Positions 1-64,000 of a stretch of DNA of 64,000 nucleotides are shown piece after piece. The notes under the pieces were generated by a model. That model was not told the origin of the DNA. It ran no database searches and saw only the letters and a list, made by a program, of their open reading frames with translations. Both the position numbers and the translations under genes were made by a program. The DNA lies in the IMG/VR virus record IMGVR_UViG_3300034073_003542, positions 1 to 64,000 of that record. The stretch is one strand, 5' to 3'. The first letter of the stretch is position 1. Every line of letters starts with the position of its first letter.

Positions 1-1
1 A

Positions 2-694
2 CCCGCGAGGATTGGGATAGACAGCCAGGGTGGAGGTGTGGCTATCGAGGAAGCTCTACATGATCCAGACAAAATGGGTGATGGTGAGGTTCCTATTTGG
101 CCCATTATTGATCCTATGAAAGAAAAAGACACGGACGACAAACAAGGATTGCATATCTTAGAATTGGTTCAATTTGCTAATGCCGATTGGACCGCCAAAG
201 CTAATCATGGCCTAAGAAAAGACTTAGAAGATAAAGCTTTACTATTCCCTAGATTCGATAATTTAACCTTGGCCTTCGCCCTAGAACACGAAGGAAAGAA
301 TGTGTTAAATGACGATTTTACGCCCCTTTATGATAGTTTGAGCGAATGTATTCTTGAAATCGAAGAACTTAAAAATGAACTAACAACCATTGTCATGACA
401 CAAACAAGTAACGGCCCCAATGCTCGTGATCGTTGGGATACGCCAGAAAAGAAGCTTACAGGTAACCGTAAAGGCAAAATGCGCAAAGACCGTTATAGCT
501 CTTTGATAATTGCCAATATGATCGCCCGCCAAATTTCCAGAGCAACTGGTGCAGTAGACTTTGGATGTATTGGAGCTAATGCCGCAAACGTAGTAACCAA
601 CAAAAAAGATAGTAACGATCTATATAAGGGTCCAGACTGGTACACAAGAAACGTGAATCAAGCCAACATTTTTCAGGGAATATATCGAAAATAA
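2..694 (+). CDS. terL: Terminase large subunit, C-terminal nuclease part (5'-truncated by window edge)
   Basis: Frame is open from nt 2 (PARIGIDSQGGGVAIEEAL...). IGIDxxGGG and terminal KDRYSSLIIA acidic motifs resemble the RNase H-like terminase domain. Lies directly upstream of the portal. Confidence 0.8.
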   Translation, partial: PARIGIDSQGGGVAIEEALHDPDKMGDGEVPIWPIIDPMKEKDTDDKQGLHILELVQFANADWTAKANHGLRKDLEDKALLFPRFDNLTLAFALEHEGKNVLNDDFTPLYDSLSECILEIEELKNELTTIVMTQTSNGPNARDRWDTPEKKLTGNRKGKMRKDRYSSLIIANMIARQISRATGAVDFGCIGANAANVVTNKKDSNDLYKGPDWYTRNVNQANIFQGIYRK

Positions 695-702
695 GCTATA
701 TT

Positions 703-710
703 TGTGTAAT
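703..710 (+). promoter_or_regulatory. Candidate late-promoter motif variant (TGTGTAAT)
   Basis: Similar to the GGTGTATA motif upstream of other structural genes; intergenic, about 75 nt before the portal ATG. Confidence 0.35.
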
Positions 711-783
711 TGATAGATGATTAGATTACATTCCAATTAACTAAATTTGTCATTAAAAATCGCCCAAGAGAGACCAAAAAGTT

Positions 784-2982
784 ATGGCAAGACGCAAAAC
801 TAAAGAAGAAGTAATAAAGCCACAAAATATTGTGCCACCAGAAGCTTATGTAACATGGGGAGACGACAAAGAATCACAAGAAAAAGCATTTAAAACCCTG
901 GGTAAATCTTTAGATGAATATACCGTTATTCAAAGATCCGAAGGAAATATGCGTTATCGTACGGATTATTCAAACTTGGATGGTCCTACAGGCGGTCGTC
1001 CAGGATTAACAAAAGGAGATTATTACGCGTTTCGTCCAGAAGAAGCTCCTCCTTATTTAATCAAAAATATTTTACAGAGAAGCGATCAGATCTATCAAAA
1101 TAATGGATTGATTAAAAACGTTATAGATTTAATGGGCGATTTTGGAAGTCAAGGAGTAAGACTCGTTCATAGAAATAAAAAGGTTGAGCGATTTTATAAG
1201 AAGTGGTTTAAGAAAGTTAATGGGAAAGAAAGAAGTGAGCGATTCCTAAATAATTTATATCGTACTGGCAATATTGTGATTGATCGTCAAACAGCAAAGG
1301 TAAATGTAAAAGTAGCTAAACAGCTTTATCAATCTCTCGGAGAAAGCGATACACAACTCACAAATATAGATCCACTCATACAGAAAAAAGAAATTCCGTG
1401 GAAGTATACATTTATTGATCCAGTTTGTGTCGATGTGTGCGGAGGGGCATTAGCATCATTCCTACACGACAGATACTACGAAATAAAACTTCCTGCTAAA
1501 CTTCGTAAAACAATAAACAATCCAAAGAACGACGCCGAACAACTAATTGTTAATGGTCTTCCGCAAGTAATCAAAGATTCTGCAAAGACTGCAAAAGGAG
1601 TTATGCTTGATCCATCCAAAACTTTAGTATTCCATTACAAAAAAGATGATTGGCAAACCTGGGCTTTCCCTATGGTTTATTCAATCATGGATGATATTGC
1701 TATTGTGGAAAAGTTAAAGTTGGCTGATATGTCCGCGTTAGACGGAGCTATTAGCAACATTCGTATTTTTAAGATTGGTAATCTAGAATGGAAAATTGCT
1801 CCGACACCAGAAGCTACTGCTCGTTTAGCAGCAATTCTTGGAAATAATGTGGGCGGCGGAACAATGGATCTTATTTGGGGTCCAGATATTGAGTTGATTG
1901 AAAGCAACACTAATGTTCATAACTTTTTGGGTGAGAGTAAATATATTCCACATTATAATGCTATTTATGCTGGTCTTGGTATTCCTCCAACTTTAACAGG
2001 TACATTCGGAGCAGCAGGAACAACTAATAATTTTATTTCTCTAAAGACTTTAACACAAAGACTTCAATATGGTCGTGAGGTTTTAACAAAGTTTTGGGAA
2101 GATGAAATTGCTTTAGTACAAAAAGCTATGGGCTTTGCTCATCCGGCTAAATTAGAATTTGATCGTATGGATTTAAGTAATGAAGACGCAGAAAAGGCGT
2201 TACTAATTCAATTAGCTGATCGCAATATTGTTAGCGATGAATTTATTCAGGCTCGTTTTGGGGCTGATAACGAGATTGAAAATACTAGACTTAATAGAGA
2301 AACTAAGGCCAGAAAATCTGGGCGTATGGTCAAAAAGGGCGGTCCTTGGGCTAATCCAGAATTTGATAATGATCTTAAAAAGATTGCTCTACAACTTGGT
2401 ATTGTAACTCCATCAGAGGTTGGTTTAGAGCTAGAAGAAAAGAAGAAGGGCGAATCTAATCTTATTGAAATGAAAGACAAATTAGATAAAGAAAGTCTAA
2501 AACTCAATATAAAAAATAAAGAAATCAATAAACCTTCAGGTGTTCCAGGGCAAGGTCGTCCAAAAAACGCAACAGATACTAAGAAAAGAAAAACAAAAAC
2601 ATTCAGCCCACAAACTGGTGCAGAGTTAATTGTATGGGCGACTAAGGCACAAGATAAGATTAGTGAATTAGTCAATCCTATCTTATTAGATTTCTACAAA
2701 AAGAAAAACGTAAGAAGTCTTACACAAGCTGAATATAAAGAATATGACATAATAAAATCGAAGATTTTATTTGGATTAGAACCATTTTCATCAGTAACTC
2801 AAAACTCGGTAGCGTCTATGCTTGAAAAAATTAATGATCCAAAACTAAATAAAATGACAATTTTATTTGAGAAGTACCAAAAATCGCTATCGGCTAAACT
2901 TAATGATGAACTTGTAGCAACAGATAATAATGCAGCAAAAGCTTCATTTTACTATTTGGTGTATAATCAAAAAGCACAATAA
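784..2982 (+). CDS. Portal protein
   Basis: 732 aa between terminase and prohead protease. Helical protein with portal-like segments (IKNVIDLMGDF, YAGLGIPPTL) and a basic C-terminal extension containing GRP. Confidence 0.8.
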   Translation: MARRKTKEEVIKPQNIVPPEAYVTWGDDKESQEKAFKTLGKSLDEYTVIQRSEGNMRYRTDYSNLDGPTGGRPGLTKGDYYAFRPEEAPPYLIKNILQRSDQIYQNNGLIKNVIDLMGDFGSQGVRLVHRNKKVERFYKKWFKKVNGKERSERFLNNLYRTGNIVIDRQTAKVNVKVAKQLYQSLGESDTQLTNIDPLIQKKEIPWKYTFIDPVCVDVCGGALASFLHDRYYEIKLPAKLRKTINNPKNDAEQLIVNGLPQVIKDSAKTAKGVMLDPSKTLVFHYKKDDWQTWAFPMVYSIMDDIAIVEKLKLADMSALDGAISNIRIFKIGNLEWKIAPTPEATARLAAILGNNVGGGTMDLIWGPDIELIESNTNVHNFLGESKYIPHYNAIYAGLGIPPTLTGTFGAAGTTNNFISLKTLTQRLQYGREVLTKFWEDEIALVQKAMGFAHPAKLEFDRMDLSNEDAEKALLIQLADRNIVSDEFIQARFGADNEIENTRLNRETKARKSGRMVKKGGPWANPEFDNDLKKIALQLGIVTPSEVGLELEEKKKGESNLIEMKDKLDKESLKLNIKNKEINKPSGVPGQGRPKNATDTKKRKTKTFSPQTGAELIVWATKAQDKISELVNPILLDFYKKKNVRSLTQAEYKEYDIIKSKILFGLEPFSSVTQNSVASMLEKINDPKLNKMTILFEKYQKSLSAKLNDELVATDNNAAKASFYYLVYNQKAQ
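2958..2966 (+). promoter_or_regulatory. Candidate phage late promoter (GGTGTATAA)
   Basis: Same core at 6215 and 16100, each 47-65 nt before a structural-gene start. Confidence 0.5.
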
Positions 2983-3004
2983 ACAACAATAATGCGGAGA
3001 AATT

Positions 3005-4618
3005 ATGGAAATTGAAATTTTCCCACAAGAGCGTGCCGACAATTTATACGACAGAATACTGTCGAATACATCCGTTTCTTATAGTAGTCTAGCAGAGCCT
3101 TGCTCTAGTGACCACTTAAGAGACTTTAATATTTCACATACTGTAGCATCATTAAATGATTATGATCTATATCATGTGCAGTCAATACTAGTTAGTACTA
3201 TTTGGAATAAGAATGACGATGTTTTTGATGCCTTAGAAACATGGCTCGCTCGTCATAGTCCAGAACATAAACCAGCAAATCTTAATCATGACGAAAAAGA
3301 AATTGTTGGACATATTATATCAAATATTCCAGTTACAGTTGATGGTGGAATTATTCCAGAAGATATAAATACTAGTGAATTACCTGTAAAATATCATATT
3401 TTAACTGGTTCTGTAATCTATTTAGCTTATCGTGAAGAAGATCTAAAGGCTAGAGCATTAAAACTTATAGATGAAATTAAGGCTGGTGAAAAGTATGTAA
3501 GTATGGAATGTTTATTTAAGAATTTCGATTATGCTTTAAAGCCTATTAATGCTGGCCCAGAAACTGAATATAAAATTATCACAAGAAATAAAGATTCTGC
3601 TTATTTAACAAAATTTTTGAGAGCTTATGGCGGTAATGGTGAATATAATGGATATAAAGTAGGTAGATTATTAAGACAAATTACTTTTAGCGGAAAAGGA
3701 TTTGTTGATAAGCCTGCTAATCCAGATAGTGTTGCTTTTATTATTAGTGATTACGAAGCCGAACCAGACATTGAAATCTCGATAAATAATCAAGTTGCCG
3801 CAAACGATATTAAAAAAAATGATGAAAAAATCGACGATATAGAGAATTTGTGTGTATCTAATAATCAGACCCAAAACAACGAAACGGAGAATATTATGAC
3901 AGACCAAGACCTTAATGATATCAAATTAACTCTAGCTGAAATCAAAAACGTCTCAGTTGCCAAGAAAGATTGGGAAGAAGAGATGAAGAAGAAGGACGAA
4001 AAGAGCAAGGCTCAAGAAGAAACTATCGCTGAATTAACAGCTAAGGTTTCTGCTGCTGAAGCCGCTCTTGAAGTTGCTAAGGCTGAACTTGATAATATTA
4101 AGCAAGTTAATGAAGCTAGTGTTTCGGCTCTTAATACAAGTATTGCCGAAAAAGAAACTGTCATTACTGAAAAAGAAGCAGCTATCGCCGAATTAACTGC
4201 TCAACTAACCGCTGCAAATGAAGCCATTGCTGCTTACAAGAATAAAGAAGATGAAATGGCTAAAAAAGAAAAAAGTATGAAAAGAACTGCTAGTTTAATT
4301 GAAAATGGTGTAACATCAGAAGTAGCAGTAACATATGCTGAAAAGTTCTGTGACCTAGACGATGAAACATTCGATAGTGTTACAAGTTTATTAGCAGCAA
4401 AAAAGACTGTTGCAGAAACGGTAGCAGAACCAGTTGTTGAAGAACCAGTTGTGGAAAATTCAACAGTTGCTAATGCTGACGAAAGCATTTTGGAGAACGT
4501 AGAAGTTACTTCAGAAGTAAATTTGGCAGTAGCATCGGAAGTTGAAGATCCAATCGCTACTACTCGTGAAGCATTAGTTAATTTCGTATCCAGCAAATTA
4601 GTAAAATCAAAGAAGTAA
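3005..4618 (+). CDS. Prohead maturation protease fused to coiled-coil scaffold
   Basis: N-half has NLNHD, VSMEC and VDKPANPDS motifs typical of phage prohead proteases. C-half is an Ala/Glu/Lys-rich coiled coil. GGAGA RBS; sits between portal and capsid genes. Confidence 0.75.
   Translation: MEIEIFPQERADNLYDRILSNTSVSYSSLAEPCSSDHLRDFNISHTVASLNDYDLYHVQSILVSTIWNKNDDVFDALETWLARHSPEHKPANLNHDEKEIVGHIISNIPVTVDGGIIPEDINTSELPVKYHILTGSVIYLAYREEDLKARALKLIDEIKAGEKYVSMECLFKNFDYALKPINAGPETEYKIITRNKDSAYLTKFLRAYGGNGEYNGYKVGRLLRQITFSGKGFVDKPANPDSVAFIISDYEAEPDIEISINNQVAANDIKKNDEKIDDIENLCVSNNQTQNNETENIMTDQDLNDIKLTLAEIKNVSVAKKDWEEEMKKKDEKSKAQEETIAELTAKVSAAEAALEVAKAELDNIKQVNEASVSALNTSIAEKETVITEKEAAIAELTAQLTAANEAIAAYKNKEDEMAKKEKSMKRTASLIENGVTSEVAVTYAEKFCDLDDETFDSVTSLLAAKKTVAETVAEPVVEEPVVENSTVANADESILENVEVTSEVNLAVASEVEDPIATTREALVNFVSSKLVKSKK
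3896..4618 (+). CDS. Putative internally initiated scaffold protein (240 aa, same frame as the protease)
   Basis: GGAGA (3886-3890) lies 5 nt before in-frame ATG 3896 at the start of the coiled coil; TGTGTATC motif at 3851. Confidence 0.55.
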   Translation: MTDQDLNDIKLTLAEIKNVSVAKKDWEEEMKKKDEKSKAQEETIAELTAKVSAAEAALEVAKAELDNIKQVNEASVSALNTSIAEKETVITEKEAAIAELTAQLTAANEAIAAYKNKEDEMAKKEKSMKRTASLIENGVTSEVAVTYAEKFCDLDDETFDSVTSLLAAKKTVAETVAEPVVEEPVVENSTVANADESILENVEVTSEVNLAVASEVEDPIATTREALVNFVSSKLVKSKK

Positions 4619-4650
4619 TCACTTAACAATAACATATAGGGAGAAACAAC

Positions 4651-5103
4651 ATGGCTCTTAAAACAGATCGTATCGTATTAGACACTGACGTATCATTCTT
4701 CATGAACACAGACGAAGAACGTGGTGGTGTTGCTTGCGTTGTAACAGCTGGTAGTGGTGTTAGCATGGACGATGCCAATGCTGTTGTTGAATATGCTGCT
4801 GCTGTTTCTGGTTCAAAACCAATTGGAATTTTAATGAATGACGTTGTTGATATTGACGTAACTCGTCAACATATCAACTTCCAGAAAGACGAAGTTCTAG
4901 TTGGTAACAAGGTTTGCTTACTTCGTAAGGGCCAAGTTACTACCAATATGATCGTTTCTGGTGCTACTCCTTCTGCTGGCGATGACGCTTATGTTGGCGT
5001 TAGCGGTTTGATTGGTACAAGCGCAACTAATGCCGTTAAGATCGGACAATGGTTGAGCAGCAAAGATTCCGATGGTTATGCAAAAATTGCCGTAAATCTA
5101 TAA
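4651..5103 (+). CDS. Capsid decoration/stabilising protein
   Basis: 150-aa beta-rich Gly/Ala/Val protein directly before the major capsid gene; strong GGGAGA RBS. Confidence 0.65.
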   Translation: MALKTDRIVLDTDVSFFMNTDEERGGVACVVTAGSGVSMDDANAVVEYAAAVSGSKPIGILMNDVVDIDVTRQHINFQKDEVLVGNKVCLLRKGQVTTNMIVSGATPSAGDDAYVGVSGLIGTSATNAVKIGQWLSSKDSDGYAKIAVNL

Positions 5104-5134
5104 TTTAAAAATCTAACACAATAGGGAGAAAAAC

Positions 5135-6142
5135 ATGTCACGTATCGAAAAATTTCAACCAACTCCAGAGTTAACAGACCTTCTTAAAAAGAGCGGCAGT
5201 GCTAACCAGCAAGAATCCTTGGCTGCTAGTGCAGAAATCGCCAAGGCTATCACTGTTCCTCTACGTAAGGGTGTTATCAGTGGTGAAAATACTGGCGGCA
5301 TCTTTACTCCCGTTAAGTTAGAACCAGGCGCAAGTCCAGAGTTTCCTCTTGACTTCCTATCTCCTGGCTCAGAACGTGATCACGTTGCTTACACAATTCC
5401 TAATCATGGCTACATTCCACAACGTAGTGTTGAAGGCGACTACGTTATGGTTCCAACCTACGACGTAGGTTCAAGTATCGACATGAACTTGAAGTACGCT
5501 CGTGACGCTCGTTGGGACGTTGTTGGTCGCGCAATGGAAGTTCTTAACGGAAGCTTCGTTAAGAAGATGAATGATGATGCATGGCACGTTCTTCTAGCTG
5601 CTGGTGTTGGTCGTAACATCGTTGTATACGATAGTGACGCTGCTGCTAATCAGTTTACAAAGCGTCTTATCAGTTTGATGAAGACTGTTATGCGCCGTAA
5701 TGGTGGCGGAAATAGCACAAGCCAGAATCGTGGCACTTTGACCGACCTATATCTAAGTCCAGAAGCTATCGAAGATATGCGTAACTGGAATGTTGATCAG
5801 GTTGATGAAGTTACTCGTCGTGAGATCTATACCGCTGCTGATGGAACGTTGAATCGCGTGTTTGGCGTTAACCTTCACGACCTCGACGAACTCGGGGTTG
5901 GTATGGAATATCAGTTGTTCTATGAAGACGTTCTTAGCGGAACTCTTCCTGGTGGCGACAGCGAAATCGTTGTTGGTCTTGATCTATCGAAGGATGATGC
6001 CTTCATGATGCCTGTTCGTGAAGAAGTTAGCATCTTCGAAGATCCAACCCTTCATCGTCAACGTCGTATGGGATGGTATGGATTCGGAGAATGGGGTTTC
6101 GGCGTTCTCGACAATCGCCGTGTCATTCTTGGTTCTCTATAA
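5135..6142 (+). CDS. Major capsid protein (HK97-like fold)
   Basis: 335 aa, strong RBS, canonical position, followed by an intrinsic terminator; C-terminal GWYGFGEWGFGVLDNRRV pattern. Confidence 0.85.
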   Translation: MSRIEKFQPTPELTDLLKKSGSANQQESLAASAEIAKAITVPLRKGVISGENTGGIFTPVKLEPGASPEFPLDFLSPGSERDHVAYTIPNHGYIPQRSVEGDYVMVPTYDVGSSIDMNLKYARDARWDVVGRAMEVLNGSFVKKMNDDAWHVLLAAGVGRNIVVYDSDAAANQFTKRLISLMKTVMRRNGGGNSTSQNRGTLTDLYLSPEAIEDMRNWNVDQVDEVTRREIYTAADGTLNRVFGVNLHDLDELGVGMEYQLFYEDVLSGTLPGGDSEIVVGLDLSKDDAFMMPVREEVSIFEDPTLHRQRRMGWYGFGEWGFGVLDNRRVILGSL

Positions 6143-6173
6143 TTCTGATTGTCCTACAATCAAACAAAGATCT

Positions 6174-6201
6174 AAGGCTGCTTTCGCAGCCTTTTTTCTT
6201 T
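6174..6201 (+). terminator. Rho-independent terminator after major capsid gene
   Basis: AAGGCTGC-TTTC-GCAGCCTT stem-loop followed by TTTTCTTT. Confidence 0.85.
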
Positions 6202-6214
6202 GGTATAGGGAAAC

Positions 6215-6222
6215 GGTGTATA
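6215..6222 (+). promoter_or_regulatory. Candidate phage late promoter (GGTGTATA)
   Basis: Immediately downstream of the capsid terminator and 49 nt before ATG 6264. Confidence 0.5.
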
Positions 6223-6263
6223 CTTTATTGACCTGTCCTTCCGACACATAAGATGAGGTATAT

Positions 6264-6794
6264 ATGTACTGGGAACCAGAACTACTAATTATGATCAGGG
6301 TTTTAATTAACGATCTAGAAAGTCCATCTACATATTCTGATGCAAGAATAACTCAATTAGCTGTTGTTTCAGCAAAATATGTGCTACAAGATGCTACTTT
6401 AGCAACTAGTTATACTATTGACGTTGTTAATGAGACAATTACTCCAGATCCAGCAGACCCAAATACTAGAGACGAAGTTTTCTTAGGTTTAATAGGAATG
6501 AAAAGTGCTTGTTTATTAGATCACAGTACTTATCGTACTAAAGCGGCCCTGGAAGGCATTAGCACGCGATTGGGGCCAGCAGCATTAACAATTGGAGGGA
6601 ATCTATCTGGATATAAAACCTTGCTTGAAACAGGTCCGTGTGCCTTATATGATCAACTTATACTTGATAATAATATGGGTAATGTGTTGACTGTTCGAGC
6701 CGTATTAAGTCCATTTGTTGGAAATAATTTTGATCCAATAAATATACTTGGAAATCGTGGATCTTTTGGGTTAGGTGATCCTAATAGATATTAA
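6264..6794 (+). CDS. Head-tail adaptor/connector protein
   Basis: 176 aa, helical N-terminus (IRVLINDL...YSDARITQL), first gene after the capsid gene. Confidence 0.6.
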   Translation: MYWEPELLIMIRVLINDLESPSTYSDARITQLAVVSAKYVLQDATLATSYTIDVVNETITPDPADPNTRDEVFLGLIGMKSACLLDHSTYRTKAALEGISTRLGPAALTIGGNLSGYKTLLETGPCALYDQLILDNNMGNVLTVRAVLSPFVGNNFDPINILGNRGSFGLGDPNRY

Positions 6795-6811
6795 GAAATT
6801 TTGGGGGTTTT

Positions 6812-9376
6812 ATGTCATCGATAAATTTTTCTGCCCTCCAAAATTTATACAATACACAAATAGATATGTTGTTAGCGAGTACCGGTTTAACAACTAGATG
6901 TCAACTAAATTATGGTATTACTAAGTTAGATATTTGCCCAAACTGTATTTATGACGCTAATCTAAAAAAATCTTCTGGTAAATATAAAACCGGAGGCCCA
7001 ATACCTTTTATATTAGGTAGAATATGTCCATATTGTAATGGTAATGGATATTATGGCGAAGAAAAATCTGAATCTGTTTATTTAGCAATTATTTGGGATT
7101 ATAAAAGTTGGATAAATCCACCACCAGATATTAAAAATCCAGATGGATATATTCAAACAATTTGTGATAAAACCCTCCTTTCTAAAATTAAAAAAGCAAA
7201 AGATATAACTATAGTATATCACGAAAACAATACTAATCCAGTTTTTCAGTTATATGGAGAGCCAAATCCAGTTGGTTTAGGAGACAATAAATATCTCTTT
7301 TGTATATGGCAAAAAACTGGCAATATGAAGATGGTTGCTAATATTGAGGACGAAGGAGAAGATCCTAATCCCAGCAGTAGCAGCACAAGCGGAAGCAGCA
7401 GTAGCAGCACAAGCGGAAGCAGCAGTAGCAGCACAAGCGGAAGCAGCAGTAGCAGCACAAGCGGAAGCAGCAGTAGCAGCACAAGCGGAAGCAGCAGTAG
7501 CAGCACAAGCAGTAGCAGCACAAGCAGTAGTTCAAGTAGCACAATCATAACAGAAGCAGAATATGCCAACTTTATGAATGTAGCCTCTTGGAACGGATTA
7601 GATGGAAATGTTACAACAGTTGGAACTAACGGAATTTCTAGTTACTACGGAACATACGATCAATCCGGAAATCTTTTTGAAAGAATGGAAAATTCATTTG
7701 TTAGAGGGGGAGCGTTTAACACAACAACCACACTAGGAATATCTAAAGCATATAGAACAAATTGGAGCAGAGGAAACGCTAATCTAGCTGTTGGCTTTAG
7801 AGTAGCCACACAAACAAATCCTAATTCTTTTGATAACTTTGTTGCTGTCGGAAATCCAGGAAATAGTAACGATACCTCTGGTTGGGGACAAGTAAATTAT
7901 TCATATGAGATTAATCAATTTTTAGCTACTAATGAAGAATACACAGAATTTTTAAATAGTATCGCCGAAACAGATACCAATGGCGCATATAATATCAACA
8001 TGGCTATATCCCCAGCGGGAGGTATAGTTAGATCAGGCTCTAGCGGATCTTATACATATGCAACAAAAAGTTGTATGGCAGATAAGCCGGTAAATTTCGT
8101 TACATGGTACAACGCAGCAAGATACTGTAATTGGTTACACAACAATAAACCAACAGGTGACCAGACAGGTTTTACTACAGAAAATGGAGCGTATACATTA
8201 ACTGGAAATACTGGATCGCCAACCAGAAATCCATCTGCTAAATACTATCTACCTAACGAAAATGAATGGTATAAGGCCGCATACTATAATAGCGCTTTAG
8301 CTTATTACTTTACCTATGCTACACAAAGTGACGTAGCTCCTTTATCTGTATGTGCAACTTGTTGTGGAGATGCTACTTTGGATTGTGATCAAGATTGTGG
8401 TAGTGATAGTGGTAGCGGAAGTGGTAGTGAAGAAAGTGGTAGTGAGAGCGGCAGCGAAGAAAGTGGCAGTGGTAGCGAAGAAAGTGGTAGTGGTAGTGGT
8501 AGCGAAGGAAGTGAAAGTGGTAGTGGTAGTGGTAGCGAAGGAAGTGAAAGTGGTAGTGGTAGTGAAGAAAGTGGTAGCGGATGTTTAGATTGTATATCAG
8601 AATATATTACAATATCTTGGTGTGAAGTAGGTAGTGGTAGCGAAGAAAGCGGAAGTGAAGGCAGTGAAGAAAGCGGTAGTGAAGAATCAGGTAGTGAAAG
8701 CGGAAGTGAAGAATCAGGTAGCGGAATTGGGAGTGAAGATAATAGTGGCGGCAATGACGGAAGCGGTAGCGGAAGCGGTAGCGGTAGTGGTGAAATACCC
8801 CCAATACCATTACCTCCATCAGAGCCAGATCAACATTTTAGATGGCCGCCATATAGATTTAGCCCAGAAGATGGGTCGTTTGAAGAAGTTCGTGGATTAT
8901 TCGATGAAAATCTAGCTATTGGAGACCCAGATGGATTATGGACATTAGCTTATATTGAAAAACTTTATGAGGATACTATGCTAGAAGGTCAAACACAAAT
9001 ATCTGCAATTTGGGTTAAACGCGTAAGTCCAAGATTATGGCCCACAGCTAATTTATTTGCTGGAGAATATCATATTGTAGGTAGTCCTATTGGTATAGAG
9101 GCTGATTTTGCTAGCTGGACTACAAGAGCGTTTTCAGGAGCAACATTCTCTATGCAAATAGAACCAAAATTTATATCAAATGAATTACCCAATATAGAAG
9201 CGATTGGTGGTTATTTTATAGATATAATGAAATGGATTGGTGATAACAAAGACACCATTGACAATTCTTATAGAAACATGGGAGCGGGTGTAACTACATT
9301 CGGCAGTGACTTCTATACTGTTAGTGGAAGCTATACTACAGAACAACTAGATGATCTCACAGAGGGATTAATATAA
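6812..9376 (+). CDS. Multidomain virion protein: head-closure-like N-domain (two CxxC), Ser linker, circularly permuted FGE-sulfatase/C-type-lectin-fold domain, SGSEE linker, unknown C-domain
   Basis: CPNC and CPYC in the first 80 aa. FGE-family motifs YGTYDQSGN, RGGAF, GFRVA, VGNPGN, PVNFVTWYNAARYCNWL and LPNENEWYKAAYY. Confidence 0.6.
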   Translation: MSSINFSALQNLYNTQIDMLLASTGLTTRCQLNYGITKLDICPNCIYDANLKKSSGKYKTGGPIPFILGRICPYCNGNGYYGEEKSESVYLAIIWDYKSWINPPPDIKNPDGYIQTICDKTLLSKIKKAKDITIVYHENNTNPVFQLYGEPNPVGLGDNKYLFCIWQKTGNMKMVANIEDEGEDPNPSSSSTSGSSSSSTSGSSSSSTSGSSSSSTSGSSSSSTSGSSSSSTSSSSTSSSSSSTIITEAEYANFMNVASWNGLDGNVTTVGTNGISSYYGTYDQSGNLFERMENSFVRGGAFNTTTTLGISKAYRTNWSRGNANLAVGFRVATQTNPNSFDNFVAVGNPGNSNDTSGWGQVNYSYEINQFLATNEEYTEFLNSIAETDTNGAYNINMAISPAGGIVRSGSSGSYTYATKSCMADKPVNFVTWYNAARYCNWLHNNKPTGDQTGFTTENGAYTLTGNTGSPTRNPSAKYYLPNENEWYKAAYYNSALAYYFTYATQSDVAPLSVCATCCGDATLDCDQDCGSDSGSGSGSEESGSESGSEESGSGSEESGSGSGSEGSESGSGSGSEGSESGSGSEESGSGCLDCISEYITISWCEVGSGSEESGSEGSEESGSEESGSESGSEESGSGIGSEDNSGGNDGSGSGSGSGSGEIPPIPLPPSEPDQHFRWPPYRFSPEDGSFEEVRGLFDENLAIGDPDGLWTLAYIEKLYEDTMLEGQTQISAIWVKRVSPRLWPTANLFAGEYHIVGSPIGIEADFASWTTRAFSGATFSMQIEPKFISNELPNIEAIGGYFIDIMKWIGDNKDTIDNSYRNMGAGVTTFGSDFYTVSGSYTTEQLDDLTEGLI
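7373..7540 (+). repeat. Coding tandem repeat, 24-bp unit AGCAGTAGCAGCACAAGCGGAAGC (Ser/Thr/Gly linker)
   Basis: Five perfect copies plus degenerate partial copies; no spacers. Confidence 0.95.
8398..8790 (+). repeat. Coding low-complexity (SG)n/SEE repeats
   Basis: Two blocks of GGTAGT/AGCGAAGAA-type repeats encoding SGSEESGS, separated by a short Cys-containing segment. Confidence 0.9.
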
Positions 9377-11088
9377 TGCCATTTACAACATATACTAATG
9401 AACAAATGATAGTTATAGCTTGTAATTATGCACAAGCAGTATATAAAAACACTGCATCAGAAACAAGCGATGCTGGAATTCTAGACGTATGTTATCTTTG
9501 TGCAAAAAACACTAATGATCCAGTTTATACAGACCCAATAGATGCTGAACCACTACTATCTTTACCTTCTCCAGATCCATTTACTTTAGCTCAAATTTTA
9601 AGTATCTTAGCAGATATTTTCTTTTCTTGGGATGGTTGTGAGCCACGCGCAGATATTTTGGAAGGTATTTTTCCTGGTGGTATAGGTAGACCAGCTAGTG
9701 AATTATGTCCTGTTTTCCCAGAAGCAACAGGAACAGCAGATCAAATTTCTCTTAAACAAAATATTGGATATTATCATCATTTATTATGGGCTAGAACATA
9801 TTATTTTGATTTATGTAAAATGTCCCAATTATATATTTCATATAAAAAATATTTAGATTCCGATTTAATGGATTTAACTGCATTGATTGAAGATTATGTA
9901 ATGGATGATGGAACAAATATAGTCAATGGTGTAAACCCAACTAATTTATTAAACGAATGGAAAAATACTACTGCTCCTGAAGGTAAAATAACTTTTAGCC
10001 AATGGCTTTATACTCCACAAGAAAGAGATTGTACGGCTTTAACTTTAGATGATGTTCTAATTTGTATGAAGGGCGTTGCGGATTGCAATAATTTTACAGA
10101 AGATGATTCTTGGTGGAAATTAAATGAGTATGGATCAGCAGTACCTATATCTGCTAATTTAGGAATAGACACTAATTATATAGGAATAAACGAAACTAGA
10201 CATATAACATATAATGACGCAGCTACGGCGGTATTAAGAGTGTCATGGGAAGACCTATGGACTCCATTTGCTGGTGGATCAGATTTGGTTACATTTTCTC
10301 AATATGTTAGTGGATTAACTGTACACGGCCCAACAGTTGTATCTAGTCCAGGAGGATCACAAATATGTTTGGCAGTCGGAGCTTGTTGTACAATTGATGA
10401 TTGCACGGAAAACACTCTTGCTTGTCATTGTAGTGGTGTTGCTAATAGTTGGTGGAAAGAAGCGGAGCCTTGTGGTAATTGCATAATTCCATATTCTATT
10501 AATGCAGTATCTGATATTTATTTAAGTGGAACAGATCTAGAACAAGAACGAATTAGTATAGACGTATTAGAAGAAGTTGGATCATACACAACAACACTAG
10601 CTCTATTAGCCTCATGTAGCGGGGCTGCGCCAGACTTATTGACTGACGCTTCTGGTGTAACGAACGTTAACGACAATATCGCCGCCCTGCCTTTCTTGTG
10701 TAATGACACAATATCTATTGTAACAGACGTAACTTTAGACCAAGATAATCTTAGAGTTGAAAAAACAACCGTTAAAGTATTAGCTATTAAGGCACCTATT
10801 AGTGATTCCAATATAGATTCTTTTGTTGCTTGTGCAGGAACAAACATTGCAAACAATATTACTCCAGTAGATTTAACTACTACTATTTGTGGTGGAGATG
10901 TTTATACAGATCCCAATGTTACAGACGTTGTTGTTGTTACAGACGTTTATATAGAAAGCGAAATACTAAAACAAAGAAAGGCCACTATTACAGTGTTAGC
11001 TCACAGCCCTCCACCTGTAACAAATTCAATTATTTCAACCGATGATTGTGCCAGTTCAAGCTCTTCTTCGAGTTCAAGTTCTTCATAA
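9376..11088 (+). CDS. Acidic Cys-rich putative virion (neck/fibre) protein with GACC module, three beta repeats and poly-Ser tail
   Basis: TAATG coupling. GACC...C...C module; repeats INAVSDIYL/ISIVTDVTL/VVVVTDVYI each followed by I/V-x-VL; ends in CA plus poly-Ser. Confidence 0.5.
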   Translation: MPFTTYTNEQMIVIACNYAQAVYKNTASETSDAGILDVCYLCAKNTNDPVYTDPIDAEPLLSLPSPDPFTLAQILSILADIFFSWDGCEPRADILEGIFPGGIGRPASELCPVFPEATGTADQISLKQNIGYYHHLLWARTYYFDLCKMSQLYISYKKYLDSDLMDLTALIEDYVMDDGTNIVNGVNPTNLLNEWKNTTAPEGKITFSQWLYTPQERDCTALTLDDVLICMKGVADCNNFTEDDSWWKLNEYGSAVPISANLGIDTNYIGINETRHITYNDAATAVLRVSWEDLWTPFAGGSDLVTFSQYVSGLTVHGPTVVSSPGGSQICLAVGACCTIDDCTENTLACHCSGVANSWWKEAEPCGNCIIPYSINAVSDIYLSGTDLEQERISIDVLEEVGSYTTTLALLASCSGAAPDLLTDASGVTNVNDNIAALPFLCNDTISIVTDVTLDQDNLRVEKTTVKVLAIKAPISDSNIDSFVACAGTNIANNITPVDLTTTICGGDVYTDPNVTDVVVVTDVYIESEILKQRKATITVLAHSPPPVTNSIISTDDCASSSSSSSSSSS

Positions 11089-11098
11089 GGAATAAGTT

Positions 11099-12556
11099 AT
11101 GACACAGTTTTATGTTTGCTCCATATACGATGTTTTTAATGAAGAGACTGGATATTTTACGCAACAAGCAGAGTGTAGACTTTGGGATGAAGAAATAGAC
11201 GGAATTTATGATGGACCAAAGTATGATACTTTAGAGCAATGCAAAGCTAATACAATTTGTAATCAATTAGCTGCACAAAATATCCTTCCAGTAGTTTTAA
11301 ACGAAGAAAGCAATAATTATTGCAATATCAATTTTGAATCTGTAGAGCTTTTAAGTATTGATGGATCTAGTATAGAATTAGGACTAATTTTATCAGATGA
11401 GTATTATGACACATACTTAGAATATGTATTATTAGATAGTGAAGATAATTTGTTAACACCAGAACCAATACGTATAACAGACACCCCAAATCCATTGCCA
11501 GCATTATTTAATAGAACAATACCGTTAATTGATGGAGCATGTCAAATAAAAATACGATTAGTTAAACCTTGTGATATAGGATCTGGTGAATCATCTGGTT
11601 CTGGTAGCGAAGAAACTGGGTCTGATAGTGGAGACAGTGGCAGCGGAGGAATATTATCTGAACAACTATTTGATGAATCTTCATGGGCAGGATTGGTTGG
11701 ATCAATACCAATAGAAGAATATTTGAATGAAGCCGCTGCTAGCTGGAACAGCATGGTAAGATATAGTGATGTAGTATTTAATGCCTATAAAGAAGCAAAT
11801 CCTACATGGAATGGTTTAGCTCTAACAAATTATACTGAAATTTATGATCCAGACGGATGGATTGCTGCTTGTGGTCCGTTGTTGGGGGTTAATATTATAG
11901 ATAATGATCCCAACAATATTAAACAGAATGCTACAACATTTCAACTATTTATTAATACATATTTTGATGGTCCGCCTTGGAATTTTACTGCTAGCGATTG
12001 GATAAATACTATAGCTCATGAACTTGGTCATGCTTTAGGTATAGGCATTTATTGGGATGTAAATCCAGACTACTGGCTTGATGGAACAAAGTATCAAAAT
12101 TCAAGTCTCGCTTATAATGAAATTATTGGTGATTTATCTAATACTAGAGGATTATTACCAGTTGAAGATAGCGGCGGTATTGGTACAGAGTCTGCTCACT
12201 GGGAAGATAATGGTCGATTAATAGCTTATCCAAATTCGGATGGATATAATTATCCTGGTTGTGATTTTGATATTATGGTTGGATTTTATGAAGTTGGTAA
12301 TCCATTGCCTATATCAAATTTATCTAAGCAGTTGTTAATAGATATGGGATATGAAGATGTAGGTAATAACACTTTTCCTACACCACAACTTAAAATTAAG
12401 AGTTTGACAATTTCTAGTCCTGAATCACATAATATGAATATGTATATAGATAAAAGCAAAAAATGTGGAACGGCACATCAATGTGGGTGTGATACACATC
12501 ATATTGAAGGAACTATAGATCTTAAAAATAATACATTTATCAAAAAGGAAGAATAA
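11099..12556 (+). CDS. Zinc metallopeptidase (metzincin, leishmanolysin/M8-like) with N-terminal Cys-containing domain and Ser/Gly linker
   Basis: HELGHALG at 12017, downstream PVEDSGGIGTESAHWE (third His) and DIMVG Met-turn. Confidence 0.75.
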   Translation: MTQFYVCSIYDVFNEETGYFTQQAECRLWDEEIDGIYDGPKYDTLEQCKANTICNQLAAQNILPVVLNEESNNYCNINFESVELLSIDGSSIELGLILSDEYYDTYLEYVLLDSEDNLLTPEPIRITDTPNPLPALFNRTIPLIDGACQIKIRLVKPCDIGSGESSGSGSEETGSDSGDSGSGGILSEQLFDESSWAGLVGSIPIEEYLNEAAASWNSMVRYSDVVFNAYKEANPTWNGLALTNYTEIYDPDGWIAACGPLLGVNIIDNDPNNIKQNATTFQLFINTYFDGPPWNFTASDWINTIAHELGHALGIGIYWDVNPDYWLDGTKYQNSSLAYNEIIGDLSNTRGLLPVEDSGGIGTESAHWEDNGRLIAYPNSDGYNYPGCDFDIMVGFYEVGNPLPISNLSKQLLIDMGYEDVGNNTFPTPQLKIKSLTISSPESHNMNMYIDKSKKCGTAHQCGCDTHHIEGTIDLKNNTFIKKEE

Positions 12557-13869
12557 TGTCCACAAATCAATATTTTTTAGAACTAATGAAAAAAACAAAT
12601 ATGTGGATAGATAAATTATCTTTTCCTCCGTCTAATTATCCAGATAATTGGGCTGGATTAAAAGAGGTCCAGCTAGCACATATTTATATGATGGATACTC
12701 TACTAGAAAAAGAGTTTATAGCTCCAAAGTATAAATATGAAAGAGGAATTGTTGTTGGTGCGGGAGGAGCGAAGTATTTTGGGTGTGGTTTTGCTTGTTT
12801 TTATATCTTAAGAAAACTTGGATGTACTCTTCCAATAGAATTTTGGTATTTAGATGAGTATGAAATGGACAATAAAATGAAAGAATTGTGTGATGTTTAT
12901 GGAATCAGATATATAAATGCGACAAAATATTGTGAAGAAAACAACATAAAACCCAGAATACTTAATGGATGGGAATTAAAATCTTTTTCTACTTTACACT
13001 CTAATTTTAAAGAAGCTTTATATTTAGACGCAGATAATATACCTGTAAAAGATCCTACGTATCTATTTGATGATCAAAGATACAAAGAATTAGGAGCTAT
13101 TTTTTGGCCTGATTTACCTCCACACAAAAGAAAAGAGTGGCTACCAGAAATTTGTTGGAATAATGTTGGATTAGAATATAGGGATGAAGTGGATTTTGAA
13201 ACAGGGCAATACTTGATTAATAAAGAAAAATGCTATAAAGAACTTAGTCTAACAATGTGGATGAATGAACACTCTGATTGGTTCTATAAATTTGTTTATG
13301 GAGATAAATCTACTTTTCATTTAGCATGGAGAAAATGTGGATCTGATTATTGTATTCCATCAAAACCAGCGGGATGGAAACGTCCATGTATTCTTCAATA
13401 TGATCTAGATGGTAAACTAGCTTTTCAGCACGCTTGTCAAGGTAAAGAAGTTATGTTTAGTGGAGAAGGCCCAACTAATCAATTTAATCATAGTTTGATT
13501 AAAGAGGCTTATGAAAAAAGAACAAAATATTGGTCTGGTGTAATATATTCTTGGCAAGAAATGAATGAAGAAGAACAGAAATACGCCAAACAATATATTG
13601 GAACATTCAAATATACCAGAATAGGTTTAGATAATAGAAATATAGAGCTATTAGATAATGGAGAAATCGGCGAAGGCAAAGCTAAATGTGAAAGAAGATG
13701 GAGCGTGAGAGTAATAGATGGAATTCCGACAATTATAGTTATTGGAGCCGCACATAAAGATTCAGAAATAGCCATGTTTTTTGCCAAAGATAATGGTGAC
13801 GGAAAAACATTTACTGGTCAGTGGACAGCTTTTGAAAGATGTATGGTAACACTAGAAAGACTAGGGTGA
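12556..13869 (+). CDS. Alpha-mannosyltransferase-like glycosyltransferase (Mnn2/GT71-like)
   Basis: RGIV, LRKLGCTLPIE, LYLDADN (DxD), FWPD, ETGQ and YGDKSTF motifs of the Mannosyl_trans3 family. Confidence 0.75.
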   Translation: MSTNQYFLELMKKTNMWIDKLSFPPSNYPDNWAGLKEVQLAHIYMMDTLLEKEFIAPKYKYERGIVVGAGGAKYFGCGFACFYILRKLGCTLPIEFWYLDEYEMDNKMKELCDVYGIRYINATKYCEENNIKPRILNGWELKSFSTLHSNFKEALYLDADNIPVKDPTYLFDDQRYKELGAIFWPDLPPHKRKEWLPEICWNNVGLEYRDEVDFETGQYLINKEKCYKELSLTMWMNEHSDWFYKFVYGDKSTFHLAWRKCGSDYCIPSKPAGWKRPCILQYDLDGKLAFQHACQGKEVMFSGEGPTNQFNHSLIKEAYEKRTKYWSGVIYSWQEMNEEEQKYAKQYIGTFKYTRIGLDNRNIELLDNGEIGEGKAKCERRWSVRVIDGIPTIIVIGAAHKDSEIAMFFAKDNGDGKTFTGQWTAFERCMVTLERLG

Positions 13870-13872
13870 TAT

Positions 13873-14490
13873 ATGCCACATTTTAGACCAAATACATGGG
13901 ATGAAAATATTTGGAATGATATAGTAAACAAAAATGAATACGGTGTTCATGATCAATGGCCTCACAATCTAATAGATATTGGTGGACACATAGGTTCTTT
14001 TAGTTATAAAATGTTATCAAAACATAATACAAAAAAGGTTGTTATTGTTGAACCCAATACTGAAAACTACAATCTATTAAAAATTAATCTTGCAGAATTT
14101 ATAAGAGAAAATAAAGTAATAACCCTAAATAGGGGGATCGGTCGCCCAGAAACAAAACTAGATATGAGTGATGAAACACTAGGAACTAATACTGGTGGGT
14201 GTCCTTATTTTGAGTCAAAGTCTGGCAGAATAGATTCTATCTCTCTAGACTCGATTATTGATATGATCGACGACGGAGATTCGATATTACTAAAAATAGA
14301 CTGTGAAGGATGTGAGTACGAGGCTTTGTCTTCTTGTACAAAATTATCCAAAATTAATTGTATAGTAGGAGAATTTCATGATATAGATGAAGTTAGAAAT
14401 ATTGGACTTATAAGAGATATTTTAAAAGAATACAATTTTAGTTATCACTATAAATCGCATCATTTAGGTTTGTTTGGGGCGCACAAATAA
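13873..14490 (+). CDS. FkbM-family SAM methyltransferase
   Basis: IDIGGHIG SAM motif, VEP, LKIDCEGCE, GEFH. Confidence 0.85.
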   Translation: MPHFRPNTWDENIWNDIVNKNEYGVHDQWPHNLIDIGGHIGSFSYKMLSKHNTKKVVIVEPNTENYNLLKINLAEFIRENKVITLNRGIGRPETKLDMSDETLGTNTGGCPYFESKSGRIDSISLDSIIDMIDDGDSILLKIDCEGCEYEALSSCTKLSKINCIVGEFHDIDEVRNIGLIRDILKEYNFSYHYKSHHLGLFGAHK

Positions 14491-15125
14491 TGAAACTTTC
14501 ACTCAAAATATTAGAATCTAATGCGCAAATAAATAAACTGGTACTAGAAGCACTAGTTCCAGAAATAGCTAATTATATGAGCGCAAGCATAAAAAAACTA
14601 AGAACTAATATACCAAAAATTATTTCAGAAACTATAAAAAATAGTCCAGAATATGACTCAATAATGTCAGGTCAACTAAAATATGAATTAGGTATACCAG
14701 ATCCACAGACTAAATTAGCAGGAATAATAGAAATCTGGACTAATAATATTTATACAGAATATCATAAACCAACTATTTCAGCTGGAAAAATTAAAACATC
14801 ATTTAGTATGAGTTTGATAAGATCAGATTTTGCTGACGTATTATCATCAGATTTTAGTATAGTAGTAGACGCAGCCAGAGGATATAATCTACAGTGGTTA
14901 GAATGGTTACTTCTTGACGGAAATAAAGTTATTGTTCCAAAACACGAGGTTATATTTCGCAATAGTAGATTTTCTCGTACTGGCGCAGCATTAATGAAAG
15001 AATCAACACAATCATGGAGAGTTCCATCACAATTTAGTGGAACAATCACAGATAATTGGATTACTAGAGCAATAGATTCCGCCCAAACAAAAATATCAGA
15101 CACAATAGAAAAGGCATTTAACTAA
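14490..15125 (+). CDS. Putative tail completion/neck protein
   Basis: Precedes the tail terminator and tube genes; C-terminal NWITRAI resembles HK97 gp10-like ends. Confidence 0.45.
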   Translation: MKLSLKILESNAQINKLVLEALVPEIANYMSASIKKLRTNIPKIISETIKNSPEYDSIMSGQLKYELGIPDPQTKLAGIIEIWTNNIYTEYHKPTISAGKIKTSFSMSLIRSDFADVLSSDFSIVVDAARGYNLQWLEWLLLDGNKVIVPKHEVIFRNSRFSRTGAALMKESTQSWRVPSQFSGTITDNWITRAIDSAQTKISDTIEKAFN

Positions 15126-15126
15126 A

Positions 15127-16077
15127 ATGAGTTGTCCAGTAAACAAAACATTCAAAGGCGTAACAAATATCGGCCACGATTTCCTTCTAAATATACTAGA
15201 AAGTAATTTCAAAATGTATTTAGATTGGAGTTTTTTGAGTATTGGGGCGTGGTTTGATGTTAGACTCAATAACGAAACAATTTACGGAGTTAATGTACCA
15301 AGTAAGCTTATTCCTGTATTAGATCCATCTTATGAAGAAGGACAAGTTTGGCAAAGCATTCGTAAAGATTGGGTTTGGGAAAGAAATGTAACACATGAAG
15401 ATATATCACCACTAGCAATATCTTCTGCAACAATTAATGGGGTTACTACCGCTAAAAGCGGTAATTTTTCTGTCAATTATGCTCTTGGTAGAATTATACT
15501 AAATACGTCAATAAATATAACATCAGAAGTTTTATTAGAATATAGTTATAGATTTGTTCAAGTGTACAGAAGCTGTGATGTTCCGTGGTTTAATCTTTTG
15601 CAGTATGGTTCTTTTGATACAAGCAATCCAGATATCCAAAGAAGCGAAGACGGAGACTATACTATTGGGCCACATCAAAGAATACAAATGCCCTGTATAA
15701 TAATTGATGCTGTTCCACGAGCTAGATCTTTTCCGTATGAGTTAGGTAACGATAATTTAAGAATAGAACAAGATATAGTTTTTTATGTTTTGGCGGAGAC
15801 AAAAAATGACAGAAATAAGCTATTAGATATACTTAGACTTCAACAAGACGGTTTTTTGTATCTATTTAATACAAACGAGTTAGTCCAAAACCAAGAATTT
15901 CCATTAAATTATTTGGGCGATTTAATACCATATAATTTAGAATATCCTGAAATAATAGATAATTATAAGTGGAGAAAATGTTGGATAAAAACGGCAAATC
16001 TAATAGAAATGGGTTCCGTACACCCAAATTTATACCAGGGCGCAGTTAGATTTACAACAGAAATAATTTCGCACTAA
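15127..16077 (+). CDS. Putative tail terminator protein
   Basis: Immediately upstream of the tail tube; C-half pattern QMPCIII...YELG...QDIVFYVLAE..RNKLLDIL. Confidence 0.5.
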   Translation: MSCPVNKTFKGVTNIGHDFLLNILESNFKMYLDWSFLSIGAWFDVRLNNETIYGVNVPSKLIPVLDPSYEEGQVWQSIRKDWVWERNVTHEDISPLAISSATINGVTTAKSGNFSVNYALGRIILNTSINITSEVLLEYSYRFVQVYRSCDVPWFNLLQYGSFDTSNPDIQRSEDGDYTIGPHQRIQMPCIIIDAVPRARSFPYELGNDNLRIEQDIVFYVLAETKNDRNKLLDILRLQQDGFLYLFNTNELVQNQEFPLNYLGDLIPYNLEYPEIIDNYKWRKCWIKTANLIEMGSVHPNLYQGAVRFTTEIISH

Positions 16078-16099
16078 AAAGTCGATTTTTGTAATATTG

Positions 16100-16108
16100 G
16101 GTGTATAA
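16100..16108 (+). promoter_or_regulatory. Candidate phage late promoter (GGTGTATAA)
   Basis: Intergenic, 65 nt before the tail tube ATG; identical to the motif at 2958. Confidence 0.5.
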
Positions 16109-16164
16109 GATATATGTCGTACAACTCTATAGCCAACCAAGTCTAAAACCGGAGATTAATTAAA

Positions 16165-17268
16165 ATGGCAAACAATCGTATTTACTACGCTATTCAGCAA
16201 GTAACCCTAGGAAGCCCTCGTGTTCCAGTTCACGGCCTACAAAGCGCAGGACTAACAACTAATTTCAATCTAGAACAAGTATTCGAAATTGGTCAGCTTG
16301 CTATTTACCAAAACATCGAAAATATCCCAGAAATTGAACTTTCTCTTAATAAGGTTCTTGACGGATATCCTCTTATTTATACTCTTGCTACTGAAGCTGG
16401 TACAGCGATTTCCGCAAGTTTAGTCGCTAGTGGACCAGACATTTCGGGTCGTCAAAACGCTCGTTGCGATATGGAGTTGAGCATTTATCCAGACACACAA
16501 AGCTCTGCTGCTGGTAATACTGGATTTAGCAAGGTTTCATGTCAGGGTATGTATGTAAATTCGGTTTCTTATACATTCCCAGTAGACGGATCAGCTACAG
16601 AAGATGTTACGCTTGTTGGCAACGACAAGATTTGGGGAACTACAGCATCTGGTTTCTTTAATGATAACAACGACTCTCCTGCTGCTCTTGCTGGTGTTGT
16701 TCGTCGTCAGCATTTTGATATGTCAGAATCGTTATTCCCAACCCAAATCCCTGGTATTGATAGCAATGGTTTGAATCAACCTATTGGTGAAGGTTCTGGT
16801 AACGCTGTCCACTTCCAAAACGTAACTGTTAGTTGTGATCTTGGTCGTGAAGCTCTGTTCGAGCTTGGAACAATGGTTCCTTATCATCGTTATGTTACAT
16901 TCCCAGTCGAAGTAACAAGTGAATTTGAAGTTATCGCTGTTAGTGGCGACGGAATTAATGCTACTGAAAGTGGTTACTATACTGGTGACTATACTTATGG
17001 TGGTACTGTAACGGTTGCTACTGGTACTGATCCTTGCTTACCTCGCTTTAACTTGCTTGATCAAAGAATTTATATCAAGACTTGCGAAGGAACAAAGATT
17101 CATCTTGGCGACAAGAATAAGCTAAGTTCAGTTAATTACGGTGGTGGTGATACTGGTGGTGGTAACGTAACAGTTACATACAGCTATACCAACTTCAATG
17201 ATTTTGTTGTTGCTCATAGCGGTGGAGATTTCTATGCTAACGTTGACGAAAACGGTTACACTCCTTAA
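16165..17268 (+). CDS. Major tail tube protein
   Basis: GGAGA RBS, beta-rich, own terminator, upstream of chaperones and TMP. Internal duplication: LEQVFEIGQ / REALFELGT. Confidence 0.75.
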   Translation: MANNRIYYAIQQVTLGSPRVPVHGLQSAGLTTNFNLEQVFEIGQLAIYQNIENIPEIELSLNKVLDGYPLIYTLATEAGTAISASLVASGPDISGRQNARCDMELSIYPDTQSSAAGNTGFSKVSCQGMYVNSVSYTFPVDGSATEDVTLVGNDKIWGTTASGFFNDNNDSPAALAGVVRRQHFDMSESLFPTQIPGIDSNGLNQPIGEGSGNAVHFQNVTVSCDLGREALFELGTMVPYHRYVTFPVEVTSEFEVIAVSGDGINATESGYYTGDYTYGGTVTVATGTDPCLPRFNLLDQRIYIKTCEGTKIHLGDKNKLSSVNYGGGDTGGGNVTVTYSYTNFNDFVVAHSGGDFYANVDENGYTP

Positions 17269-17300
17269 TTTTAGTTGATATAGATAATGGATTAACAACT

Positions 17301-17327
17301 TAGCTCCTTCGGGAGCTATTTTGTTTT
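17301..17327 (+). terminator. Rho-independent terminator after tail tube gene
   Basis: TAGCTCC-TTCG-GGAGCTA stem (cUUCGg loop) followed by TTTTGTTTT. Confidence 0.85.
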
Positions 17328-17345
17328 GTGGATAGTGGAAATAAT

Positions 17346-18404
17346 ATGAATGATAAAAAAGAACAATCATTATACTTGAATAGAATATTAAGTGGGCGAT
17401 TCTCGTTTATATATGGAGATAAGCAATATTGCTTGCTATATCCAGATATAGACACTAAATATCGCGCAGAACTTTATGCTCAAAATGAGTATGAAAAGAA
17501 TAAGTTTAATGAATGGATTCAGGATGAAGATATTCTTTATTGGTTAATTGATGCTGGATTATGGAATCCACATATGGATAAGCAGTTGGAAGCCCTAGAA
17601 AAACAAATAGAAAATCTAAAAATTGATCTATACAATAGTTTTTTGAATCCAGATAAACAAAAAAAGATTAGAAGAACCCTGGAAAGCATAAGAAAACAAT
17701 ATAATAAATTTTACGGAATCAGACATAGTTTTGATCACTTGACAGTTAGCGGATATTGTGACGGATTAAAAACACAAATTATTCTTATTGAAGGATTAAG
17801 GGACAGTAATAATAATAAGATTTTTAGCTTAGATGATCTTAATGATGGAAATAGTGGATTATTTTACAATTTAGCGCAATATATTAATGAACACACAATT
17901 GATATTTCTATGTTCAAAGCTTTGGCCCGTGGAGATATGTGGAGAAGTTATTGGAGCGCTAATAAAGATTATGTTTTTGATAAACCTGTTACAGAATGGA
18001 CAGATGAACAAAAAACACTTGTTGTATTAACTAAAATGTATGATAGTGCATATGAACACCCTGAATGTCCAGACGATAAAGTTATTGAAGATGATGATAT
18101 GTTTGATGGATGGATGCTTGTACAAAGAAAAGAAAATGAAGAAAACAAAAAGAAACGTCGTAGCGAAAAATTATTAGAGGGCAAAAATCTTGGTAATGCT
18201 AAAGAGGTATTTTTAGTAGCAAGTAGTAAAGAAGAAGCGGAAAATATTTATAACTTGAATGATGGTGGCTCTAGAAATACTATAAAAGAAAGACAGGCGC
18301 TAATTAATCGCGCAGGTAAGGATATTAAGGAAGCAGATTTACCAGACGTTCAAAGAGATTTGGTAATGCAACAGACTCAAATGATGAAACAAAACAAGAG
18401 ATAA
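17346..18404 (+). CDS. Hypothetical protein, probable tail assembly chaperone region
   Basis: Between tube and TMP. ATG 17346 preferred over the GTG start at 17328, which abuts the terminator U-tract. Confidence 0.45.
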   Translation: MNDKKEQSLYLNRILSGRFSFIYGDKQYCLLYPDIDTKYRAELYAQNEYEKNKFNEWIQDEDILYWLIDAGLWNPHMDKQLEALEKQIENLKIDLYNSFLNPDKQKKIRRTLESIRKQYNKFYGIRHSFDHLTVSGYCDGLKTQIILIEGLRDSNNNKIFSLDDLNDGNSGLFYNLAQYINEHTIDISMFKALARGDMWRSYWSANKDYVFDKPVTEWTDEQKTLVVLTKMYDSAYEHPECPDDKVIEDDDMFDGWMLVQRKENEENKKKRRSEKLLEGKNLGNAKEVFLVASSKEEAENIYNLNDGGSRNTIKERQALINRAGKDIKEADLPDVQRDLVMQQTQMMKQNKR

Positions 18405-18416
18405 CTAGGAAACAAT

Positions 18417-18707
18417 ATGAACCAACAAGATAAACAAATTATCAAAAAAAGAATTCAGACAACTATGATTGGCGCACTTTATGAGTTTGAGGAAAATTTT
18501 GGTTATTTATGGGGTTTAGACAAGGAAGAATCTCAATTGACAGAAAAAGAATTAAGATTTCGTGATCAATGGGAAGACGCCCGAAACAACATATTAAACA
18601 AAGGAAATAATCAGTTGCGACAATGTTTGAGTGAATTAGAAAAATCACACGGACAAGTTAGATATAATTACAGATTTAAGAAAGGAAACCAAGATAATGA
18701 AAACTAG
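18417..18707 (+). CDS. Small hypothetical protein
   Basis: AGGA RBS, tightly packed with neighbours. Confidence 0.6.
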   Translation: MNQQDKQIIKKRIQTTMIGALYEFEENFGYLWGLDKEESQLTEKELRFRDQWEDARNNILNKGNNQLRQCLSELEKSHGQVRYNYRFKKGNQDNEN

Positions 18708-19566
18708 AAATTTTACTGTTAAGATCGACGATAAGGACGTAGAGTTTGTTGTTAAAAGCCCAAGTTTACAAGATCAGAGGGAAGCTACCAAGGTTTATAA
18801 TCAGGCCTTTACAGAGGCTCTAAAGAGCAAAGCTGTGGTTCGAGCAAAATTAGACGATTTGCTTGTTGAGCAAGGTTTGTGGGACGAAGCAAAACAACAA
18901 AAATTTGCTGCCCTACAGGACGAAATTCTTGATGGCGAAAAGAAGTTAAGTAAGGGTGGTATTTCTCTAAAAGCAGCTAAAGATGTTGCTCTAAATATGC
19001 GAGTAAAAAGAGCAGAATTGCGTGATTTAATTAGTGTCAAAACAAATCTTGATACTCATACAGCAGAAGGCCAAGCTGATAATAGCAAATTTAATTATCT
19101 AGTTTCTGCTTGTGTGGTGTATAAAGATAGTAATAAGCCTTATTTTAAGGACTACGAAGACTATAACAACAGAGCATCTGATGTTGTAGCTCTTTTAGGC
19201 GCCCAAAATTTGGCTAATATGCTTTATGGTCTAGATAATGACTATGAAGATAAGCTACCAGAAAATAAGTTTTTGAAACAGTATAAATTTGTTGATGATA
19301 AATTGCGTCTTGTTAATAAAGATGGTCATTTAGTTGATAGCGAAGGAAGGCTAATTGACGAAAATGGTCGTTATATTAACGAGAAGGGTGAGTTCGTTGA
19401 TAAAAACGGAAATCTTGTAGACAAAGAAGGAGACTATATAGTAGAATTCCAGCCATTCTTAGATGATGATGGAAAACCTGTAGTTTTAGAGGACACAACC
19501 AAAAATGAAGAATCAACACCGCCAGAAGAAAGTAAATCAGAAGAACCTGTTGCAGCCACAGTGTGA
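18697..19566 (+). CDS. Probable tail assembly chaperone with 7-aa D/N-x-x-G repeats
   Basis: Last gene before the TMP; repeat array VNKDGHLVDSEGRLIDENGRYINEKGEFVDKNGNLVDKEG. Confidence 0.5.
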   Translation: MKTRNFTVKIDDKDVEFVVKSPSLQDQREATKVYNQAFTEALKSKAVVRAKLDDLLVEQGLWDEAKQQKFAALQDEILDGEKKLSKGGISLKAAKDVALNMRVKRAELRDLISVKTNLDTHTAEGQADNSKFNYLVSACVVYKDSNKPYFKDYEDYNNRASDVVALLGAQNLANMLYGLDNDYEDKLPENKFLKQYKFVDDKLRLVNKDGHLVDSEGRLIDENGRYINEKGEFVDKNGNLVDKEGDYIVEFQPFLDDDGKPVVLEDTTKNEESTPPEESKSEEPVAATV

Positions 19567-19597
19567 TAAATTTTTTCACGGCGTTTCGTCATACAAT

Positions 19598-19637
19598 ATC
19601 CCTTATATTCCATGTGAGTATATGGGATTTTGTTTTT
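19598..19637 (+). terminator. Imperfect hairpin plus U-tract before the TMP gene (possible attenuating terminator)
   Basis: ATCCCTTATATTC-CATGT-GAGTATATGGGAT followed by TTTGTTTTT. Confidence 0.55.
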
Positions 19638-19651
19638 AATAAGGATCAACT

Positions 19652-22600
19652 ATGGCTAGTAAATTCAATCTAACAGCAGAACTTAATCTACGTGGACCAG
19701 CAAATCTACGTACTGTTGTAGCTGATATACGCCGTCAATTAAGTGGCGTAAAGGTTGATGTTGGCGTTAATGTTGCAAAAAATGCTGGTCGTAATATTGA
19801 CAATATAACAAATCGTCTAAATCAACTTAATGCCTCATTAGTACAAGCTCGCACTAGTACCGATCAACTAAACGCTTCTTTTGGTCAATTAGCGGCTATT
19901 GCTAGATCAATAGATACGGTCAATGTTAAAGCGTCTCAATCGACTAAACAACATGCTGACTCGATAAATCAAACAGCAAAAGCTGCTGCTGTAGCTTCTA
20001 GTAGAGTAGAAGAGTTTGGTAAGCAAAGCGCCCTTGCTATTAAGAGATTTGCGGCTTTTAGTTTACCTACTGTAACATTTTTTGCTTTAGGAAGAGCTGT
20101 TCAGTCTGGTATCGAGTCATTTATTGATTTTGATAAACAGATGGTAAAGTTGGAGCAGATCACTGGAAACACAAGAACTCAGCTAAAAAGTTTGAGCGGT
20201 GAAATAACTCGTCTTTCTACAACTATGGGTGTTAGTAGTTCAGAATTAGCTAAAGTCGCCGAAACCCTAGCTCAAGCTGGTTTGAGCGCAAAAGATACTA
20301 CTACTGCTCTTCAAGCTCTAGCTAAAACAGATTTAGCTCCATCATTTGATAATTTGACCCAAACAACAGAAGGCGCTATTGCTGCTATGCGTCAGTTTGG
20401 TTTAGAAGCCAAAGATTTAGAGCGAGCACTAGGATCTATTAATGCTGTTTCTGCTGCGTTTGCTGTTGAATCAGGAGACATTATCGCTGCTATTCAGCGT
20501 ACCGGTGGTGTATTTGCAAGCACAAGTAAGGGCGTAAGTGAAGGCACCGATGCTCTTAATGAGTTTGTTGCTGTGTTCACCAGCGTTCGTGCTACAACGC
20601 GTGAAAGCGCCGAGACAATTGCGACTGGTTTACGTACTATTTTTACGCGTATTCAAAGAGCTGGAACAATCAATCAATTAAAAGACTACGGCATTCAATT
20701 ACAAGACTTAGAAGGTAAATTCGTTGGACCTTATGAAGCAGTAAAGAGATTAAGCGAAGGACTCAAATCTCTCGATCCAAGAGATATTCGTTTCTCTAGC
20801 ATTATCGAAGAGCTTGGTGGATTTCGTCAAATTGGTAAAGTGTTGCCATTAATTCAACAATTTGCTACTGCTCAAGAAGCTCTTAAAGTAGCTCAAAGAG
20901 GACAAGGAAGTTTAACAGACGCCCAAATCAAGGCTCAACAAAGTCTTTCAAACCAATTTTCTAAAGTTCGCGAAAATTTCTTGGCTCTTATGAGAGATAT
21001 TGGTAATAGCACAGCTTTTCAAGGTTTAGCGAAAATTGTTTTGGTTCTATCAAATAGTTTAATTGGTTTAGTTGGGGCCTTTAAACCAGTACTACCTATT
21101 TTGGCTGTTATTGGAGCTATTAAGGGAATTAGCGCTATTGGCAGTTTTTCAAAAGGATTTTTTGGAAGTAAAAAACAAGCAAAGCCATCATTATTTGCTG
21201 GTGCAGCTGGCGAAGACCCAAAAGAAAAAGCTACGCGAGAAAGAAACGAAGCTACTGCTAGAGCAGCAGAAGCTTTAAGGATTAATACAGACGCCCTTAA
21301 TAAATTAACTGGCGCAATTACGGCCCTTGATGCTACTATTCAAAGTAGACCCACCTCAACTTTTAGTAAGGGTGGCAAGGTTCTTGGATTTAACACTGGT
21401 GGTATTGTTCCTGGTAATGGTGGTGGCGATAGAGTTCCAGCTCTTTTAGAGGGTGGTGAAGTAGTCATCAACAGAAGGGCTGCTCAAAGACATGGTAAGC
21501 ATAACATAAATAAATTAAATAGATATGCTTATGGAGGCTTAGTAGACGCCAATATTGTTAATAGTAATGATCAATATATTGGATTAAAAAAAAATGATGG
21601 GACAGCAAAAGAGGATACATTTGATATTAAAACTAAAAGACAATATATTACATTAAAAAATGTTGATAGATATGCTGGAAAAGCAATAGCAGATGGTGAA
21701 GTTGTTAACTTTGATGCTCAAGGATACAAACAAAGAGCCAAAACACCAGGATGGAAACAATTTGAACAAATAATTGAACAATTAGGATATAAAGACTTAA
21801 ACAAATCCACAAAGAGAAACAATTACCCCATTGACTTTACTAAAGGTGGTGAATGGTACGATGCAAAAAACGTATCCTCACCAGTTCCAGATAGGGAATT
21901 AGCAAGAAAGGCTTTACATCATATCTTAACGGAAACATATAAGAACTATGATTATCTCACACCACACAAAAAAATAAAAACTAGAGACGAAAACAGTCTA
22001 CTAAAATATACAAATAAACCTATTACTGTAGGTGGAGATGAGATTGAAGCCACTAGAACTATTACTCAACTTATTCCTAGATATGAAGTAGATAATAATC
22101 AAAAAAATATAGATAAAATACAGGGTGCTATAACTGGTACAAGTAAACAAAAAGGAACACTAAGTCGTAATGCCAATAAGGCTTTACAGCAAGATCTACA
22201 AGACTTACAAACAGATAATACAGTAGGAACATTAGGGGCGCGCAAAATATTATCAGCTAGTAATAGACTTAGTAGTAATTTTACATTAGGTGGATTAGTT
22301 CAAAGCTTTGCGGAAGGTGGTCGTATTGGATATATTGATTCAGACGTTATTAAAGAACAACTCGCTGGACCAAAAGAAAAATCTATAGTCGACGCTATGG
22401 CTAGTTTGGGATTAGGAAAAAATAAGAAAAAAGTAAATACTTATGTTGCAAAACTTATTGATTTAGCTAAATCTTCTCGTGGAGCAGAAGAAGCTTCTGT
22501 TAAGAAGTTGAGTGTGCTTTTTGGTTCTGCTGGTAGTGGCAAGTCTTCTATCCTAACAGGAGCAGCGGGTATTCCAGGAAGATCCCCTTTTACTGGAAGT

Positions 22601-25600
22601 AAACCAATTTTAACGCCTAAAGATATAGATGACGTAGAAGAAGTTGTAATAGCTACAAGTACAGTAACTCCAGATAAAATCAAGAGATTTATTTCTGATG
22701 CAGATGAAGTGTACGCTATTAGTGCTACGACACAAGCAGAACAAGAAAGAATTAAACAAAATAGAAAATCCAGAGATGAAACGGGATTAGGATCTTATGG
22801 GCGTAAAGCTGGGGCCACAAAAACCGCAAAAATTGATACTGTATTTGAAGAAGCTTTATTACTAGAACTACAACAACAAAATCAAGCGCGAGGCAAATCA
22901 CAAAAACTATCTATTTTTGGAAGAAGCGATAGCGATGAATTTAGAGAAAAAACTGGAACAGAACTACCTAGTTTTAGAAGAGAAAAAATTAGCATTGCGA
23001 GAGGTAGCTTTGGACCATTTACCGCTGGTCACGAATATCTACAACAATTTGCCCAAGAAGAATACGGAATCCCACCACAAGCTTTTGCTTATTTGGTTGC
23101 TCCAGACGAAGGAATAGATATTGGGCGAGAAATAACTAATCACGATATTAGAACAGCTATCTTAGATCAATCTATTCGTGAAGCTGTAGTTCAATTAACT
23201 TCTAGAAAAGGCAAGAGCTATAATGTTGGAGCTACTGGTCGTGGAGATAGAAGTATACCACAAGGAATAGAAATAACCAAATCTGGAGCAGCGCAAAGAT
23301 CGGTTCTATTACCTGGTGCCGGTAGCATCAATATTGTTTCTAAGGCTGATGCATCGGCTAAAAAATTAGCTAAACTAGAAAAAGCTTCCCAAGAAGCCGG
23401 ATATAAACTGGTGGATATTCCTCGATTTGAAGGTATTTCTGGATCGCAAGTTAGAGAAGCTATCGAAACTGGAGATCTAACCACTCTACAATATGCTCTT
23501 AATCCCACTTCATATGCTATAATGAAGAAAAATTTACAAAATATTCAAAATAGAATTAGGGCCGTTCCAGAATTAATTACCAAAAATAGAGCAACATTAA
23601 CATCAGAATTAGATCCAATAGACGAGAAGATTCGTGAACTAGGACCAGATCCAGCCAACTTCAAAGAAGTAAATGAGCTTAAAAACCAAAGATATGATAT
23701 CATATCATCATACTCATACTCTTTACATAAATCGTTACAAGAATTAGCTTCACAAGATCCAGTTAATTTTGCTATTGACACAAATATTTCCGACGAAGAA
23801 CTATCCTCTGCTCGACTAGATATAGCCAATAGAGCGCCCTTAAAACAAAGATCAATTGAAGAAGCGGTTTTAGCAACACAACCTAGAGTTTTAGCTGAAT
23901 CTGTTCCAGCTTTCGCAAACAAGAAGAAAAAAACTAGTACTGGTAGAGGTAGACAATATAATATAGAAAGAGAACCTACTTTAAATGAACTTCAAGATTC
24001 TTCTGGACCTTTTTCAGAACTAGCTCAGTTAACAGTTAAAGATCCACAAGAAGTTCAGGCTAAAATTAAAGACTGGCAAGAATTTGTAAAAAAAACTATT
24101 AGAGATGCTGGATTAGATGAATATGGTGGCTTTAAAGCTTTAGATGGAAATTCTGGTCCAGCAACTATTGCTAGTATTTTTGACCAAAAAGCAGGTAAAG
24201 CAAAACCAATAACAAAAAAAGTACCAATATTAGATCCAAACGGTAATCCTACCGGTAAATATCGAGATACAGGAGAAATAATTGGATATCAAAAATCTAA
24301 ATCAAAAAAGGGTCGCACAAAAGAAGATCAAGCAGTTATAGACGCTGTTATTAAAACAGCAAGAGAAGCTAGAGAAAAACTTGTTGACAAATACAAAGAA
24401 GGAAAAAGAGAGTCTTATAGCTTTATAAAGCCAGTAGATGCTACTGAAACATTAGATTTCAAAAAACAAGGACTATTATTTGCGGGAGTTGGTATTAATG
24501 GAGAGCCATATAGCCCAAAAAGATTATCTTTAGGCTCTGGTTTAGATGTTTTAGTTGGAGGATATATATTAAACGATAAAGATACTCGTAAAGAAATTGA
24601 ACAATATTCTGAAAACACAATAAGAGCAGAAAAAACAGCCGCAGAGAAAGGACAAGCTGGTGTGGCTGCGTCTTATCTAAAACGTGGTAAAAAATTAGCA
24701 CTAGATTTTGATAAAACATTAGTTACTGGAGCGGATCTTCATGGCGACGATTTAGATGCGTTTGCTGATATAGATAAAGTAAAGGCTAGTTTAGAAAATC
24801 CTCAAACTAAATTAACAATATTAGGAGAGAAATTAAGAAGAGTATTGGCTAGTCAAAAAGCTCAAGCTACAAAAACTGATTTATTATCTAGAATGAGAGT
24901 TGTAACAGCAAGACCTCATCATACTGTTGGAATTTTAGGAAATTGGTTAGCTCAACAAGGTATACCTATAACAGATATTAAGGGTGTTGGAGGAAAAGGA
25001 TTATCTGATCAACAAGTTGCAGAAGCTAAAGCCGCTTTATTAGATTTAGAGTCATTATTTATTGATGATAATGAAACTAATGTGAGAGTTGCCAAAGAAC
25101 AAGGCTTTAATGCAATTAGATATGGTGCTGCTGAATTCGACGAATCTGGAGAAAGATTACATAGAGGACAAGACGTTATTGAAGGACTATTTCTTCAAAA
25201 TATAATCAAAAGATTTAGCGGTAGACAAGCTGTTGGCGGAATCAATAATACTAGTATGGATTTTCCAACAGGGCTTGGATTAGCAGCAGAATTATTTCCT
25301 GGTTTAGATCCAGATATTCCCACAGACGCAAAAAGAACCTTACGTGGAGCCTCCGACTTAAAGAGTAATATTACAAATTATCTTAAGAAAGAAGGAAGAT
25401 TTAATACAAAATCAGTAGGAGCAGCGCAAGGTCAATTAGAGCCAGTTGGATTTGCTGGCGGAGGTATTGTTCAGCGATTTTCAAAAGCTGGACAAGTAGA
25501 TTACGATCCCAAAACTAAAAGAGTAATGAATATTCTTGGGAAAATTAAAAGTCCAACTGGAACAATAGATCCTAGCAAATTAAGTGAAGCTGAATTAGGT

Positions 25601-28600
25601 ATATTATCTAGTCTTGGCGGAACATCGCAAATAGGTTCTCGTTTATTCGAGGCTCCTGGTGTTGGAGAGATGAATAAATTTGTGAGAGAAAATGAAGCAG
25701 ACAGAGGAAGATACGCAGCTGAAATTAAGACCAAAAATGCTCCAGTAAGAGAATCTCGTGCAGCAGAACAAAGAGCCAGACGAGCAAGAAAAAGTGAAAT
25801 AAGGGAGATGAGTGAAACAAGACTCGCCCAAATGAATCTATTTGGTGGTATGACGGAACTAGATCCAGAAATTATCGAAGGTATTGATAAACCAAATCCA
25901 GAAGATATTTTTGGGGCTTTAAGAGAAGCTTTTGCTGAAACAACAGATAGAGGAAAAGCTTTAGCAGAAGAGGGTGGGGGATTTTTAAGTAAGTTCCGCG
26001 AAGGAATCAAAAAGAAAAAATTTATTTCTGCGACAGAATTCGTAGGAAGTTTACCTAATGCCGAAGAACAAATCAAGTCTGCTCGTAGAGAATTACAATC
26101 ACAGTCAGCCAGCACAAAAGATTCAAAAATACAAAAAAGTCTAGCGGATCAATTAGGAAAATCTTCTATAGGACTAGAAGAATTGGCTGCTTATCGTGGG
26201 GGTGCATTGCCAGCTAATGCTAGCAGAGCGACAAAATTTGCGTGGACAATGAGCCAAATGGTTGAAGGAGCTAATGAGTTAGCTAAAGGTGGAATAGTTG
26301 GATTTGCTAATGGAGGAAACGCAGATTATTATTCTTTAGAGAAGAATAGTGGGTTTAAATCTGGAGAGTTTGATGAATTAGTGCGATTTGCTAAAACTAA
26401 TGGATTCACATTGCCAGAATTTCAAAAATATTTAACAAAAAGACTAGCCGAGAAAAAAACTAATAGTCAGTTAATGATGGACCCATTACAATTGGCTCAA
26501 GCATTGATATCTCATACTCCAACGCCAACAGATGCCCAACGTAAATTAGCTGATTCATTAAAAGGAGGGCCAATAGACGCCCAATATAATCCTAAATATG
26601 ATAGGGTTGTTAAAGGTTTTGCTAGTGGTGGATTGGCCGAACACACAGACTCTATGGCTGGATTGATGCGCGACCTATATGGCAATAGATCAAGCGAAAC
26701 ACCAACCAAAAAACAAAAGAATTTTGGACAAATTGCCTTAAGAACAGGAAATAGAATACAAGCAAATTATTTTGACGGCCCCGATAGAACAGGTTATGTT
26801 ATAGCAGATAAAATGGGAGATATATTCGCTGTTCAATCCTCTTCAGCTACAAGTGGTTATGGTCCAAAGCTATACGATATTGTAATGGAAGCAGCTACAG
26901 AACAAGGTTCGATGCTTACATCTGACAGAAAAAGTGTAAGTAAAGAGGCTAAGGCTGTTTGGGACTATTATTTTAATAAAAGATCAGATGTTAAGAAAAT
27001 ACCATTAGATCCGATTGATTGGGTCTCTAATAACAGACTACTAGATGAAAAACTATATGGACCTCCAGATACATGGCCTCCATATAATGATCCTGCTTGG
27101 GTACTGCAAACAGGGTATCAAAAGAATCCGTCAGATATTAATAATCCAGACTTAGTCCAAAGATTAGCTATTGGTGGATCTGCCTCGTTTGCTAGTGGAG
27201 GAATAGTACCAGCCCGAGTATCAAACGGAGAAGGATTTGTTCCTCCTGCTCAAGCTAAGAGTATTGGATATGGCACCTTATCTAAAATGAATCAAGCAGA
27301 TCGTATTGGTGGATTTGCTAGTGGTGGAAGTATTAGCAGATTTAGTGGGCCAGGTAGCGGAACCAGTGACTCTATTGGGCCTGTTGGTCTACCAGTAGGA
27401 AGTTTTGTAATTCGTAAGAAGGCTATGGATGCTATGGGGTATGCTAAGGGAGGAGTTGTTGGATTAGCTGCTGGTGGTGTTTTAGATAAAGAAAGACTTG
27501 ATTATCTTGACTATTTAGCCAAAGAAAGAGGACAAACAGTAGCCCAATATCAAAGAGCAGAAGCTGGAAATGTAGTTAAAAGAGCTAATGAAATTCAATC
27601 AGAAAGCAAACAAGCTAAAAGAAATCTAACTCTGTTAGGAACATCACAAAGGAAAAATTTGGGCGGAGTTAATGTAGCGGCCACAATAAAAGCAGGCACA
27701 ACAGACGCTAATTTTGCAAAAGTAAATGCTGCTGTAGAAGCTTTTACTAATCAGATACAAAAAGCTGATCCAACACTATCTTACGATAAAGCTAGAGCTG
27801 CTGCTATAGGTATGGCAGATGCCTTGGCTAGAGGTGAGACCTCTGCTGATTCTGTAGCTGTAGCAAATAAGACTCTTAAAGGAAAATTAGATATAACTGT
27901 CACTAGCACTGAAGCCCTTATAAAAGCTGCCGATGATGCTGGTGTCGCTTTAGAAGACTTAGGGGCCGAAGTAACTACAGATGCTACTGGTAAGATAGTA
28001 GGTATTAAAAATAAAGGTTCGGCCTTAACAGATCAAGAATTTCTACAATCTCGTGCTGGGCAAAGATTTGGGGCGCTTGGAAATATACTACCAGCAAGAG
28101 CATTACAAGGATTTGCTGAATCTGGATTTGGTAAGGTGTTAGGTTCTGGTGCCGATTTTATTGAAGGTAAGAGCGGCGGAAGATTTGGTAACCTAAGTAG
28201 AGGTTTTGCTGCTCTTGGTGGATTTCAAGGAATAGGAACTGGATTAGCTGGAGCAAGTGAAGGAATTAAAAGCTTGTTGCCTGTTGGAGTTACTGATGAT
28301 CCCGGTATTGCTGGTACTTTTGGCGGATTAACTGGAGCTGGTACTGGAGCTGCTGTTGGAGCACAATTAGGTTCTTTTGCTGGTCCAATAGGAACATTAA
28401 TCGGAGGTATTGGTGGGGCTATCGTTGGTGGAATTAAAGGATATTTTGAAGCTAGTAATCAAGCAGTACTAAAAGGCGCTTTTGATAAACTTTCAAGCTC
28501 AACATCAAAACTAGACGACGCCTTTAAGCGTCTAGATAACGAATTTACTAAAGATAATTTTAGCGAAACAACAAAAACTTTACGACAAGTTGCCCAAGAC

Positions 28601-31600
28601 AATGTAGCTATCGGTAAAATAGCTACTGAGGAAAAAACTTTTAGTAATTATTTTACAAGACCAAGCGATGCTGTAAGACAAGAAGCTCTAACAGGCTTTA
28701 TATCTCAATCAAGAAATATAGCTACATCAAACGTTAAACTTGGACAAATACAAGCATCCAAATTAGCAACAACAGGCCAATTGGATAATGCAAGCTTTAG
28801 TCCTATTTTAGAGCAGTTTGCTACGCAAGATCAGAAAAACGAAGCGGCAGTTTCTGCATATGTAGCTAAGATGTCAGAAGCTGGAGCAAGCGAAGAACAA
28901 ATAGGGAAAATACTAACAACAAATAGAACACTAGCTATTAAAAAAGGTCTAGAGTTTATCGCAGCAGAAGACGCCCTTATCAAAAAGAATGAACTTACAG
29001 TAAGGGGAATAAAAGAAGTAGAAAGAGCCACATTTAGATTATTAGATGTTTATAGAAAAGCAGGAGCCAACGCCCAAAGATACGGAGACGAACTAGAAAA
29101 TGTTACAAATCGTATTGCTGGATATATAGGAGATTTAACTGGTGCCGCGCAGCTACAAAACGTCAATAGAGAAAATGAACAGGTATTTGCTAATATATCA
29201 GCATATTCAAAAGATGAAATTCGCGCCGCAGCCGAGCAAGTTTCTGGGTTTTCTGGAAATACGCCAGAAACAAAAGAATTAGCTGGGCAAGCAATAGTTG
29301 CCAAAGTATTAACAGATGAATTACCTGGATTGATTTCTAGATCTGGTGGAGATAAAGGAGAAATAATTAAAGGACTAACAGCCGCTTTTGAGGCACAAGG
29401 AATTAAGGGTAGAGGAGTTAATGAAATATTAAGTCAAATTGAAAAAGTCATTGATGACAATAACGATAAAGGAACAGGCTCTGGATCTCTACTAGAAGAT
29501 TTAGATAAGAGTGGGGTTTACACAAAAGCGTCCAAAACTGCCGAAGAAGCAGTTAAGACACTAGGAACCCTGCAAAAACAATACAATGATACCTTGCAAA
29601 AACTTATTGATTTTTCAAACCAAAGAAACCAAATCATACTTAAACAGAACGGCCTATTACGCAAAGCAGAACAAACTAGACTTAAAGCAGAATTAGAACT
29701 AGCTGATGTTTTAGGTAAGAGTATATCATTAGATAAACTTAATAAGCCGTTCGAGACCGAAATAAAATCTCTAACTTCTAGTATTGCTGGCGCTGGATTT
29801 TTAGATGGGGAAACATTAGATCCAACAAAAATTGGACAAGCTATACAAGGAGCTGCTTCTAGAAATAAGGATTTAGAGCAAGCTATTCTTAATGAAAAAG
29901 CACAGTTCAATAATGCTACTACAGAAGAACAAAAAAATCAAATTAATCAAAATATTAGAGGATTCCAAGAAGAACTAGCTAAGAATAAATTAGGGATTAC
30001 AGAAGCAACAGAAGCTCTAGAAAAATTGGCTGACGACGGAACTCGTGCCGCTAATGCTTTAACTAAAATTCAAGAAAAGCAACAAAGAGGTAAAGCTACT
30101 ACAGATAAGATTTTTGAAGCTTTTACATTAGATCCACAACAAGTAATAGAGCGTAATTTTCAAGCCGGTATTTTAGGAAACATACTAAGTGGAGACAGAA
30201 CAGCCCTAGCTACTTCACAAGGTCGTGGTGCTGCTGTTGCTGGATTAGAACAATTTAATGGAATATTACCAAAACAACTATATAATGAATTAAGATCGCA
30301 GTTATTAGAAGCATTTTTAAGATCCACTGGGGGATTAACAGAAGCACAAATTCAACAACAGGTTGAGTCTGTGAAAAATGAGGGCATCGACCCAAATGAT
30401 CCTTTAATTCAAGCTTATAAAGAAGCTTCTAGCAATTCTATTGATGCTATGAATGCTTTAAGGCTATCACAAGATGCAGCAAGAGAAGAACTTACTAAAG
30501 AAATGAGAAATTTGAGCATTAGCTTAAATGGAGTTGGAAATATATTTCAAGGAGCCTTAGGTAGTTCACGCGGACCTGCTCCAGACGAAAAGGCTAGTGG
30601 TGGTAGAATTAGATTATCTAAAGGAGGTAAAGCTGTTCCTGTTAGAGTTTCTAATGGAGAAGGTGTTTTTAACCGAGCAGAAGCTGCAAAAATAGGATAT
30701 AGTAGACTTCAAAAAATGAACCATGCTGATAAAAATGGGCACCAGTATGATGGAGATATTAATCGGTTCAATGGTCCTGGTACTGGAACTAGTGATAGCA
30801 TATTTACACAATTAGAGGAAGGCAGTTATGTTATTAGAGCTAAGGCAATGGAGGCTATGCAGACAGCAGCTAATGGTGGTAAAATTCAAAGATTAGGTGT
30901 CGGCGGAATTACAATTAATGGAAATTATTATCCGGCTAGCGATAAAGAAAACGAATGGAATCCAGAAAAAGAATTAGCAGAAATAAATAGAAGAGCAGAA
31001 GAGCGACAAAAAGAAGCAACTAATAGAAAAGCCGATTACGATAAACAGATGGTTGAAAGATTTGGAACAAAAGAAGATCGTGAGGCCTCTAGAGTAGAAG
31101 CACAAAGAAAGAAAGCCGATGCACAAGCTAGATTAGATGAGGCAACAGCAAAAAGAGAGGCTTCTATTCAGGCTCTTTTAAATCCTGTTCAGGTTTCTGA
31201 AACAAGAACACCAGAAGAAATACAAACAGTAATCAACAATAGAGCTAAACAAATTGAAGATAGATTAACACAAGAAAGAAAAGGTAGAAGCTTGGCCTTA
31301 AAGGGCTTAGATCCTAATTATGAACAGCTAAAAGCAGATAATGCGCCAGCAACAGCAATAGGTAAGCTTAGAATATCGGACAATTTAAAAACTTTTGAAT
31401 CACTAGTGAATGAAGGAGATGAATTAGCGATATACGCTAAGAAATTTGGTCTAGAATCAGCTTTTAGAAAAGAAATAGAAAATAGATATAAATATTCTAA
31501 TAATTTGCCTAGTCGTAGAACTAGATCTATAATACGAGATAAAGACGGAAAAAATCCAGAGTATGTGACCTCTGATAAAACTGAGATACGAAATATTTTA

Positions 31601-34600
31601 AGAAAATTATTTAATGAAAGAATGCGAGCAGAACGAGAAGCTGATCGTAAAGTTCAAGAAGCTAATCCTAATTTAAACAAAAATAATTTCTTAGTTGGTC
31701 TTAAAGCTGCTGGCGAAAATTTAGCTAACAATCCAGTAGCAGGAGCACTAAATAGAGGATATAGAGGAACTATTGGGGCGGGCTTAAATGCTATAGGGGG
31801 CGGACTTGGAACTCTTGTTGGTTTAGGAGCCAAAGGATTAGGATTTAATGATTTTGGAAACGATCTAGTTGAAAGAAGTGGCAACTTAATAGGTGCAGCG
31901 GGAAGAGATGTTATAGACATTTTTAATGCAGATAGACATCAAGCCCAAGGAAGAAATCTTTTAAATCTTTTACAGGGTAATTTTAATTTTGAAGAACAAA
32001 CCAAAACATTTACTGATCAACAACTAGAAAAAAATGTACAAGATTCTGGAAGTTTGGCCCCATTTACCCAGGCCGCACAATTAACATCTGATATTGCCGG
32101 AGGATCATTGTTTGATTCTGGTAATGTGGTTAAAAAATTGGCAACTAGATCCGTATCTAATCTTGGTGAGATTGCTACTAATGTTGGTAAAAGAATAGCA
32201 AGAAATCCATATGTATCTAGAGGAGTACAAAACGCATATAATATATCTGCTAAATATACAGATTTTGTCTCTGGTTTGGGGCCAAATTTAATTAATAGCG
32301 GGAAAAGAAGTATAGCTAATTTTCCTAATGTAATAGGTAAAATAGGTACTTTTACTAAAGATATTGTTGGAGATATCCAACCATTAGATTATTTAAGATA
32401 TATACAAAATAGTATTTCTAATAAAAGTAAAAATATAACAGACACAATCTATAATAAAGTTCCACAATTTGTTAAACAGTTTATAGAAGACCAAAAAAAT
32501 AAAATAAATTTTACTAGACAAAATTTTAAACTACCAAAATTACCACAAAAAAATACGGTATCAAAATCTTTAACTTTTAAAGAAGTTACTGCTAGTGGAT
32601 TTGCTAACTCTGGTGATGCGTTTGAAGCTAGTAATAGATTAAGAGAAGCTCAGTTAAAAGCCAGAGATATTATAGCCGAATATGCAAGTTCTCCAGAAAA
32701 AGCTAGAGAGCTTTTATCTAAAAATAATTTATTTGACGTTGACGTTTTAGAACTAGATCCATCTTTAAGTCAGAAAGTTAATGCTCTTTCAGGAAAAACT
32801 GGTGGGATTGGAGCACAATATTCTCCAATCAATAAAGCTGTTACTATACCTAAAAAAGATTCAGGAATGGGATTACTGATTCATGAAATATTACACGCTT
32901 TTCAACATAATGTCGGAATAGCGTCTAACGCAAAAGATCCTTTTAGATTTTTACAAGCTAAATCTTTAAGCGGAACAAAAGCGTTAAGAAAACAAATGGA
33001 AGATTTTTTGCAACCAGGAGGAGCATATGAAAAATTAGTTTCTGATTTACGCGGAAATGCTAATGGTGCTGGGTTTTATGATAGTAAGAAAATTTTAGAT
33101 CAAGGAAATTTTGAGTTACTTACTAATTTGGGTCAAGCTGCTGATACTGACGCTTTTAAGAATAATCAAGCAGCACAAGACATGTTAAAAGCTATTATAA
33201 AACATATGGGATTCAAGAATGGAGGTCCAGTATACGCTAACTCAGGCGGATTAATGAGCAAATTCTTTAAGCCAAAGGGGGCAGACAAGATTCCAGCTAT
33301 GCTTTCTGAGGGAGAGTATGTTATTAATCCAAAAGCTACTAAAGAAAATTTTAGGTTATTAGAGGCTATAAATAATAATAAAGTAGGTTCCTATAATAAG
33401 GGAGGATTAATTGAAGAGCTTGAAAATCAAGGAAGAGAATACGTAGACAGAGAAATTGATGCTGACGATAGATATCAAATCGCATCTAATTTTCATATAT
33501 TTCAAAGAGAAGGAACAACAAAAGATAATTTACTACAGCTCGCCGCACGCGCTGCTTCAAATAGAAGAGACAAAACCAACGAAGCGCTTAATAATCCACG
33601 AGGTATTCCTTGGGAAGAGTTATCAGACAAAGAAAGAGACGAATTAATAAAACCAGAATTAGATCGTCTTAATTCAATTGCAAACGAATATCAACAAAAT
33701 CCAGAAGAATTCAAAAAGAATAATACGTTTCAAAATTTTTCAGACGCTCTAGATACAAGAATTAATCATGGTGAGTTAGTCAGACTCGCCAAAGAAAAAG
33801 GAACAGATAATTTAGAAGAGACTGCTGGTCAAGCTGGCAAAATGGGTGTTGCTGGATTTGGGCTGGAAAAGGGCTATAAAAAAACAAAAGAGCGTGGAAC
33901 ATTTGATAGACCAAGATTACCTACTAGACAAAAACAAGAAGAGTCGGCACCACAGACTACTTTACAATCCTCATCCGTACAAAATAGTCAACCTTTACCA
34001 AAAGTTAAGCCTAAGTCTATGTCTGAATTTTTTGGAGTAAAAAATATTACTCCAGAAAAAATGCCGTCATACAAAGAAAGAAAAGCACAACAAGCAACTA
34101 ATACTAAACAAAATATTCATAGTCAAGCAGCGAAAAATCCAAAAAGTTTAGCTGGATCTAGATCAAATCTAATTAAAAAAGCCGAAGCAGAAAAACAAGC
34201 ACGAAAAGATAGGGCGGCAGAAAGAATTCGAGAAAAAGTAAAATTAGGTACAGCAACAGCAAATCAACAAGAAATATTAAGTACGTATGATAATCAACAA
34301 AAATATGGATCTCCTGAAGCTCAAGCTCAATTAGCTCAAGGAATACAATCAATTCAAAATACAGGATCTTTTATTGGCGGCATGGCCTCTAATTTATATT
34401 CTGGAGCAAGTAATGCTGTTGCGTCTGCTGGATCTATGTTTGGACAAAATAAACCAGCGACACAAAGAGGTCTTCAGACTCCTACATCTCCAATACCAAT
34501 AGCTTCAGCTACTAAATCCTCTACATCAACAACATTAGCTAATTCTACTCCGATTCCTGCTTCTGGTACTGTATCTCCAGACGCATCAACCGCTAGTGCC

Positions 34601-34960
34601 AGTGCTTCCTCAATAGATATTTCTGGTTTAACTAGTGCTTTTGATATATTTGGTAAACATGTTGCTACTTTTGGAGAACATGTTAATACTTTTGGAACAC
34701 ATACTACTGCGTTTGGTGGATATGTTGATAAACTTCAGACAGCTATTACCGATGCTAAAATTGAGCTTGTAGGAAATTATAAGGTTGACGTTAATATAAC
34801 TGGAGCAGAAAGTATTGGAAAACTAGAAGAAAAAATGAAGGAGTGGGCTACAGAAATTGTAACTTCAAAAGTCAATGAGTTACAATCAAAAGTATCTGAT
34901 GCAACACGCGGAGCGGTAAAGCCTCCAGCCACACAAGGAAAAACTAATAAAGAAAGATAA
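19652..34960 (+). CDS. Giant tape measure protein (5102 aa) with inserted enzyme domains
   Basis: N-terminal TP901-type TMP region (FDKQMVKLEQITG...LAQAGLS...GLRTIFTRI), hydrophobic Gly-rich segments and DxVPAxLxxGExV motifs. Internal P-loop, TAGH nucleotidyltransferase, HAD, GNAT and HExxH motifs. Confidence 0.9.
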   Translation: MASKFNLTAELNLRGPANLRTVVADIRRQLSGVKVDVGVNVAKNAGRNIDNITNRLNQLNASLVQARTSTDQLNASFGQLAAIARSIDTVNVKASQSTKQHADSINQTAKAAAVASSRVEEFGKQSALAIKRFAAFSLPTVTFFALGRAVQSGIESFIDFDKQMVKLEQITGNTRTQLKSLSGEITRLSTTMGVSSSELAKVAETLAQAGLSAKDTTTALQALAKTDLAPSFDNLTQTTEGAIAAMRQFGLEAKDLERALGSINAVSAAFAVESGDIIAAIQRTGGVFASTSKGVSEGTDALNEFVAVFTSVRATTRESAETIATGLRTIFTRIQRAGTINQLKDYGIQLQDLEGKFVGPYEAVKRLSEGLKSLDPRDIRFSSIIEELGGFRQIGKVLPLIQQFATAQEALKVAQRGQGSLTDAQIKAQQSLSNQFSKVRENFLALMRDIGNSTAFQGLAKIVLVLSNSLIGLVGAFKPVLPILAVIGAIKGISAIGSFSKGFFGSKKQAKPSLFAGAAGEDPKEKATRERNEATARAAEALRINTDALNKLTGAITALDATIQSRPTSTFSKGGKVLGFNTGGIVPGNGGGDRVPALLEGGEVVINRRAAQRHGKHNINKLNRYAYGGLVDANIVNSNDQYIGLKKNDGTAKEDTFDIKTKRQYITLKNVDRYAGKAIADGEVVNFDAQGYKQRAKTPGWKQFEQIIEQLGYKDLNKSTKRNNYPIDFTKGGEWYDAKNVSSPVPDRELARKALHHILTETYKNYDYLTPHKKIKTRDENSLLKYTNKPITVGGDEIEATRTITQLIPRYEVDNNQKNIDKIQGAITGTSKQKGTLSRNANKALQQDLQDLQTDNTVGTLGARKILSASNRLSSNFTLGGLVQSFAEGGRIGYIDSDVIKEQLAGPKEKSIVDAMASLGLGKNKKKVNTYVAKLIDLAKSSRGAEEASVKKLSVLFGSAGSGKSSILTGAAGIPGRSPFTGSKPILTPKDIDDVEEVVIATSTVTPDKIKRFISDADEVYAISATTQAEQERIKQNRKSRDETGLGSYGRKAGATKTAKIDTVFEEALLLELQQQNQARGKSQKLSIFGRSDSDEFREKTGTELPSFRREKISIARGSFGPFTAGHEYLQQFAQEEYGIPPQAFAYLVAPDEGIDIGREITNHDIRTAILDQSIREAVVQLTSRKGKSYNVGATGRGDRSIPQGIEITKSGAAQRSVLLPGAGSINIVSKADASAKKLAKLEKASQEAGYKLVDIPRFEGISGSQVREAIETGDLTTLQYALNPTSYAIMKKNLQNIQNRIRAVPELITKNRATLTSELDPIDEKIRELGPDPANFKEVNELKNQRYDIISSYSYSLHKSLQELASQDPVNFAIDTNISDEELSSARLDIANRAPLKQRSIEEAVLATQPRVLAESVPAFANKKKKTSTGRGRQYNIEREPTLNELQDSSGPFSELAQLTVKDPQEVQAKIKDWQEFVKKTIRDAGLDEYGGFKALDGNSGPATIASIFDQKAGKAKPITKKVPILDPNGNPTGKYRDTGEIIGYQKSKSKKGRTKEDQAVIDAVIKTAREAREKLVDKYKEGKRESYSFIKPVDATETLDFKKQGLLFAGVGINGEPYSPKRLSLGSGLDVLVGGYILNDKDTRKEIEQYSENTIRAEKTAAEKGQAGVAASYLKRGKKLALDFDKTLVTGADLHGDDLDAFADIDKVKASLENPQTKLTILGEKLRRVLASQKAQATKTDLLSRMRVVTARPHHTVGILGNWLAQQGIPITDIKGVGGKGLSDQQVAEAKAALLDLESLFIDDNETNVRVAKEQGFNAIRYGAAEFDESGERLHRGQDVIEGLFLQNIIKRFSGRQAVGGINNTSMDFPTGLGLAAELFPGLDPDIPTDAKRTLRGASDLKSNITNYLKKEGRFNTKSVGAAQGQLEPVGFAGGGIVQRFSKAGQVDYDPKTKRVMNILGKIKSPTGTIDPSKLSEAELGILSSLGGTSQIGSRLFEAPGVGEMNKFVRENEADRGRYAAEIKTKNAPVRESRAAEQRARRARKSEIREMSETRLAQMNLFGGMTELDPEIIEGIDKPNPEDIFGALREAFAETTDRGKALAEEGGGFLSKFREGIKKKKFISATEFVGSLPNAEEQIKSARRELQSQSASTKDSKIQKSLADQLGKSSIGLEELAAYRGGALPANASRATKFAWTMSQMVEGANELAKGGIVGFANGGNADYYSLEKNSGFKSGEFDELVRFAKTNGFTLPEFQKYLTKRLAEKKTNSQLMMDPLQLAQALISHTPTPTDAQRKLADSLKGGPIDAQYNPKYDRVVKGFASGGLAEHTDSMAGLMRDLYGNRSSETPTKKQKNFGQIALRTGNRIQANYFDGPDRTGYVIADKMGDIFAVQSSSATSGYGPKLYDIVMEAATEQGSMLTSDRKSVSKEAKAVWDYYFNKRSDVKKIPLDPIDWVSNNRLLDEKLYGPPDTWPPYNDPAWVLQTGYQKNPSDINNPDLVQRLAIGGSASFASGGIVPARVSNGEGFVPPAQAKSIGYGTLSKMNQADRIGGFASGGSISRFSGPGSGTSDSIGPVGLPVGSFVIRKKAMDAMGYAKGGVVGLAAGGVLDKERLDYLDYLAKERGQTVAQYQRAEAGNVVKRANEIQSESKQAKRNLTLLGTSQRKNLGGVNVAATIKAGTTDANFAKVNAAVEAFTNQIQKADPTLSYDKARAAAIGMADALARGETSADSVAVANKTLKGKLDITVTSTEALIKAADDAGVALEDLGAEVTTDATGKIVGIKNKGSALTDQEFLQSRAGQRFGALGNILPARALQGFAESGFGKVLGSGADFIEGKSGGRFGNLSRGFAALGGFQGIGTGLAGASEGIKSLLPVGVTDDPGIAGTFGGLTGAGTGAAVGAQLGSFAGPIGTLIGGIGGAIVGGIKGYFEASNQAVLKGAFDKLSSSTSKLDDAFKRLDNEFTKDNFSETTKTLRQVAQDNVAIGKIATEEKTFSNYFTRPSDAVRQEALTGFISQSRNIATSNVKLGQIQASKLATTGQLDNASFSPILEQFATQDQKNEAAVSAYVAKMSEAGASEEQIGKILTTNRTLAIKKGLEFIAAEDALIKKNELTVRGIKEVERATFRLLDVYRKAGANAQRYGDELENVTNRIAGYIGDLTGAAQLQNVNRENEQVFANISAYSKDEIRAAAEQVSGFSGNTPETKELAGQAIVAKVLTDELPGLISRSGGDKGEIIKGLTAAFEAQGIKGRGVNEILSQIEKVIDDNNDKGTGSGSLLEDLDKSGVYTKASKTAEEAVKTLGTLQKQYNDTLQKLIDFSNQRNQIILKQNGLLRKAEQTRLKAELELADVLGKSISLDKLNKPFETEIKSLTSSIAGAGFLDGETLDPTKIGQAIQGAASRNKDLEQAILNEKAQFNNATTEEQKNQINQNIRGFQEELAKNKLGITEATEALEKLADDGTRAANALTKIQEKQQRGKATTDKIFEAFTLDPQQVIERNFQAGILGNILSGDRTALATSQGRGAAVAGLEQFNGILPKQLYNELRSQLLEAFLRSTGGLTEAQIQQQVESVKNEGIDPNDPLIQAYKEASSNSIDAMNALRLSQDAAREELTKEMRNLSISLNGVGNIFQGALGSSRGPAPDEKASGGRIRLSKGGKAVPVRVSNGEGVFNRAEAAKIGYSRLQKMNHADKNGHQYDGDINRFNGPGTGTSDSIFTQLEEGSYVIRAKAMEAMQTAANGGKIQRLGVGGITINGNYYPASDKENEWNPEKELAEINRRAEERQKEATNRKADYDKQMVERFGTKEDREASRVEAQRKKADAQARLDEATAKREASIQALLNPVQVSETRTPEEIQTVINNRAKQIEDRLTQERKGRSLALKGLDPNYEQLKADNAPATAIGKLRISDNLKTFESLVNEGDELAIYAKKFGLESAFRKEIENRYKYSNNLPSRRTRSIIRDKDGKNPEYVTSDKTEIRNILRKLFNERMRAEREADRKVQEANPNLNKNNFLVGLKAAGENLANNPVAGALNRGYRGTIGAGLNAIGGGLGTLVGLGAKGLGFNDFGNDLVERSGNLIGAAGRDVIDIFNADRHQAQGRNLLNLLQGNFNFEEQTKTFTDQQLEKNVQDSGSLAPFTQAAQLTSDIAGGSLFDSGNVVKKLATRSVSNLGEIATNVGKRIARNPYVSRGVQNAYNISAKYTDFVSGLGPNLINSGKRSIANFPNVIGKIGTFTKDIVGDIQPLDYLRYIQNSISNKSKNITDTIYNKVPQFVKQFIEDQKNKINFTRQNFKLPKLPQKNTVSKSLTFKEVTASGFANSGDAFEASNRLREAQLKARDIIAEYASSPEKARELLSKNNLFDVDVLELDPSLSQKVNALSGKTGGIGAQYSPINKAVTIPKKDSGMGLLIHEILHAFQHNVGIASNAKDPFRFLQAKSLSGTKALRKQMEDFLQPGGAYEKLVSDLRGNANGAGFYDSKKILDQGNFELLTNLGQAADTDAFKNNQAAQDMLKAIIKHMGFKNGGPVYANSGGLMSKFFKPKGADKIPAMLSEGEYVINPKATKENFRLLEAINNNKVGSYNKGGLIEELENQGREYVDREIDADDRYQIASNFHIFQREGTTKDNLLQLAARAASNRRDKTNEALNNPRGIPWEELSDKERDELIKPELDRLNSIANEYQQNPEEFKKNNTFQNFSDALDTRINHGELVRLAKEKGTDNLEETAGQAGKMGVAGFGLEKGYKKTKERGTFDRPRLPTRQKQEESAPQTTLQSSSVQNSQPLPKVKPKSMSEFFGVKNITPEKMPSYKERKAQQATNTKQNIHSQAAKNPKSLAGSRSNLIKKAEAEKQARKDRAAERIREKVKLGTATANQQEILSTYDNQQKYGSPEAQAQLAQGIQSIQNTGSFIGGMASNLYSGASNAVASAGSMFGQNKPATQRGLQTPTSPIPIASATKSSTSTTLANSTPIPASGTVSPDASTASASASSIDISGLTSAFDIFGKHVATFGEHVNTFGTHTTAFGGYVDKLQTAITDAKIELVGNYKVDVNITGAESIGKLEEKMKEWATEIVTSKVNELQSKVSDATRGAVKPPATQGKTNKER

Positions 34961-34962
34961 TT

Positions 34963-36660
34963 ATGACCTATAATCCAAAAGTCAAGTTATATTATTACAA
35001 TGGAACTGATACAGCAGACGAAACAAATCGTCTTGTGCCAGCGCCCTTAATATCTATTGCTCCAGAATATTATTATGCTAACGATACTGTAATTGGTTAT
35101 ACTAATCAAATTACCCTAAAGGGATATGTTACATCACTAGATTTGCGAGATACACCAACTTCTAATCCTGGTTTTAGTGGTGTTTTAGAATCTATTAAAA
35201 CAACAAAGAATATCTTGAATAGAAATGGTGGAACTCTTGAGGTCGTTGATGCGGAAGGAACCCTATTAAAAGCCACGGGCGGAATCATTCGTGAACTAAA
35301 CTTTGATCAAGGAAGCAATAACTGGAATAATTACGGCGAATATTCTGCATCGATAGAATTTAATGAAGTGCAATATGGAGATTGTTTGGGCGAGGGTTCG
35401 ATAATTTCTTGTTCGGGAATTCCAGAAGGATATACCGATTCTCCACTTCTTCTAGATATGAAACAATATCGCGTTAAATCGATGAATGATAACTGGACTT
35501 TTAATGTTAATGAGGATGCCTATAATACTTATGATGGAATTAAAAATGAATTTATACAGATAACATATACAGTTTCAGCACAAGGAAAACACTATTGGAA
35601 TGGTGAAAATCTGATTCCAGCATGGGAACAAGCTAAAAACTTTTGTCAGTACAGAGTACATCAACAAGTAACTAGATTAATAGGAGGTATACTAAAAAGA
35701 ACAGCGGATACTGCTTGTGGTACTGGTGGTACTTTATCTACAATTTTTGGAGCTGGTCCAGATGGTTTATTAGATGGGCTAGATAACGCAGACTATAACA
35801 TATATAATGAGACTATAACGTGTAATACATCTGAAAAAGAAGGAAATTTTGAAGCAACATATAGCGCAATTTTAAAAAGGGATTATTCTTTTTCTTTTAA
35901 TAATCCGGATACTATTCACACTTTTACTGTTAATAAAACTGTAGTTAATGACGGAAAACAAAAAAACACACAAATTGGAGTAGAGGGTAATATTAGAGGT
36001 TTAATACCAGGAGGATTAATACAACAATCAGGAATAGTAAGTTTTCCTAATACTGGTACTATCTTAGTAACTGGTTCACCCTCCACAAATCGCTATGACA
36101 ATGCTTCTACAGGATATGATTTAATAGGAACAAGACGTTCCTTAAATGATGATTTTTTGGCTTATTTGGGCGTTAATAATGCTTCTTTGGGGGTTTCTGG
36201 TGTGTGTATTGATCCTAGTGGAATACCAGAACCTATTAGTCATAATTTAGTTCATAATTATGTAGAAGGTAGTATTAATTATAGTAGTTCATATGACACA
36301 ATTAGCGCTGGTAGAAAAGCTAAGCCTTATCAAAATCTAACAATTAATGTACAAGAAAAAACACCAATTATAGCAGAATTTATTGTTCCTGGCAAAAGTG
36401 GTGGACCAGTTATTCAAAATTTGAATTGTTATAATCCAAAACGTGTAACGATAAATATGGATGGATTATTACCGGCTTCAGGATGTTGTGATTCTCCTGC
36501 GGATTTAGTGAATGCTGCTTGTGCTCAATTAATTGCTTTTAGTGGTATACCAGATATTACTTTACCTAATTCAAAATTAACAGAAAATAAATACACAAAA
36601 GGAACGGATGGATCATTCAGTATTACAAAATCCTTTGTAATATATGATACTGGTCCTTAA
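34963..36660 (+). CDS. Tail tip/distal-tail-like protein (paralog A)
   Basis: First gene after the TMP, beta-rich; colinear similarity to 36675..38339. Confidence 0.55.
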   Translation: MTYNPKVKLYYYNGTDTADETNRLVPAPLISIAPEYYYANDTVIGYTNQITLKGYVTSLDLRDTPTSNPGFSGVLESIKTTKNILNRNGGTLEVVDAEGTLLKATGGIIRELNFDQGSNNWNNYGEYSASIEFNEVQYGDCLGEGSIISCSGIPEGYTDSPLLLDMKQYRVKSMNDNWTFNVNEDAYNTYDGIKNEFIQITYTVSAQGKHYWNGENLIPAWEQAKNFCQYRVHQQVTRLIGGILKRTADTACGTGGTLSTIFGAGPDGLLDGLDNADYNIYNETITCNTSEKEGNFEATYSAILKRDYSFSFNNPDTIHTFTVNKTVVNDGKQKNTQIGVEGNIRGLIPGGLIQQSGIVSFPNTGTILVTGSPSTNRYDNASTGYDLIGTRRSLNDDFLAYLGVNNASLGVSGVCIDPSGIPEPISHNLVHNYVEGSINYSSSYDTISAGRKAKPYQNLTINVQEKTPIIAEFIVPGKSGGPVIQNLNCYNPKRVTINMDGLLPASGCCDSPADLVNAACAQLIAFSGIPDITLPNSKLTENKYTKGTDGSFSITKSFVIYDTGP

Positions 36661-36674
36661 ATTAGGAGCTTAAA

Positions 36675-38339
36675 ATGCCAGACTTTTATTATGGGCCAAA
36701 TAATACTTTTACTTCTCCTTATAAGGTGGAACCCGCGCCCAATATCTCTATACAAACACAATTAGTTTATGGTAACGATACAGTTATTGGATATTCTTAT
36801 ATCATATCTATTAATGGAACCGCCCTACAACAAGACCAAATTGGAGATATGCGTTTTGTTACAGAAGCTATAGATAATATTAGAAAGATCTTTGCGCGAA
36901 ATGGTAGTGATTTAACTATAAGAGACGGTTCCACAAATATGTTAAGGGCAAAAGGCGGAACCCTAAAGTCTATAACATTCGATAATAGCTCTAATAACTG
37001 GACAAGCACAGCGCCCTATCAAATTCAGATAGAATTCAACGAACTTGAAGTATTAGGAGAAACGTTCGGATGTGCCGCTGGTGGATTTTTAGATATATCA
37101 ACAAACACGATTGATCTTATTGATATTGACGACTATAAAATTAAAGACTTTCAAGACGGATGGACTTTTGAAGTTAACGAAGCCACCCACAACCATCTTT
37201 TTGGACACACTCTAGGAATAAACAATTCAGAAATCGCCCTAACATATTCTATATCTGCAACAGGGAAAAACTATTTTACTAACGGCAATTTAGCTCCTGC
37301 TTGGATGCAAGCTAAGAGGTTTGTACAGGATAGACTATATGATCAGACACGCGATTTATCTAAAGTATTATCACTAGAAGGAAATTCTTGTGAATCTACC
37401 AAAACTCTTGCAAATTTACACGAAAATACTGCTGGTGAAGGCATACTAACTGGTATAGCATATAACATATACAACGAAACCCTAACGTGTTCTGCATCAG
37501 AAAGTGACGGAACATTTAGTGCCGAATATTCTTGTATCTTAAAAAATGGTACGAGTGGAGATTATCATGCTTCAAATGTTAAGCATACTGTAAATAAATC
37601 TACAGGAACAACATTAACTGGCGCAAAATATACGAATAATATCAGTATTGCTGGAGAAATTACCGGATATTGTGAAGGAGGAATTTTGCAAAACGCTGGA
37701 GCTTTTCAGTTTCCTAGTACTGGAACTATATTACAAGCAAATTCTACGTCCACTAAATATAGTAATGCTGCGTCATTTTTATCTCAAATTATTGACGGCG
37801 ATGATTTAACTAGTGCTTTTAAGACAGATTTAGGTATTACTTATGACGAATTAGAAATTCCTGGTGGAGATTGTGGAGATTCTACTCTTAAACCAGTGAC
37901 ATTTAATATAACTCATAATTACATGAATGGTGTAATAACTTATAACGCGGAATATAATACAGATAGAAGTTGTGTTCAGGAATTTGCGGACGGAACAGTA
38001 TTTTCTACATCAATAGACGTAGAGGAACCAGTACCAGTATTAGCTGAATTTATTGTTCCTAATGGAAATTTTATTATACAAGACATAGGGACTGTTACTG
38101 CCAGAAAAGTAAGCGTAACTTCTCAAGGAAGAAAAAATATGACATATTGTTATGATACAGATTTAGGTGCTTTTATAGAAGAGATAGCAACTAGTAGTAT
38201 TTCTGGCTTATTTCCGTTTTTAGTATTACCAGATGAGGAAATATATACTTTGACAACTAAGAATTTTAATTATAATATCTTAGATGGATCGTATACAGTG
38301 AATTTGTCATATATTTGTCAGTCAGGATGTCCATTATAA
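36675..38339 (+). CDS. Tail tip/distal-tail-like protein (paralog B)
   Basis: Shares PAPxISI, NDTVIGY, SNNW, IEFNE, PAWxQAK, YNIYNET and AEFIVP with 34963..36660. Confidence 0.55.
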   Translation: MPDFYYGPNNTFTSPYKVEPAPNISIQTQLVYGNDTVIGYSYIISINGTALQQDQIGDMRFVTEAIDNIRKIFARNGSDLTIRDGSTNMLRAKGGTLKSITFDNSSNNWTSTAPYQIQIEFNELEVLGETFGCAAGGFLDISTNTIDLIDIDDYKIKDFQDGWTFEVNEATHNHLFGHTLGINNSEIALTYSISATGKNYFTNGNLAPAWMQAKRFVQDRLYDQTRDLSKVLSLEGNSCESTKTLANLHENTAGEGILTGIAYNIYNETLTCSASESDGTFSAEYSCILKNGTSGDYHASNVKHTVNKSTGTTLTGAKYTNNISIAGEITGYCEGGILQNAGAFQFPSTGTILQANSTSTKYSNAASFLSQIIDGDDLTSAFKTDLGITYDELEIPGGDCGDSTLKPVTFNITHNYMNGVITYNAEYNTDRSCVQEFADGTVFSTSIDVEEPVPVLAEFIVPNGNFIIQDIGTVTARKVSVTSQGRKNMTYCYDTDLGAFIEEIATSSISGLFPFLVLPDEEIYTLTTKNFNYNILDGSYTVNLSYICQSGCPL

Positions 38340-39979
38340 TGGGAACAACAACAGAACTACAGAATGTTTTTGATTCGCCAGGAGCTTTGAAGTTTTTGGG
38401 CGCTTCTGTACTTTCTTTCAATAGCAATCTAGGAATTGGTTCTGGAAGCGAAAGTACTTTAACAGTTGAGTTAGTAGAAGACTGTGACGAAGGAGACATA
38501 TTTCAACCTAATATTGGAACTGTGGAGGTTGGATACCCAGTATATTTTGACACAACAACTGTTGGTGCAACTTTTATGTTTGGGGGTGTTTTAACAAACT
38601 GGACAAAAAATCGCTCATCAGGTGGAGATACATTCAGTGCAACAGTAACCGATCCAAGACAGTTATTACAAAATGTAAGTGTTGTTGTTGATAGTTATCT
38701 TGGTAGTCCAGTTAACGGAAATAATAACTATGTTAATGCTTATGCGTATTTTGAGGGCGATGTATTAAATGGTAATTGTGCTGTTTTTGGTGACTCATTT
38801 AGTAATGAAAGAGGAATGCCGTATGGTAAAGTTATAGAAGCATTAACAGCTATTAATCCAACAGTTTATGCTCCTACTGGTTATGGATATACAGTTAATT
38901 GGGCTTCTTTACCTGGAGGATTACCAGAATACTATAGGGTTGCTGGTCCACAAACTTTACTACAATTAATTCAAGATGTTTGTGATGCAACAGGTAATAT
39001 GTTTTATTGTTATCTTATGCCTGGAGATATTATCAACATAGGATTAATTGATCTAAAAGTCGCCCCGACATCTTTTTCTGCTATTATTGACGAATTTGAT
39101 GGATACGCTACTGAACTATCTTATGGACAAGAATTACGCAATGATGTTACTAAAGCAGTTATTTTTGGTGAATATCAACATTATTTAACATATATCAATG
39201 ACTTCAAATTTTATTTTGGTGAAGACCTGGATACTAACACCGGAGAATATTATCCAGTTGTTGGAGAAAATGGAACAAATAATCTTTTTTGGATTAATAA
39301 GAAAATCACTGATCTAAACAGTCAACTTATAGTTCCTTTTGCAAATGATGGGCCTTATGAGTTCTGTGAGCTAGAGCTTTTAGCTGCACAAGCTGGTAGA
39401 GAAATGTGGATGATGTATACTTTTTGTAATAATGCTGTTAACGGAGCTAATGAGTTTAGCGATTTAGTTAAAACTAGATATACTGATAATTCAGAAAACA
39501 TTAAGACTTTATTAAATAATCTTGTTGCTGCATATGATGCCACTCCAGATCCAGAGAAAAAAACATCGCTTGCTAAAAATTTTATTACTAGAATAAGGTC
39601 AGCTAGAGAAGCAAATGTATTACAACTAACTCAGGAAGATCAACATGATTTAGATACTATATATAATTTTGTATTAAATCTAGCAAATACATATTACGGA
39701 AAACAGTTTTTATGTCCCTTAAATGAAAAAATTTGTGGTTATTTTGGTGACGATTTTCAAGAAAAAATATTCTCTAGTGTTCCTACGAGTGCTGGTGGTT
39801 GGGTTGAGCAGAATGAGCCGTTGATAGGTTTAAGTGATCCAGATTTAGGTTTATTTAGATCAGACGATAATAGAGTTACGTCTTTTGCTTTATTTACTTT
39901 GGATGGAACAACTGAAGGAGATTCTGGCACTGATGATACTAGCGATGCTAGTCCTGGAGAAATGGGAGAGGGAGAATAA
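38339..39979 (+). CDS. Tail tip/baseplate hub-like protein
   Basis: TAATG coupling gives a start at 38339. Hub-like N-terminus (SFNSNLG...STLTVELVED...FGGVL...VTDPRQLL). Confidence 0.5.
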   Translation: MGTTTELQNVFDSPGALKFLGASVLSFNSNLGIGSGSESTLTVELVEDCDEGDIFQPNIGTVEVGYPVYFDTTTVGATFMFGGVLTNWTKNRSSGGDTFSATVTDPRQLLQNVSVVVDSYLGSPVNGNNNYVNAYAYFEGDVLNGNCAVFGDSFSNERGMPYGKVIEALTAINPTVYAPTGYGYTVNWASLPGGLPEYYRVAGPQTLLQLIQDVCDATGNMFYCYLMPGDIINIGLIDLKVAPTSFSAIIDEFDGYATELSYGQELRNDVTKAVIFGEYQHYLTYINDFKFYFGEDLDTNTGEYYPVVGENGTNNLFWINKKITDLNSQLIVPFANDGPYEFCELELLAAQAGREMWMMYTFCNNAVNGANEFSDLVKTRYTDNSENIKTLLNNLVAAYDATPDPEKKTSLAKNFITRIRSAREANVLQLTQEDQHDLDTIYNFVLNLANTYYGKQFLCPLNEKICGYFGDDFQEKIFSSVPTSAGGWVEQNEPLIGLSDPDLGLFRSDDNRVTSFALFTLDGTTEGDSGTDDTSDASPGEMGEGE

Positions 39980-42636
39980 TGCCAGATATTCAAGTACAAT
40001 GCGGTAAATTTGATCTGAATAGTGTGTCCATGGATGATGTTATCTCAACACAATCTAAAACATGGATTAAAGCAGATGTTGAAGAAAAGATTATATTTTA
40101 TGATGGTGGTGATGGAATTAGACCACATGTAGTTATTAAATTGGGTGGTCCTATTGGTGTTGGTTTTTGTGAAGATACCAAAGAACTAAATAGATCATTA
40201 GCTATGCTTTTTGCTGCTTTTTATGGTAATGATCCCGTTAGCTCTCCTGGGGGCGGAGGAGGAAGATCTCCATCAGTTTTTGTTAATCAATCAATACCAG
40301 CAGGTCTTACAACAGCTTTACGCCAGGCCGGATCAGCGATAGATAAAAATAACATCAACGTTTTGGGATTTAAAACGCCTCCATTAGTGCCCACAGAAGC
40401 TGTAGTTGCTATGAAAAGCAATGTTAGGGTTTATGGGCCTTATGCTTCTTCTAATTTTAATGTACAGGGTGGTGGTGTTAGTATAGAAACTAATCCTGAT
40501 CTTTGTCCTTGGGTATTGGGTTCCTATGCAAATATGCATGCTATGGGTAATACATTAGTTAATAGTAAGGCTGCTGGGTTATTAAAGGCAGAAAATGGTA
40601 GTGCTACAGTTCCTGGCTTACCTATGTTATTTACTCGTTTAGGAGATCAGCTTGGAGGTACTGGACCTAATGTTAGTAATGTAAGTTTTAGTTTTGGTAG
40701 TAATGGTATTTCTACTACTTATCAATTTAGTACATTTACTCCAAAATTTGGGTCATTAGCCAATAGTCAAATGGATAAACTCAAGAGTGTTGCCAAAAAT
40801 CGCCAAGAACAACTTAAGTTTTTAAGAACACAAGCAATACATCAAAATAGAATAGAAAGACAGATACGCCGAAGAAACGAATTAAACGGAGGAAATAATG
40901 GAAATGGAGCTAGGGGAGAGAACCCACACAATAAACCTACTCCACACGGCATAATAATTGGAGAAATGCTTAAATTTTCTGATACTAGTGATCCAGATTT
41001 AACTAAAGTTATTACAGACACAGTAGATGAAACTAAGACTATGATGATAGATGACTACGAAACAAGAGCATTTATGAGCTTTGACGGTCTTTTTGGTCCT
41101 GTGTCTATTAACGGGGACGGCGAGTTACCAAAATTTATCATAGCCTATACAGCAAATCATCAAAGCTCCCCAATTCAAGCACAGCCACCATTTGATTTAG
41201 GATACTGCAATACTACCGCTGCTCCAACTACACACCCACAAAATAATGTAATAGTGAATAATTCAGGACTAAATCCATTACAAGATGGTCACGTTATAGA
41301 TGTTGTGGGGCGCGAAACATCTGTGCCAGGTTCCGGTATTAACACAAGTTGTTATGATCCAGGAGATCCGTCGAGATACAGCGCAGACTATAGATTCCTT
41401 GGATTAAGAGGACCACTTGTTCTTCATGCTTGGGGATATGATGTTGACGGAAAGCCTGTTCCTAACTATATCGATACTGAGGAAGATGCAACAGATGGAG
41501 TTTTTAAAGGACAAGGCAATTATGCCGAATCAGAGGGACTCAAGGATCAATTTTTAGACAACTGGTTACAAAAACCAAAAACATGGCCTGTTGGTCCTGT
41601 TGATTTGAGATGGGATAGAGAGCGAGGAGTATGGGTTGCTCCTCAACCATTTAAAATTGTTACTGCTAGAGTGATATCAGAAGTAGCGGCTTATGGTGCT
41701 GGTGTCGGGGCTATTATTAATGATGGCATAAAACGATACGGAAGAAAACTATACAATAACGATGGCGAACCAGTAGAAGAACAAGATGTTTGTTATACTG
41801 ATACCAACGATGCTCCTGGAACAGTATGGATTTTAGTAAATGTAGGAGGATGTCCTCCAGATAGCAGTAGCAGTAGCAGTAGTAGCAGTAGTGGGGATTC
41901 TGATACTATAAGTGTTGTTACTAGTCTTGACTCATTAACTGTATCTGGTACAACCATAACACTGGGATATACAAAGAGATCAATTACAGTCCTATCTTTA
42001 GGAGCAACAACTACTGATTCTTTAGTTATTGAAGGAGATAGTTGTGCTAGTAGTAGTTCAAGTTCAAGTGGTGGAAGTTCTAGTAGTAGCGATAGTAGCA
42101 GTAGCAGTAGTAGTAGTAGTAGTGCGCCGGTTGGAGCATGTTGTATAGGCGGAGTATGTTATGATCCATATACAGAAGCAGATTGTATTGCGAACGAGGG
42201 AGTTTGGATGGGGGCTGACACAACATGTGACCCAGATCCTTGTGCTAGTAGTTCGAGCAGTAGTTCAAGTTCTAGCTCCAGTGAAGAGCCATCTAGCTCA
42301 AGTAGTGCTTCTCCTTCTGAGACTCCTATTATACGTTTAGTTGATAGAATAGGTAATAGATATCATAAGAATGCTATGGTATATGCTTATTATGATACAT
42401 ATACGCACGAATACGTAGTTTTAGAAGCAACTCATAATAATACGATGGCTTATGGATATCTATATACAAATAGCTCTGCATATATTGAAGGATGTAGTAG
42501 TGATGTTGAAAATATTATAGGCGACACTATTGAGTTTTCTAATCCTCTTGGACTAGATGTACCAACTACAGAACAAATAGAAAATGGATGTTATGCTTAT
42601 GTTATTTTGTCTAAGATGAATATTGCTGTTGTTTAA
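39979..42636 (+). CDS. Tail tip/central fibre-like protein with poly-Ser tracts and GACC Cys module
   Basis: TAATG coupling, last late gene, three poly-Ser runs (about 41863-42305), GACCIGGVC...C...C module at 42133-42243. Confidence 0.5.
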   Translation: MPDIQVQCGKFDLNSVSMDDVISTQSKTWIKADVEEKIIFYDGGDGIRPHVVIKLGGPIGVGFCEDTKELNRSLAMLFAAFYGNDPVSSPGGGGGRSPSVFVNQSIPAGLTTALRQAGSAIDKNNINVLGFKTPPLVPTEAVVAMKSNVRVYGPYASSNFNVQGGGVSIETNPDLCPWVLGSYANMHAMGNTLVNSKAAGLLKAENGSATVPGLPMLFTRLGDQLGGTGPNVSNVSFSFGSNGISTTYQFSTFTPKFGSLANSQMDKLKSVAKNRQEQLKFLRTQAIHQNRIERQIRRRNELNGGNNGNGARGENPHNKPTPHGIIIGEMLKFSDTSDPDLTKVITDTVDETKTMMIDDYETRAFMSFDGLFGPVSINGDGELPKFIIAYTANHQSSPIQAQPPFDLGYCNTTAAPTTHPQNNVIVNNSGLNPLQDGHVIDVVGRETSVPGSGINTSCYDPGDPSRYSADYRFLGLRGPLVLHAWGYDVDGKPVPNYIDTEEDATDGVFKGQGNYAESEGLKDQFLDNWLQKPKTWPVGPVDLRWDRERGVWVAPQPFKIVTARVISEVAAYGAGVGAIINDGIKRYGRKLYNNDGEPVEEQDVCYTDTNDAPGTVWILVNVGGCPPDSSSSSSSSSSGDSDTISVVTSLDSLTVSGTTITLGYTKRSITVLSLGATTTDSLVIEGDSCASSSSSSSGGSSSSSDSSSSSSSSSSAPVGACCIGGVCYDPYTEADCIANEGVWMGADTTCDPDPCASSSSSSSSSSSSEEPSSSSSASPSETPIIRLVDRIGNRYHKNAMVYAYYDTYTHEYVVLEATHNNTMAYGYLYTNSSAYIEGCSSDVENIIGDTIEFSNPLGLDVPTTEQIENGCYAYVILSKMNIAVV

Positions 42637-42638
42637 GA

Positions 42639-43415
42639 TTATTTGCCTTCTTCAATCATAGCTTTTTTGCTTCTCATCGCGTGTACTATATCAGGATTAA
42701 TCGATTTTCTTTTTCCTGTCATATATTCTTCAAATATCCAAGGTTTACCATCTGGTAATTTGTCTTTAAAAGATCCAATCCATTCACTGGCCCAATAATC
42801 TAAATATTGGGTATGAAAACGGCTTGTATAGTTTTTGCTAAATAAATGAGCAAATACAGATACAGCAACCTCTTCTGGTAAATTTAATCCTTTATTTTTT
42901 TGAAAATCTTTGAATAATAATGCTGTATTTTTTGCATGATCTATAAAATCTCTTTTACACATCCAAAAACCACCATTACTATTATATATAGTTTTTTGAT
43001 TAACTCCAAATTCTCTATAAAGGTTAACCATATCACTATTTTTAATTCCCCACCAATCACCCCTCTTAGTTTCTAAAGAATTTATTGGGGATTCTAGAAA
43101 AGAATGCCAAGGATCGTCACCAATAATATCTTTAAATTCGATACTAGGTTTTCTTACAAAATAATGATCACTATCAATAAAAACAAATAAATCATAATTA
43201 TATTTAGCTAATTTTTCTAAATAATAAAACTTCCAATATTGTTTAAAGTCTAGCTCTATAGATTTATCTAAATTATACGATATGCAGTTTTTTAGTTGCT
43301 TATCTGAAAAAATCATTATATCTATATCTATATCATTATTTCTTATAGAGTTAATTAAAGATTGTAGCATATAGGAGTAATCACCCCAGGCCACAGACCA
43401 TATTAAAGTTTTCAT
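42639..43415 (-). CDS. GT-A fold glycosyltransferase
   Basis: FVFIDSD (DxD), YNSNGGFW, PEE, terminal VH. Confidence 0.65.
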   Translation of the reverse strand: MKTLIWSVAWGDYSYMLQSLINSIRNNDIDIDIMIFSDKQLKNCISYNLDKSIELDFKQYWKFYYLEKLAKYNYDLFVFIDSDHYFVRKPSIEFKDIIGDDPWHSFLESPINSLETKRGDWWGIKNSDMVNLYREFGVNQKTIYNSNGGFWMCKRDFIDHAKNTALLFKDFQKNKGLNLPEEVAVSVFAHLFSKNYTSRFHTQYLDYWASEWIGSFKDKLPDGKPWIFEEYMTGKRKSINPDIVHAMRSKKAMIEEGK

Positions 43416-44446
43416 TGAGTCTCCACAAAATTTAGTAGTGAGTTAAATTTATTAATAGCAGTTTCCTTATCGCACCATACTTCTTTCGTGCAATAACTAG
43501 CACATCGCCCCATTTTATTTCTAAATCTATAATCTGATAAATCCGACATTATATCTTGTAGCTCTTCTAGATTATTCCACAAAAATCCAGTTCTTTTATC
43601 CCATATCATATTTGGGAAATTCCATATATTTGGTGCCACAACAGGACATCCTGTTAACTGGGCCTCAATAATAGCTCTACTTTGATTCTCTATAAACTTA
43701 TGATTACAGTTATATAGAAATATGTCTATTGATTGTAGAAATTCTCTGGTGTCTTTTGCATTAGGTTTTAAAAATTCCCATCTATCATCAAATTTATACC
43801 ATGAATATTTATTAGTAAGCTTTTCATCCCAACCCATTATTTTAAATTCTGAGTTTGTTTTGGCGCAAGATGATTCGTAGAATATTGGAAAATTTTCCGA
43901 GAACTTCATAGTGTCGTTTCTACTAACTTTTCCACAAACCATAGTTCTTTCTGGTCTATTCATATGTGGCCAAGAATCAGCGTCAAAATAGTTTTCTAAT
44001 ATAAATGTTTTTTGTTCTGGGTTAATTTGTTGTATTTTAGGATTTAAAATGCTTTTATGGAACTCAGAAGTAAACAAACAGCAATCCACTTTGTTTTCTG
44101 CTATAGAACTTAACTCCTCTCCACTAGTCCACATCATATCATTGGACCATAAAAATTTAAGCCCAGAGTCTTTTATAAAGTTTATTCTATTTTTTTCTTT
44201 AAATAGTCGAAAATTACAGTTTGCATAAGCATAACCCTCCAAGTTTTTAGGTAAATCTTCTAAAGAACAGTACTTTATTCCATGTAAGTCTAAAAATTCA
44301 GTATTACGCTTTTCTTTTAGCCTAAAATCATCGTTTGGAATACAGGTTATACTAAAATTATTTTTCAGTAATATCAGAAGCTCTTTGAGCCTGGTATCTG
44401 CTCCGCCTAAATCAGAAATCCATTGAAAAATGTATATATTATTCAT
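43412..44446 (-). CDS. GT-B (GT4-like) glycosyltransferase
   Basis: GGADTR N-motif; ENQSRAIIEAQLTGCPVVA (E-x7-E); TGFL. Confidence 0.8.
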   Translation of the reverse strand: MNNIYIFQWISDLGGADTRLKELLILLKNNFSITCIPNDDFRLKEKRNTEFLDLHGIKYCSLEDLPKNLEGYAYANCNFRLFKEKNRINFIKDSGLKFLWSNDMMWTSGEELSSIAENKVDCCLFTSEFHKSILNPKIQQINPEQKTFILENYFDADSWPHMNRPERTMVCGKVSRNDTMKFSENFPIFYESSCAKTNSEFKIMGWDEKLTNKYSWYKFDDRWEFLKPNAKDTREFLQSIDIFLYNCNHKFIENQSRAIIEAQLTGCPVVAPNIWNFPNMIWDKRTGFLWNNLEELQDIMSDLSDYRFRNKMGRCASYCTKEVWCDKETAINKFNSLLNFVETQ

Positions 44447-45086
44447 ATAGATTATTTTTAAATAAGATATCTATTTGAGAAAGATCGTCATAATGATTAC
44501 CAGGAACTATATTTGCGTAATGACAGTTCCAAATATCTATCATCTGAAAATCAATACTATCTAAAAAAACTAAAAGATCTTTAATTAATGGAGCATTTAG
44601 ATTATAATTAGTAATGGATGATTCAACCAGTAAATATTTAGCATTTTTAACTATATCAATACCCCCTTTTATAATATCTATTTCAGATCCTTGAGTATCT
44701 AATTTTATAAAATCAAAATTTTTATATCCTAATAAATTTGTTAAAGTATTTGTTTGTATATGATTTATAATAACATTTTCTGGACTATAAAAACTAGTAT
44801 TCTCTAAATACAAACTTGCTCCACTTGGAATTTTTTCTATTTTATTAGTATAATAAATAGTATTTTTTATACTATCTGATAATGTACTAATATAGTAATT
44901 ATTGCTTCTTTTTTTTAGTTCTGGTTCACACACACTATTAGCTTCTATCATTGTTATTTCAGATTTCGGCCAAATTTGTTTAACTATATCAAAAAAATGG
45001 CCGACACAAGCCCCTATATCTAGTATATTTTTAGGATAAAAGTTATGATTTTTTTTTAGATGCTGAATTCTTTGTAGCCAAAGCAT
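44439..45086 (-). CDS. FkbM-family SAM methyltransferase
   Basis: ILDIGACVG, IEAN, IKLDTQGSE, QIDILF. Confidence 0.85.
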   Translation of the reverse strand: MLWLQRIQHLKKNHNFYPKNILDIGACVGHFFDIVKQIWPKSEITMIEANSVCEPELKKRSNNYYISTLSDSIKNTIYYTNKIEKIPSGASLYLENTSFYSPENVIINHIQTNTLTNLLGYKNFDFIKLDTQGSEIDIIKGGIDIVKNAKYLLVESSITNYNLNAPLIKDLLVFLDSIDFQMIDIWNCHYANIVPGNHYDDLSQIDILFKNNLYE

Positions 45087-45088
45087 AG

Positions 45089-46486
45089 TTAACCCCTTAC
45101 TGGTATATTTAGTTTTCTCATAAAGTCTCGTTTTCTTTGATGTTTGTCATTTCCTTGACAGTGTAATATGTATGGTTGACTAGACTTATTATTAAAAAAT
45201 AATCTATTGTCAATAATATCAAAATATTTATCAGGAATATTATGAGTAGAAACAGATAATAGTCCTTTTTCATCAATAACTATATATTGATTTAATTCTG
45301 TAGAAAATAAACATAACTGATAATAGGTTTGATCATTAGGAGAACCCCACCCAATCGTCTTATATTCTTCAAAATTATTATACAAAAATAATACGTGATC
45401 AAATAATCTGTTAACAAAATCTTTTCTAATAGCTATTACTCCAGAGTTTAAATATCTATTTATAGATTTTGAAGTATATAATCCATTTAATTGTTTAATA
45501 GGATAACATTCTGACTCACCAGAAAAAATAATAGGCCTATTAAATGAGTTAAGAATATCTAAAATTTCTACTTCATTAAAGTTTCTTAATATTAAAGAGT
45601 CATTAGAGTCTAAAACTATAACCCAATCATAATTATTTTCATTAATTTTTAAAAATTCATAAACTTTTTCTATTTTAGCATGGATATAGTGCTTCATACA
45701 TTCTCCTCTACCCAAATAATTGATATTCCAATTAGTGTTTATTTCCATTGAAGCCTCTAAATCTCTTATTATTTCATTACTGTTAGAAAATGCTGGCGAT
45801 ACTACTATTATTTTTTTGAATTCTTTTTGACGTATCATATATTCCTCTTTTACTAGTTTAATTGGATGTTTTATGTTGCCGTTTGAGTTACAGTTTTGAA
45901 ATGGCTGAATGCTATTTTTGTCAACTGATTTAATGTTGGCCCCAATTATATTGGCGCATGTAGATAGTCTTAATTCATTCATTTGATTACGCCATAAATT
46001 ATTTTCTTTTTTCATATATTCTAAACTACTTAATAAAACATCACCTTGTATCAAAATACCACAAAACGGAGTAATTCCAAGTAATTTAGTTTTATATTTG
46101 CGATACAGTTCTGTATTTTTTTTAGCGTGATTAAACCATTGCCATGATTGGTTAGATTGCTCTGTATGTATTTGTGTTCCAGAAATATCATCATTCCACA
46201 CTTTTTCAAAATATTTATCAACAGATTCTAAACACAGAGTATCCCAATCAAACCAACAATATCTTTTAGCTTTGATAAAATTATTACTTTCTATCCAATT
46301 ATATATCATAGTATCATTATACATCCACATATTATCATAGTTCCAAAGATTAGATTTTGGCGAAGATTCTGGTGTTAATGGAACTATTTTATAGTGAGGA
46401 TTATGTTTTTCAAACATCTTCAAATGATAATTAGTGACTGTATCATCTTTATGATGCAGAAATAAAATAACACATTCTTCAATCAT
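45089..46486 (-). CDS. Two-domain glycosyltransferase: DWD/NELR domain plus PLOD (procollagen lysyl hydroxylase)-type GT domain
   Basis: N-half WFDWDTL...NELRLST. C-half VLDSND, IIFSGESECYP, YLNSG, NDQ, LHCQG. Confidence 0.65.
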   Translation of the reverse strand: MIEECVILFLHHKDDTVTNYHLKMFEKHNPHYKIVPLTPESSPKSNLWNYDNMWMYNDTMIYNWIESNNFIKAKRYCWFDWDTLCLESVDKYFEKVWNDDISGTQIHTEQSNQSWQWFNHAKKNTELYRKYKTKLLGITPFCGILIQGDVLLSSLEYMKKENNLWRNQMNELRLSTCANIIGANIKSVDKNSIQPFQNCNSNGNIKHPIKLVKEEYMIRQKEFKKIIVVSPAFSNSNEIIRDLEASMEINTNWNINYLGRGECMKHYIHAKIEKVYEFLKINENNYDWVIVLDSNDSLILRNFNEVEILDILNSFNRPIIFSGESECYPIKQLNGLYTSKSINRYLNSGVIAIRKDFVNRLFDHVLFLYNNFEEYKTIGWGSPNDQTYYQLCLFSTELNQYIVIDEKGLLSVSTHNIPDKYFDIIDNRLFFNNKSSQPYILHCQGNDKHQRKRDFMRKLNIPVRG

Positions 46487-47154
46487 AGTATCTTATTTTC
46501 AACTCCATGATATATTCCTGGTTCCGCTAAAGGTATTATATTATCAAATCTAACATAGGGCAAGTTAATCTCTCCCACTCTAGCTCCCTCTAAATGGGCT
46601 ATGGTAGGAAGCCTTAATTCGTTCTGAATAGATCGCTCATAAACCTCATCCCATCGCTCATTTAAAATACTACCCAGTACATGCCGCCTACATAAATAAA
46701 ACCCCATAGAAACCAACCCAACGCCTTCCTGGGCCGCATTAAGCCCCATAAGTTGTGTTTCGGGCCACCACCACCAATTATCTGGTGTCCAAGTAGGATC
46801 AGCCATACGTTTGCGTTGCCATTTTCCCCTAATCTTAATATTCTCCCTATAACAGAATCTTGAAGCTAGATCCAAATGATCGGGTAATTGGGGTAAGGGT
46901 TGGGTGATAAGAGTATCCCATTCGATAATAGCTACAATATCGTTATCAATTTTGCTAAAATTTTCTTTTAGCCATAATCTTAGTTGTTGATCGCTATTTT
47001 TCCAATCATAATATTTACCTCTACCAGAATCTTTACCGACAATGATATGAATTTGGGTGTTGGGATTAGATTTTTGAAGATGGTGCAGATGAGGGAGTTT
47101 GGGGGCATTTTGGATGGGATCGATATAAGTCATTAACAAGACAGTTTGGGACAT
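46483..47154 (-). CDS. Putative glycosyltransferase (EWD/NELR family)
   Basis: IIEWDTL and QNELRLPT motifs shared with neighbours. Confidence 0.5.
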   Translation of the reverse strand: MSQTVLLMTYIDPIQNAPKLPHLHHLQKSNPNTQIHIIVGKDSGRGKYYDWKNSDQQLRLWLKENFSKIDNDIVAIIEWDTLITQPLPQLPDHLDLASRFCYRENIKIRGKWQRKRMADPTWTPDNWWWWPETQLMGLNAAQEGVGLVSMGFYLCRRHVLGSILNERWDEVYERSIQNELRLPTIAHLEGARVGEINLPYVRFDNIIPLAEPGIYHGVENKIL

Positions 47155-47155
47155 T

Positions 47156-47716
47156 TTATTTCATTTCATAGTTAAGTAATTCAAAATCTTTTTGATAAAA
47201 ATTATTAATCAGTTCTATTGTAACATTATCTAAATCCACTATATTTAGAATTTTGGTATTACTAATTTTTTGTTTAATGTTGAGTTTAATGTTCAGTCCG
47301 TATTGACTCATAAGATTATTGAAGTCTATATCAATATTTTCATAGCGTAATATGTGTGTTGTGCTTATATTGCTTATATATTTATATTGTTCATAGTAAT
47401 GGTATTCTTTTTTATGTTGTGAGAGTATATTTTGTCTAATTATTTTATTAAAATCTTTTTTAGAGACAGTTTTATTGTATGGAGGTATACCAAAAAAATA
47501 AAATTCAGATATTATTCTATCATAAGGATTTCTAACAACCGTAAACCAATCATACTTAGATTGCACCAATTGTTCTATTTCTATTAATGGTTGATGCCAA
47601 TGTATCCCATATTCTTTATGAAATCTGCCCCAGGCTAAATTCATTTGTTTTTTTGCACAGGTTTCTATAGAAGTGCCGCTTGTTCTGGTTATGTGGGCGA
47701 ATTTCAGTTCTTTCAT
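47156..47716 (-). CDS. Sulfotransferase (Sulfotransfer_2-like)
   Basis: FAHITRTSGTSIE (5'-PAPS loop), VVRNPYDRIISEF (3'-PB motif), LRYENI. Confidence 0.8.
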   Translation of the reverse strand: MKELKFAHITRTSGTSIETCAKKQMNLAWGRFHKEYGIHWHQPLIEIEQLVQSKYDWFTVVRNPYDRIISEFYFFGIPPYNKTVSKKDFNKIIRQNILSQHKKEYHYYEQYKYISNISTTHILRYENIDIDFNNLMSQYGLNIKLNIKQKISNTKILNIVDLDNVTIELINNFYQKDFELLNYEMK

Positions 47717-48360
47717 TTTTTGAAATATTTTTGGATTGCTTGTTGTCTAGATATTTTATGGTCTTTTTCTCTCATTAATGCGTATGGTTGCGGCAATTCC
47801 ATAAAAGCCCCATAATATGATGCAGGAATAATCTTGCTTGTTAGTTTACTAGATAGGATAATATCATCTTCTATTCTATAGTTGTTAGCTTTTTGTTCAT
47901 TAATCCAGTCAACACGGCCCACATTTTCTTTTGTTGTTATAATAAACCTACCTTTAATAATATCAACTTCTTGATCTTTCATTGGGTGCGGAGCGATATG
48001 TTTAGATCTCCAATAGTCTAAATTACTATTTAGCTGAACGCCCGTATATCCAAGAGCTTCATACTTACAATTCTCTATAAAATTAATAGATCTCTCTAAT
48101 AAATCTGGCCTAGTAATCATAAGGTCGTCATCTAGACTAAAAACATATTTGGTATCCGCAAAAGCCCCCATTAACCATCTAGGCGAACACATTAAATTCC
48201 GCCCACTATTTATCTGCATATCTGCATCAAATTTAGTAATGTCTTGTATATTATTGTTCCATACAAAAATTGTGACTGGTATACTTTGTTGGCGTAAACC
48301 AGTAATGATTCTGATTAGATTATACGGGCGTTTCCAGTTAAGTAGAAGGGCTGTTATCAC
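47713..48360 (-). CDS. GT-A glycosyltransferase (GT2/GT64-like)
   Basis: LLNWKRP, VWNN, FSLDDD, EDDIILS. Confidence 0.7.
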   Translation of the reverse strand: MITALLLNWKRPYNLIRIITGLRQQSIPVTIFVWNNNIQDITKFDADMQINSGRNLMCSPRWLMGAFADTKYVFSLDDDLMITRPDLLERSINFIENCKYEALGYTGVQLNSNLDYWRSKHIAPHPMKDQEVDIIKGRFIITTKENVGRVDWINEQKANNYRIEDDIILSSKLTSKIIPASYYGAFMELPQPYALMREKDHKISRQQAIQKYFKK

Positions 48361-49210
48361 TGTCTTTATCTCGATTTTTCTTAGCTGATTTAATCGCTCT
48401 ATTTAATATTATTTTAGCTATAGTTTTAGAGAAGATTAATTTACGTTTTGTGGCTTCTTCTTCTAGCCATCCTATGATAGTGTCTTTGTTTGACTCACAC
48501 CACTCTATTCCATTTTTATCCATTATTTTTGCTTTTTTTTTGCATGAGCAATTTGGCGTGGATTTAATTCCAAAAGCTTCTAGTGTTTTAGAAAGTTCTG
48601 TTCCCACTCCACCAACTAATTTACTTAGATCTTGTTTTTGTGAAGATATTTTTTGTGAATTATTTATAAGAGTAGGTAATTTTATCTCACCAATTTTTGC
48701 TCCACATAATAAAGCAACTGTAGCAAATCTCAGTTCGTTTTGTATTGTTTTTTTATAAACGTTATCATATTTAGGATCACATATAGCATCTAACACCCAC
48801 CTTCTTACTATATAAAATCCAAAACTACTTATACCAATAGGTTCTTTATCTCCTAATATTGAAGATAATTGATTTGCTTCTCTCCACCATACCCACTTTG
48901 GATTAGCTTCTATAGTTTGAACAACTTTTCCTGCTAAATCTAGATTGCCTGGCAGTTTAGGTAAGTCACCATTGACAATTTTTTTGTATTCTGTAATATA
49001 GATAATTTCATCTTTAATATGTTGTTTATTTTCTAGCCACCAATCTCTTAGTTCTCTATCGCTATTTTTCCAATTTCCTGATAAACTTCTTTTTTCGCAT
49101 TCAACGACAACAATTTCTTGAGTTTTGTAATATTTGTCTCGCATACCATAATGGAGAGATATAATTTCTGTATCTATTAAATTTTTAGGAACTTGTATTA
49201 ATAGGCTCAT
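48338..49210 (-). CDS. Degenerate EWD/NELR GT-like domain fused to a GVGTEL..CSC..WC domain
   Basis: WKNSDRELRDW and QNELRFAT shared with 46483..47154; the acidic motif reads EYK. ATG 49210 preferred. Confidence 0.5.
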   Translation of the reverse strand: MSLLIQVPKNLIDTEIISLHYGMRDKYYKTQEIVVVECEKRSLSGNWKNSDRELRDWWLENKQHIKDEIIYITEYKKIVNGDLPKLPGNLDLAGKVVQTIEANPKWVWWREANQLSSILGDKEPIGISSFGFYIVRRWVLDAICDPKYDNVYKKTIQNELRFATVALLCGAKIGEIKLPTLINNSQKISSQKQDLSKLVGGVGTELSKTLEAFGIKSTPNCSCKKKAKIMDKNGIEWCESNKDTIIGWLEEEATKRKLIFSKTIAKIILNRAIKSAKKNRDKDSDNSPST

Positions 49211-49520
49211 ATTTTGAATACCATGAATCAACTAAATTTTGAAAAGAATCCTGTATATTTATTCCTAAGATCTCAAGGATTTTATTTTGAACATCATCCT
49301 GCGAATAATTCCCAATTTCATCATACTCATAATCTCTCCATAATACTATATGATCAGATAACATATTTGTAAAACGAACAATAACTATTTTTTTGCCTGG
49401 ATCGTCTATAGTAATATATGGTATATTGATGAATTTTTTTGTTTTGGAGGGTATAGGTGTTCCATTTGGAGCAATCACTGCTGGAAAATTAATTGTTATA
49501 GGTTCGCTGAATTGCAACAT
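49185..49520 (-). CDS. Small hypothetical protein
   Basis: AAAGGAA RBS, directly downstream of a sigma70-type promoter. Confidence 0.6.
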   Translation of the reverse strand: MLQFSEPITINFPAVIAPNGTPIPSKTKKFINIPYITIDDPGKKIVIVRFTNMLSDHIVLWRDYEYDEIGNYSQDDVQNKILEILGINIQDSFQNLVDSWYSKYEPINTSS

Positions 49521-49557
49521 AAAATTCCTTTCATTTGTGCTGGTGTTCCGTTGTCTT

Positions 49558-49586
49558 ATTATAGGTTATCTCACAGAGAGGTGCAA
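49558..49586 (-). promoter_or_regulatory. Sigma70-type promoter TTGCAC-N17-TATAAT facing the glycan cluster
   Basis: -35 at 49586-49581, -10 at 49563-49558, 17-nt spacer, intergenic. Confidence 0.7.
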
Positions 49587-49590
49587 GAAA

Positions 49591-50256
49591 ATGAAAGAGT
49601 GTGCTCTTATTTTAACGCGATCTAATAATAGTTATGTTGATTATTTGTCTAAAAATCTAGAATTAGATTCATATATAATATCTGATACAGATATAAGTGA
49701 TGAGAGTGCCATTAGTCGAAACTTTATTAATGCGACATCTAAAAAATTAAAGAACCCTAATAGTTGGGATAAAAGTTTTTTGTTTATCCAAGATAATAGT
49801 CTACTTAATAAGTACGACAATATTTGGTTTTTGGAAGATGATGTATATTCAAGAAATATAAAAATCATTAATTCCTTTATATCTAAAGTTTCTAAAGAAA
49901 ATTATGATTTATGTTACTATAAACATTGGTATTTTAATACAGCTCCAATTTGGGTTAAGGATACTATATTTCTGAAAGATTTTGTACAAAATGGATTCTA
50001 TCAATCATATAATCAATTTTCTAGACTATCCAATAGACTAGTAAATCAAATATTCAACATACATCAATCCTATAATTCTTTATTTTTTCACGAATATATG
50101 TTTCCTAATTTAGCTAGATATCAGGGATACAAAATATTACAATTTGTTGATCAAATCCAATATAGAAATTTTTTTGGAAAATTTTATTGTGGTAGATCAA
50201 TACCTAAACAAAATATCCAAACAGATAAAATATATCATCCTGTTAAGGACAGGTAG
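49591..50256 (+). CDS. Putative glycosyltransferase-like protein (lone + strand gene)
   Basis: GAGAGG RBS before ATG 49591; SWDK, WFLEDDV and FHEYMFP motifs. Confidence 0.55.
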   Translation: MKECALILTRSNNSYVDYLSKNLELDSYIISDTDISDESAISRNFINATSKKLKNPNSWDKSFLFIQDNSLLNKYDNIWFLEDDVYSRNIKIINSFISKVSKENYDLCYYKHWYFNTAPIWVKDTIFLKDFVQNGFYQSYNQFSRLSNRLVNQIFNIHQSYNSLFFHEYMFPNLARYQGYKILQFVDQIQYRNFFGKFYCGRSIPKQNIQTDKIYHPVKDR

Positions 50257-51070
50257 TTGGAGTGGCACTAAAAGAGATATTCCAGGTAGCTGTTGAATCA
50301 GAGCTATAGGCCAGAAGACACGATTCTCTATTGTCGCAGTCGCATTGTATAAGCGGGTCTATAGGTTCATCACAGTATGGGTAAGTAGCCTCCTGCCACT
50401 CATTATCAATAGAACTATCTCCAGACGAAGAATAAGAATTAGTATGATTACCATAAGTTATATTTGTAGATATCCCACAAGAAGTACTATACCCCGTCCC
50501 ACCAGGATAAGTTAAACCATCAGCACTACACGTAACACACAAACTACCAGTAAAATAAATGCCAATAGTCATGCAATATCCCATTCCGCCGTATTCTGTG
50601 CCACACTGAAAATCTCCATCACAAGTAGTTGGGGGGTTGCCAGCACCTATTGCTTCAACATTATTAGGATCCCAAAATATATTAGTAGAGCTAACAGGAG
50701 TACCGTCAATATCGTCAATGTTCCATGTTACAAATGTTTGATTGCCAGAAACCTCAAAGGTTCCAGAAAACGAACCCGCAGCCGCAAAAGTCTGAGTATC
50801 TGTCCCATCAGCATCAATACATTGATTTGGACAACCAGTAAGATAATCATTTACTGTCCAAGGAAATCCGTCGCACACAGTCCCAGTATATCCAGTCGCA
50901 CAACAAGGATCTGATCTATTAAATTCGTAATCTAGGCTCCATGTACAAGTAAAATCATAACATCCATCACTATAATTAGTGCATGGGTGATCGCAACAAC
51001 AATCTGTGCTAGTTGCTATCTTACCATCCCTGATAAGAATTTTTCCATTATGAATAATTATTGGAGACAT
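50243..51070 (-). CDS. Cys/Thr/Gly-rich acidic protein, possibly virion-associated
   Basis: N-terminal DCCCDHPC and many further Cys; composition like the tail-tip proteins. Confidence 0.5.
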   Translation of the reverse strand: MSPIIIHNGKILIRDGKIATSTDCCCDHPCTNYSDGCYDFTCTWSLDYEFNRSDPCCATGYTGTVCDGFPWTVNDYLTGCPNQCIDADGTDTQTFAAAGSFSGTFEVSGNQTFVTWNIDDIDGTPVSSTNIFWDPNNVEAIGAGNPPTTCDGDFQCGTEYGGMGYCMTIGIYFTGSLCVTCSADGLTYPGGTGYSTSCGISTNITYGNHTNSYSSSGDSSIDNEWQEATYPYCDEPIDPLIQCDCDNRESCLLAYSSDSTATWNISFSATPTTCP

Positions 51071-51409
51071 TTAATCTTTCTCTTCTGTTCCAGGAATATA
51101 TTTATGCCATCCCTTATTTTTGAGATAGTTCCCTTCTTTGTCTTTACGTTTAGGAAATAGGGTTCCATTCTTCTTATGTTGACCAAAAGCTAGAATAGCC
51201 CCACAACCAGGACTTTGACAACGTAATTCGTAGTAATCATTATCATCAACATTTCTTACTACAAATCTTATATGATCCTTATTACACATTCCACAATGTG
51301 TTTCACCAAATATTTCCTGGATAACAGCTAATTCCTTAAAAACCTCTTTTTGTCCGCTTCCTTCGAGTTCAAACTCCAATTTGTCAGCAATTTTATACTT
51401 CAATTTCAT
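51071..51409 (-). CDS. Zinc-ribbon protein
   Basis: CGMC and CQSPGC pairs; GAGG RBS before ATG 51409. Confidence 0.6.
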   Translation of the reverse strand: MKLKYKIADKLEFELEGSGQKEVFKELAVIQEIFGETHCGMCNKDHIRFVVRNVDDNDYYELRCQSPGCGAILAFGQHKKNGTLFPKRKDKEGNYLKNKGWHKYIPGTEEKD

Positions 51410-51464
51410 CGTACACCTCAACTTCTTGTGTTATTGCCAACCTTTGCGAAGCTTTACAAAAGCA

Positions 51465-52202
51465 TCACTTCCAATTGGCGTCATATCCAATTAGTTCGGC
51501 AGGAACATTATTGCTGGCTTGATACTCCGTCAAAACCTGTAATACTGAAACTGCGTCACTATGTTCAATATTATAAGCATTTGCCCTCTTAATTGCAAGT
51601 TGATCTAATAGCTTATTTATGTTGATGTCTAGTCTCTTAGCTAATACATCAATAAAATTCAATTGTGTATTATTTATCTTAGTTGCATTTGTGCCATCAA
51701 CATTATCTTCGATATGTTCCACAACTTCTTCTGCGGCAATAACCTTACGAAGACGCAAAGCTCTACGCAAAGCTCGACCCTCGGCACGAGTTTCAGCAAC
51801 GGCGACGGGATGATTTCGGTAAATCTTGTCACAATTGCCCCAATAAACGTCCGCAGAGCCTGTTACAGACCTAAATGCTGTGTCGGGGTCTGTGCAGTCC
51901 TTGAGTTTAAATGAGAGCGTATGAGTGACTGTCGCCCTCTTCTCGTTTTGCGGACAAGGACTTTGATCGACCTCAGAATCAGAAGCGACCAAATCACAAT
52001 TCATGACTACTTCAAAAATTCGACGCAATCCATCAGTTGTGGGATTTCCCTTGATTTTTTCATCATCCTCTAAGTGCGAAAGAACAAAATCTGTCCAACC
52101 AGTATCATGAATAGTTGGAGTTTTTTCTTCCACAAGAGTTCCTTCCGCCGTTACTTCAATAGCTTGACTTGTTTCAACATCTACCTTTTTTGGTCGTCCC
52201 AT
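51465..52202 (-). CDS. Putative single-strand annealing protein (Rad52/Sak-like)
   Basis: ATVT...VTGSAD...AVAETRAEGRALRRAL pattern; AGGAGA RBS; replication/recombination context. Confidence 0.55.
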   Translation of the reverse strand: MGRPKKVDVETSQAIEVTAEGTLVEEKTPTIHDTGWTDFVLSHLEDDEKIKGNPTTDGLRRIFEVVMNCDLVASDSEVDQSPCPQNEKRATVTHTLSFKLKDCTDPDTAFRSVTGSADVYWGNCDKIYRNHPVAVAETRAEGRALRRALRLRKVIAAEEVVEHIEDNVDGTNATKINNTQLNFIDVLAKRLDININKLLDQLAIKRANAYNIEHSDAVSVLQVLTEYQASNNVPAELIGYDANWK

Positions 52203-52226
52203 TTAATATCTCCTATTTCTTAGTTT

Positions 52227-52280
52227 GCGATACTTTGTTAAAGACTTATTATCGAACAAGAATCTTCAATAAAGTATCAC
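52227..52280 (-). promoter_or_regulatory. Long intergenic RNA hairpin (possible RNase III processing or stability element)
   Basis: Minus-strand GUGAUACUUUAUUGAAGAUU pairs with AGUCUUUAACAAAGUAUCGC using G-U pairs; no U-tract. Confidence 0.5.
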
Positions 52281-53065
52281 TCTCCTATTTTGATTAACTT
52301 ACCAGAATTTACAGTTCCTGCTTCTATTTCTACTAATTTAGCTTTAAGTTCCTGATACAATAACCATCCACGAGCCACACTAAAGTCCTTGCTCTGTACT
52401 AATCTAATAAGATACAAACCCTTTCCTAGCAAGAGGCCCGTTTTCTTATTATCATACTTTTGGTTCTTTTTTAACGCATCTTCTCCCCAAACAGGTTCAA
52501 AATGAGAAGGTCCGTCAACTTCTATTGCAACATTAAGTTTGGGTATAAAAATATCAATTTGAAGCTTAGTATTTAAGATACTTTGCTCTTTATGAAACTC
52601 CACTTTATATCCATCGCTAAGTAGTTTTGATAGAAGAAATTTTTCTAATTTACTACCTGTCTTACTAGCTTCTCGCACAGCTTGATGGGCGCTATTAAGA
52701 ATATTCTGTTTTTCGTCGTCACTCTTATTTTCCCAATTCTTACGAGCTTTATCTTGTCTTTGTTTTAGTTCTTTAGCAGAAAGATTGTCCCAATTTTCCA
52801 AAACTTTAGACCCAATCTTCTGCTTAACTTCTTCTGGTCTTTTAGTTCCTTTTGTTGGATGTTTGGCTTTTCCATTAGCTAGAGCGTTTTTTTGGGCCTG
52901 ACTTTTATCTCGTATTTTTACTCCTAGTCTTATTGCGTCCCTACGGATTTTGTTACCATAGCTACCATATTTTTCACCAATCGCAGCAAAACTAATCCCC
53001 TTGCCGTGATATTCTTTTTCGATAAGGTCTCTTTTTGCTTTGTCGTTTAGTTTGTCGTATTGCAT
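52277..53065 (-). CDS. Endonuclease with HTH/NUMOD3-like N-terminus and DUF559/Vsr-like nuclease domain (homing-endonuclease-like)
   Basis: KGTKRPEEVKQKIG; SKLE...IDIFIPKLNVAIEVDGPSHF...D..K. Confidence 0.7.
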   Translation of the reverse strand: MQYDKLNDKAKRDLIEKEYHGKGISFAAIGEKYGSYGNKIRRDAIRLGVKIRDKSQAQKNALANGKAKHPTKGTKRPEEVKQKIGSKVLENWDNLSAKELKQRQDKARKNWENKSDDEKQNILNSAHQAVREASKTGSKLEKFLLSKLLSDGYKVEFHKEQSILNTKLQIDIFIPKLNVAIEVDGPSHFEPVWGEDALKKNQKYDNKKTGLLLGKGLYLIRLVQSKDFSVARGWLLYQELKAKLVEIEAGTVNSGKLIKIGE

Positions 53066-53391
53066 AATTCTATAATCCTTATGTGTTTTAGGTCGTTTAG
53101 TTCAAGTTGTTGTGATAAAACTTCTTGTGCTGTTGTAGCTACATATACTGTATTTGATGGAGCTATATCTTTATTTAAGAGAAAATCTTCTAGGTTCATA
53201 AAAACCAAATCTGTTTTAGTAAATCCCATATAAAAAGAGCTAATCTTAGCAAAGTCTTTAACCCATATATCTTTGTCTGATACAACAAAAATGTCGTTAT
53301 AGTTTTGTTGTTTTATTTGTGGGCAGTTTCTAATTTGTTCGACAAACGATAGTTGTTCTTGACTATCGACAAAAATAGCTAGTGAATTCAT
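53047..53391 (-). CDS. Hypothetical protein
   Basis: Tightly packed ORF in the minus-strand operon. Confidence 0.55.
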   Translation of the reverse strand: MNSLAIFVDSQEQLSFVEQIRNCPQIKQQNYNDIFVVSDKDIWVKDFAKISSFYMGFTKTDLVFMNLEDFLLNKDIAPSNTVYVATTAQEVLSQQLELNDLKHIRIIELCNTTN

Positions 53392-53393
53392 TA

Positions 53394-54005
53394 TTATTCT
53401 TTAATGTTGTGTGTTTTTATTATAGAATCTTGTTCTATGATCTTATTTAAGATTTCAAACAAAAAACAGTTTTTGTTACTGTCAACCCCTATTAACTTTT
53501 GCAGCTTTAGTGAGTCGTCCTTATTAATATAGTAAATATCCGATATATAGTTCTGCAAGCCAAAGCTTATATTAGAAACAATTTTATTATTCACCACACA
53601 ACCAATACTTGTTTCTTTATTTGTAACAAAGACCTGTGAATAGATTTTGTCTAAACTATCGAAAGTCACCATAGATGGTGTTATATATCCAGATACTATA
53701 ATACATGAATCATTTAGATATTCTTTAGCTATATTTAAGCTTTGTACATCATTGAATCGTTCATAATCTGTATTTTTTAGTACGACTATTTTTTTGTCTT
53801 GATAGTTTTTTTTAATGAAATGTCGCAATCTCTTACAATCATATCCAGCAACATATATGATTTCGCAATTTGGAAACTTCTGATTGAAAACATGGTACTG
53901 TTTATCAAATATTGTAGATCTGTCTCCATTAGCTCTGATTAAACCAGGACAACCCTTAGACTTTAATCCTTTTTTAAATCTATCTCCAAGTATTATGATG
54001 CGCAT
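53394..54005 (-). CDS. Sugar/choline-phosphate nucleotidyltransferase-like protein (LicC/MobA-like, degenerate)
   Basis: Start at MRIIILG (54005, 2 nt after the upstream stop); IIYVAGY, NTDYERFNDVQSL, CIIVSG. The canonical G-x-G-x-R motif is not intact. Confidence 0.55.
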   Translation of the reverse strand: MRIIILGDRFKKGLKSKGCPGLIRANGDRSTIFDKQYHVFNQKFPNCEIIYVAGYDCKRLRHFIKKNYQDKKIVVLKNTDYERFNDVQSLNIAKEYLNDSCIIVSGYITPSMVTFDSLDKIYSQVFVTNKETSIGCVVNNKIVSNISFGLQNYISDIYYINKDDSLKLQKLIGVDSNKNCFLFEILNKIIEQDSIIKTHNIKE

Positions 54006-54007
54006 AT

Positions 54008-54784
54008 TTATTCGACTATTGTTTGCAGTTGTTCGTCTGTAAAAACGTCTCTTTTGTCGATCATTAAACAATATCTATAGTTTGGAGCACTAAATAATAA
54101 GCTTGATTTGTCTTTATTGATATATGAAACAAAACTTGCTAGATCCTCGTATACAGTTTTATTTGCTGTGTGAACTAAGTTCTCAAAGTCTCCAAACCTA
54201 TTAACAGATAAAACAAATCTATATTTTTTATTGACATTAATGACTTCATGTAAAACATTATAGTATGGTGAGTCAACAACCATTGTTTTTACTTCCCATA
54301 AATTTTTATAGTTACTATCTTTGATTATTTTTTCGATATTGAAATAGCTATGACGTTGATCTTTATCTTGATATCTTACAAAGATAAGTTTTTGCGGTTG
54401 AATTGATAGATTCTTTATCTTATCTCCAATTTGTGTTAATTCATCAGAAGACATATCTTTTAGATTAATAACCATAAGATATTGAATAAAATTTGTTTGG
54501 TGGAATGTATTAATTTTTTCTTCTATTGTAGAATCTTCTGGAAAAAATGAATTTTCACGATATCCCAAACATTTCTTTTTATTAATAATGAAGAATTCTA
54601 GTTCATCGTCATAAGCTTCTAATATATCAACATTATGATTTTTATATTTATCGATATAGTTTAAATGGCATCCTTTTTGTGTGCGATCTTCATATATAGC
54701 AAATGCGCACTTTTTACATGGAGTATGTATTTTATCTATTGTTGGTAAAATAGGTTCTTCTATTTTTTGTTCGGTGTTTGACAT
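54008..54784 (-). CDS. Hypothetical protein with N-terminal Cys cluster
   Basis: CKKC...C...C; coupled to the GT4 gene. Confidence 0.55.
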   Translation of the reverse strand: MSNTEQKIEEPILPTIDKIHTPCKKCAFAIYEDRTQKGCHLNYIDKYKNHNVDILEAYDDELEFFIINKKKCLGYRENSFFPEDSTIEEKINTFHQTNFIQYLMVINLKDMSSDELTQIGDKIKNLSIQPQKLIFVRYQDKDQRHSYFNIEKIIKDSNYKNLWEVKTMVVDSPYYNVLHEVINVNKKYRFVLSVNRFGDFENLVHTANKTVYEDLASFVSYINKDKSSLLFSAPNYRYCLMIDKRDVFTDEQLQTIVE

Positions 54785-57627
54785 GTTAAATAATTCTCCG
54801 GTAATAAACGTTCTGGATGATGTCTAATTTCTTCGTGTAGAATTTTTTCATTCATTATTTGTTCTAGTATTTCAACCGCTTCTTTATAAGAAAAACCAGA
54901 AATCTTACCTCGTCTAGCAACAATTCTTTGTGACATATCTTTAATCAAACATTGTATATTTGAGGTTTTTAATAGAAAGGGGTCATTAATAACATTAACC
55001 ACTATATATTCTACAAATTCTCGCGGAGATAAGTTAGATGGTACTGAAATATTTTCGTGGTTTGTCTTAAATATAGTTGGATCATTCCATGCTACTTTTT
55101 TAGTAATATCTATTGTATCAAATACTTCATCCCAAACTTTGAATGTATGATCCCATGTATACATATCAATACATTTTTTTCTGGTTTCTTCCCCCAGTCT
55201 CCTACGTTCATTATGGTCTTTCTTGAAGAAATCATACAAAAACTGAGATGTAAAATCATTATCTGGATAAACTCTATCTGCGTTTGTTTCTAGTTCTCTA
55301 AATTTTTTCTGTATTGGAATAAGTGTTCCTCCAACATTCTCGCAAATTTCTGTCATGGCACTATAATCAACACTTGCTATAGGAACACCAGCACTAGCAG
55401 CTTCTAGTTGTGGCATACCGAACCCCTCGCACTGAAATGTTGCTCCTATTTTAGTAGTCATAGTATGGTCGTCTTCTACGGTAACGCACCAAACATCATC
55501 TTTATAGTTAGATTCTTGAATTCTTTTAATTTTTATTAAATGGTAATTCTGATAATAAACATTGTTAGTTCCGTTGCGTTTGGTTGAGAAATCACCTTTT
55601 TTAATATTACATCCATAAATTTCAAAACTATAACAATCTAATCTGTTTTTCTGGTCTGTTGTATTGTGTTCTACTCTATTGATTTTTGATACCGAAAATG
55701 GTATTCTTAGTCTTCTTAAGATGTGTTTTATTTGTTCTGCAAGTGTGATAGAGATTGTACTAATTTGAGAATAATTTTTTTCTTCACAATAGTGTCCATC
55801 ACCCATAAACATCCCTACTAAAATTTCTTTTTGTTTTTCTATAGGTAGATACAAACACCAATTTGGCAAACATTTATCTTCTTTGCTTCCAAACCAAGTA
55901 AAAAAAAGATTTCCATGTAGAGATGACCATAGAGAATTATCTTGAGCTAATCTATCTCTGTATGGTCTGATTGATTCTACGTTTGATATACTTAATTGTT
56001 TAAAGGCGTTCGATGCAACATAGTGGTTTTCTGTTTCTTTTATATGTGAAGTTATTTTTAGTCCTTTAGCTGTCGAATTTGCCGCATGTCCATCGGCAAC
56101 AAAAAGACCCATAAATCTACAAAAATCTTTATCTATATTAATATATCGTGGATAGGAATAACCACCAATAACCTCTATATAGTCTTCTTTAGTTATATAT
56201 GTATCATTGATTTCTTTGGCAATATCTATTTGTTCTATATCTTTAATCGTATCGTCTATTGGAAAACATAACATATCTCCTGATTTTAATTCATTTAACT
56301 CATATTTTCCTGGTTCCGGCAGTTTTTTTTCTTCTCTTAATTTGTCTCCAATTTTTTCTCTAACTGTTCTCGATTTGTCGTTTTTAATTTCTGTTTGCGT
56401 ATAAGCCGGAAATTCATGATTTTCTGTAGCTATTAATGTTTCGTAGTCTCCATGAATAGACAGTTCTAATATTTTTTTATTGTGACTTTTTGTTAGATTT
56501 TTCCATATGTTAGTAATTGGCTTCCATCTATTTTTATGGGTCCATGCTTCATCTCCAATTTTTGTTTTAGAAATAGGTATCCATAATATCTCGTTATTTC
56601 TTTTAATTCTAATTTCTTCATTTTTACCAAGACATATTGAATATTGTATATATACGTCAAATAGATTATAGACCTCATTCAGTTGTTCATTATTTAAGCC
56701 ATTAGATGTAGTTATAAAAGCTGCACTGTTACGAATACTACAATGAGGGCAATCAACTATTCCGCTACTATATTTATTTGCGCACCATTTAAGACACTTG
56801 TTACACTTATATGTAAAATATACTTTGTCTAATAACTGAAACTCTAGTAATAAAGCAGGAATATCCCAACCAGCTTCTTCTGGATATGATGTGTGAAAGT
56901 AAAGAACGGTATTATCTGCCATTGGATCATTTTCTGTTTTGAGTCTATCAAGATATTTACGAAATACCCGTAGAAGATCTGGCATAAGTTTTCGTTTTTG
57001 GTTTCTCATTACGAAACCCACAACATTAACATCACGACCAAAAGTTTTTATTTGATGTTCTTTTTTGTCGTTTATTGGATAAAATTCATTAGCGTTGATG
57101 CCAGCATTAACAATCTTAGGAAAAATATTTAACTTATCAGCTCCCTCGTTAGTTAAAGTATTTTTGGCCCATTGAGTATAGGGAACAACAATATCAGCAT
57201 TAGCATAAGTATAATACCATTCTGTTTTTTGTGGAGAGGAATCTACTGTCGGCATTATTACCCAATGAAAATGTCTACGATATGGACTCATTTCTTGATA
57301 AGAACTCATCCAATAATCTCTGACATCAAAAACTATATGGGGCTTAAAATCAAGAATAGCTCGATTAAATCTCCAGTTTCCAAATTCATTAATTTTTTGT
57401 GTCTGGTATAGTTTTATTTTTTGTTCATCTTTAAGAGACGGATTATTTGGATATATCTTCCAAACACACTCTTGTACCCTAGCATTATCTTCTGCACAAT
57501 AACATGCTAGTTCTGCAATCTCATACTTACCAGAATTGTGTAGTCTAGTTAGTAGTTCTTTGCCGTAAACCCCATAACCACTTGAAATATAGTGCGCATC
57601 GTTAACGATAAATAATTTTTTTTTCAT
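54760..57627 (-). CDS. GT4 (GT-B) glycosyltransferase with Zn-ribbon insert, interrupted by an intein
   Basis: SGYG, RNQKRK, CNKC/CPHC. Removing the intein restores FDVYIQYSI-CEGFGMPQLEA (E-x7-E); spliced product about 554 aa. Confidence 0.85.
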   Translation of the reverse strand: MKKKLFIVNDAHYISSGYGVYGKELLTRLHNSGKYEIAELACYCAEDNARVQECVWKIYPNNPSLKDEQKIKLYQTQKINEFGNWRFNRAILDFKPHIVFDVRDYWMSSYQEMSPYRRHFHWVIMPTVDSSPQKTEWYYTYANADIVVPYTQWAKNTLTNEGADKLNIFPKIVNAGINANEFYPINDKKEHQIKTFGRDVNVVGFVMRNQKRKLMPDLLRVFRKYLDRLKTENDPMADNTVLYFHTSYPEEAGWDIPALLLEFQLLDKVYFTYKCNKCLKWCANKYSSGIVDCPHCSIRNSAAFITTSNGLNNEQLNEVYNLFDVYIQYSICLGKNEEIRIKRNNEILWIPISKTKIGDEAWTHKNRWKPITNIWKNLTKSHNKKILELSIHGDYETLIATENHEFPAYTQTEIKNDKSRTVREKIGDKLREEKKLPEPGKYELNELKSGDMLCFPIDDTIKDIEQIDIAKEINDTYITKEDYIEVIGGYSYPRYINIDKDFCRFMGLFVADGHAANSTAKGLKITSHIKETENHYVASNAFKQLSISNVESIRPYRDRLAQDNSLWSSLHGNLFFTWFGSKEDKCLPNWCLYLPIEKQKEILVGMFMGDGHYCEEKNYSQISTISITLAEQIKHILRRLRIPFSVSKINRVEHNTTDQKNRLDCYSFEIYGCNIKKGDFSTKRNGTNNVYYQNYHLIKIKRIQESNYKDDVWCVTVEDDHTMTTKIGATFQCEGFGMPQLEAASAGVPIASVDYSAMTEICENVGGTLIPIQKKFRELETNADRVYPDNDFTSQFLYDFFKKDHNERRRLGEETRKKCIDMYTWDHTFKVWDEVFDTIDITKKVAWNDPTIFKTNHENISVPSNLSPREFVEYIVVNVINDPFLLKTSNIQCLIKDMSQRIVARRGKISGFSYKEAVEILEQIMNEKILHEEIRHHPERLLPENYLTCQTPNKK
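55432..56634 (-). mobile_element. Intein (401 aa) with LAGLIDADG homing endonuclease, Gln-terminated
   Basis: Block A CLGKNEEI, block B ATENHEF, LAGLIDADG motifs FMGLFVADG and LVGMFMGDG, block F VWCVTVEDDHTM, end GATFQ followed by +1 Cys. Confidence 0.9.
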
Positions 57628-57655
57628 TATCTTCAGAGTCTTTCTAGTTATTTAA

Positions 57656-57688
57656 GTAAAAGAAAAGCCCCTTTCGGGGCTATTCTCT
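57656..57688 (-). terminator. Rho-independent terminator after ssb
   Basis: Minus strand AGCCCC-GAAA-GGGGCT followed by TTTCTTTT. Confidence 0.85.
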
Positions 57689-57710
57689 TACTCACATTTG
57701 ACGCCGTTTA

Positions 57711-58130
57711 TTAGAACGGCATTTGATTTCCACCATCTTCTACAGATGATGCAGCAACAGCTTCTGCTGGCTCTGTTTGCTTACGCTTAGAGCGAATTAA
57801 CTTAGCAAAGTTGTTAATACGAACCTTATAACTACTATGCTTTACTCCATCCTTTTCCCAGTTGTCGTTCTTTAATTGTCCTTCTACCAAAACAGCTTCG
57901 CCCTTTTTAAAGTTCTCTGCAATGTTTTGTGCAGCAGTATCCCAGGCTTCACAACGAACAAACGTAGTTTCTTCGTCTTGTGTTCCATCGGCGCGAGTAA
58001 AGCGACGAGAAGTTGCGACAGTAACGGTAACAACAGCGGTCTGACTACCATTATTTCCATTGATATAGCGAACTTCTGGATCACGGACCAAATTACCACT
58101 CAACATAACTGTATTCATATCATTCTCCAA
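57711..58130 (-). CDS. ssb: Single-stranded DNA-binding protein
   Basis: NTVMLSGNLVRDPEVRY, FVRCEAW, KKGEAVLVEGQL, acidic tail ending in PF. Confidence 0.95.
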   Translation of the reverse strand: MENDMNTVMLSGNLVRDPEVRYINGNNGSQTAVVTVTVATSRRFTRADGTQDEETTFVRCEAWDTAAQNIAENFKKGEAVLVEGQLKNDNWEKDGVKHSSYKVRINNFAKLIRSKRKQTEPAEAVAASSVEDGGNQMPF

Positions 58131-58171
58131 TTCTCAAAAAAGTAAACTTACCTAAAACTGACCAACGTACT

Positions 58172-58200
58172 ATTATAACAGGTGGGGAGGTCTGTGTCAA
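58172..58200 (-). promoter_or_regulatory. Consensus sigma70 promoter TTGACA-N17-TATAAT (with extended -10 TG) for ssb
   Basis: -35 at 58200-58195 overlaps the dnaE-C stop; -10 at 58177-58172. Confidence 0.85.
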
Positions 58201-59834
58201 GTCTTGGCAACGTAAACCTTATCAACTATGAGAGAATCTCCCTTTTGTGACCTATTTCCCATAATTACGACAATATTGCCCAAAAACAAGGCTTGTCGGT
58301 ATTGTTTATAAGTCTCCGGAAAAACAATAACATTGTCGAGAACACCTGTATTGTCTGATATCTCCAAAAATGCCATTTCTTGCCCAGCGGTCTTACCCTT
58401 TTTGGTTTTTGTAACATTGACATTCTCGATTTCCCCGCCCAAAACAATATTTTTATTGGCAAAGAAGGAAGTAATAGGGTTTTGATTAGCTTTCTTGAGT
58501 TCTTTACATGTTACATTCGTCATGCTAATGTCATACGCGTCCACTTTCGAGCAACTAACACTAGTACCAAGAATATTGTACTCTGCATCACTTAACCAAT
58601 CAATAGTATCACTCAAAGAATAAGGTGGATTCTTAAATAGCTTCAACTTATCTTGTACTGCCGCAACTCTTTTAGTTTGTACTTTTCCGCTTTCTAGTAG
58701 TGCCGTTAATAGTTCGCCCAAGGTTTTATAATGCAGATTTGCATTACAGAATTTGAGTTCACCACCAGATAAATCCGATATTAACTGAAACTCATATAAC
58801 ATAGACGATCTAGACTTATTGATATAAGATATTGCTCCACACTCTATAATAGCTTTTGCTGCTGTGGAATTGATATCGTTTAGAACTAGAAATAAGGTTT
58901 CTAGCCAATTTAATTCACCAATAGGCTTTGGTAATTTTTCTTGGATTTTAATCAACTTCTTATATACAGAATCGCCCAAACTCTTAATGTCCCTCAATCC
59001 AAAATAGATATCTCCATCATGAATAAAGAAATACTCGTTCATCATTCTTAAATCTGGAAGACGAACAGTAATATCCATTTCTGTGGCATTTTGGAAAAGC
59101 CCCTTTATCTCTGCATGAGGATCAATCTTATCACGAGCAAATTTGAGATACGCCTTGAAAAACATCTTGGGAAAGTGAGCTTTAGCATATGCTGATAAGT
59201 ATGAATTCATAGCATATGACACAGCATGTGAGTGATTGAATGAGTAGCGTTGACTTTTTTCGATCCATGCAAATATCGTTTCTGCTTCACTTTCGTTTAC
59301 AATTCCTAGTTTTTTACATCCTTCCATAAAAGCAGTTTTTACCTTAGCCATTTCATCAGCTTTCTTTTTGCCGATAGCTTTTCGTAAATCGTCAGCTTGT
59401 TGAGGAGTAAATCCAGCAATACGAACACAAATATCCATCGCTTGTTCTTGATAGATCATTTCGCCGTAACTATCTTTTAGGGAAGGCTCTAGAGCAGGAT
59501 GAAAATAGTCAATACTTTCTTCTCCATTTTTTCTATCGATATAGTGTTGAGTAACACTTTTATTATCACGGATACTTTCGAGGCACCCAGGTCTAACTAT
59601 CGATAATAAAGCAGAAAGATGTTCTATGATTTCTGGTTTTAGTTTTTTAGCAATACTGCGACCTAATCTGGACTCTAGCTGAAAAACTCCCTTAGTATTT
59701 CCGCTGCCAATAAGTTTCCATGTTCTTGGACATTCCAGATTAATATTTTCGATATCTGGATCAAATATGACTCGTCTATTCTTATCTAGATTAAACTGGC
59801 AGCCACATGGGAATTTTATAATCTGATTAGACAT
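58197..59834 (-). CDS. dnaE: DNA polymerase III alpha, C-terminal part (fingers, HhH, OB fold)
   Basis: TKGVFQLES, RPG, IYQEQAM, ADDLRKAIGKK, YSFNHSHAVSY and MAFLEISDNTG OB motif. Confidence 0.9.
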   Translation of the reverse strand: MSNQIIKFPCGCQFNLDKNRRVIFDPDIENINLECPRTWKLIGSGNTKGVFQLESRLGRSIAKKLKPEIIEHLSALLSIVRPGCLESIRDNKSVTQHYIDRKNGEESIDYFHPALEPSLKDSYGEMIYQEQAMDICVRIAGFTPQQADDLRKAIGKKKADEMAKVKTAFMEGCKKLGIVNESEAETIFAWIEKSQRYSFNHSHAVSYAMNSYLSAYAKAHFPKMFFKAYLKFARDKIDPHAEIKGLFQNATEMDITVRLPDLRMMNEYFFIHDGDIYFGLRDIKSLGDSVYKKLIKIQEKLPKPIGELNWLETLFLVLNDINSTAAKAIIECGAISYINKSRSSMLYEFQLISDLSGGELKFCNANLHYKTLGELLTALLESGKVQTKRVAAVQDKLKLFKNPPYSLSDTIDWLSDAEYNILGTSVSCSKVDAYDISMTNVTCKELKKANQNPITSFFANKNIVLGGEIENVNVTKTKKGKTAGQEMAFLEISDNTGVLDNVIVFPETYKQYRQALFLGNIVVIMGNRSQKGDSLIVDKVYVAKT

Positions 59835-59841
59835 CTATATT

Positions 59842-60528
59842 TTATACCTTAAATGAATCTCTAAACTTAACTTTACTACCAAGATTTCTGAATAACTTCA
59901 TGAAACGAATCATTATTTCTGCTGTGTCTTTAACGTCTTTAATAGCATCATGCGCTCCGTCTTTACTAATTCCAAGATATTCGCGCAAATTATCCATAGA
60001 ATAACTTTTGAGGTCGCTATTACTTTCAAACCAATAAAACACAATATTCATAACATCAACCACATCGCGTGGATAGAAAATATTTGTTGTATTATCTTTA
60101 TTGGTCTGTCCATATTTTTTACTCAAACGATCAACAATACGTAAATCAAAACGATTGATATTATATCCAGCAGCAATAGGAGCACTAAATTGGCTTTTGC
60201 GACTTCCTCGGCTATGATATTTATCAAGATAATTTACAAACATATTCCAGCTTTGTTGCTGTATTGGATATTTTTTCCATTCTTCTAGAACAGCAGCTTC
60301 TGAACAGCCCTTAACTTTACCGTGGAAACTTAATATGTCTGTAGTATATGTATAGTTATCATCTGCTTCCAGAACTTCTGGTTTGAAATTTACATTAAAT
60401 TCTGATCCTTTAACTATTTCTAATTTAACTGGGTCAACAATAACAGCAGCAATTTGTACAGGAGAACAAGTTTCTGGATTATTGCCGTCTGTCTCAAAGT
60501 CAAATACGCAAATTGGATTTTTGTTCAT
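59842..60528 (-). CDS. DEDDh 3'-5' exonuclease (DnaQ/epsilon-like)
   Basis: VFDFETDG, GYNINRFD, AHDAIKD. Confidence 0.9.
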   Translation of the reverse strand: MNKNPICVFDFETDGNNPETCSPVQIAAVIVDPVKLEIVKGSEFNVNFKPEVLEADDNYTYTTDILSFHGKVKGCSEAAVLEEWKKYPIQQQSWNMFVNYLDKYHSRGSRKSQFSAPIAAGYNINRFDLRIVDRLSKKYGQTNKDNTTNIFYPRDVVDVMNIVFYWFESNSDLKSYSMDNLREYLGISKDGAHDAIKDVKDTAEIMIRFMKLFRNLGSKVKFRDSFKV

Positions 60529-60533
60529 CTAAA

Positions 60534-60716
60534 TTATTCCTCAATTTCTACACTTACCAATGGTTTAATCATAATCTTTGTATCAGGATTATCGACTTCT
60601 GCTGCGTTCAATGTTTTACAGCAGCTTACTTTTTGATCTGTTACTCTTGTGTATTGTTTTCCGTTGTAAGTAAAAACTTGTCCAACACTCAATGTCTTAA
60701 ATAATACAGCCTTCAT
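60534..60716 (-). CDS. Small beta-rich protein with SCC motif
   Basis: GGAGA RBS; fills the gap between dnaE-N and the exonuclease. Confidence 0.6.
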   Translation of the reverse strand: MKAVLFKTLSVGQVFTYNGKQYTRVTDQKVSCCKTLNAAEVDNPDTKIMIKPLVSVEIEE

Positions 60717-62629
60717 TTGTTATCTCCGTTTCTAATAAGGTTTCTTGAATATCCATAATTTTATCTAGATATGCTATACCTAAGATATCAAGTTTAATTA
60801 CCCCGATAGCTTCTAGATCTTGCATTTCCATACCAGCAATAAGTTGTTTGTTCTTACTATCATAAATCATTGGGCAGATTTCTGCAAGCGGATCAGAGCT
60901 AATAGCTATTCCAGCAGCGTGTTTTGATTGATTGCTTTTTGTTCCTTCAAGCCTAATAGCCTGTTCAAAGCGTTTTGCTAATGGACCCTCTAATTCGCCC
61001 GCTTCATTATAGAAACAATAATCTCTAAGATGATCAGCCATATTTTCTAGGCTCCATCCTAAAATAGACGCTTCTCCCGTTTCCTCTTTCATTGTCTGTA
61101 GTTCGTCGGAAATCTTAGATTCTTCTGGAATATTTTTGGTAATTTTATTCATTTCTTCAAATGATACATTACCATATACTCTTAGAACATCTTTGAGGGC
61201 GGCACGACCTTTGATTGTATTAAATGTAATCATTTGTGAAACATTTTTATGACCATATTTATCTTTGATATATTGTATAACGTGTTCACGCTTTTCAATA
61301 GGAACGTCAACATCAATATCTGGTAGACTTATATGATCAGCAGTATTTCTTCCTTCGTTATAAAATCTTGAAAATAATAGATTGTATTTGATCGGATCTA
61401 TTTGTGTAATACCAATTAAATAAGATACTAAACAACCGGCACTCGACCCACGGCCAGGGCCGGGAAGCCAGCCGCTTCTTCTAATAAAATCTAAAATATC
61501 CGACACAATTAAAAAATAACTACTAAGACCAGCTCCCTGTAGAATATCCAATTCACTTTTAATTCTGTCAATATATATTTGATGTTGATCTTGTGGAATT
61601 TTGTCTTTGATTTTTTTAACCCAACCCTTACGACAAAGTTCGCGCAAATACTCGTCCTCATTAAATCCGTCAGGACAAGGAAATTTGGGAAGTCTTGGTT
61701 TGCTTAGAATAGAATATTCCTCAACCATATCGTTAACAATATTTGTATTAGCTATCTCTTCTTCGGTATGGATTGCCGCCATTTCTTCTTGTGAAGGAAT
61801 ATGATAACAATCGCTCTTAAAGAAACACCCAAGTGGCACATCTTCTCCGCGAGATAATTTATCACTAATTTCGCTAAATGTTGTTTTCAGATTATTGCAC
61901 AACAAAATACGCTGATCTTCACAATCAGATCGTTCACAATAATGCGCATCAGGAGTACATATTACTTTAACGCCCGTCTTCTTTCCAATTTCCCTAATAG
62001 CATTAGTAAGATCAACTTGAATAGGAAGATTGTCCTTATCAATTAGCTGGGCCTCAAGAAATAGCTGACTACCGAAAATCGTCTTGAGATATTCAACGTG
62101 TTTCACGCCTAGCTCTAACCAGTTTTCTCGCAATCGCCCATAGTCTTCAACAATTTCATCTGCTAAACTTGATCCTAAATGACCAGTTATACCTATTAGA
62201 TTTCCACTATTCAATTTCTTAATGGACTCAAAATCTAGTCTTGGTTTATAATAGAAATTTTCAGGTAAATTACTTGTGGAAACAATTTTAATCAGATCTT
62301 TCCATCCTTGTAGGTTTTTGCATAAAACTAAGAAGTGAGACAAACTTTTATTTGATTCATCTTGAATTGTTGGATCATTTTTACATATATATAACTCGCA
62401 ACCCAAAATAGGTTTGATTTTTGCTGCTTTTAAGCTCTTATAGAATTTTACAACGCCCGCTATGGAGCCGTGGTCGGTAATAGCACAAGCTGTTGCTCCG
62501 ATAGCTTTGCATCTTTGAGCAATTTTGTCTGTTTTGCTGAGTCCGTCAAGCAAAGAAAAATGCGATTTACGAATGGACGTGTAGCGGCACATACCTGGCC
62601 GACACGTCCAAAATTTTCTCCTCTGTCAT
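60697..62629 (-). CDS. dnaE: DNA polymerase III alpha, N-terminal part (PHP + palm); reading frame interrupted by a 7-nt gap at 62569-62563
   Basis: ATG 62629 frame reads MTEEKILDVSARYVPLHVHS-stop; the next frame continues HFSLLDG...AITDHG...GPGRGSSAG...PDIDVD...KLDILG. Joined product 641 aa. Confidence 0.85.
62574..62610 (-). promoter_or_regulatory. GC-rich mRNA stem-loop immediately 5' of the dnaE coding gap (candidate recoding signal)
   Basis: UGGACGUGU/ACACGUCCA 9-bp stem plus CGGC/GCCG 4-bp stem, 2-nt bulge, 9-nt loop. Confidence 0.7.
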
Positions 62630-62631
62630 AA

Positions 62632-63678
62632 TTATTCTATTGTTCCTGGAGCCTTATAATGAGCAACACTATAGTCTTTTGGTTGATATTTCTTGATGGT
62701 ATCATTCATACCCATTAGATTAATATCGTGTCTGATTTGTTCACACATAGTCATTGGTGATCCGTTCTCGCATACTTGACCGTCGCGGTACTCTATAATA
62801 GGCAGAATTGTGGGATGTCCAACAAACGTGTTTTTACCGAAATAGCAAAACTTCTTACATCTCCACGATTTAGAAAGTTTTGGTTTCTTGCATCTTTTAA
62901 TTGCCTCAAATTTAACACGAAGCATTTCTTCGGTTTCGGCCAAATCATCCTTGCTAAAACACACAGAAAAAGGTCCGCCATCATTAATAAAATTGATAGT
63001 CACAATAATATGTTCATATTGAGGATACATTTTACTAATAGCATAATGATATATTCTTAATTGAGGGTCTTTGTAGAGTTTGGCTAAGGTTTTTTCTTCT
63101 CCTGTCGCCCAATCTTTTCTTCTTCCTGTTTTTAAATCGATAATTTCTAATGTATCTTTATTTTCCTGTACTATAAGGTCTATTGTTCCTTTGATTCCTA
63201 ATTTTCCCCTAATTTTTCCTTCAGGTAAATCGTACTCATAATTCGCCCATTCTTTATCAATAATGATATCAAAATGTCCCTCACTACTAAAGATGTTTCT
63301 GTTGCGTGGATCAAACATCCCATTGTGTGATGTGAGCATCGTATTGACCCATTTGAGGCATTCTTTTAAATCTTTGGGTGTCCAGACAAGGTTTTTAGAT
63401 GCGGCCGTGTAATGATCGTATATGGATTTGGTCAATTTTTCGACATTATACTTTTTAATATCAATCTTGCCAATCATATCATCTGTATAAGATTTTGTAC
63501 CATTTTGTTCACATAATTTAATTTCGGCCAAAATTTCCATAACCTTATGGCAAATACTACCTTTATCTGCTGCTTTTCCTGATGGGCTTTTAATACCAAT
63601 ATTATATTCAAGAAAATAGGCGTGTTCACAGAGGCTATGTGTGTTATATGATGAACTTCTGAGATATGTTATTATCAT
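62632..63678 (-). CDS. PD-(D/E)xK exonuclease, Cas4/RecB/AddB-like
   Basis: SSYNTHSLCE, GSICHKVME, GTIDLI, IIDLKTG, QLRIY, plus Cys in CKKFC...C. Confidence 0.85.
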   Translation of the reverse strand: MIITYLRSSSYNTHSLCEHAYFLEYNIGIKSPSGKAADKGSICHKVMEILAEIKLCEQNGTKSYTDDMIGKIDIKKYNVEKLTKSIYDHYTAASKNLVWTPKDLKECLKWVNTMLTSHNGMFDPRNRNIFSSEGHFDIIIDKEWANYEYDLPEGKIRGKLGIKGTIDLIVQENKDTLEIIDLKTGRRKDWATGEEKTLAKLYKDPQLRIYHYAISKMYPQYEHIIVTINFINDGGPFSVCFSKDDLAETEEMLRVKFEAIKRCKKPKLSKSWRCKKFCYFGKNTFVGHPTILPIIEYRDGQVCENGSPMTMCEQIRHDINLMGMNDTIKKYQPKDYSVAHYKAPGTIE

Positions 63679-64000
63679 AATTTTCCTTGTAAAAATTTTC
63701 TTATCATATTATTCCGGTCTTCAATACTTAGCTCACCAGGAATAATACAATCAAATATAGATTGATCACATTGATCTGGATCTAAACCTCTTTCGCTCAT
63801 AGCCTGGGAATTAAAAGGATTTCTTTCCAATTTTATAATGATTCCTCCGCGATTCTTGACGGCAGCGCCCTCATTAGCACCAAACCTTAAATCGTTTATC
63901 AAGGCAATAGCTGGTCGGTCTTTATCTATAAGTTTTAGCGTAGCATCAACCCAAACATCTTCATACATACGCCTAAAAATGCCCGTACCAACAAATTCCA
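63675..64000 (-). CDS. Deoxynucleoside monophosphate kinase, C-terminal part (truncated by window edge)
   Basis: Frame open to the edge: EFVGTGIFRRMYEDVWV, INDLRFGANE, GGIIIKL, SERGLD. Confidence 0.75.
   Translation of the reverse strand, partial: EFVGTGIFRRMYEDVWVDATLKLIDKDRPAIALINDLRFGANEGAAVKNRGGIIIKLERNPFNSQAMSERGLDPDQCDQSIFDCIIPGELSIEDRNNMIRKFLQGKL

What the first reader, a model, noticed from the sequence alone, without database searches (positions are those of the whole stretch)
42639..50256. Dense glycan-tailoring island with eukaryote-type families, behind a host-type promoter
Seen: about eight GT-like domains (GT-A, GT4, PLOD-type, GT2/GT64-like, EWD/NELR types), an FkbM methyltransferase and a PAPS-dependent sulfotransferase in 7.6 kb. 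A TTGCAC-N17-TATAAT promoter at 49586-49558 faces them. No nucleotide-sugar synthesis or export genes are visible. Inference: the island builds a methylated/sulfated oligosaccharide from host precursors. A sigma70-type promoter suggests early expression, so the target could be the host envelope (receptor masking) rather than, or as well as, the virion.
Basis: partly seen in the sequence, partly recalled or inferred. Interest (0 to 1): 0.6.

Follow-up and report, generated by a model that had tools for sequence, protein, structure and literature searches.

The report
Phage glycan-building island beside poly-serine virion proteins
A 210-kb uncultured phage carries a tightly packed, intact set of sugar-adding, methylating and sulfating enzymes next to its tail genes, and these most likely coat serine-rich stretches of its own particle proteins with a complex glycan rather than remodelling the host surface.

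Summary
Positions 42639-50256 encode ten intact genes with eight glycosyltransferase-like domains. They include a GT6-like GT-A, a GT4-like GT-B, a PLOD-type domain, a GT2/GT64-like domain, a DUF707/DUF3405-like domain and three copies of a Pfam-less "EWD/NELR" GT-A family. An FkbM methyltransferase and a sulfotransferase with intact PAPS motifs are also present.

The promoter claim does not hold. TTGCAC-N17-TATAAT exists in the only intergenic gap, but it is one of 15 equally good matches in the island. The phage's real host-type promoters (about 60 copies of cTTGACA-N16/17-TATAAT) all lie elsewhere.

"Host precursors only" is half right. The genome encodes RmlC, RmlD and at least five more GTs at 112-128 kb.

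The best reading is O-glycosylation of poly-serine tracts in virion proteins.
- The only three poly-Ser proteins of the genome are structural, and one abuts the island.
- A GT71-like gene and a second FkbM gene sit inside the structural operon.
- The conserved g2-g1 pair co-occurs with poly-Ser proteins in several unrelated phage lineages (10 of 19 versus 0 of 69 control loci) and in Verrucomicrobiota and Planctomycetota genomes.
- No membrane glycan machinery and no DNA-base hydroxymethylation genes were found.

This target assignment is inferred, not shown.

The parts
42639..43415 (-). g1: 258-aa GT-A glycosyltransferase with a GT6-like fold and an invariant DSD motif (residues 81-83). It is the conserved partner of g2.
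   Evidence: No Pfam hit. AF2 model has pLDDT 95. All top Foldseek PDB hits are GT6 enzymes (GTA/GTB, alpha3GalT, BoGT6a; E about 2e-7, TM 0.5-0.6). There are 248 homologues, the 120 listed being 58-85% identical.
43412..44446 (-). g2: 344-aa GT-B (GT4-like) glycosyltransferase with an EX7E motif (residues 253-261). It always sits directly upstream of g1.
   Evidence: Pfam Glyco_trans_1_4 at 7.8e-9, above cut-off. EX7E motif. The g2-g1 pair is found in 25 IMG/VR loci and in PVC bacterial genomes.
44439..45086 (-). g3: FkbM-family SAM methyltransferase, a likely sugar O-methyltransferase. It is the first gene of the variable cassette.
   Evidence: Pfam Methyltransf_21 at 1.6e-10, full length. 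TIGR01444 at 2.4e-11, above cut-off. DNA homology to relatives stops at 44446-44448.
45089..46486 (-). g4: 465-aa two-domain glycosyltransferase. The N-half (about 45827-46486) belongs to the EWD/NELR GT-A family (DWDT, NELRLST). The C-half is a PLOD-type GT with a DSND (DxxD) motif.
   Evidence: Pfam PLOD GT at 2.3e-7, above cut-off; DUF6492 only weak. N-half versus the g5 family: hhalign probability 94.9%, E 4e-8. Motifs.
46483..47154 (-). g5: 223-aa GT-A fold enzyme of a family without a Pfam model (motifs EWDT and QNELRxPT).
   Evidence: 23 further homologues (besides the window's own cluster), none with a Pfam domain. AF2 pLDDT 93. Foldseek gives GT-A enzymes (BoGT6a, B3GNT2, LgtC, Mimivirus R699, STIV A197).
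47156..47716 (-). g6: 186-aa PAPS-dependent sulfotransferase with 5'-PSB (TRTSGTS) and 3'-PB (RNPYDRIIS) motifs.
   Evidence: Pfam Sulfotransfer_2 at 2.5e-7, above cut-off. phrog_3347 'Galactose-3-O-sulfotransferase' at 4e-13. Sequence.
47713..48360 (-). g7: 215-aa GT-A, GT2/GT64-like, with a DDD motif (residues 77-79).
   Evidence: Pfam GT64 at 0.021, below cut-off. Atlas features score 0.99 to GT2/GT64 clusters. Motif. It co-occurs with g5 homologues in L138-L142.
48338..49231 (-). g8: paralogue of g5 (37% identity) plus a C-terminal Cys-containing extension. EYK replaces EWD, so it may be non-catalytic. The start is probably ATG 49210.
   Evidence: blastp 4e-33 to g5. Alignment A1. Sequence.
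49185..49520 (-). g9: 111-aa protein of unknown function, the first gene of the - strand run.
   Evidence: No hit in Pfam, PHROGs or NCBIfam.
49558..49586 (-). Candidate promoter TTGCAC-N17-TATAAT in the 70-nt divergent gap 49521-49590.
   Evidence: Sequence. The -35 matches 3/6 and the site is not listed by the scanner. It does not match the phage's own cTTGACA-N16/17-(TGn)TATAAT consensus.
49591..50256 (+). g10: 221-aa GT-A-like protein (DUF707/DUF3405-type) with an EDD motif. It is the only + strand gene of the island.
   Evidence: Atlas structure TM 0.79 and features 0.98 to 'glycosyltransferase' clusters, mostly from Nucleocytoviricota and Uroviricota. Start and sequence.
50243..51070 (-). 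275-aa Cys-rich (22 Cys), Ser/Thr-rich protein. It is the right-hand member of the variable cassette; function unknown.
   Evidence: No family hit. DNA homology with L007 resumes only at about 51100.
39979..42636 (+). 885-aa distal tail protein, convergent with g1. Poly-Ser tracts (residues 629-638, 690-715, 757-775) flank a Cys-rich module. Proposed glycan acceptor.
   Evidence: Orthologues in L003 and L007 carry 25-52-residue Ser tracts at the same place.
6812..9376 (+). 854-aa structural-module protein with an (SSSSSTSG)n tract (residues 184-251), an SG/E-rich linker and an FGE-sulfatase (lectin-like) domain. Proposed glycan acceptor.
9376..11088 (+). 570-aa structural-module protein ending in a poly-Ser tail. 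Proposed glycan acceptor.
12556..13869 (+). GT71-like mannosyltransferase (Mannosyl_trans3, DAD motif) inside the structural operon.
   Evidence: Pfam 6.7e-34. Motif.
13873..14490 (+). Second FkbM methyltransferase, inside the structural operon.
   Evidence: Pfam Methyltransf_21 at 1.9e-13, with weak RfbT similarity.
54760..57627 (-). GT-B glycosyltransferase interrupted by an intein with a LAGLIDADG endonuclease. It is part of the conserved frame to the right of the cassette.
   Evidence: phrog_2170 at 1e-18. Intein_splicing, LAGLIDADG_3 and Glycos_transf_1. The L007 homologue lacks about 1.2 kb here.

Best explanation
The island is a virion-glycosylation locus of a lytic 210-kb siphophage. 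All of its enzymes are soluble and would act in the infected cell's cytoplasm.

The conserved pair would work first. g2 is a GT4-like GT-B enzyme and g1 is a GT6-like retaining GT-A enzyme. Together they would start and first extend O-linked glycans on the long poly-serine tracts of virion proteins. The candidate acceptors are the 885-aa tail protein next to g1 and the 854-aa and 570-aa proteins of the head-proximal module.

The swappable cassette (g3-g10) would then lengthen and cap the chain. It holds a PLOD-type domain, a GT2/64-like domain, a DUF707-like domain and three EWD/NELR GT-A domains. The FkbM enzyme would add O-methyl groups and g6 would add sulfate from host PAPS.

Other phage glyco-genes belong to the same programme. 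They are the GT71-like and FkbM genes in the structural operon, the intein-bearing GT-B, and the RmlC/RmlD/GT2 cluster at 112-128 kb. Sugar donors are partly host-made (UDP-sugars, PAPS) and partly finished by the phage (a dTDP-6-deoxyhexose through RmlC/RmlD).

Shown: gene content, folds, motifs, synteny, co-occurrence, and the absences listed. Inferred: the acceptor, the order of steps, the sugars, and the timing of expression.
For: - Eight GT-like domains, a methyltransferase and a sulfotransferase have intact catalytic or cofactor motifs, and the genes are arranged for translational coupling.
- The island is convergent with, and directly abuts, the tail module that follows a 5102-aa tape-measure gene (PhageMin_Tail 1e-28).
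- Only 3 of 315 ORFs in the genome carry poly-Ser tracts. All three are in the + strand structural module, and one is the neighbour of g1.
- A GT71-like gene and a second FkbM gene lie inside the structural operon.
- g2-g1 is an invariant adjacent pair in 25 IMG/VR loci of otherwise unrelated phages.
- 10 of 19 distinct contig types have a poly-Ser ORF within 10 kb of the pair, and 2 more have one elsewhere on the contig.
- None of 69 ThyX-anchored control loci without the pair (1.06 Mb) has one. Fisher p = 2e-8, without correction for relatedness.
- The same pair, in the same order, occurs in Verrucomicrobiota and Planctomycetota genomes. There it sits beside RHS-repeat proteins that begin with Cys/poly-Ser segments, or beside a 511-aa poly-Ser protein.
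- Close relatives keep the tail-g1-g2 frame and the right-hand frame but exchange the genes between them. One relative carries UDP-galactopyranose mutase plus a methyltransferase; another carries Gly_transf_sug plus DUF5672. This is the pattern expected for a surface-exposed glycan.
- No island protein has a membrane segment. The genome has no polytopic membrane protein and no Bac_transf.
- Precedents exist: mycobacteriophage capsid and tail-tube glycosylation (PMC12363180, PMC12619734 citing Freeman 2023) and giant-virus glycogene clusters with GTs, methyltransferases and sulfate-metabolism genes (PMC9614988).
Against: - No glycan or glycoprotein has been observed. The phage is uncultured and only DNA runs hold it.
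- Poly-Ser tracts could be plain flexible linkers.
- The co-occurrence test is not phylogenetically independent. Seven of the positive contig types (L005/6/9, L010, L011, L012, L013, L023 and their like) are one lineage, and half of the pair-bearing loci show no poly-Ser ORF within 10 kb.
- In some phages g2-g1 sits next to ThyX and an HldE-like sugar-nucleotide enzyme. In some bacteria it sits next to C39-ABC exporters. Other acceptors are therefore possible.
- The island is on the strand of the replication genes, not of the structural genes. It carries neither the early consensus promoter nor the GGTGTATA motif seen before structural genes.
- The two predicted folds (g1, g5) give fold class, not specificity.
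Confidence: 0.5

Rival explanations
1. The soluble GTs act on host lipid-linked or cell-wall glycans (O-antigen, capsule, teichoic-acid-like polymers or S-layer glycans). This changes the receptor, blocks superinfection, or stops progeny from sticking to debris.
For: - Peripheral GTs of LPS and capsule pathways are also soluble GT-A and GT-B enzymes, and FkbM-type methyltransferases cap O-antigens (weak RfbT similarity of the second FkbM).
- The island is on the same strand as the replication genes.
- A promoter-like string sits in its only intergenic gap.
- RmlC and RmlD are typical of O-antigen sugar supply.
Against: - No initiating phosphoglycosyltransferase (Bac_transf absent).
- No polytopic membrane protein anywhere in 315 ORFs, so no Gtr-, Wzx-, Wzy- or ligase-like part.
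- The island lacks the phage's consensus host-type promoter.
- Fifteen or more GT domains far exceed known seroconversion modules.
- Seroconversion is typical of temperate phages, and no lysogeny signal was noticed.
- This reading does not explain the link between g2-g1 and poly-Ser proteins.
Confidence: 0.15
2. DNA hypermodification. At least the conserved g2-g1 pair glycosylates a modified base in phage DNA to evade restriction, as T4 and the 5hmC-glycan clusters of metagenomic phages do.
For: - Phage GT clusters that put mono- to trisaccharides (hexose, HexNAc, heptose) on 5hmC are widespread and can lie near structural genes (bioRxiv 10.1101/2023.12.21.572611).
- In one phage lineage g2-g1 lies next to ThyX and a PfkB/CTP_transf_like (HldE-like) gene.
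Against: - The genome has no ThyA-family hydroxymethylase and no C5 cytosine methyltransferase.
- It gave no TET/JBP hit, but that search's control was silent, so this point is inconclusive.
- Methylated or sulfated DNA glycans are unknown.
- Eight or more GT domains exceed any known DNA glycan.
- The bacterial homologues sit by RHS proteins and exporters, not by DNA-modification genes.
Confidence: 0.08
3. The island is a collection of horizontally acquired, low-GC morons with no common product. Its genes act on different or no substrates, and some are decaying.
For: - GC content is 24-34% for nine of the ten island genes (g5 is 39%) against 35% for the genome.
- The cassette content differs in every relative.
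- g8 has lost a motif Asp.
- Sub-modules (g7+g5, g6+g5) travel separately in other phages.
Against: - All ten ORFs are intact and tightly coupled, with 1-8-nt overlaps or gaps for most.
- Catalytic motifs are kept in 7 of 8 GT domains and in the methyltransferase and sulfotransferase.
- The island is 100% identical in a second IMG/VR contig and in four runs of the one study that holds it.
- g1 and g2 are under strong conservation.
Confidence: 0.1

Closest known systems
Mycobacteriophage virion glycosylation (Che8, Corndog, Myrna; Freeman et al. 2023, as summarised in PMC12363180 and PMC12619734)
   Same: Phage-encoded soluble glycosyltransferases, encoded near structural genes, modify the phage's own capsid and tail proteins in the cytoplasm.
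   Different: - Those phages carry one to a few GTs; here there are at least 15 GT domains plus two FkbM methyltransferases and a sulfotransferase.
- The proposed acceptors here are long poly-Ser tracts in tail and decoration proteins, not the C-termini of capsid and tail-tube subunits.
- No sequence relationship was established.
- Glycosylation here is not demonstrated.
Giant-virus glycogene clusters (chlorovirus PBCV-1 A064R/A061L; Megavirinae fibril clusters) (PMC9614988)
   Same: - Multi-domain GT-A enzymes are combined with sugar methyltransferases.
- Rhamnose-pathway enzymes are present.
- Some clusters include sulfate-metabolism genes.
- PLOD-type GT domains occur (Mimivirus L230).
- Cluster content varies between clades.
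- The glycan ends up on the particle.
   Different: - Those are eukaryote-infecting Nucleocytoviricota; this is a tailed phage.
- A sulfotransferase itself is present here, but no SAT/APS kinase.
- No lysyl hydroxylase domain and no collagen-like repeats are present.
Serine-rich-repeat adhesin glycosylation in Gram-positive cocci (GtfA/GtfB then GT-A enzymes such as GT8-type extenders); from established knowledge
   Same: A cytoplasmic GT4-type GT-B enzyme starts O-glycosylation on long Ser-rich repeats. GT-A enzymes encoded beside it then extend the glycan. The enzyme genes are encoded next to the substrate gene.
   Different: - No GtfB-like partner or accessory Sec system was seen.
- g2 gives only a generic GT4 hit.
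- g1 resembles GT6 rather than GT8.
- The link to the substrate is by co-occurrence only.
CAZy family GT6 (ABO transferases, alpha-1,3-GalT, Bacteroides BoGT6a)
   Same: The g1 model's best structural matches are all GT6 enzymes. It has a GT-A fold with a DXD-type motif (DSD).
   Different: - Identity is 10-15% and TM only 0.5-0.6.
- There is no hit to any Pfam GT family at E up to 5.
- A profile search of PDB sequences finds nothing.
- This is fold-level resemblance, not family membership.
Phage seroconversion modules (Gtr systems, O-antigen acetyl/glucosyl modification); from established knowledge
   Same: Phage-encoded sugar transferases that change a surface glycan.
   Different: Those systems need membrane proteins (flippase, bactoprenol GT, serotype-specific GT). 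None is present here.

Membership tests
GT-A fold nucleotide-sugar transferases (g1, g5; by homology g4N and g8) | Rossmann-like GT-A fold | tested here: met
   AF2 pLDDT 95 and 93. Foldseek PDB probability 1.0, and top hits are all GT-A enzymes. g4N versus the g5 family: hhalign 94.9%.
GT-A fold nucleotide-sugar transferases (g1, g5, g7, g10, g4C, g8) | DXD-type metal/nucleotide-binding motif | tested here: met
   g1 DSD is invariant. g5 has EWD, g4N DWD, g4C DSND, g7 DDD and g10 EDD. It is not met in g8 (EYK).
CAZy GT6 (g1) | Sequence membership (Pfam Glyco_transf_6 or significant similarity to GT6 enzymes) | tested here: not met
   No Pfam hit at E up to 5. The PDB profile search is empty. 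There is only structural similarity at 10-15% identity.
GT4-type GT-B (g2) | Glycos_transf_1 / Glyco_trans_1_4 domain above threshold and an EX7E motif | tested here: met
   36.4 bits against a cut-off of 27. ENQSRAIIE at residues 253-261.
FkbM methyltransferases (g3; also 13873-14490) | Full-length Methyltransf_21 / TIGR01444 match above cut-off | tested here: met
PAPS-dependent sulfotransferases, Sulfotransfer_2 (g6) | Domain above cut-off plus the 5'-PSB and 3'-PB PAPS-binding motifs | tested here: met
   31.6 bits against a cut-off of 22. TRTSGTS and RNPYDRIIS are read in the sequence. Motif identity rests on established knowledge of the family; activity was not tested.
PLOD / collagen lysyl-hydroxylase-glycosyltransferases (g4 C-half) | PLOD GT domain | tested here: met
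   30.7 bits against a cut-off of 27.
PLOD / collagen lysyl-hydroxylase-glycosyltransferases (g4 C-half) | Linked lysyl hydroxylase domain and a collagen-like (GXY)n substrate | tested here: not met
   No 2OG-oxygenase domain in g4. No (GXY)5 or longer repeat in any of 315 ORFs.
GT64 (g7) | Pfam Glyco_transf_64 above gathering score | tested here: not met
   14.6 bits against a cut-off of 21.3. Only language-model features point to GT2/GT64 clusters.
Host sigma-70-type promoter as used by this phage | Match to the phage's own recurrent consensus cTTGACA-N16/17-(TGn)TATAAT | tested here: not met
   The -35 is TTGCAC (3/6) and there is no TG. About 60 consensus sites lie elsewhere and none at 12.5-58 kb; the window's only two are a weaker in-gene match at 12404 and the site at 58200.
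Host sigma-70-type promoter as used by this phage | Transcription start or early expression | not testable with these tools
   No RNA run holds the sequence.
Phage virion glycosylation systems | GT genes within or next to the structural module | tested here: met
   The island abuts the tail genes. GT71-like and FkbM genes lie inside the structural operon.
Phage virion glycosylation systems | Glycan detected on virion proteins | not testable with these tools
   Uncultured phage; this needs MS or glycostaining.
Seroconversion / envelope glycan modification systems | Membrane components (initiating PGT, flippase, polymerase, or GtrABC) | tested here: not met
   No Bac_transf. No ORF has more than 3 hydrophobic segments.
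Phage DNA glycosylation systems | A pathway to a hydroxymethylated base (ThyA-type hydroxymethylase, or C5-MT plus TET/JBP) | tested here: not met
   PF00303 and PF00145 are absent, with positive controls. PF12851 is absent, but its control was silent, so that one is inconclusive.

The most novel reading that the evidence does not exclude
The g2-g1 pair (a GT4-like GT-B plus a GT6-like GT-A) is the core of a previously unrecognised, dedicated poly-serine O-glycosylation system. It is shared by many aquatic and subsurface phages and by Verrucomicrobiota and Planctomycetota, where it would modify RHS-type and other secreted proteins. In this phage it primes a mucin-like, methylated and sulfated glycan coat on tail and decoration proteins. 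The composition of that coat is re-shuffled between relatives through a swappable enzyme cassette, which includes a GT-A family (EWD/NELR) that no Pfam model covers.
Probability: 0.3. Interest if true: 0.8.

Novelty: new variant of a known kind. Interest (0 to 1): 0.62.

Why it matters
Virus-encoded glycosylation of the virus's own particle is well documented for giant viruses and for a few mycobacteriophages, but it is barely explored in environmental phages.

This locus offers three things. It is a compact, testable system with a two-gene conserved core and an obvious candidate acceptor (poly-Ser tracts). It may be the first phage case of a sulfated glycan. It also contains an unannotated GT-A family.

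If the poly-Ser link is real, it gives a simple sequence rule for finding glycosylated virion proteins in metagenomes. It also links phage particle coats to an uncharacterised protein-glycosylation system of PVC bacteria.

Finally, the case shows that the 'host-type promoter' argument can be checked against a phage's own promoter consensus.

Tried and rejected
- Megablast of the island against 50,697 phage records gave no match. tblastn with the polymerase found only relatives below 35% identity, so no cultured relative exists.
- A profile of the g1 family against PDB sequences gave nothing; the fold search was needed.
- Single-protein locus search with g4 found only the same phage.
- The 'moraphage' paper (PMC12619734) was read as a possible description of this lineage. 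It was rejected because those phages have PolB and contractile tails and no detected tape measure.
No global background rate was obtained, and a ThyX-anchored control set was used instead.
- An 18-codon uninterrupted S/T pattern proved too strict: it missed a known positive contig, so its negatives are uninformative. The single hit could equally encode poly-(Asp-Glu).
- No RNA run holds the sequence, so expression and timing are untested.
- Read laying showed only identical contigs from one study. Contigs break at the poly-Ser repeats and at 44688-44715, and there are no variants.
- Collagen-like substrates for the PLOD-type domain were sought and not found.
- One search was a mistyped reference.
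- The large representative search was not used, since family scans and word searches settled the main proteins. g9 and the g8 C-terminal extension remain unassigned.
- No other genetic code was used.

Full report
CONTEXT. The window is the first 64 kb of a 209,847-bp IMG/VR virus record. CheckV rates it 100% complete. It has 35% GC, 25 tRNA genes and about 315 ORFs. It comes from subsurface metagenomes. Four DNA runs of one study hold it and no RNA run does. No cultured phage is close.

Positions 1-42636 (+ strand) form the structural module. It contains a major head protein (phrog_2522), a 5102-aa tape-measure protein (PhageMin_Tail 1e-28) and four large distal tail proteins. From 42639 leftward transcription takes over. 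First comes the island, then a conserved frame (50243-57627), then SSB, a split DnaE with a DnaQ-like exonuclease, and a PD-(D/E)XK nuclease.

CHECK OF THE OBSERVATION. The island holds nine abutting or overlapping - strand genes (g1-g9, 42639-49520). It also holds one + strand gene, g10, whose real start is most likely ATG 49591 rather than the upstream TTG.
- Pfam places four domains above their curated cut-offs: g2 Glyco_trans_1_4, g3 FkbM, g4 C-half PLOD GT, and g6 Sulfotransfer_2. PHROGs calls g6 a galactose-3-O-sulfotransferase.
- The proteins without Pfam hits were resolved by other means.
- g1: the model has pLDDT 95, and every top PDB match is a GT6 enzyme. Its DSD motif is invariant among the 27 aligned homologues.
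- g5: the model has pLDDT 93 and a GT-A fold.
- g8 is a 37%-identical paralogue of g5.
- The g4 N-half belongs to the same family (hhalign 94.9%).
- g7 groups with GT2/GT64 clusters by features, but its Pfam GT64 score is below cut-off.
- g10 matches DUF707/DUF3405-type 'glycosyltransferase' clusters, mostly from giant viruses and phages (TM 0.79).
- Metal-binding or EX7E motifs are intact in seven of the eight GT domains. g8 has EYK in place of EWD. The sulfotransferase keeps both PAPS-binding motifs.
- g9 (111 aa) is unassigned.
The count of about eight GT-like domains plus a methyltransferase and a sulfotransferase is therefore right, and the genes are not decayed. A second IMG/VR contig is 100% identical over 32642-56486.

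THE PROMOTER. TTGCAC-N17-TATAAT is present at 49586-49558(-) in the 70-nt gap between the divergent genes g9 and g10. By sequence it is unremarkable.
- The -35 matches 3 of 6 positions.
- Promoter-like sites in the region are at chance level (67 versus 58.7 +/- 7.4).
- Of 24 TATAAT hexamers inside the island, 15 have an equal or better -35.

The phage displays its own host-type promoter class very clearly. About 60 sites read cTTGACA-N16/17-(TGn)TATAAT, and 28 of them are perfect in both hexamers. Almost all are on the - strand at 129-210 kb, among small genes and tRNAs. A few lie at 58-127 kb, the nearest at 58200 in front of SSB, which is followed by a terminator-like hairpin. Apart from a weaker in-gene match at 12404, none lies in 1-58 kb.

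A second recurrent motif, tGGTGTATAa, precedes structural genes (2958, 6215, 16100, 19116) and some middle genes. The genome also encodes a sigma-70 region-4 protein. The island carries neither motif. The host does use Shine-Dalgarno sites and sigma-70-type promoters, so a weak promoter in the gap is possible. 'Host-type promoter, hence early' is not supported. Timing cannot be tested here.

SUPPLY OF PRECURSORS. The window indeed lacks sugar-nucleotide genes. At 112-128 kb, however, the genome encodes RmlC (4e-45) and RmlD (1e-36), a B12-radical-SAM enzyme, three GT2 genes, a Glyco_trans_1_2 and a GT1_4. The window itself holds two further glyco-genes inside the structural operon: a GT71-like Mannosyl_trans3 (6.7e-34) and a second FkbM. 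It also holds an intein-bearing GT-B. The genome thus has at least 15 GT domains. APS kinase is absent, so PAPS must be the host's.

WHAT THE TARGET IS. Three candidates were weighed.

(a) Host envelope. No island protein has a membrane segment. No ORF in the genome has more than three hydrophobic segments, and Bac_transf is absent. The membrane parts that define seroconversion or O-antigen and capsule assembly are therefore missing.

(b) DNA. No ThyA-type hydroxymethylase and no C5 methyltransferase are present. The TET/JBP search was negative, but its control was silent. Known DNA glycans are mono- to trisaccharides without methyl or sulfate (10.1101/2023.12.21.572611).

(c) Virion proteins. 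Only three of 315 ORFs carry poly-serine tracts, and all three are structural-module proteins.
- The 885-aa tail protein that abuts g1 has Ser runs flanking a small Cys-rich module.
- The 854-aa protein has (SSSSSTSG)n and a lectin-like FGE-sulfatase domain.
- The 570-aa protein ends in poly-Ser.
- The orthologous tail protein in two relatives has 25-52-residue Ser tracts at the same place.

THE CONSERVED PAIR AND THE VARIABLE CASSETTE. The 120 listed homologues of g1 are 58-85% identical to it. In 25 IMG/VR loci g2 always lies directly upstream of g1, while the rest of each locus is unrelated.

Close relatives (L003, L007) keep the tape measure, the four tail genes, g1 and g2, and the right-hand frame. 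The genes between them differ. One relative has UDP-galactopyranose mutase plus a methyltransferase and two unknown genes; the other has Gly_transf_sug plus DUF5672. DNA similarity stops at 44446-44448 and resumes near 51100. So g3-g10 and the Cys-rich gene form a swappable cassette. It has low GC: 24-34% for seven of its eight island genes (g5 is 39%), while the flanking Cys-rich gene is 40%.

Sub-modules recur elsewhere. g7 and g5 occur together in five loci, and in one phage a g5 homologue is flanked by four sulfotransferase paralogues.

CO-OCCURRENCE TEST. With one fixed criterion, 10 of 19 distinct pair-bearing contig types have a poly-Ser ORF within 10 kb of g2-g1. Two more have long poly-Ser ORFs elsewhere on the contig. 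Of 80 ThyX-anchored viral loci (1.28 Mb), the 69 without the pair have none, and 4 of the 11 with the pair have one. Fisher p is 2e-8. This figure overstates independence, because several positives are one lineage. At least five phage lineages contribute.

Bacterial genomes give an independent view. The same g2-g1 pair, at 31-38% identity and in the same order, is found almost only in Verrucomicrobiota and Planctomycetota MAGs. In five of those loci it sits beside a protein with Ser runs. Four are large proteins that begin with Cys/poly-Ser segments: one has RHS repeats at 1.8e-15, and another shares its N-terminal region. The fifth is a 511-aa poly-Ser protein in Schlesneria. In other loci it lies by C39-peptidase ABC exporters.

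MECHANISM PROPOSED. Everything in this paragraph is inferred.
- g2, a GT4-like GT-B, starts O-glycosylation of Ser tracts in the cytoplasm. This resembles what GtfA does on serine-rich-repeat adhesins.
- g1, a GT6-like and probably retaining GT-A, adds the next sugar.
- The cassette GTs extend and branch the chain.
- FkbM and the sulfotransferase cap it with methyl and sulfate.
- RmlC and RmlD supply a 6-deoxyhexose.
- The product decorates tail and decoration proteins.
The nearest architectural analogues are giant-virus glycogene clusters (PMC9614988) and mycobacteriophage virion glycosylation (PMC12363180). I put this at about 0.5. The rivals are host-envelope modification (0.15), an unrelated moron collection (0.10) and DNA glycosylation (0.08). 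The remainder goes to acceptors not considered.

'EUKARYOTE-TYPE' FAMILIES. The labels are real as best matches: GT6 fold, PLOD GT, Sulfotransfer_2, GT71, DUF707/DUF3405. Membership fails for GT6 and GT64, and for PLOD as an enzyme, since there is no hydroxylase and no collagen-like substrate. The homologues found are mostly from phages, giant viruses and PVC bacteria. The label therefore describes annotation history more than origin.

LIMITS. There are no expression data, no chemistry and no host. Structures were predicted only for g1 and g5. It showed identical contigs in four runs of one study, with contig breaks at the Ser-coding repeats and at 44688-44715.

Noticed in passing
window 19652-34960 (+): This is a single 5102-aa ORF with a PhageMin_Tail domain (1e-28). 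Relatives have 4622-5490-aa versions. By the usual rule of about 1.5 A per residue, this tape-measure protein implies a tail of roughly 0.7-0.8 um.
   Followed up: partly
window 54760-57627 (-): A GT-B glycosyltransferase is interrupted by an intein of about 400 aa with a LAGLIDADG homing endonuclease. The L007 homologue lacks the insert. Inteins usually sit in replication or packaging genes, so one in a glycosyltransferase is unusual.
   Followed up: partly
window 58197-62592 (-): DNA polymerase III alpha (DnaE) is encoded as two ORFs (60697-62592 and 58197-59834). An RNase_T/DnaQ-like exonuclease gene (59842-60528) lies between them.
   Followed up: partly
genome 129-210 kb, mostly - strand (outside the window); also 58200, 78522, 99707, 110149, 115847: There are about 60 near-perfect promoters of the form cTTGACA-N16/17-(TGn)TATAAT. 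They are dense among small genes and the tRNA cluster and look like the early class read by host RNA polymerase.
   Followed up: yes
window 2958, 6215, 16100, 19116 (+); genome 94799, 96388, 127968, 132314, 139783, 174765 (-): A recurrent motif tGGTGTATAa lies upstream of structural and some middle genes. It may be a late or middle promoter, read with the phage's sigma-70 region-4 protein (genome 115117-115803).
   Followed up: partly
genome 112-128 kb (locus L034): A second glyco cluster holds GT1_4, three GT2 genes, Glyco_trans_1_2, RmlC, RmlD and a B12-radical-SAM enzyme. Nearby are a Volactin (actin-like) gene, an IMPDH/GMP-reductase gene and a GIY-YIG endonuclease.
   Followed up: partly
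loci L146, L154, L155, L158, L159 (Verrucomicrobiota and Planctomycetota MAGs): Bacterial g2-g1 pairs sit beside large proteins, RHS-repeat type where a family hit was obtained. Their N-termini carry Cys-rich and poly-Ser segments like those of the phage proteins. Other copies sit beside C39-peptidase ABC exporters (L149, L156, L157, L161).
   Followed up: partly
locus L144 7336-13294: In another viral contig the g5-family GT is flanked by four sulfotransferase paralogues, which suggests heavily sulfated phage glycans elsewhere.
   Followed up: no
loci L005, L009, L011, L012, L013, L023 (about 3-4.7 kb in each): This is a family of 300-670-aa phage proteins. Each has a Cys-rich N-terminus (MPNCCGPFKRG...), Ser tracts of up to about 100 residues in Ser-rich regions of several hundred, interspersed Cys modules and a basic C-terminus. 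Each is encoded about 5 kb from g2-g1.
   Followed up: partly
window 6812-9376 (+), residues 359-504: An FGE-sulfatase (sulfatase-modifying-factor-like, C-type-lectin-like) domain lies in a poly-Ser structural protein of a phage that also encodes a sulfotransferase. This is probably a binding module, and the coincidence was not explored.
   Followed up: no
window 52277-53065 (-): An HNH homing-endonuclease-like gene sits inside the conserved frame. It is also present in relative L007 at 62% identity.
   Followed up: no
window 57655-57680 (-): A terminator-like hairpin (GCCCCGAAAGGGGC followed by a T-run) lies directly after the SSB gene. Transcripts from the 58200 promoter may therefore not reach the island.
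   Followed up: no
window 44658-44722: Public-run contigs break here, inside the FkbM gene. Several unrelated contigs share this short stretch at 85-90% identity, which makes it an assembly-graph branch point. Both IMG/VR assemblies bridge it.
   Followed up: partly

Follow-up and report, generated by a model that had tools for sequence, protein, structure and literature searches.

How does a jumbo phage make its replicative polymerase when the first 14 codons of the gene are cut off from the rest by a stop codon plus four bases? We examined this question at the 5' end of a dnaE gene on the minus strand of a 64,000-nucleotide window (positions 1 to 64,000 of IMG/VR record IMGVR_UViG_3300034073_003542; Table 1). 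The original prediction was that a ribosome hops from a UCG codon over UAA-A to a second UCG, helped by an upstream hairpin. The sequence reads exactly as described there, and comparative evidence that was not available to the original prediction supports its interpretation, although the hop itself is inferred from sequence alone, without protein, ribosome-profiling or RNA data.

An interrupted dnaE 5' end

In frame 0, the sequence gives MTEEKILDVSARYVPLHVHS followed by a stop, after which reading continues in the +1 frame as HFSLLDG. The ORF caller starts the gene inside the hairpin (60697..62592, MCRYTSIRKS), and the Pfam PHP match of this called ORF begins only at profile position 5, while uninterrupted relatives start at position 2. 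Joining the two ORFs across the gap gives ...LHVHS-HFSLLDG, the spacing found in uninterrupted relatives and in Taq DnaE (2hpi). One uninterrupted relative aligns with Taq DnaE from residue 7 without indels through this motif, and an N-terminal H-x-H metal-binding motif contiguous with S-L-L-D-G is obtained in the window only if ORF1 and ORF2 are joined.

Table 1 Features of the dnaE locus in the window.
Feature	Position	Strand	Description
PD-(D/E)XK nuclease gene	62632..63678	-	Usual upstream neighbour of dnaE in both interrupted and uninterrupted relatives; Pfam PF12705, E = 6e-17; conserved ...YKAPGS.E-stop ending; TAA stop at 62634-62632, ORF called under the standard code
Upstream ATG	62627..62629	-	2 nt after the nuclease stop; gives a 20-codon ORF1
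Shine-Dalgarno-like GAGGAG	62618..62623	-	6 nt upstream of TTG 62611
In-frame TTG	62609..62611	-	Gives a 14-codon ORF1
ORF1	62570..62611	-	14 codons from TTG 62611 (M/L-DVSARYVPLHVHS); encodes the first PHP-domain strand with the H-x-H metal-binding motif
5' stem-loop	62574..62610	-	Start-codon region (UGGACGUG...) pairs with the L-H-V-H codons (...CACGUCCA); inner CGGC/GCCG helix; ends 2 nt before the take-off codon
Take-off codon UCG (Ser)	62570..62572	-	Last sense codon of ORF1
Stop codon UAA	62567..62569	-	In the A site at take-off
Coding gap	62563..62569	-	7 nt: UAA, A (62566) and the landing codon UCG (62565-62563)
ORF2	60697..62562	-	Rest of the DnaE N-terminal polypeptide (PHP and palm domains), read in the +1 frame after landing; end coordinate includes the stop codon; Pfam PHP E = 2.6e-32, DNA_pol3_alpha E = 2.4e-71; 44-74% identical to the main-clade relatives
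DnaQ/RNase T-like exonuclease gene	59842..60528	-	Between the two dnaE halves; Pfam PF00929, E = 9e-13
C-terminal half of the split DnaE	58197..59834	-	Fingers and HhH domains; Pfam PF17657, E = 2.5e-44, and PF14579

The 5' hairpin is very strong, folding at -22.2 kcal/mol (z = -4.15), and 1 of 200 shuffles folds as well. It is the second most stable 40-nt window among 63,960 windows on both strands of the 64 kb (mean -3.6, sd 2.7). No Rfam family matches at the site, and the window has no tRNA genes, so there is no phage tRNA(Ser) for UCG within these 64 kb.

We first asked whether the interruption could be an assembly or sequencing error, or a sign of a decaying pseudogene, since these are metagenome-assembled contigs. 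The same sequence is present in three contigs with different metagenome ids; the window is probably one of these, so this argues against an assembly error. There is also no homopolymer at the site. Together with the 33 distinct variants described below, which share a conserved architecture and compensatory changes, and the full length of most complete ORF2s, this makes an error or pseudogene very unlikely for the window.

Recurrence of the interruption in related phages

Relatives were sought in GenBank and in metagenomes. Megablast of the locus against GenBank phages found no match, and tblastn found only relatives at 34% identity or less, so no cultured relative exists. There is no host information. 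In contrast, metagenomes revealed 33 distinct related phage dnaE 5' ends interrupted at the same codon, with gaps of 5, 6, 7, 9, 10, 11, 12 or 17 nt; several of these 5' ends are present in two or more contigs with different metagenome ids. In each of these, removing the stop through the landing codon restores the canonical H-x-H-[S/T/G]-x-[F/Y]-S-L-L-D-G spacing, which is kept without indels in the uninterrupted relatives found here and in Taq DnaE. Most relatives are uninterrupted, but a large subset is interrupted and carries the hairpin. The distribution on the DnaE tree is patchy, with the interrupted state requiring at least 11 changes, and none of about 75 distant loci surveyed from other phage DnaE clades (36% identity or less) was interrupted at this site, so the cassette is clade-restricted.

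A TAA or TAG directly follows the take-off codon in 33 of 33 interrupted relatives, and take-off and landing codons match in 26 of 33. These pairs are UCN/UCN in 24 sequences, ACU/ACU in one locus (L051; loci are numbered with the prefix L) and GGU/GGU in another (L070). Under standard wobble rules every UCN pair could be read by one tRNA(Ser), as UCC take-off lands only on UCU among the UCN pairs. Landing Ser is never AGY (0 of 26 tested), while uninterrupted genes use AGY in 14 of 34 Ser codons at that site (Fisher p = 1e-4). However, two lineages comprising 7 of the 33 sequences (L058, and the L085/L096/L098/L105/L114-like 9-nt class with ACT) pair a UCC take-off with an ACU landing, a first-position mismatch. 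The GGU/GGU case is a single contig for which only two close relatives were found, both uninterrupted, and it may be a plain indel or an error. The window has no relative closer than 74% identity, so covariation of its UCG/UCG pair could not be tested within its own lineage.

These patterns disfavor a +1 programmed frameshift at UCG-UAA-A, which the original prediction offered as an alternative and in which Lys-tRNA would read the +1 codon AAA to yield ...LHVHS-KS-HFSLLDG (junction peptide LHVHSKSHFSLLDG). The window's shift is indeed +1, with a stop codon in the A site as in prfB-type frameshift sites, but UCG cannot re-pair with CGU in the +1 frame, and the sequence 3 nt upstream is not SD-like but the hairpin arm CACGUCCAU. 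The product would also carry two extra residues inside a motif whose spacing does not vary in the relatives examined or in Taq DnaE. Moreover, in-frame gaps (6, 9 and 12 nt) and +2 gaps (5, 11 and 17 nt) cannot be explained by a +1 shift. We consider this explanation very unlikely.

RNA structures flanking the gap

A hairpin pairing the start codon with the H-V-H codons is present in all but one of the interrupted sequences, the exception being a weak singleton, and is absent from 43 uninterrupted relatives. Many sequences were found with a pattern built from the hairpin arms, so outer-stem conservation in that subset is circular, and the statistics given here therefore use the set found by protein similarity. 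In this set, the minimum free energy is -18.2 kcal/mol for 12 interrupted genes compared to -4.3 for 43 uninterrupted genes (p = 1.7e-7), although related sequences are not independent and the p-values are rough. Interrupted relatives average -18 to -19 kcal/mol. All 35 dnaE ends recovered by the hairpin-arm search have the stop. Because the MAFFT alignments placed the 13- and 16-codon ORF1s and the different gap classes out of structural register, base pairs were counted in register by script, which revealed compensatory changes in the 9-bp outer stem. For example, a GTG start goes with a CAC His codon in L011, L013 has GACATG/CATGTC and L066 has ATGACGATG/CATTGTCAT. Inner helices switch between forms such as AAAGG/CCUUU and AGAGG/CCUCU. 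L011 also has the window's layout of an upstream in-frame ATG, then GGAAGGA, then a GTG start at the foot of the hairpin.

Sequences with gaps of 9 nt or more also have a covarying 3' hairpin that starts at the stop codon. In a gap-swap permutation test, native gap-plus-codon combinations averaged -6.2 kcal/mol compared to -3.7 for swapped ones, and 0 of 20,000 permutations reached the native value. The window's 7-nt version lacks this hairpin (-2.6 kcal/mol). We rejected an SD-like reading of the GUGAA or GUGGG tracts in longer gaps, because other variants have AGAGAA or AGCGAA, and these also pair with the downstream codons; what is conserved is pairing rather than SD character. In the window, only one base (A) lies between the stop and the landing codon.

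Coding potential of the two reading frames

We next considered whether the gene might need no recoding, with ORF1 serving as a leader peptide, its hairpin regulating initiation and DnaE starting at ATG 62592. This ATG is in frame with ORF2 and lies near the apical loop, the equivalent ATG is in frame in four of the gap-10 relatives, and sequestration of the ORF1 start codon by the hairpin is typical of translational control. However, the ATG is a by-product of the Tyr-Val codons (TAT GTN), is out of frame in the gap-5, 6, 9, 11, 12 and 17 variants, is absent or cut off by a stop in four gap-10 variants and has no good SD upstream in the window. In 19 of 33 loci ORF2 has no start codon at or before the landing codon, with the first in-frame ATG/GTG/TTG lying 5 or more codons past it. 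The resulting protein would lack PHP profile positions 1-4, including both His residues.

ORF1, in turn, is 14 codons in 28 of 33 interrupted relatives and keeps the exact DnaE N-terminal motif through synonymous changes, with Leu using 5 synonymous codons and Pro using 3, which indicates selection on the peptide. ORF2 is full length: 24 of 28 complete ORF2s are 607-620 aa, compared to a median of 613 for uninterrupted genes, while three are shorter (421-461) and the unsplit L070 is 1038. A start at ATG 62592 is therefore disfavored and, in our view, unlikely. In the in-frame 9- and 12-nt variants a GUG follows the stop in frame, so termination followed by reinitiation is conceivable there.

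Removal of the gap at the RNA level is not excluded by sequence alone, and the two flanking hairpins could in principle bring the ends together. However, no mechanism appears to be known that removes 5-17 nt from bacterial or phage mRNA, and there are no slippery or repeated tracts for transcriptional realignment. Wobble-tolerant matching of the two codons and exclusion of AGY codons are predicted by tRNA re-pairing and not by RNA joining, leaving an RNA-level event as the least likely of the alternatives.

A proposed bypass mechanism

The best explanation, which we hold with good but not complete confidence, is that this dnaE gene carries a programmed translational bypass cassette at its 5' end. 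In the proposed mechanism, ribosomes start at TTG 62611 (or ATG 62629), translate ORF1 and pause with peptidyl-tRNA(Ser) on UCG in the P site and UAA in the A site. The peptidyl-tRNA then unpairs instead of the chain terminating, the mRNA slides 7 nt, the same tRNA re-pairs with the second UCG and decoding resumes at CAU, producing one polypeptide of about 635 aa with the canonical PHP start ...LHVHSHFSLLDG. The suggestion in the original prediction that the hop acts as a regulatory gate on replication remains speculation.

We infer that the GC-rich 5' stem-loop may drive the hop. At take-off its 3' arm (the L-H-V-H codons) is inside the ribosome while its apical part has already emerged, and zipping up the remaining roughly 9 bp at the mRNA exit would pull the message through the ribosome. 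This would explain why hop lengths cluster at 9-11 nt and why no long nascent-peptide signal seems needed. Because the 5' arm contains the start codon, forming the hairpin would also block the next initiation. Pairing of mRNA as it exits the ribosome has been proposed as the forward driver of gene 60 bypassing (bioRxiv 10.1101/2024.12.09.627546).

The origin of the cassette is also inferred. A roughly 240-aa HNH-type endonuclease ORF abuts ORF1 in four lineages (L013, L037, L058 and L128), but also abuts one uninterrupted gene (L054; Fisher p = 0.07), and the window has no endonuclease gene next to the cassette. The cassette may be a footprint or partner of an HNH homing endonuclease that targets the conserved H-x-H coding DNA, as MobA does for T4 gene 60. 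It is somewhat more likely than not that these loci form a diverse family of hairpin-driven bypass cassettes that spread with, or as immunity against, such endonucleases, which would make them a second, independently evolved counterpart of the T4 gene 60/MobA system.

Comparison with known recoding systems

Natural programmed bypassing is known from very few systems, namely the T4 gene 60 family, yeast mitochondrial byps and the candidate phiHau3 terminase sites, and its driving force is still debated. We found no description of a dnaE hop in the papers searched. With dozens of natural variants at one site, a graded series of gap lengths, a 3' stem-loop present in some and absent in others, a very strong 5' hairpin and a very short nascent chain, the family is close to a ready-made test of whether pairing of exiting mRNA can drive bypassing without a peptide signal. 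It also means that ORF callers mis-start the replicative polymerase gene in these phages, so the H-x-H motif looks missing.

The T4 gene 60 cassette with the MobA homing endonuclease (topoisomerase subunit; Manning and Atkins, bioRxiv 10.1101/2022.08.31.505936) shares matched take-off and landing codons with wobble tolerated, a stop codon directly 3' of take-off, a 5' stem-loop upstream of take-off and, for variants here with gaps of 9 nt or more, a stem-loop that begins at the stop codon. Both are placed inside an invariant metal-binding motif of a replication enzyme and have a patchy distribution, with an HNH endonuclease gene directly upstream in some lineages and apparently lost in others, although the endonuclease link is only inferred here, and in both the host gene is itself split into two polypeptides. 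However, there is no sequence relationship, the host gene is dnaE rather than topoisomerase and the gap is 5-17 nt rather than about 50. ORF1 is only 11-16 codons (up to 20), too short for a gene 60-type nascent-peptide signal (46 codons), so bypassing, if it occurs, probably does without one. The 5' stem-loop is the strongest and best conserved element here and contains the start codon, while in gene 60 homologues it is poorly conserved. There is no GAG mini-SD 6 nt before landing, the landing codon of the longer variants sits inside the 3' hairpin and the window's version, a minimal form, has no take-off stem-loop at all.

The candidate 10-nt bypass after UUA in the Streptomyces phage phiHau3 terminase (PMC10732093) similarly involves short gaps (7-10 nt) that shift the frame in an essential phage gene, a 5' stem-loop proposed as a stimulator and a comparative argument that a simple frameshift would disrupt the conserved protein junction. 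There, the trigger is a rare sense codon tied to host tRNA(bldA) availability and the sites are internal to the gene and found in only three genes; here, the trigger is a stop codon, 33 variants sit at one site right after the start codon and covariation of two hairpins is clear. Low-level hops over stop codons in E. coli reporters (Weiss, Dunn, Atkins and Gesteland 1987; cited as ref. 47 in PMC10732093) likewise appear to involve peptidyl-tRNA leaving a codon next to a stop and re-pairing with a matching codon a few nucleotides downstream (+5 or +6), but are probably adventitious, at about 1% or less, and not conserved. Here the arrangement is conserved, sits in an essential gene and is accompanied by dedicated RNA structures.

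The prfB (RF2) +1 programmed frameshift also uses a stop codon in the A site as the pause signal, but needs a P-site codon that re-pairs in the +1 frame (CUU U) and an SD 3 nt upstream, neither of which is present here. Finally, the byp elements of Magnusiomyces capitatus mitochondria (cited in PMC10732093 and bioRxiv 10.1101/2022.08.31.505936) are many mobile-looking inserts bypassed between matched or near-matched codons, with mismatches at landing tolerated. Those inserts are 27-55 nt, mitochondrial and scattered over many genes, with no start-codon hairpin and no stop-codon requirement.

Structure of the dnaE 5' end

We first examined the minus strand downstream of the PD-(D/E)XK nuclease gene, where a short reading frame follows the nuclease stop codon with two possible in-frame starts, an ATG and a TTG that lies six bases after GAGGAG. 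This frame (ORF1) reads MTEEKILDVSARYVPLHVHS and then reaches a TAA stop codon, while the +1 frame (ORF2) reads ...KSHFSLLDGLSK... and runs on for 622 codons. The local layout is TCG, TAA, A, TCG, CAT. The long ORF is the PHP-plus-palm part of a DnaE-type polymerase (PF02811, E = 2.6e-32; PF07733, E = 2.4e-71), but its PHP match begins only at profile position 5, compared to position 2 for uninterrupted relatives. One uninterrupted relative aligns with Thermus aquaticus DnaE (2hpi), whose matching stretch is FAHLHQHTQFSLLDG, from residue 7 without indels through this motif. Upstream of the stop is a hairpin folding at -22.2 kcal/mol (z = -4.15), the second most stable 40-nt window of 63,960 in the 64 kb (mean, -3.6; sd, 2.7). 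The original prediction had described a stop codon and one extra base between two TCG codons, preceded by a GC-rich hairpin, and all of its descriptive statements are correct.

The most stable local hairpin (-24.3 kcal/mol) lies directly downstream of the SSB gene, where an intrinsic terminator would be expected, and another unusually stable hairpin (-19.9 kcal/mol) of unknown purpose lies inside the dnaE N-terminal ORF. The polymerase itself is split into two genes, PHP plus palm (about 630 aa) and fingers plus HhH (545 aa), separated by a 60-aa ORF and a DnaQ/RNase T-like exonuclease gene. Because N-terminal ORFs of about 610-620 aa are the rule in the main-clade relatives, the split appears to be a clade feature; distant relatives are single polypeptides of 1015-1123 aa. 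Just downstream of ssb, a 955-aa ORF has weak matches to an intein splicing domain (below the Pfam cut-off for the intein model) and a LAGLIDADG domain, and may be an intein-containing gene. Cumulative GC skew peaks near 42 kb, where AT skew changes sign, consistent with a switch in gene orientation between two divergent gene blocks.

Coordinates of features in the window and in related contigs (L numbers denote dnaE loci on related contigs).
Sequence	Feature	Position	Strand
Window	PD-(D/E)XK nuclease gene	62632-63678	minus
Window	TAA stop of the nuclease gene	62634-62632	minus
Window	Upstream in-frame ATG	62629	minus
Window	In-frame TTG	62611	minus
Window	5' hairpin	62610-62574	minus
Window	ATG chosen by the ORF caller	62592	minus
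Window	First TCG (proposed take-off codon)	62572-62570	minus
Window	TAA stop of ORF1	62569-62567	minus
Window	Second TCG (proposed landing codon)	62565-62563	minus
Window	End of ORF2	60697	minus
Window	Split DnaE polymerase region	58197-62611	minus
Window	Hairpin inside the dnaE N-terminal ORF	61435-61474	minus
Window	60-aa ORF	60534-60716	
Window	DnaQ/RNase T-like exonuclease gene	59842-60528	
Window	SSB gene	57711-58130	
Window	Hairpin downstream of the SSB gene	57655-57694	minus
Window	955-aa ORF with weak intein and LAGLIDADG matches	54760-57627	minus
Window	Peak of cumulative GC skew	about 42000	
L056	HNH endonuclease homologue	about 5938-6615	
L120	HNH endonuclease homologue	about 3935-4594	
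L054	HNH endonuclease homologue	2271-2942	
L070	GGT-TA-GGT	2990-3000	

Recurrence of the interruption in related phages

We next scanned viral contigs by protein similarity using ORF2 alone, which returned 76 loci. Three contigs with different metagenome ids carry the identical site (the window is probably one of them). Most relatives are uninterrupted, for example MNYIPLHVHSHFSLLDG or MKNYIPLHCHSHYSLLDG, but 12 distinct sequences are broken at exactly the same codon, with ORF1 ending H-x-H-S/T/G followed by a stop and the polymerase continuing in another frame or the same frame. A DNA pattern made of the two outer hairpin arms recovered 117 stretches, of which 35 are dnaE 5' ends, and all 35 carry the stop. 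A metagenome scan added one new distinct sequence (L222) and three further contigs carrying sequences already seen, although the window's own lineage has no close relatives. In total we identified 33 distinct interrupted sequences. In contrast, in a survey of about 75 loci from more distant phage DnaE clades, none is interrupted at this site.

Gap lengths and codon matching

Counting from the stop through the proposed landing codon, the gap is 5, 6, 7, 9, 10, 11, 12 or 17 nt, with 7 nt in the window. In each sequence, removing this stretch restores the H-x-H-[S/T/G]-x-[F/Y]-S-L-L-D-G spacing seen in the uninterrupted relatives and in Taq DnaE. A +1 shift at UCG-UAA-A would insert two residues into this invariant motif, lacks both a re-pairing codon and an SD, and cannot resolve the in-frame (6, 9 and 12 nt) or +2 (5, 11 and 17 nt) gaps of the sister elements; one mechanism that fits all of them must skip the whole stretch.

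The codon before the stop and the codon at the resumption point share their first two bases in 26 of 33 sequences: UCN/UCN in 24, ACU/ACU in L051 and GGU/GGU in L070. Under standard wobble rules, third-base differences would stay within what one tRNA(Ser) can read, with UCU paired with UCU, UCA or UCC, and UCC paired only with UCU among the UCN pairs. Uninterrupted genes encode this Ser with AGY in 14 of 34 cases, while the interrupted genes never do (0 of 26; Fisher p = 1e-4). Two lineages (7 sequences) are exceptions, with UCC before the stop and ACU at the landing position, where the A of ACU forms part of the 3' hairpin stem. We give little weight to L070, a distant, unsplit DnaE (30% identity) on a single contig, with a 5-nt gap in which the stop overlaps the landing codon and only a weak upstream hairpin; its 80-85% identical relatives are uninterrupted, making it either an independent minimal hop or a plain indel.

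Hairpins flanking the gap

To compare structure upstream of the gap, we folded the 45 nt ending at the take-off codon of each gene. Among sequences found by protein similarity, interrupted genes folded at -18.2 kcal/mol (n = 12) and uninterrupted genes at -4.3 kcal/mol (n = 43; Mann-Whitney p = 1.7e-7), and using all sequences the values were -19.3 (n = 31) and -4.3 kcal/mol (n = 43; p = 3e-13), although part of the larger sample was retrieved with a hairpin-derived pattern and the statistics ignore phylogenetic non-independence. The outer stem is 9 bp, with the start codon and the next two codons (AUGGRCGUG) pairing with the His-Val-His codons (CACGUCCAU), and ends one or two bases before the take-off codon. 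Compensatory changes occur in this stem: L011 has a GUG start and its His codon is CAC instead of CAU, L013 has GACAUG/CAUGUC, and L066 and L222, whose motif is H-C-H, have AUGACGAUG or AUGGCAUUG opposite CAUUGUCAU. The inner helix also switches type (for example, AAAGG/CCUUU, AGAGG/CCUCU, CGGC/GCCG and GCACA/UGUGC), using synonymous Leu and Pro codons on the 3' side and free amino-acid changes on the 5' side.

Interrupted genes have a three-codon N-terminal extension (M-D/G-V-...) that supplies the 5' arm. By homology the window's ORF1 starts at the TTG (14 codons, as in 28 of 33 sequences), and L011 shares the window's extra in-frame ATG six codons upstream. At equal downstream divergence (64% nucleotide identity), the 27 nt encoding the motif are 78% identical among interrupted genes and 65% among uninterrupted ones.

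In every variant with a gap of 9 nt or more, the stop codon and spacer pair with the Tyr-Ser-Leu codons downstream (for example, GUGAA/UUCAC, GUGAG/CUCAC, UAGAGAA/UUCUCUA, AGCGAA/UUCGCU and UAGCGA/UCGCUA), and the landing codon sits at the top of the 5' arm or in the loop. Swapping gaps between loci destroys the fit, with native combinations averaging -6.2 kcal/mol and chimeras -3.7 kcal/mol; none of 20,000 permutations reaches the native value, though these sequences are related and the test is not a clean probability. The window (7 nt) and L011 (6 nt) have no such structure and are the minimal form of the cassette.

Translation of ORF1

Comparison of the interrupted genes also indicates that ORF1 is translated as part of the protein. 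Leu is kept through five synonymous codons and Pro through three, while Tyr is kept in 32 of 33 sequences and both His residues in all 33. In 19 of 33 loci, the first ATG, GTG or TTG in the ORF2 frame lies five or more codons past the landing codon. An alternative is that the polymerase starts at the ATG chosen by the ORF caller, with ORF1 as a leader peptide, but this would remove both His ligands and is not general across the family: that ATG comes from the Tyr-Val codons (TAT GTN), is out of frame in all but the +1-shift classes (gaps 7 and 10), and is absent or cut off by a stop in four of the eight gap-10 variants.

Of 28 complete ORF2s, 24 are 607-620 aa, compared to a median of 613 for uninterrupted genes; three are shorter (421-461) and the unsplit L070 is 1038. 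Some interrupted relatives have a further disruption or insertion later in the dnaE N-terminal gene (L058, L064 and L229, where ORF2 ends after about 461 aa, and L066 and L404, with a 2202-nt match for about 606 residues), which could be a second mobile insertion. An artefact or pseudogene is excluded by recurrence, covariation and full-length ORFs.

Distribution and adjacent endonuclease genes

On a maximum-likelihood tree of 74 distinct ORF2 proteins, the interrupted state needs at least 11 changes, of which well-supported branches alone force 7. In four loci (L013, L037, L058 and L128), a roughly 240-aa ORF lies between the nuclease gene and ORF1 and ends at the foot of the hairpin. This ORF matches PHROG endonuclease and HNH families (E down to 7e-22), and its GenBank phage relatives are annotated as HNH endonuclease. 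However, adjacency is only suggestive (4 of 29 interrupted against 1 of 45 uninterrupted, p = 0.07), as the same family also lies directly upstream of one uninterrupted dnaE (L054), and the window has no endonuclease gene next to its cassette. In L056 and L120 homologues lie about 2-3 kb downstream of the dnaE start, which in L120 is just past the end of the N-terminal ORF, suggesting that the whole dnaE region is a hotspot for these endonucleases.

Interpretation and comparison with known bypassing systems

Based on metagenomic sequence alone, the simplest account of these features is translational bypassing, in which peptidyl-tRNA leaves the take-off codon while a stop codon occupies the A site, the mRNA slides, and the same tRNA re-pairs at the landing codon. 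Removal of the gap at the RNA level is not formally excluded without RNA data, but we know of no such mechanism and it does not predict tRNA-compatible codon matching. Our full-text literature searches found the gene 60 family, the phiHau3 candidates, yeast mitochondrial byps and reporter hops, but nothing on dnaE, and Rfam has no family at the site. Thus, while bypassing is known, this cassette family, its architecture and its host gene are not described in the literature we could search.

Wills et al. (bioRxiv 10.1101/2024.12.09.627546) argue that pairing of mRNA as it leaves the ribosome drives forward bypassing in gene 60, and a 5' stem-loop was also proposed for the 10-nt phiHau3 terminase bypass (PMC10732093). 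While a driver role for the hairpin, the efficiency of the hop and any regulatory use are inferences, the geometry here fits such a driver: at take-off the roughly 9-nt 3' arm lies within the ribosome, the loop, about 20-23 nt upstream, has emerged, and the commonest hops (9-11 nt) are about as long as the outer stem.

Matched codons with wobble tolerance, an adjacent stop, a stem-loop starting at the stop, a 5' stem-loop and a homing endonuclease partner that is often lost are the defining features of the T4 gene 60 system and its newly described relatives (bioRxiv 10.1101/2022.08.31.505936). The differences from that system are nonetheless substantial: there is no homology and the host gene is different, the gaps are 5-17 nt rather than about 50, ORF1 is too short for a tunnel-bound peptide signal, and the 5' hairpin is the dominant conserved element and contains the start codon.
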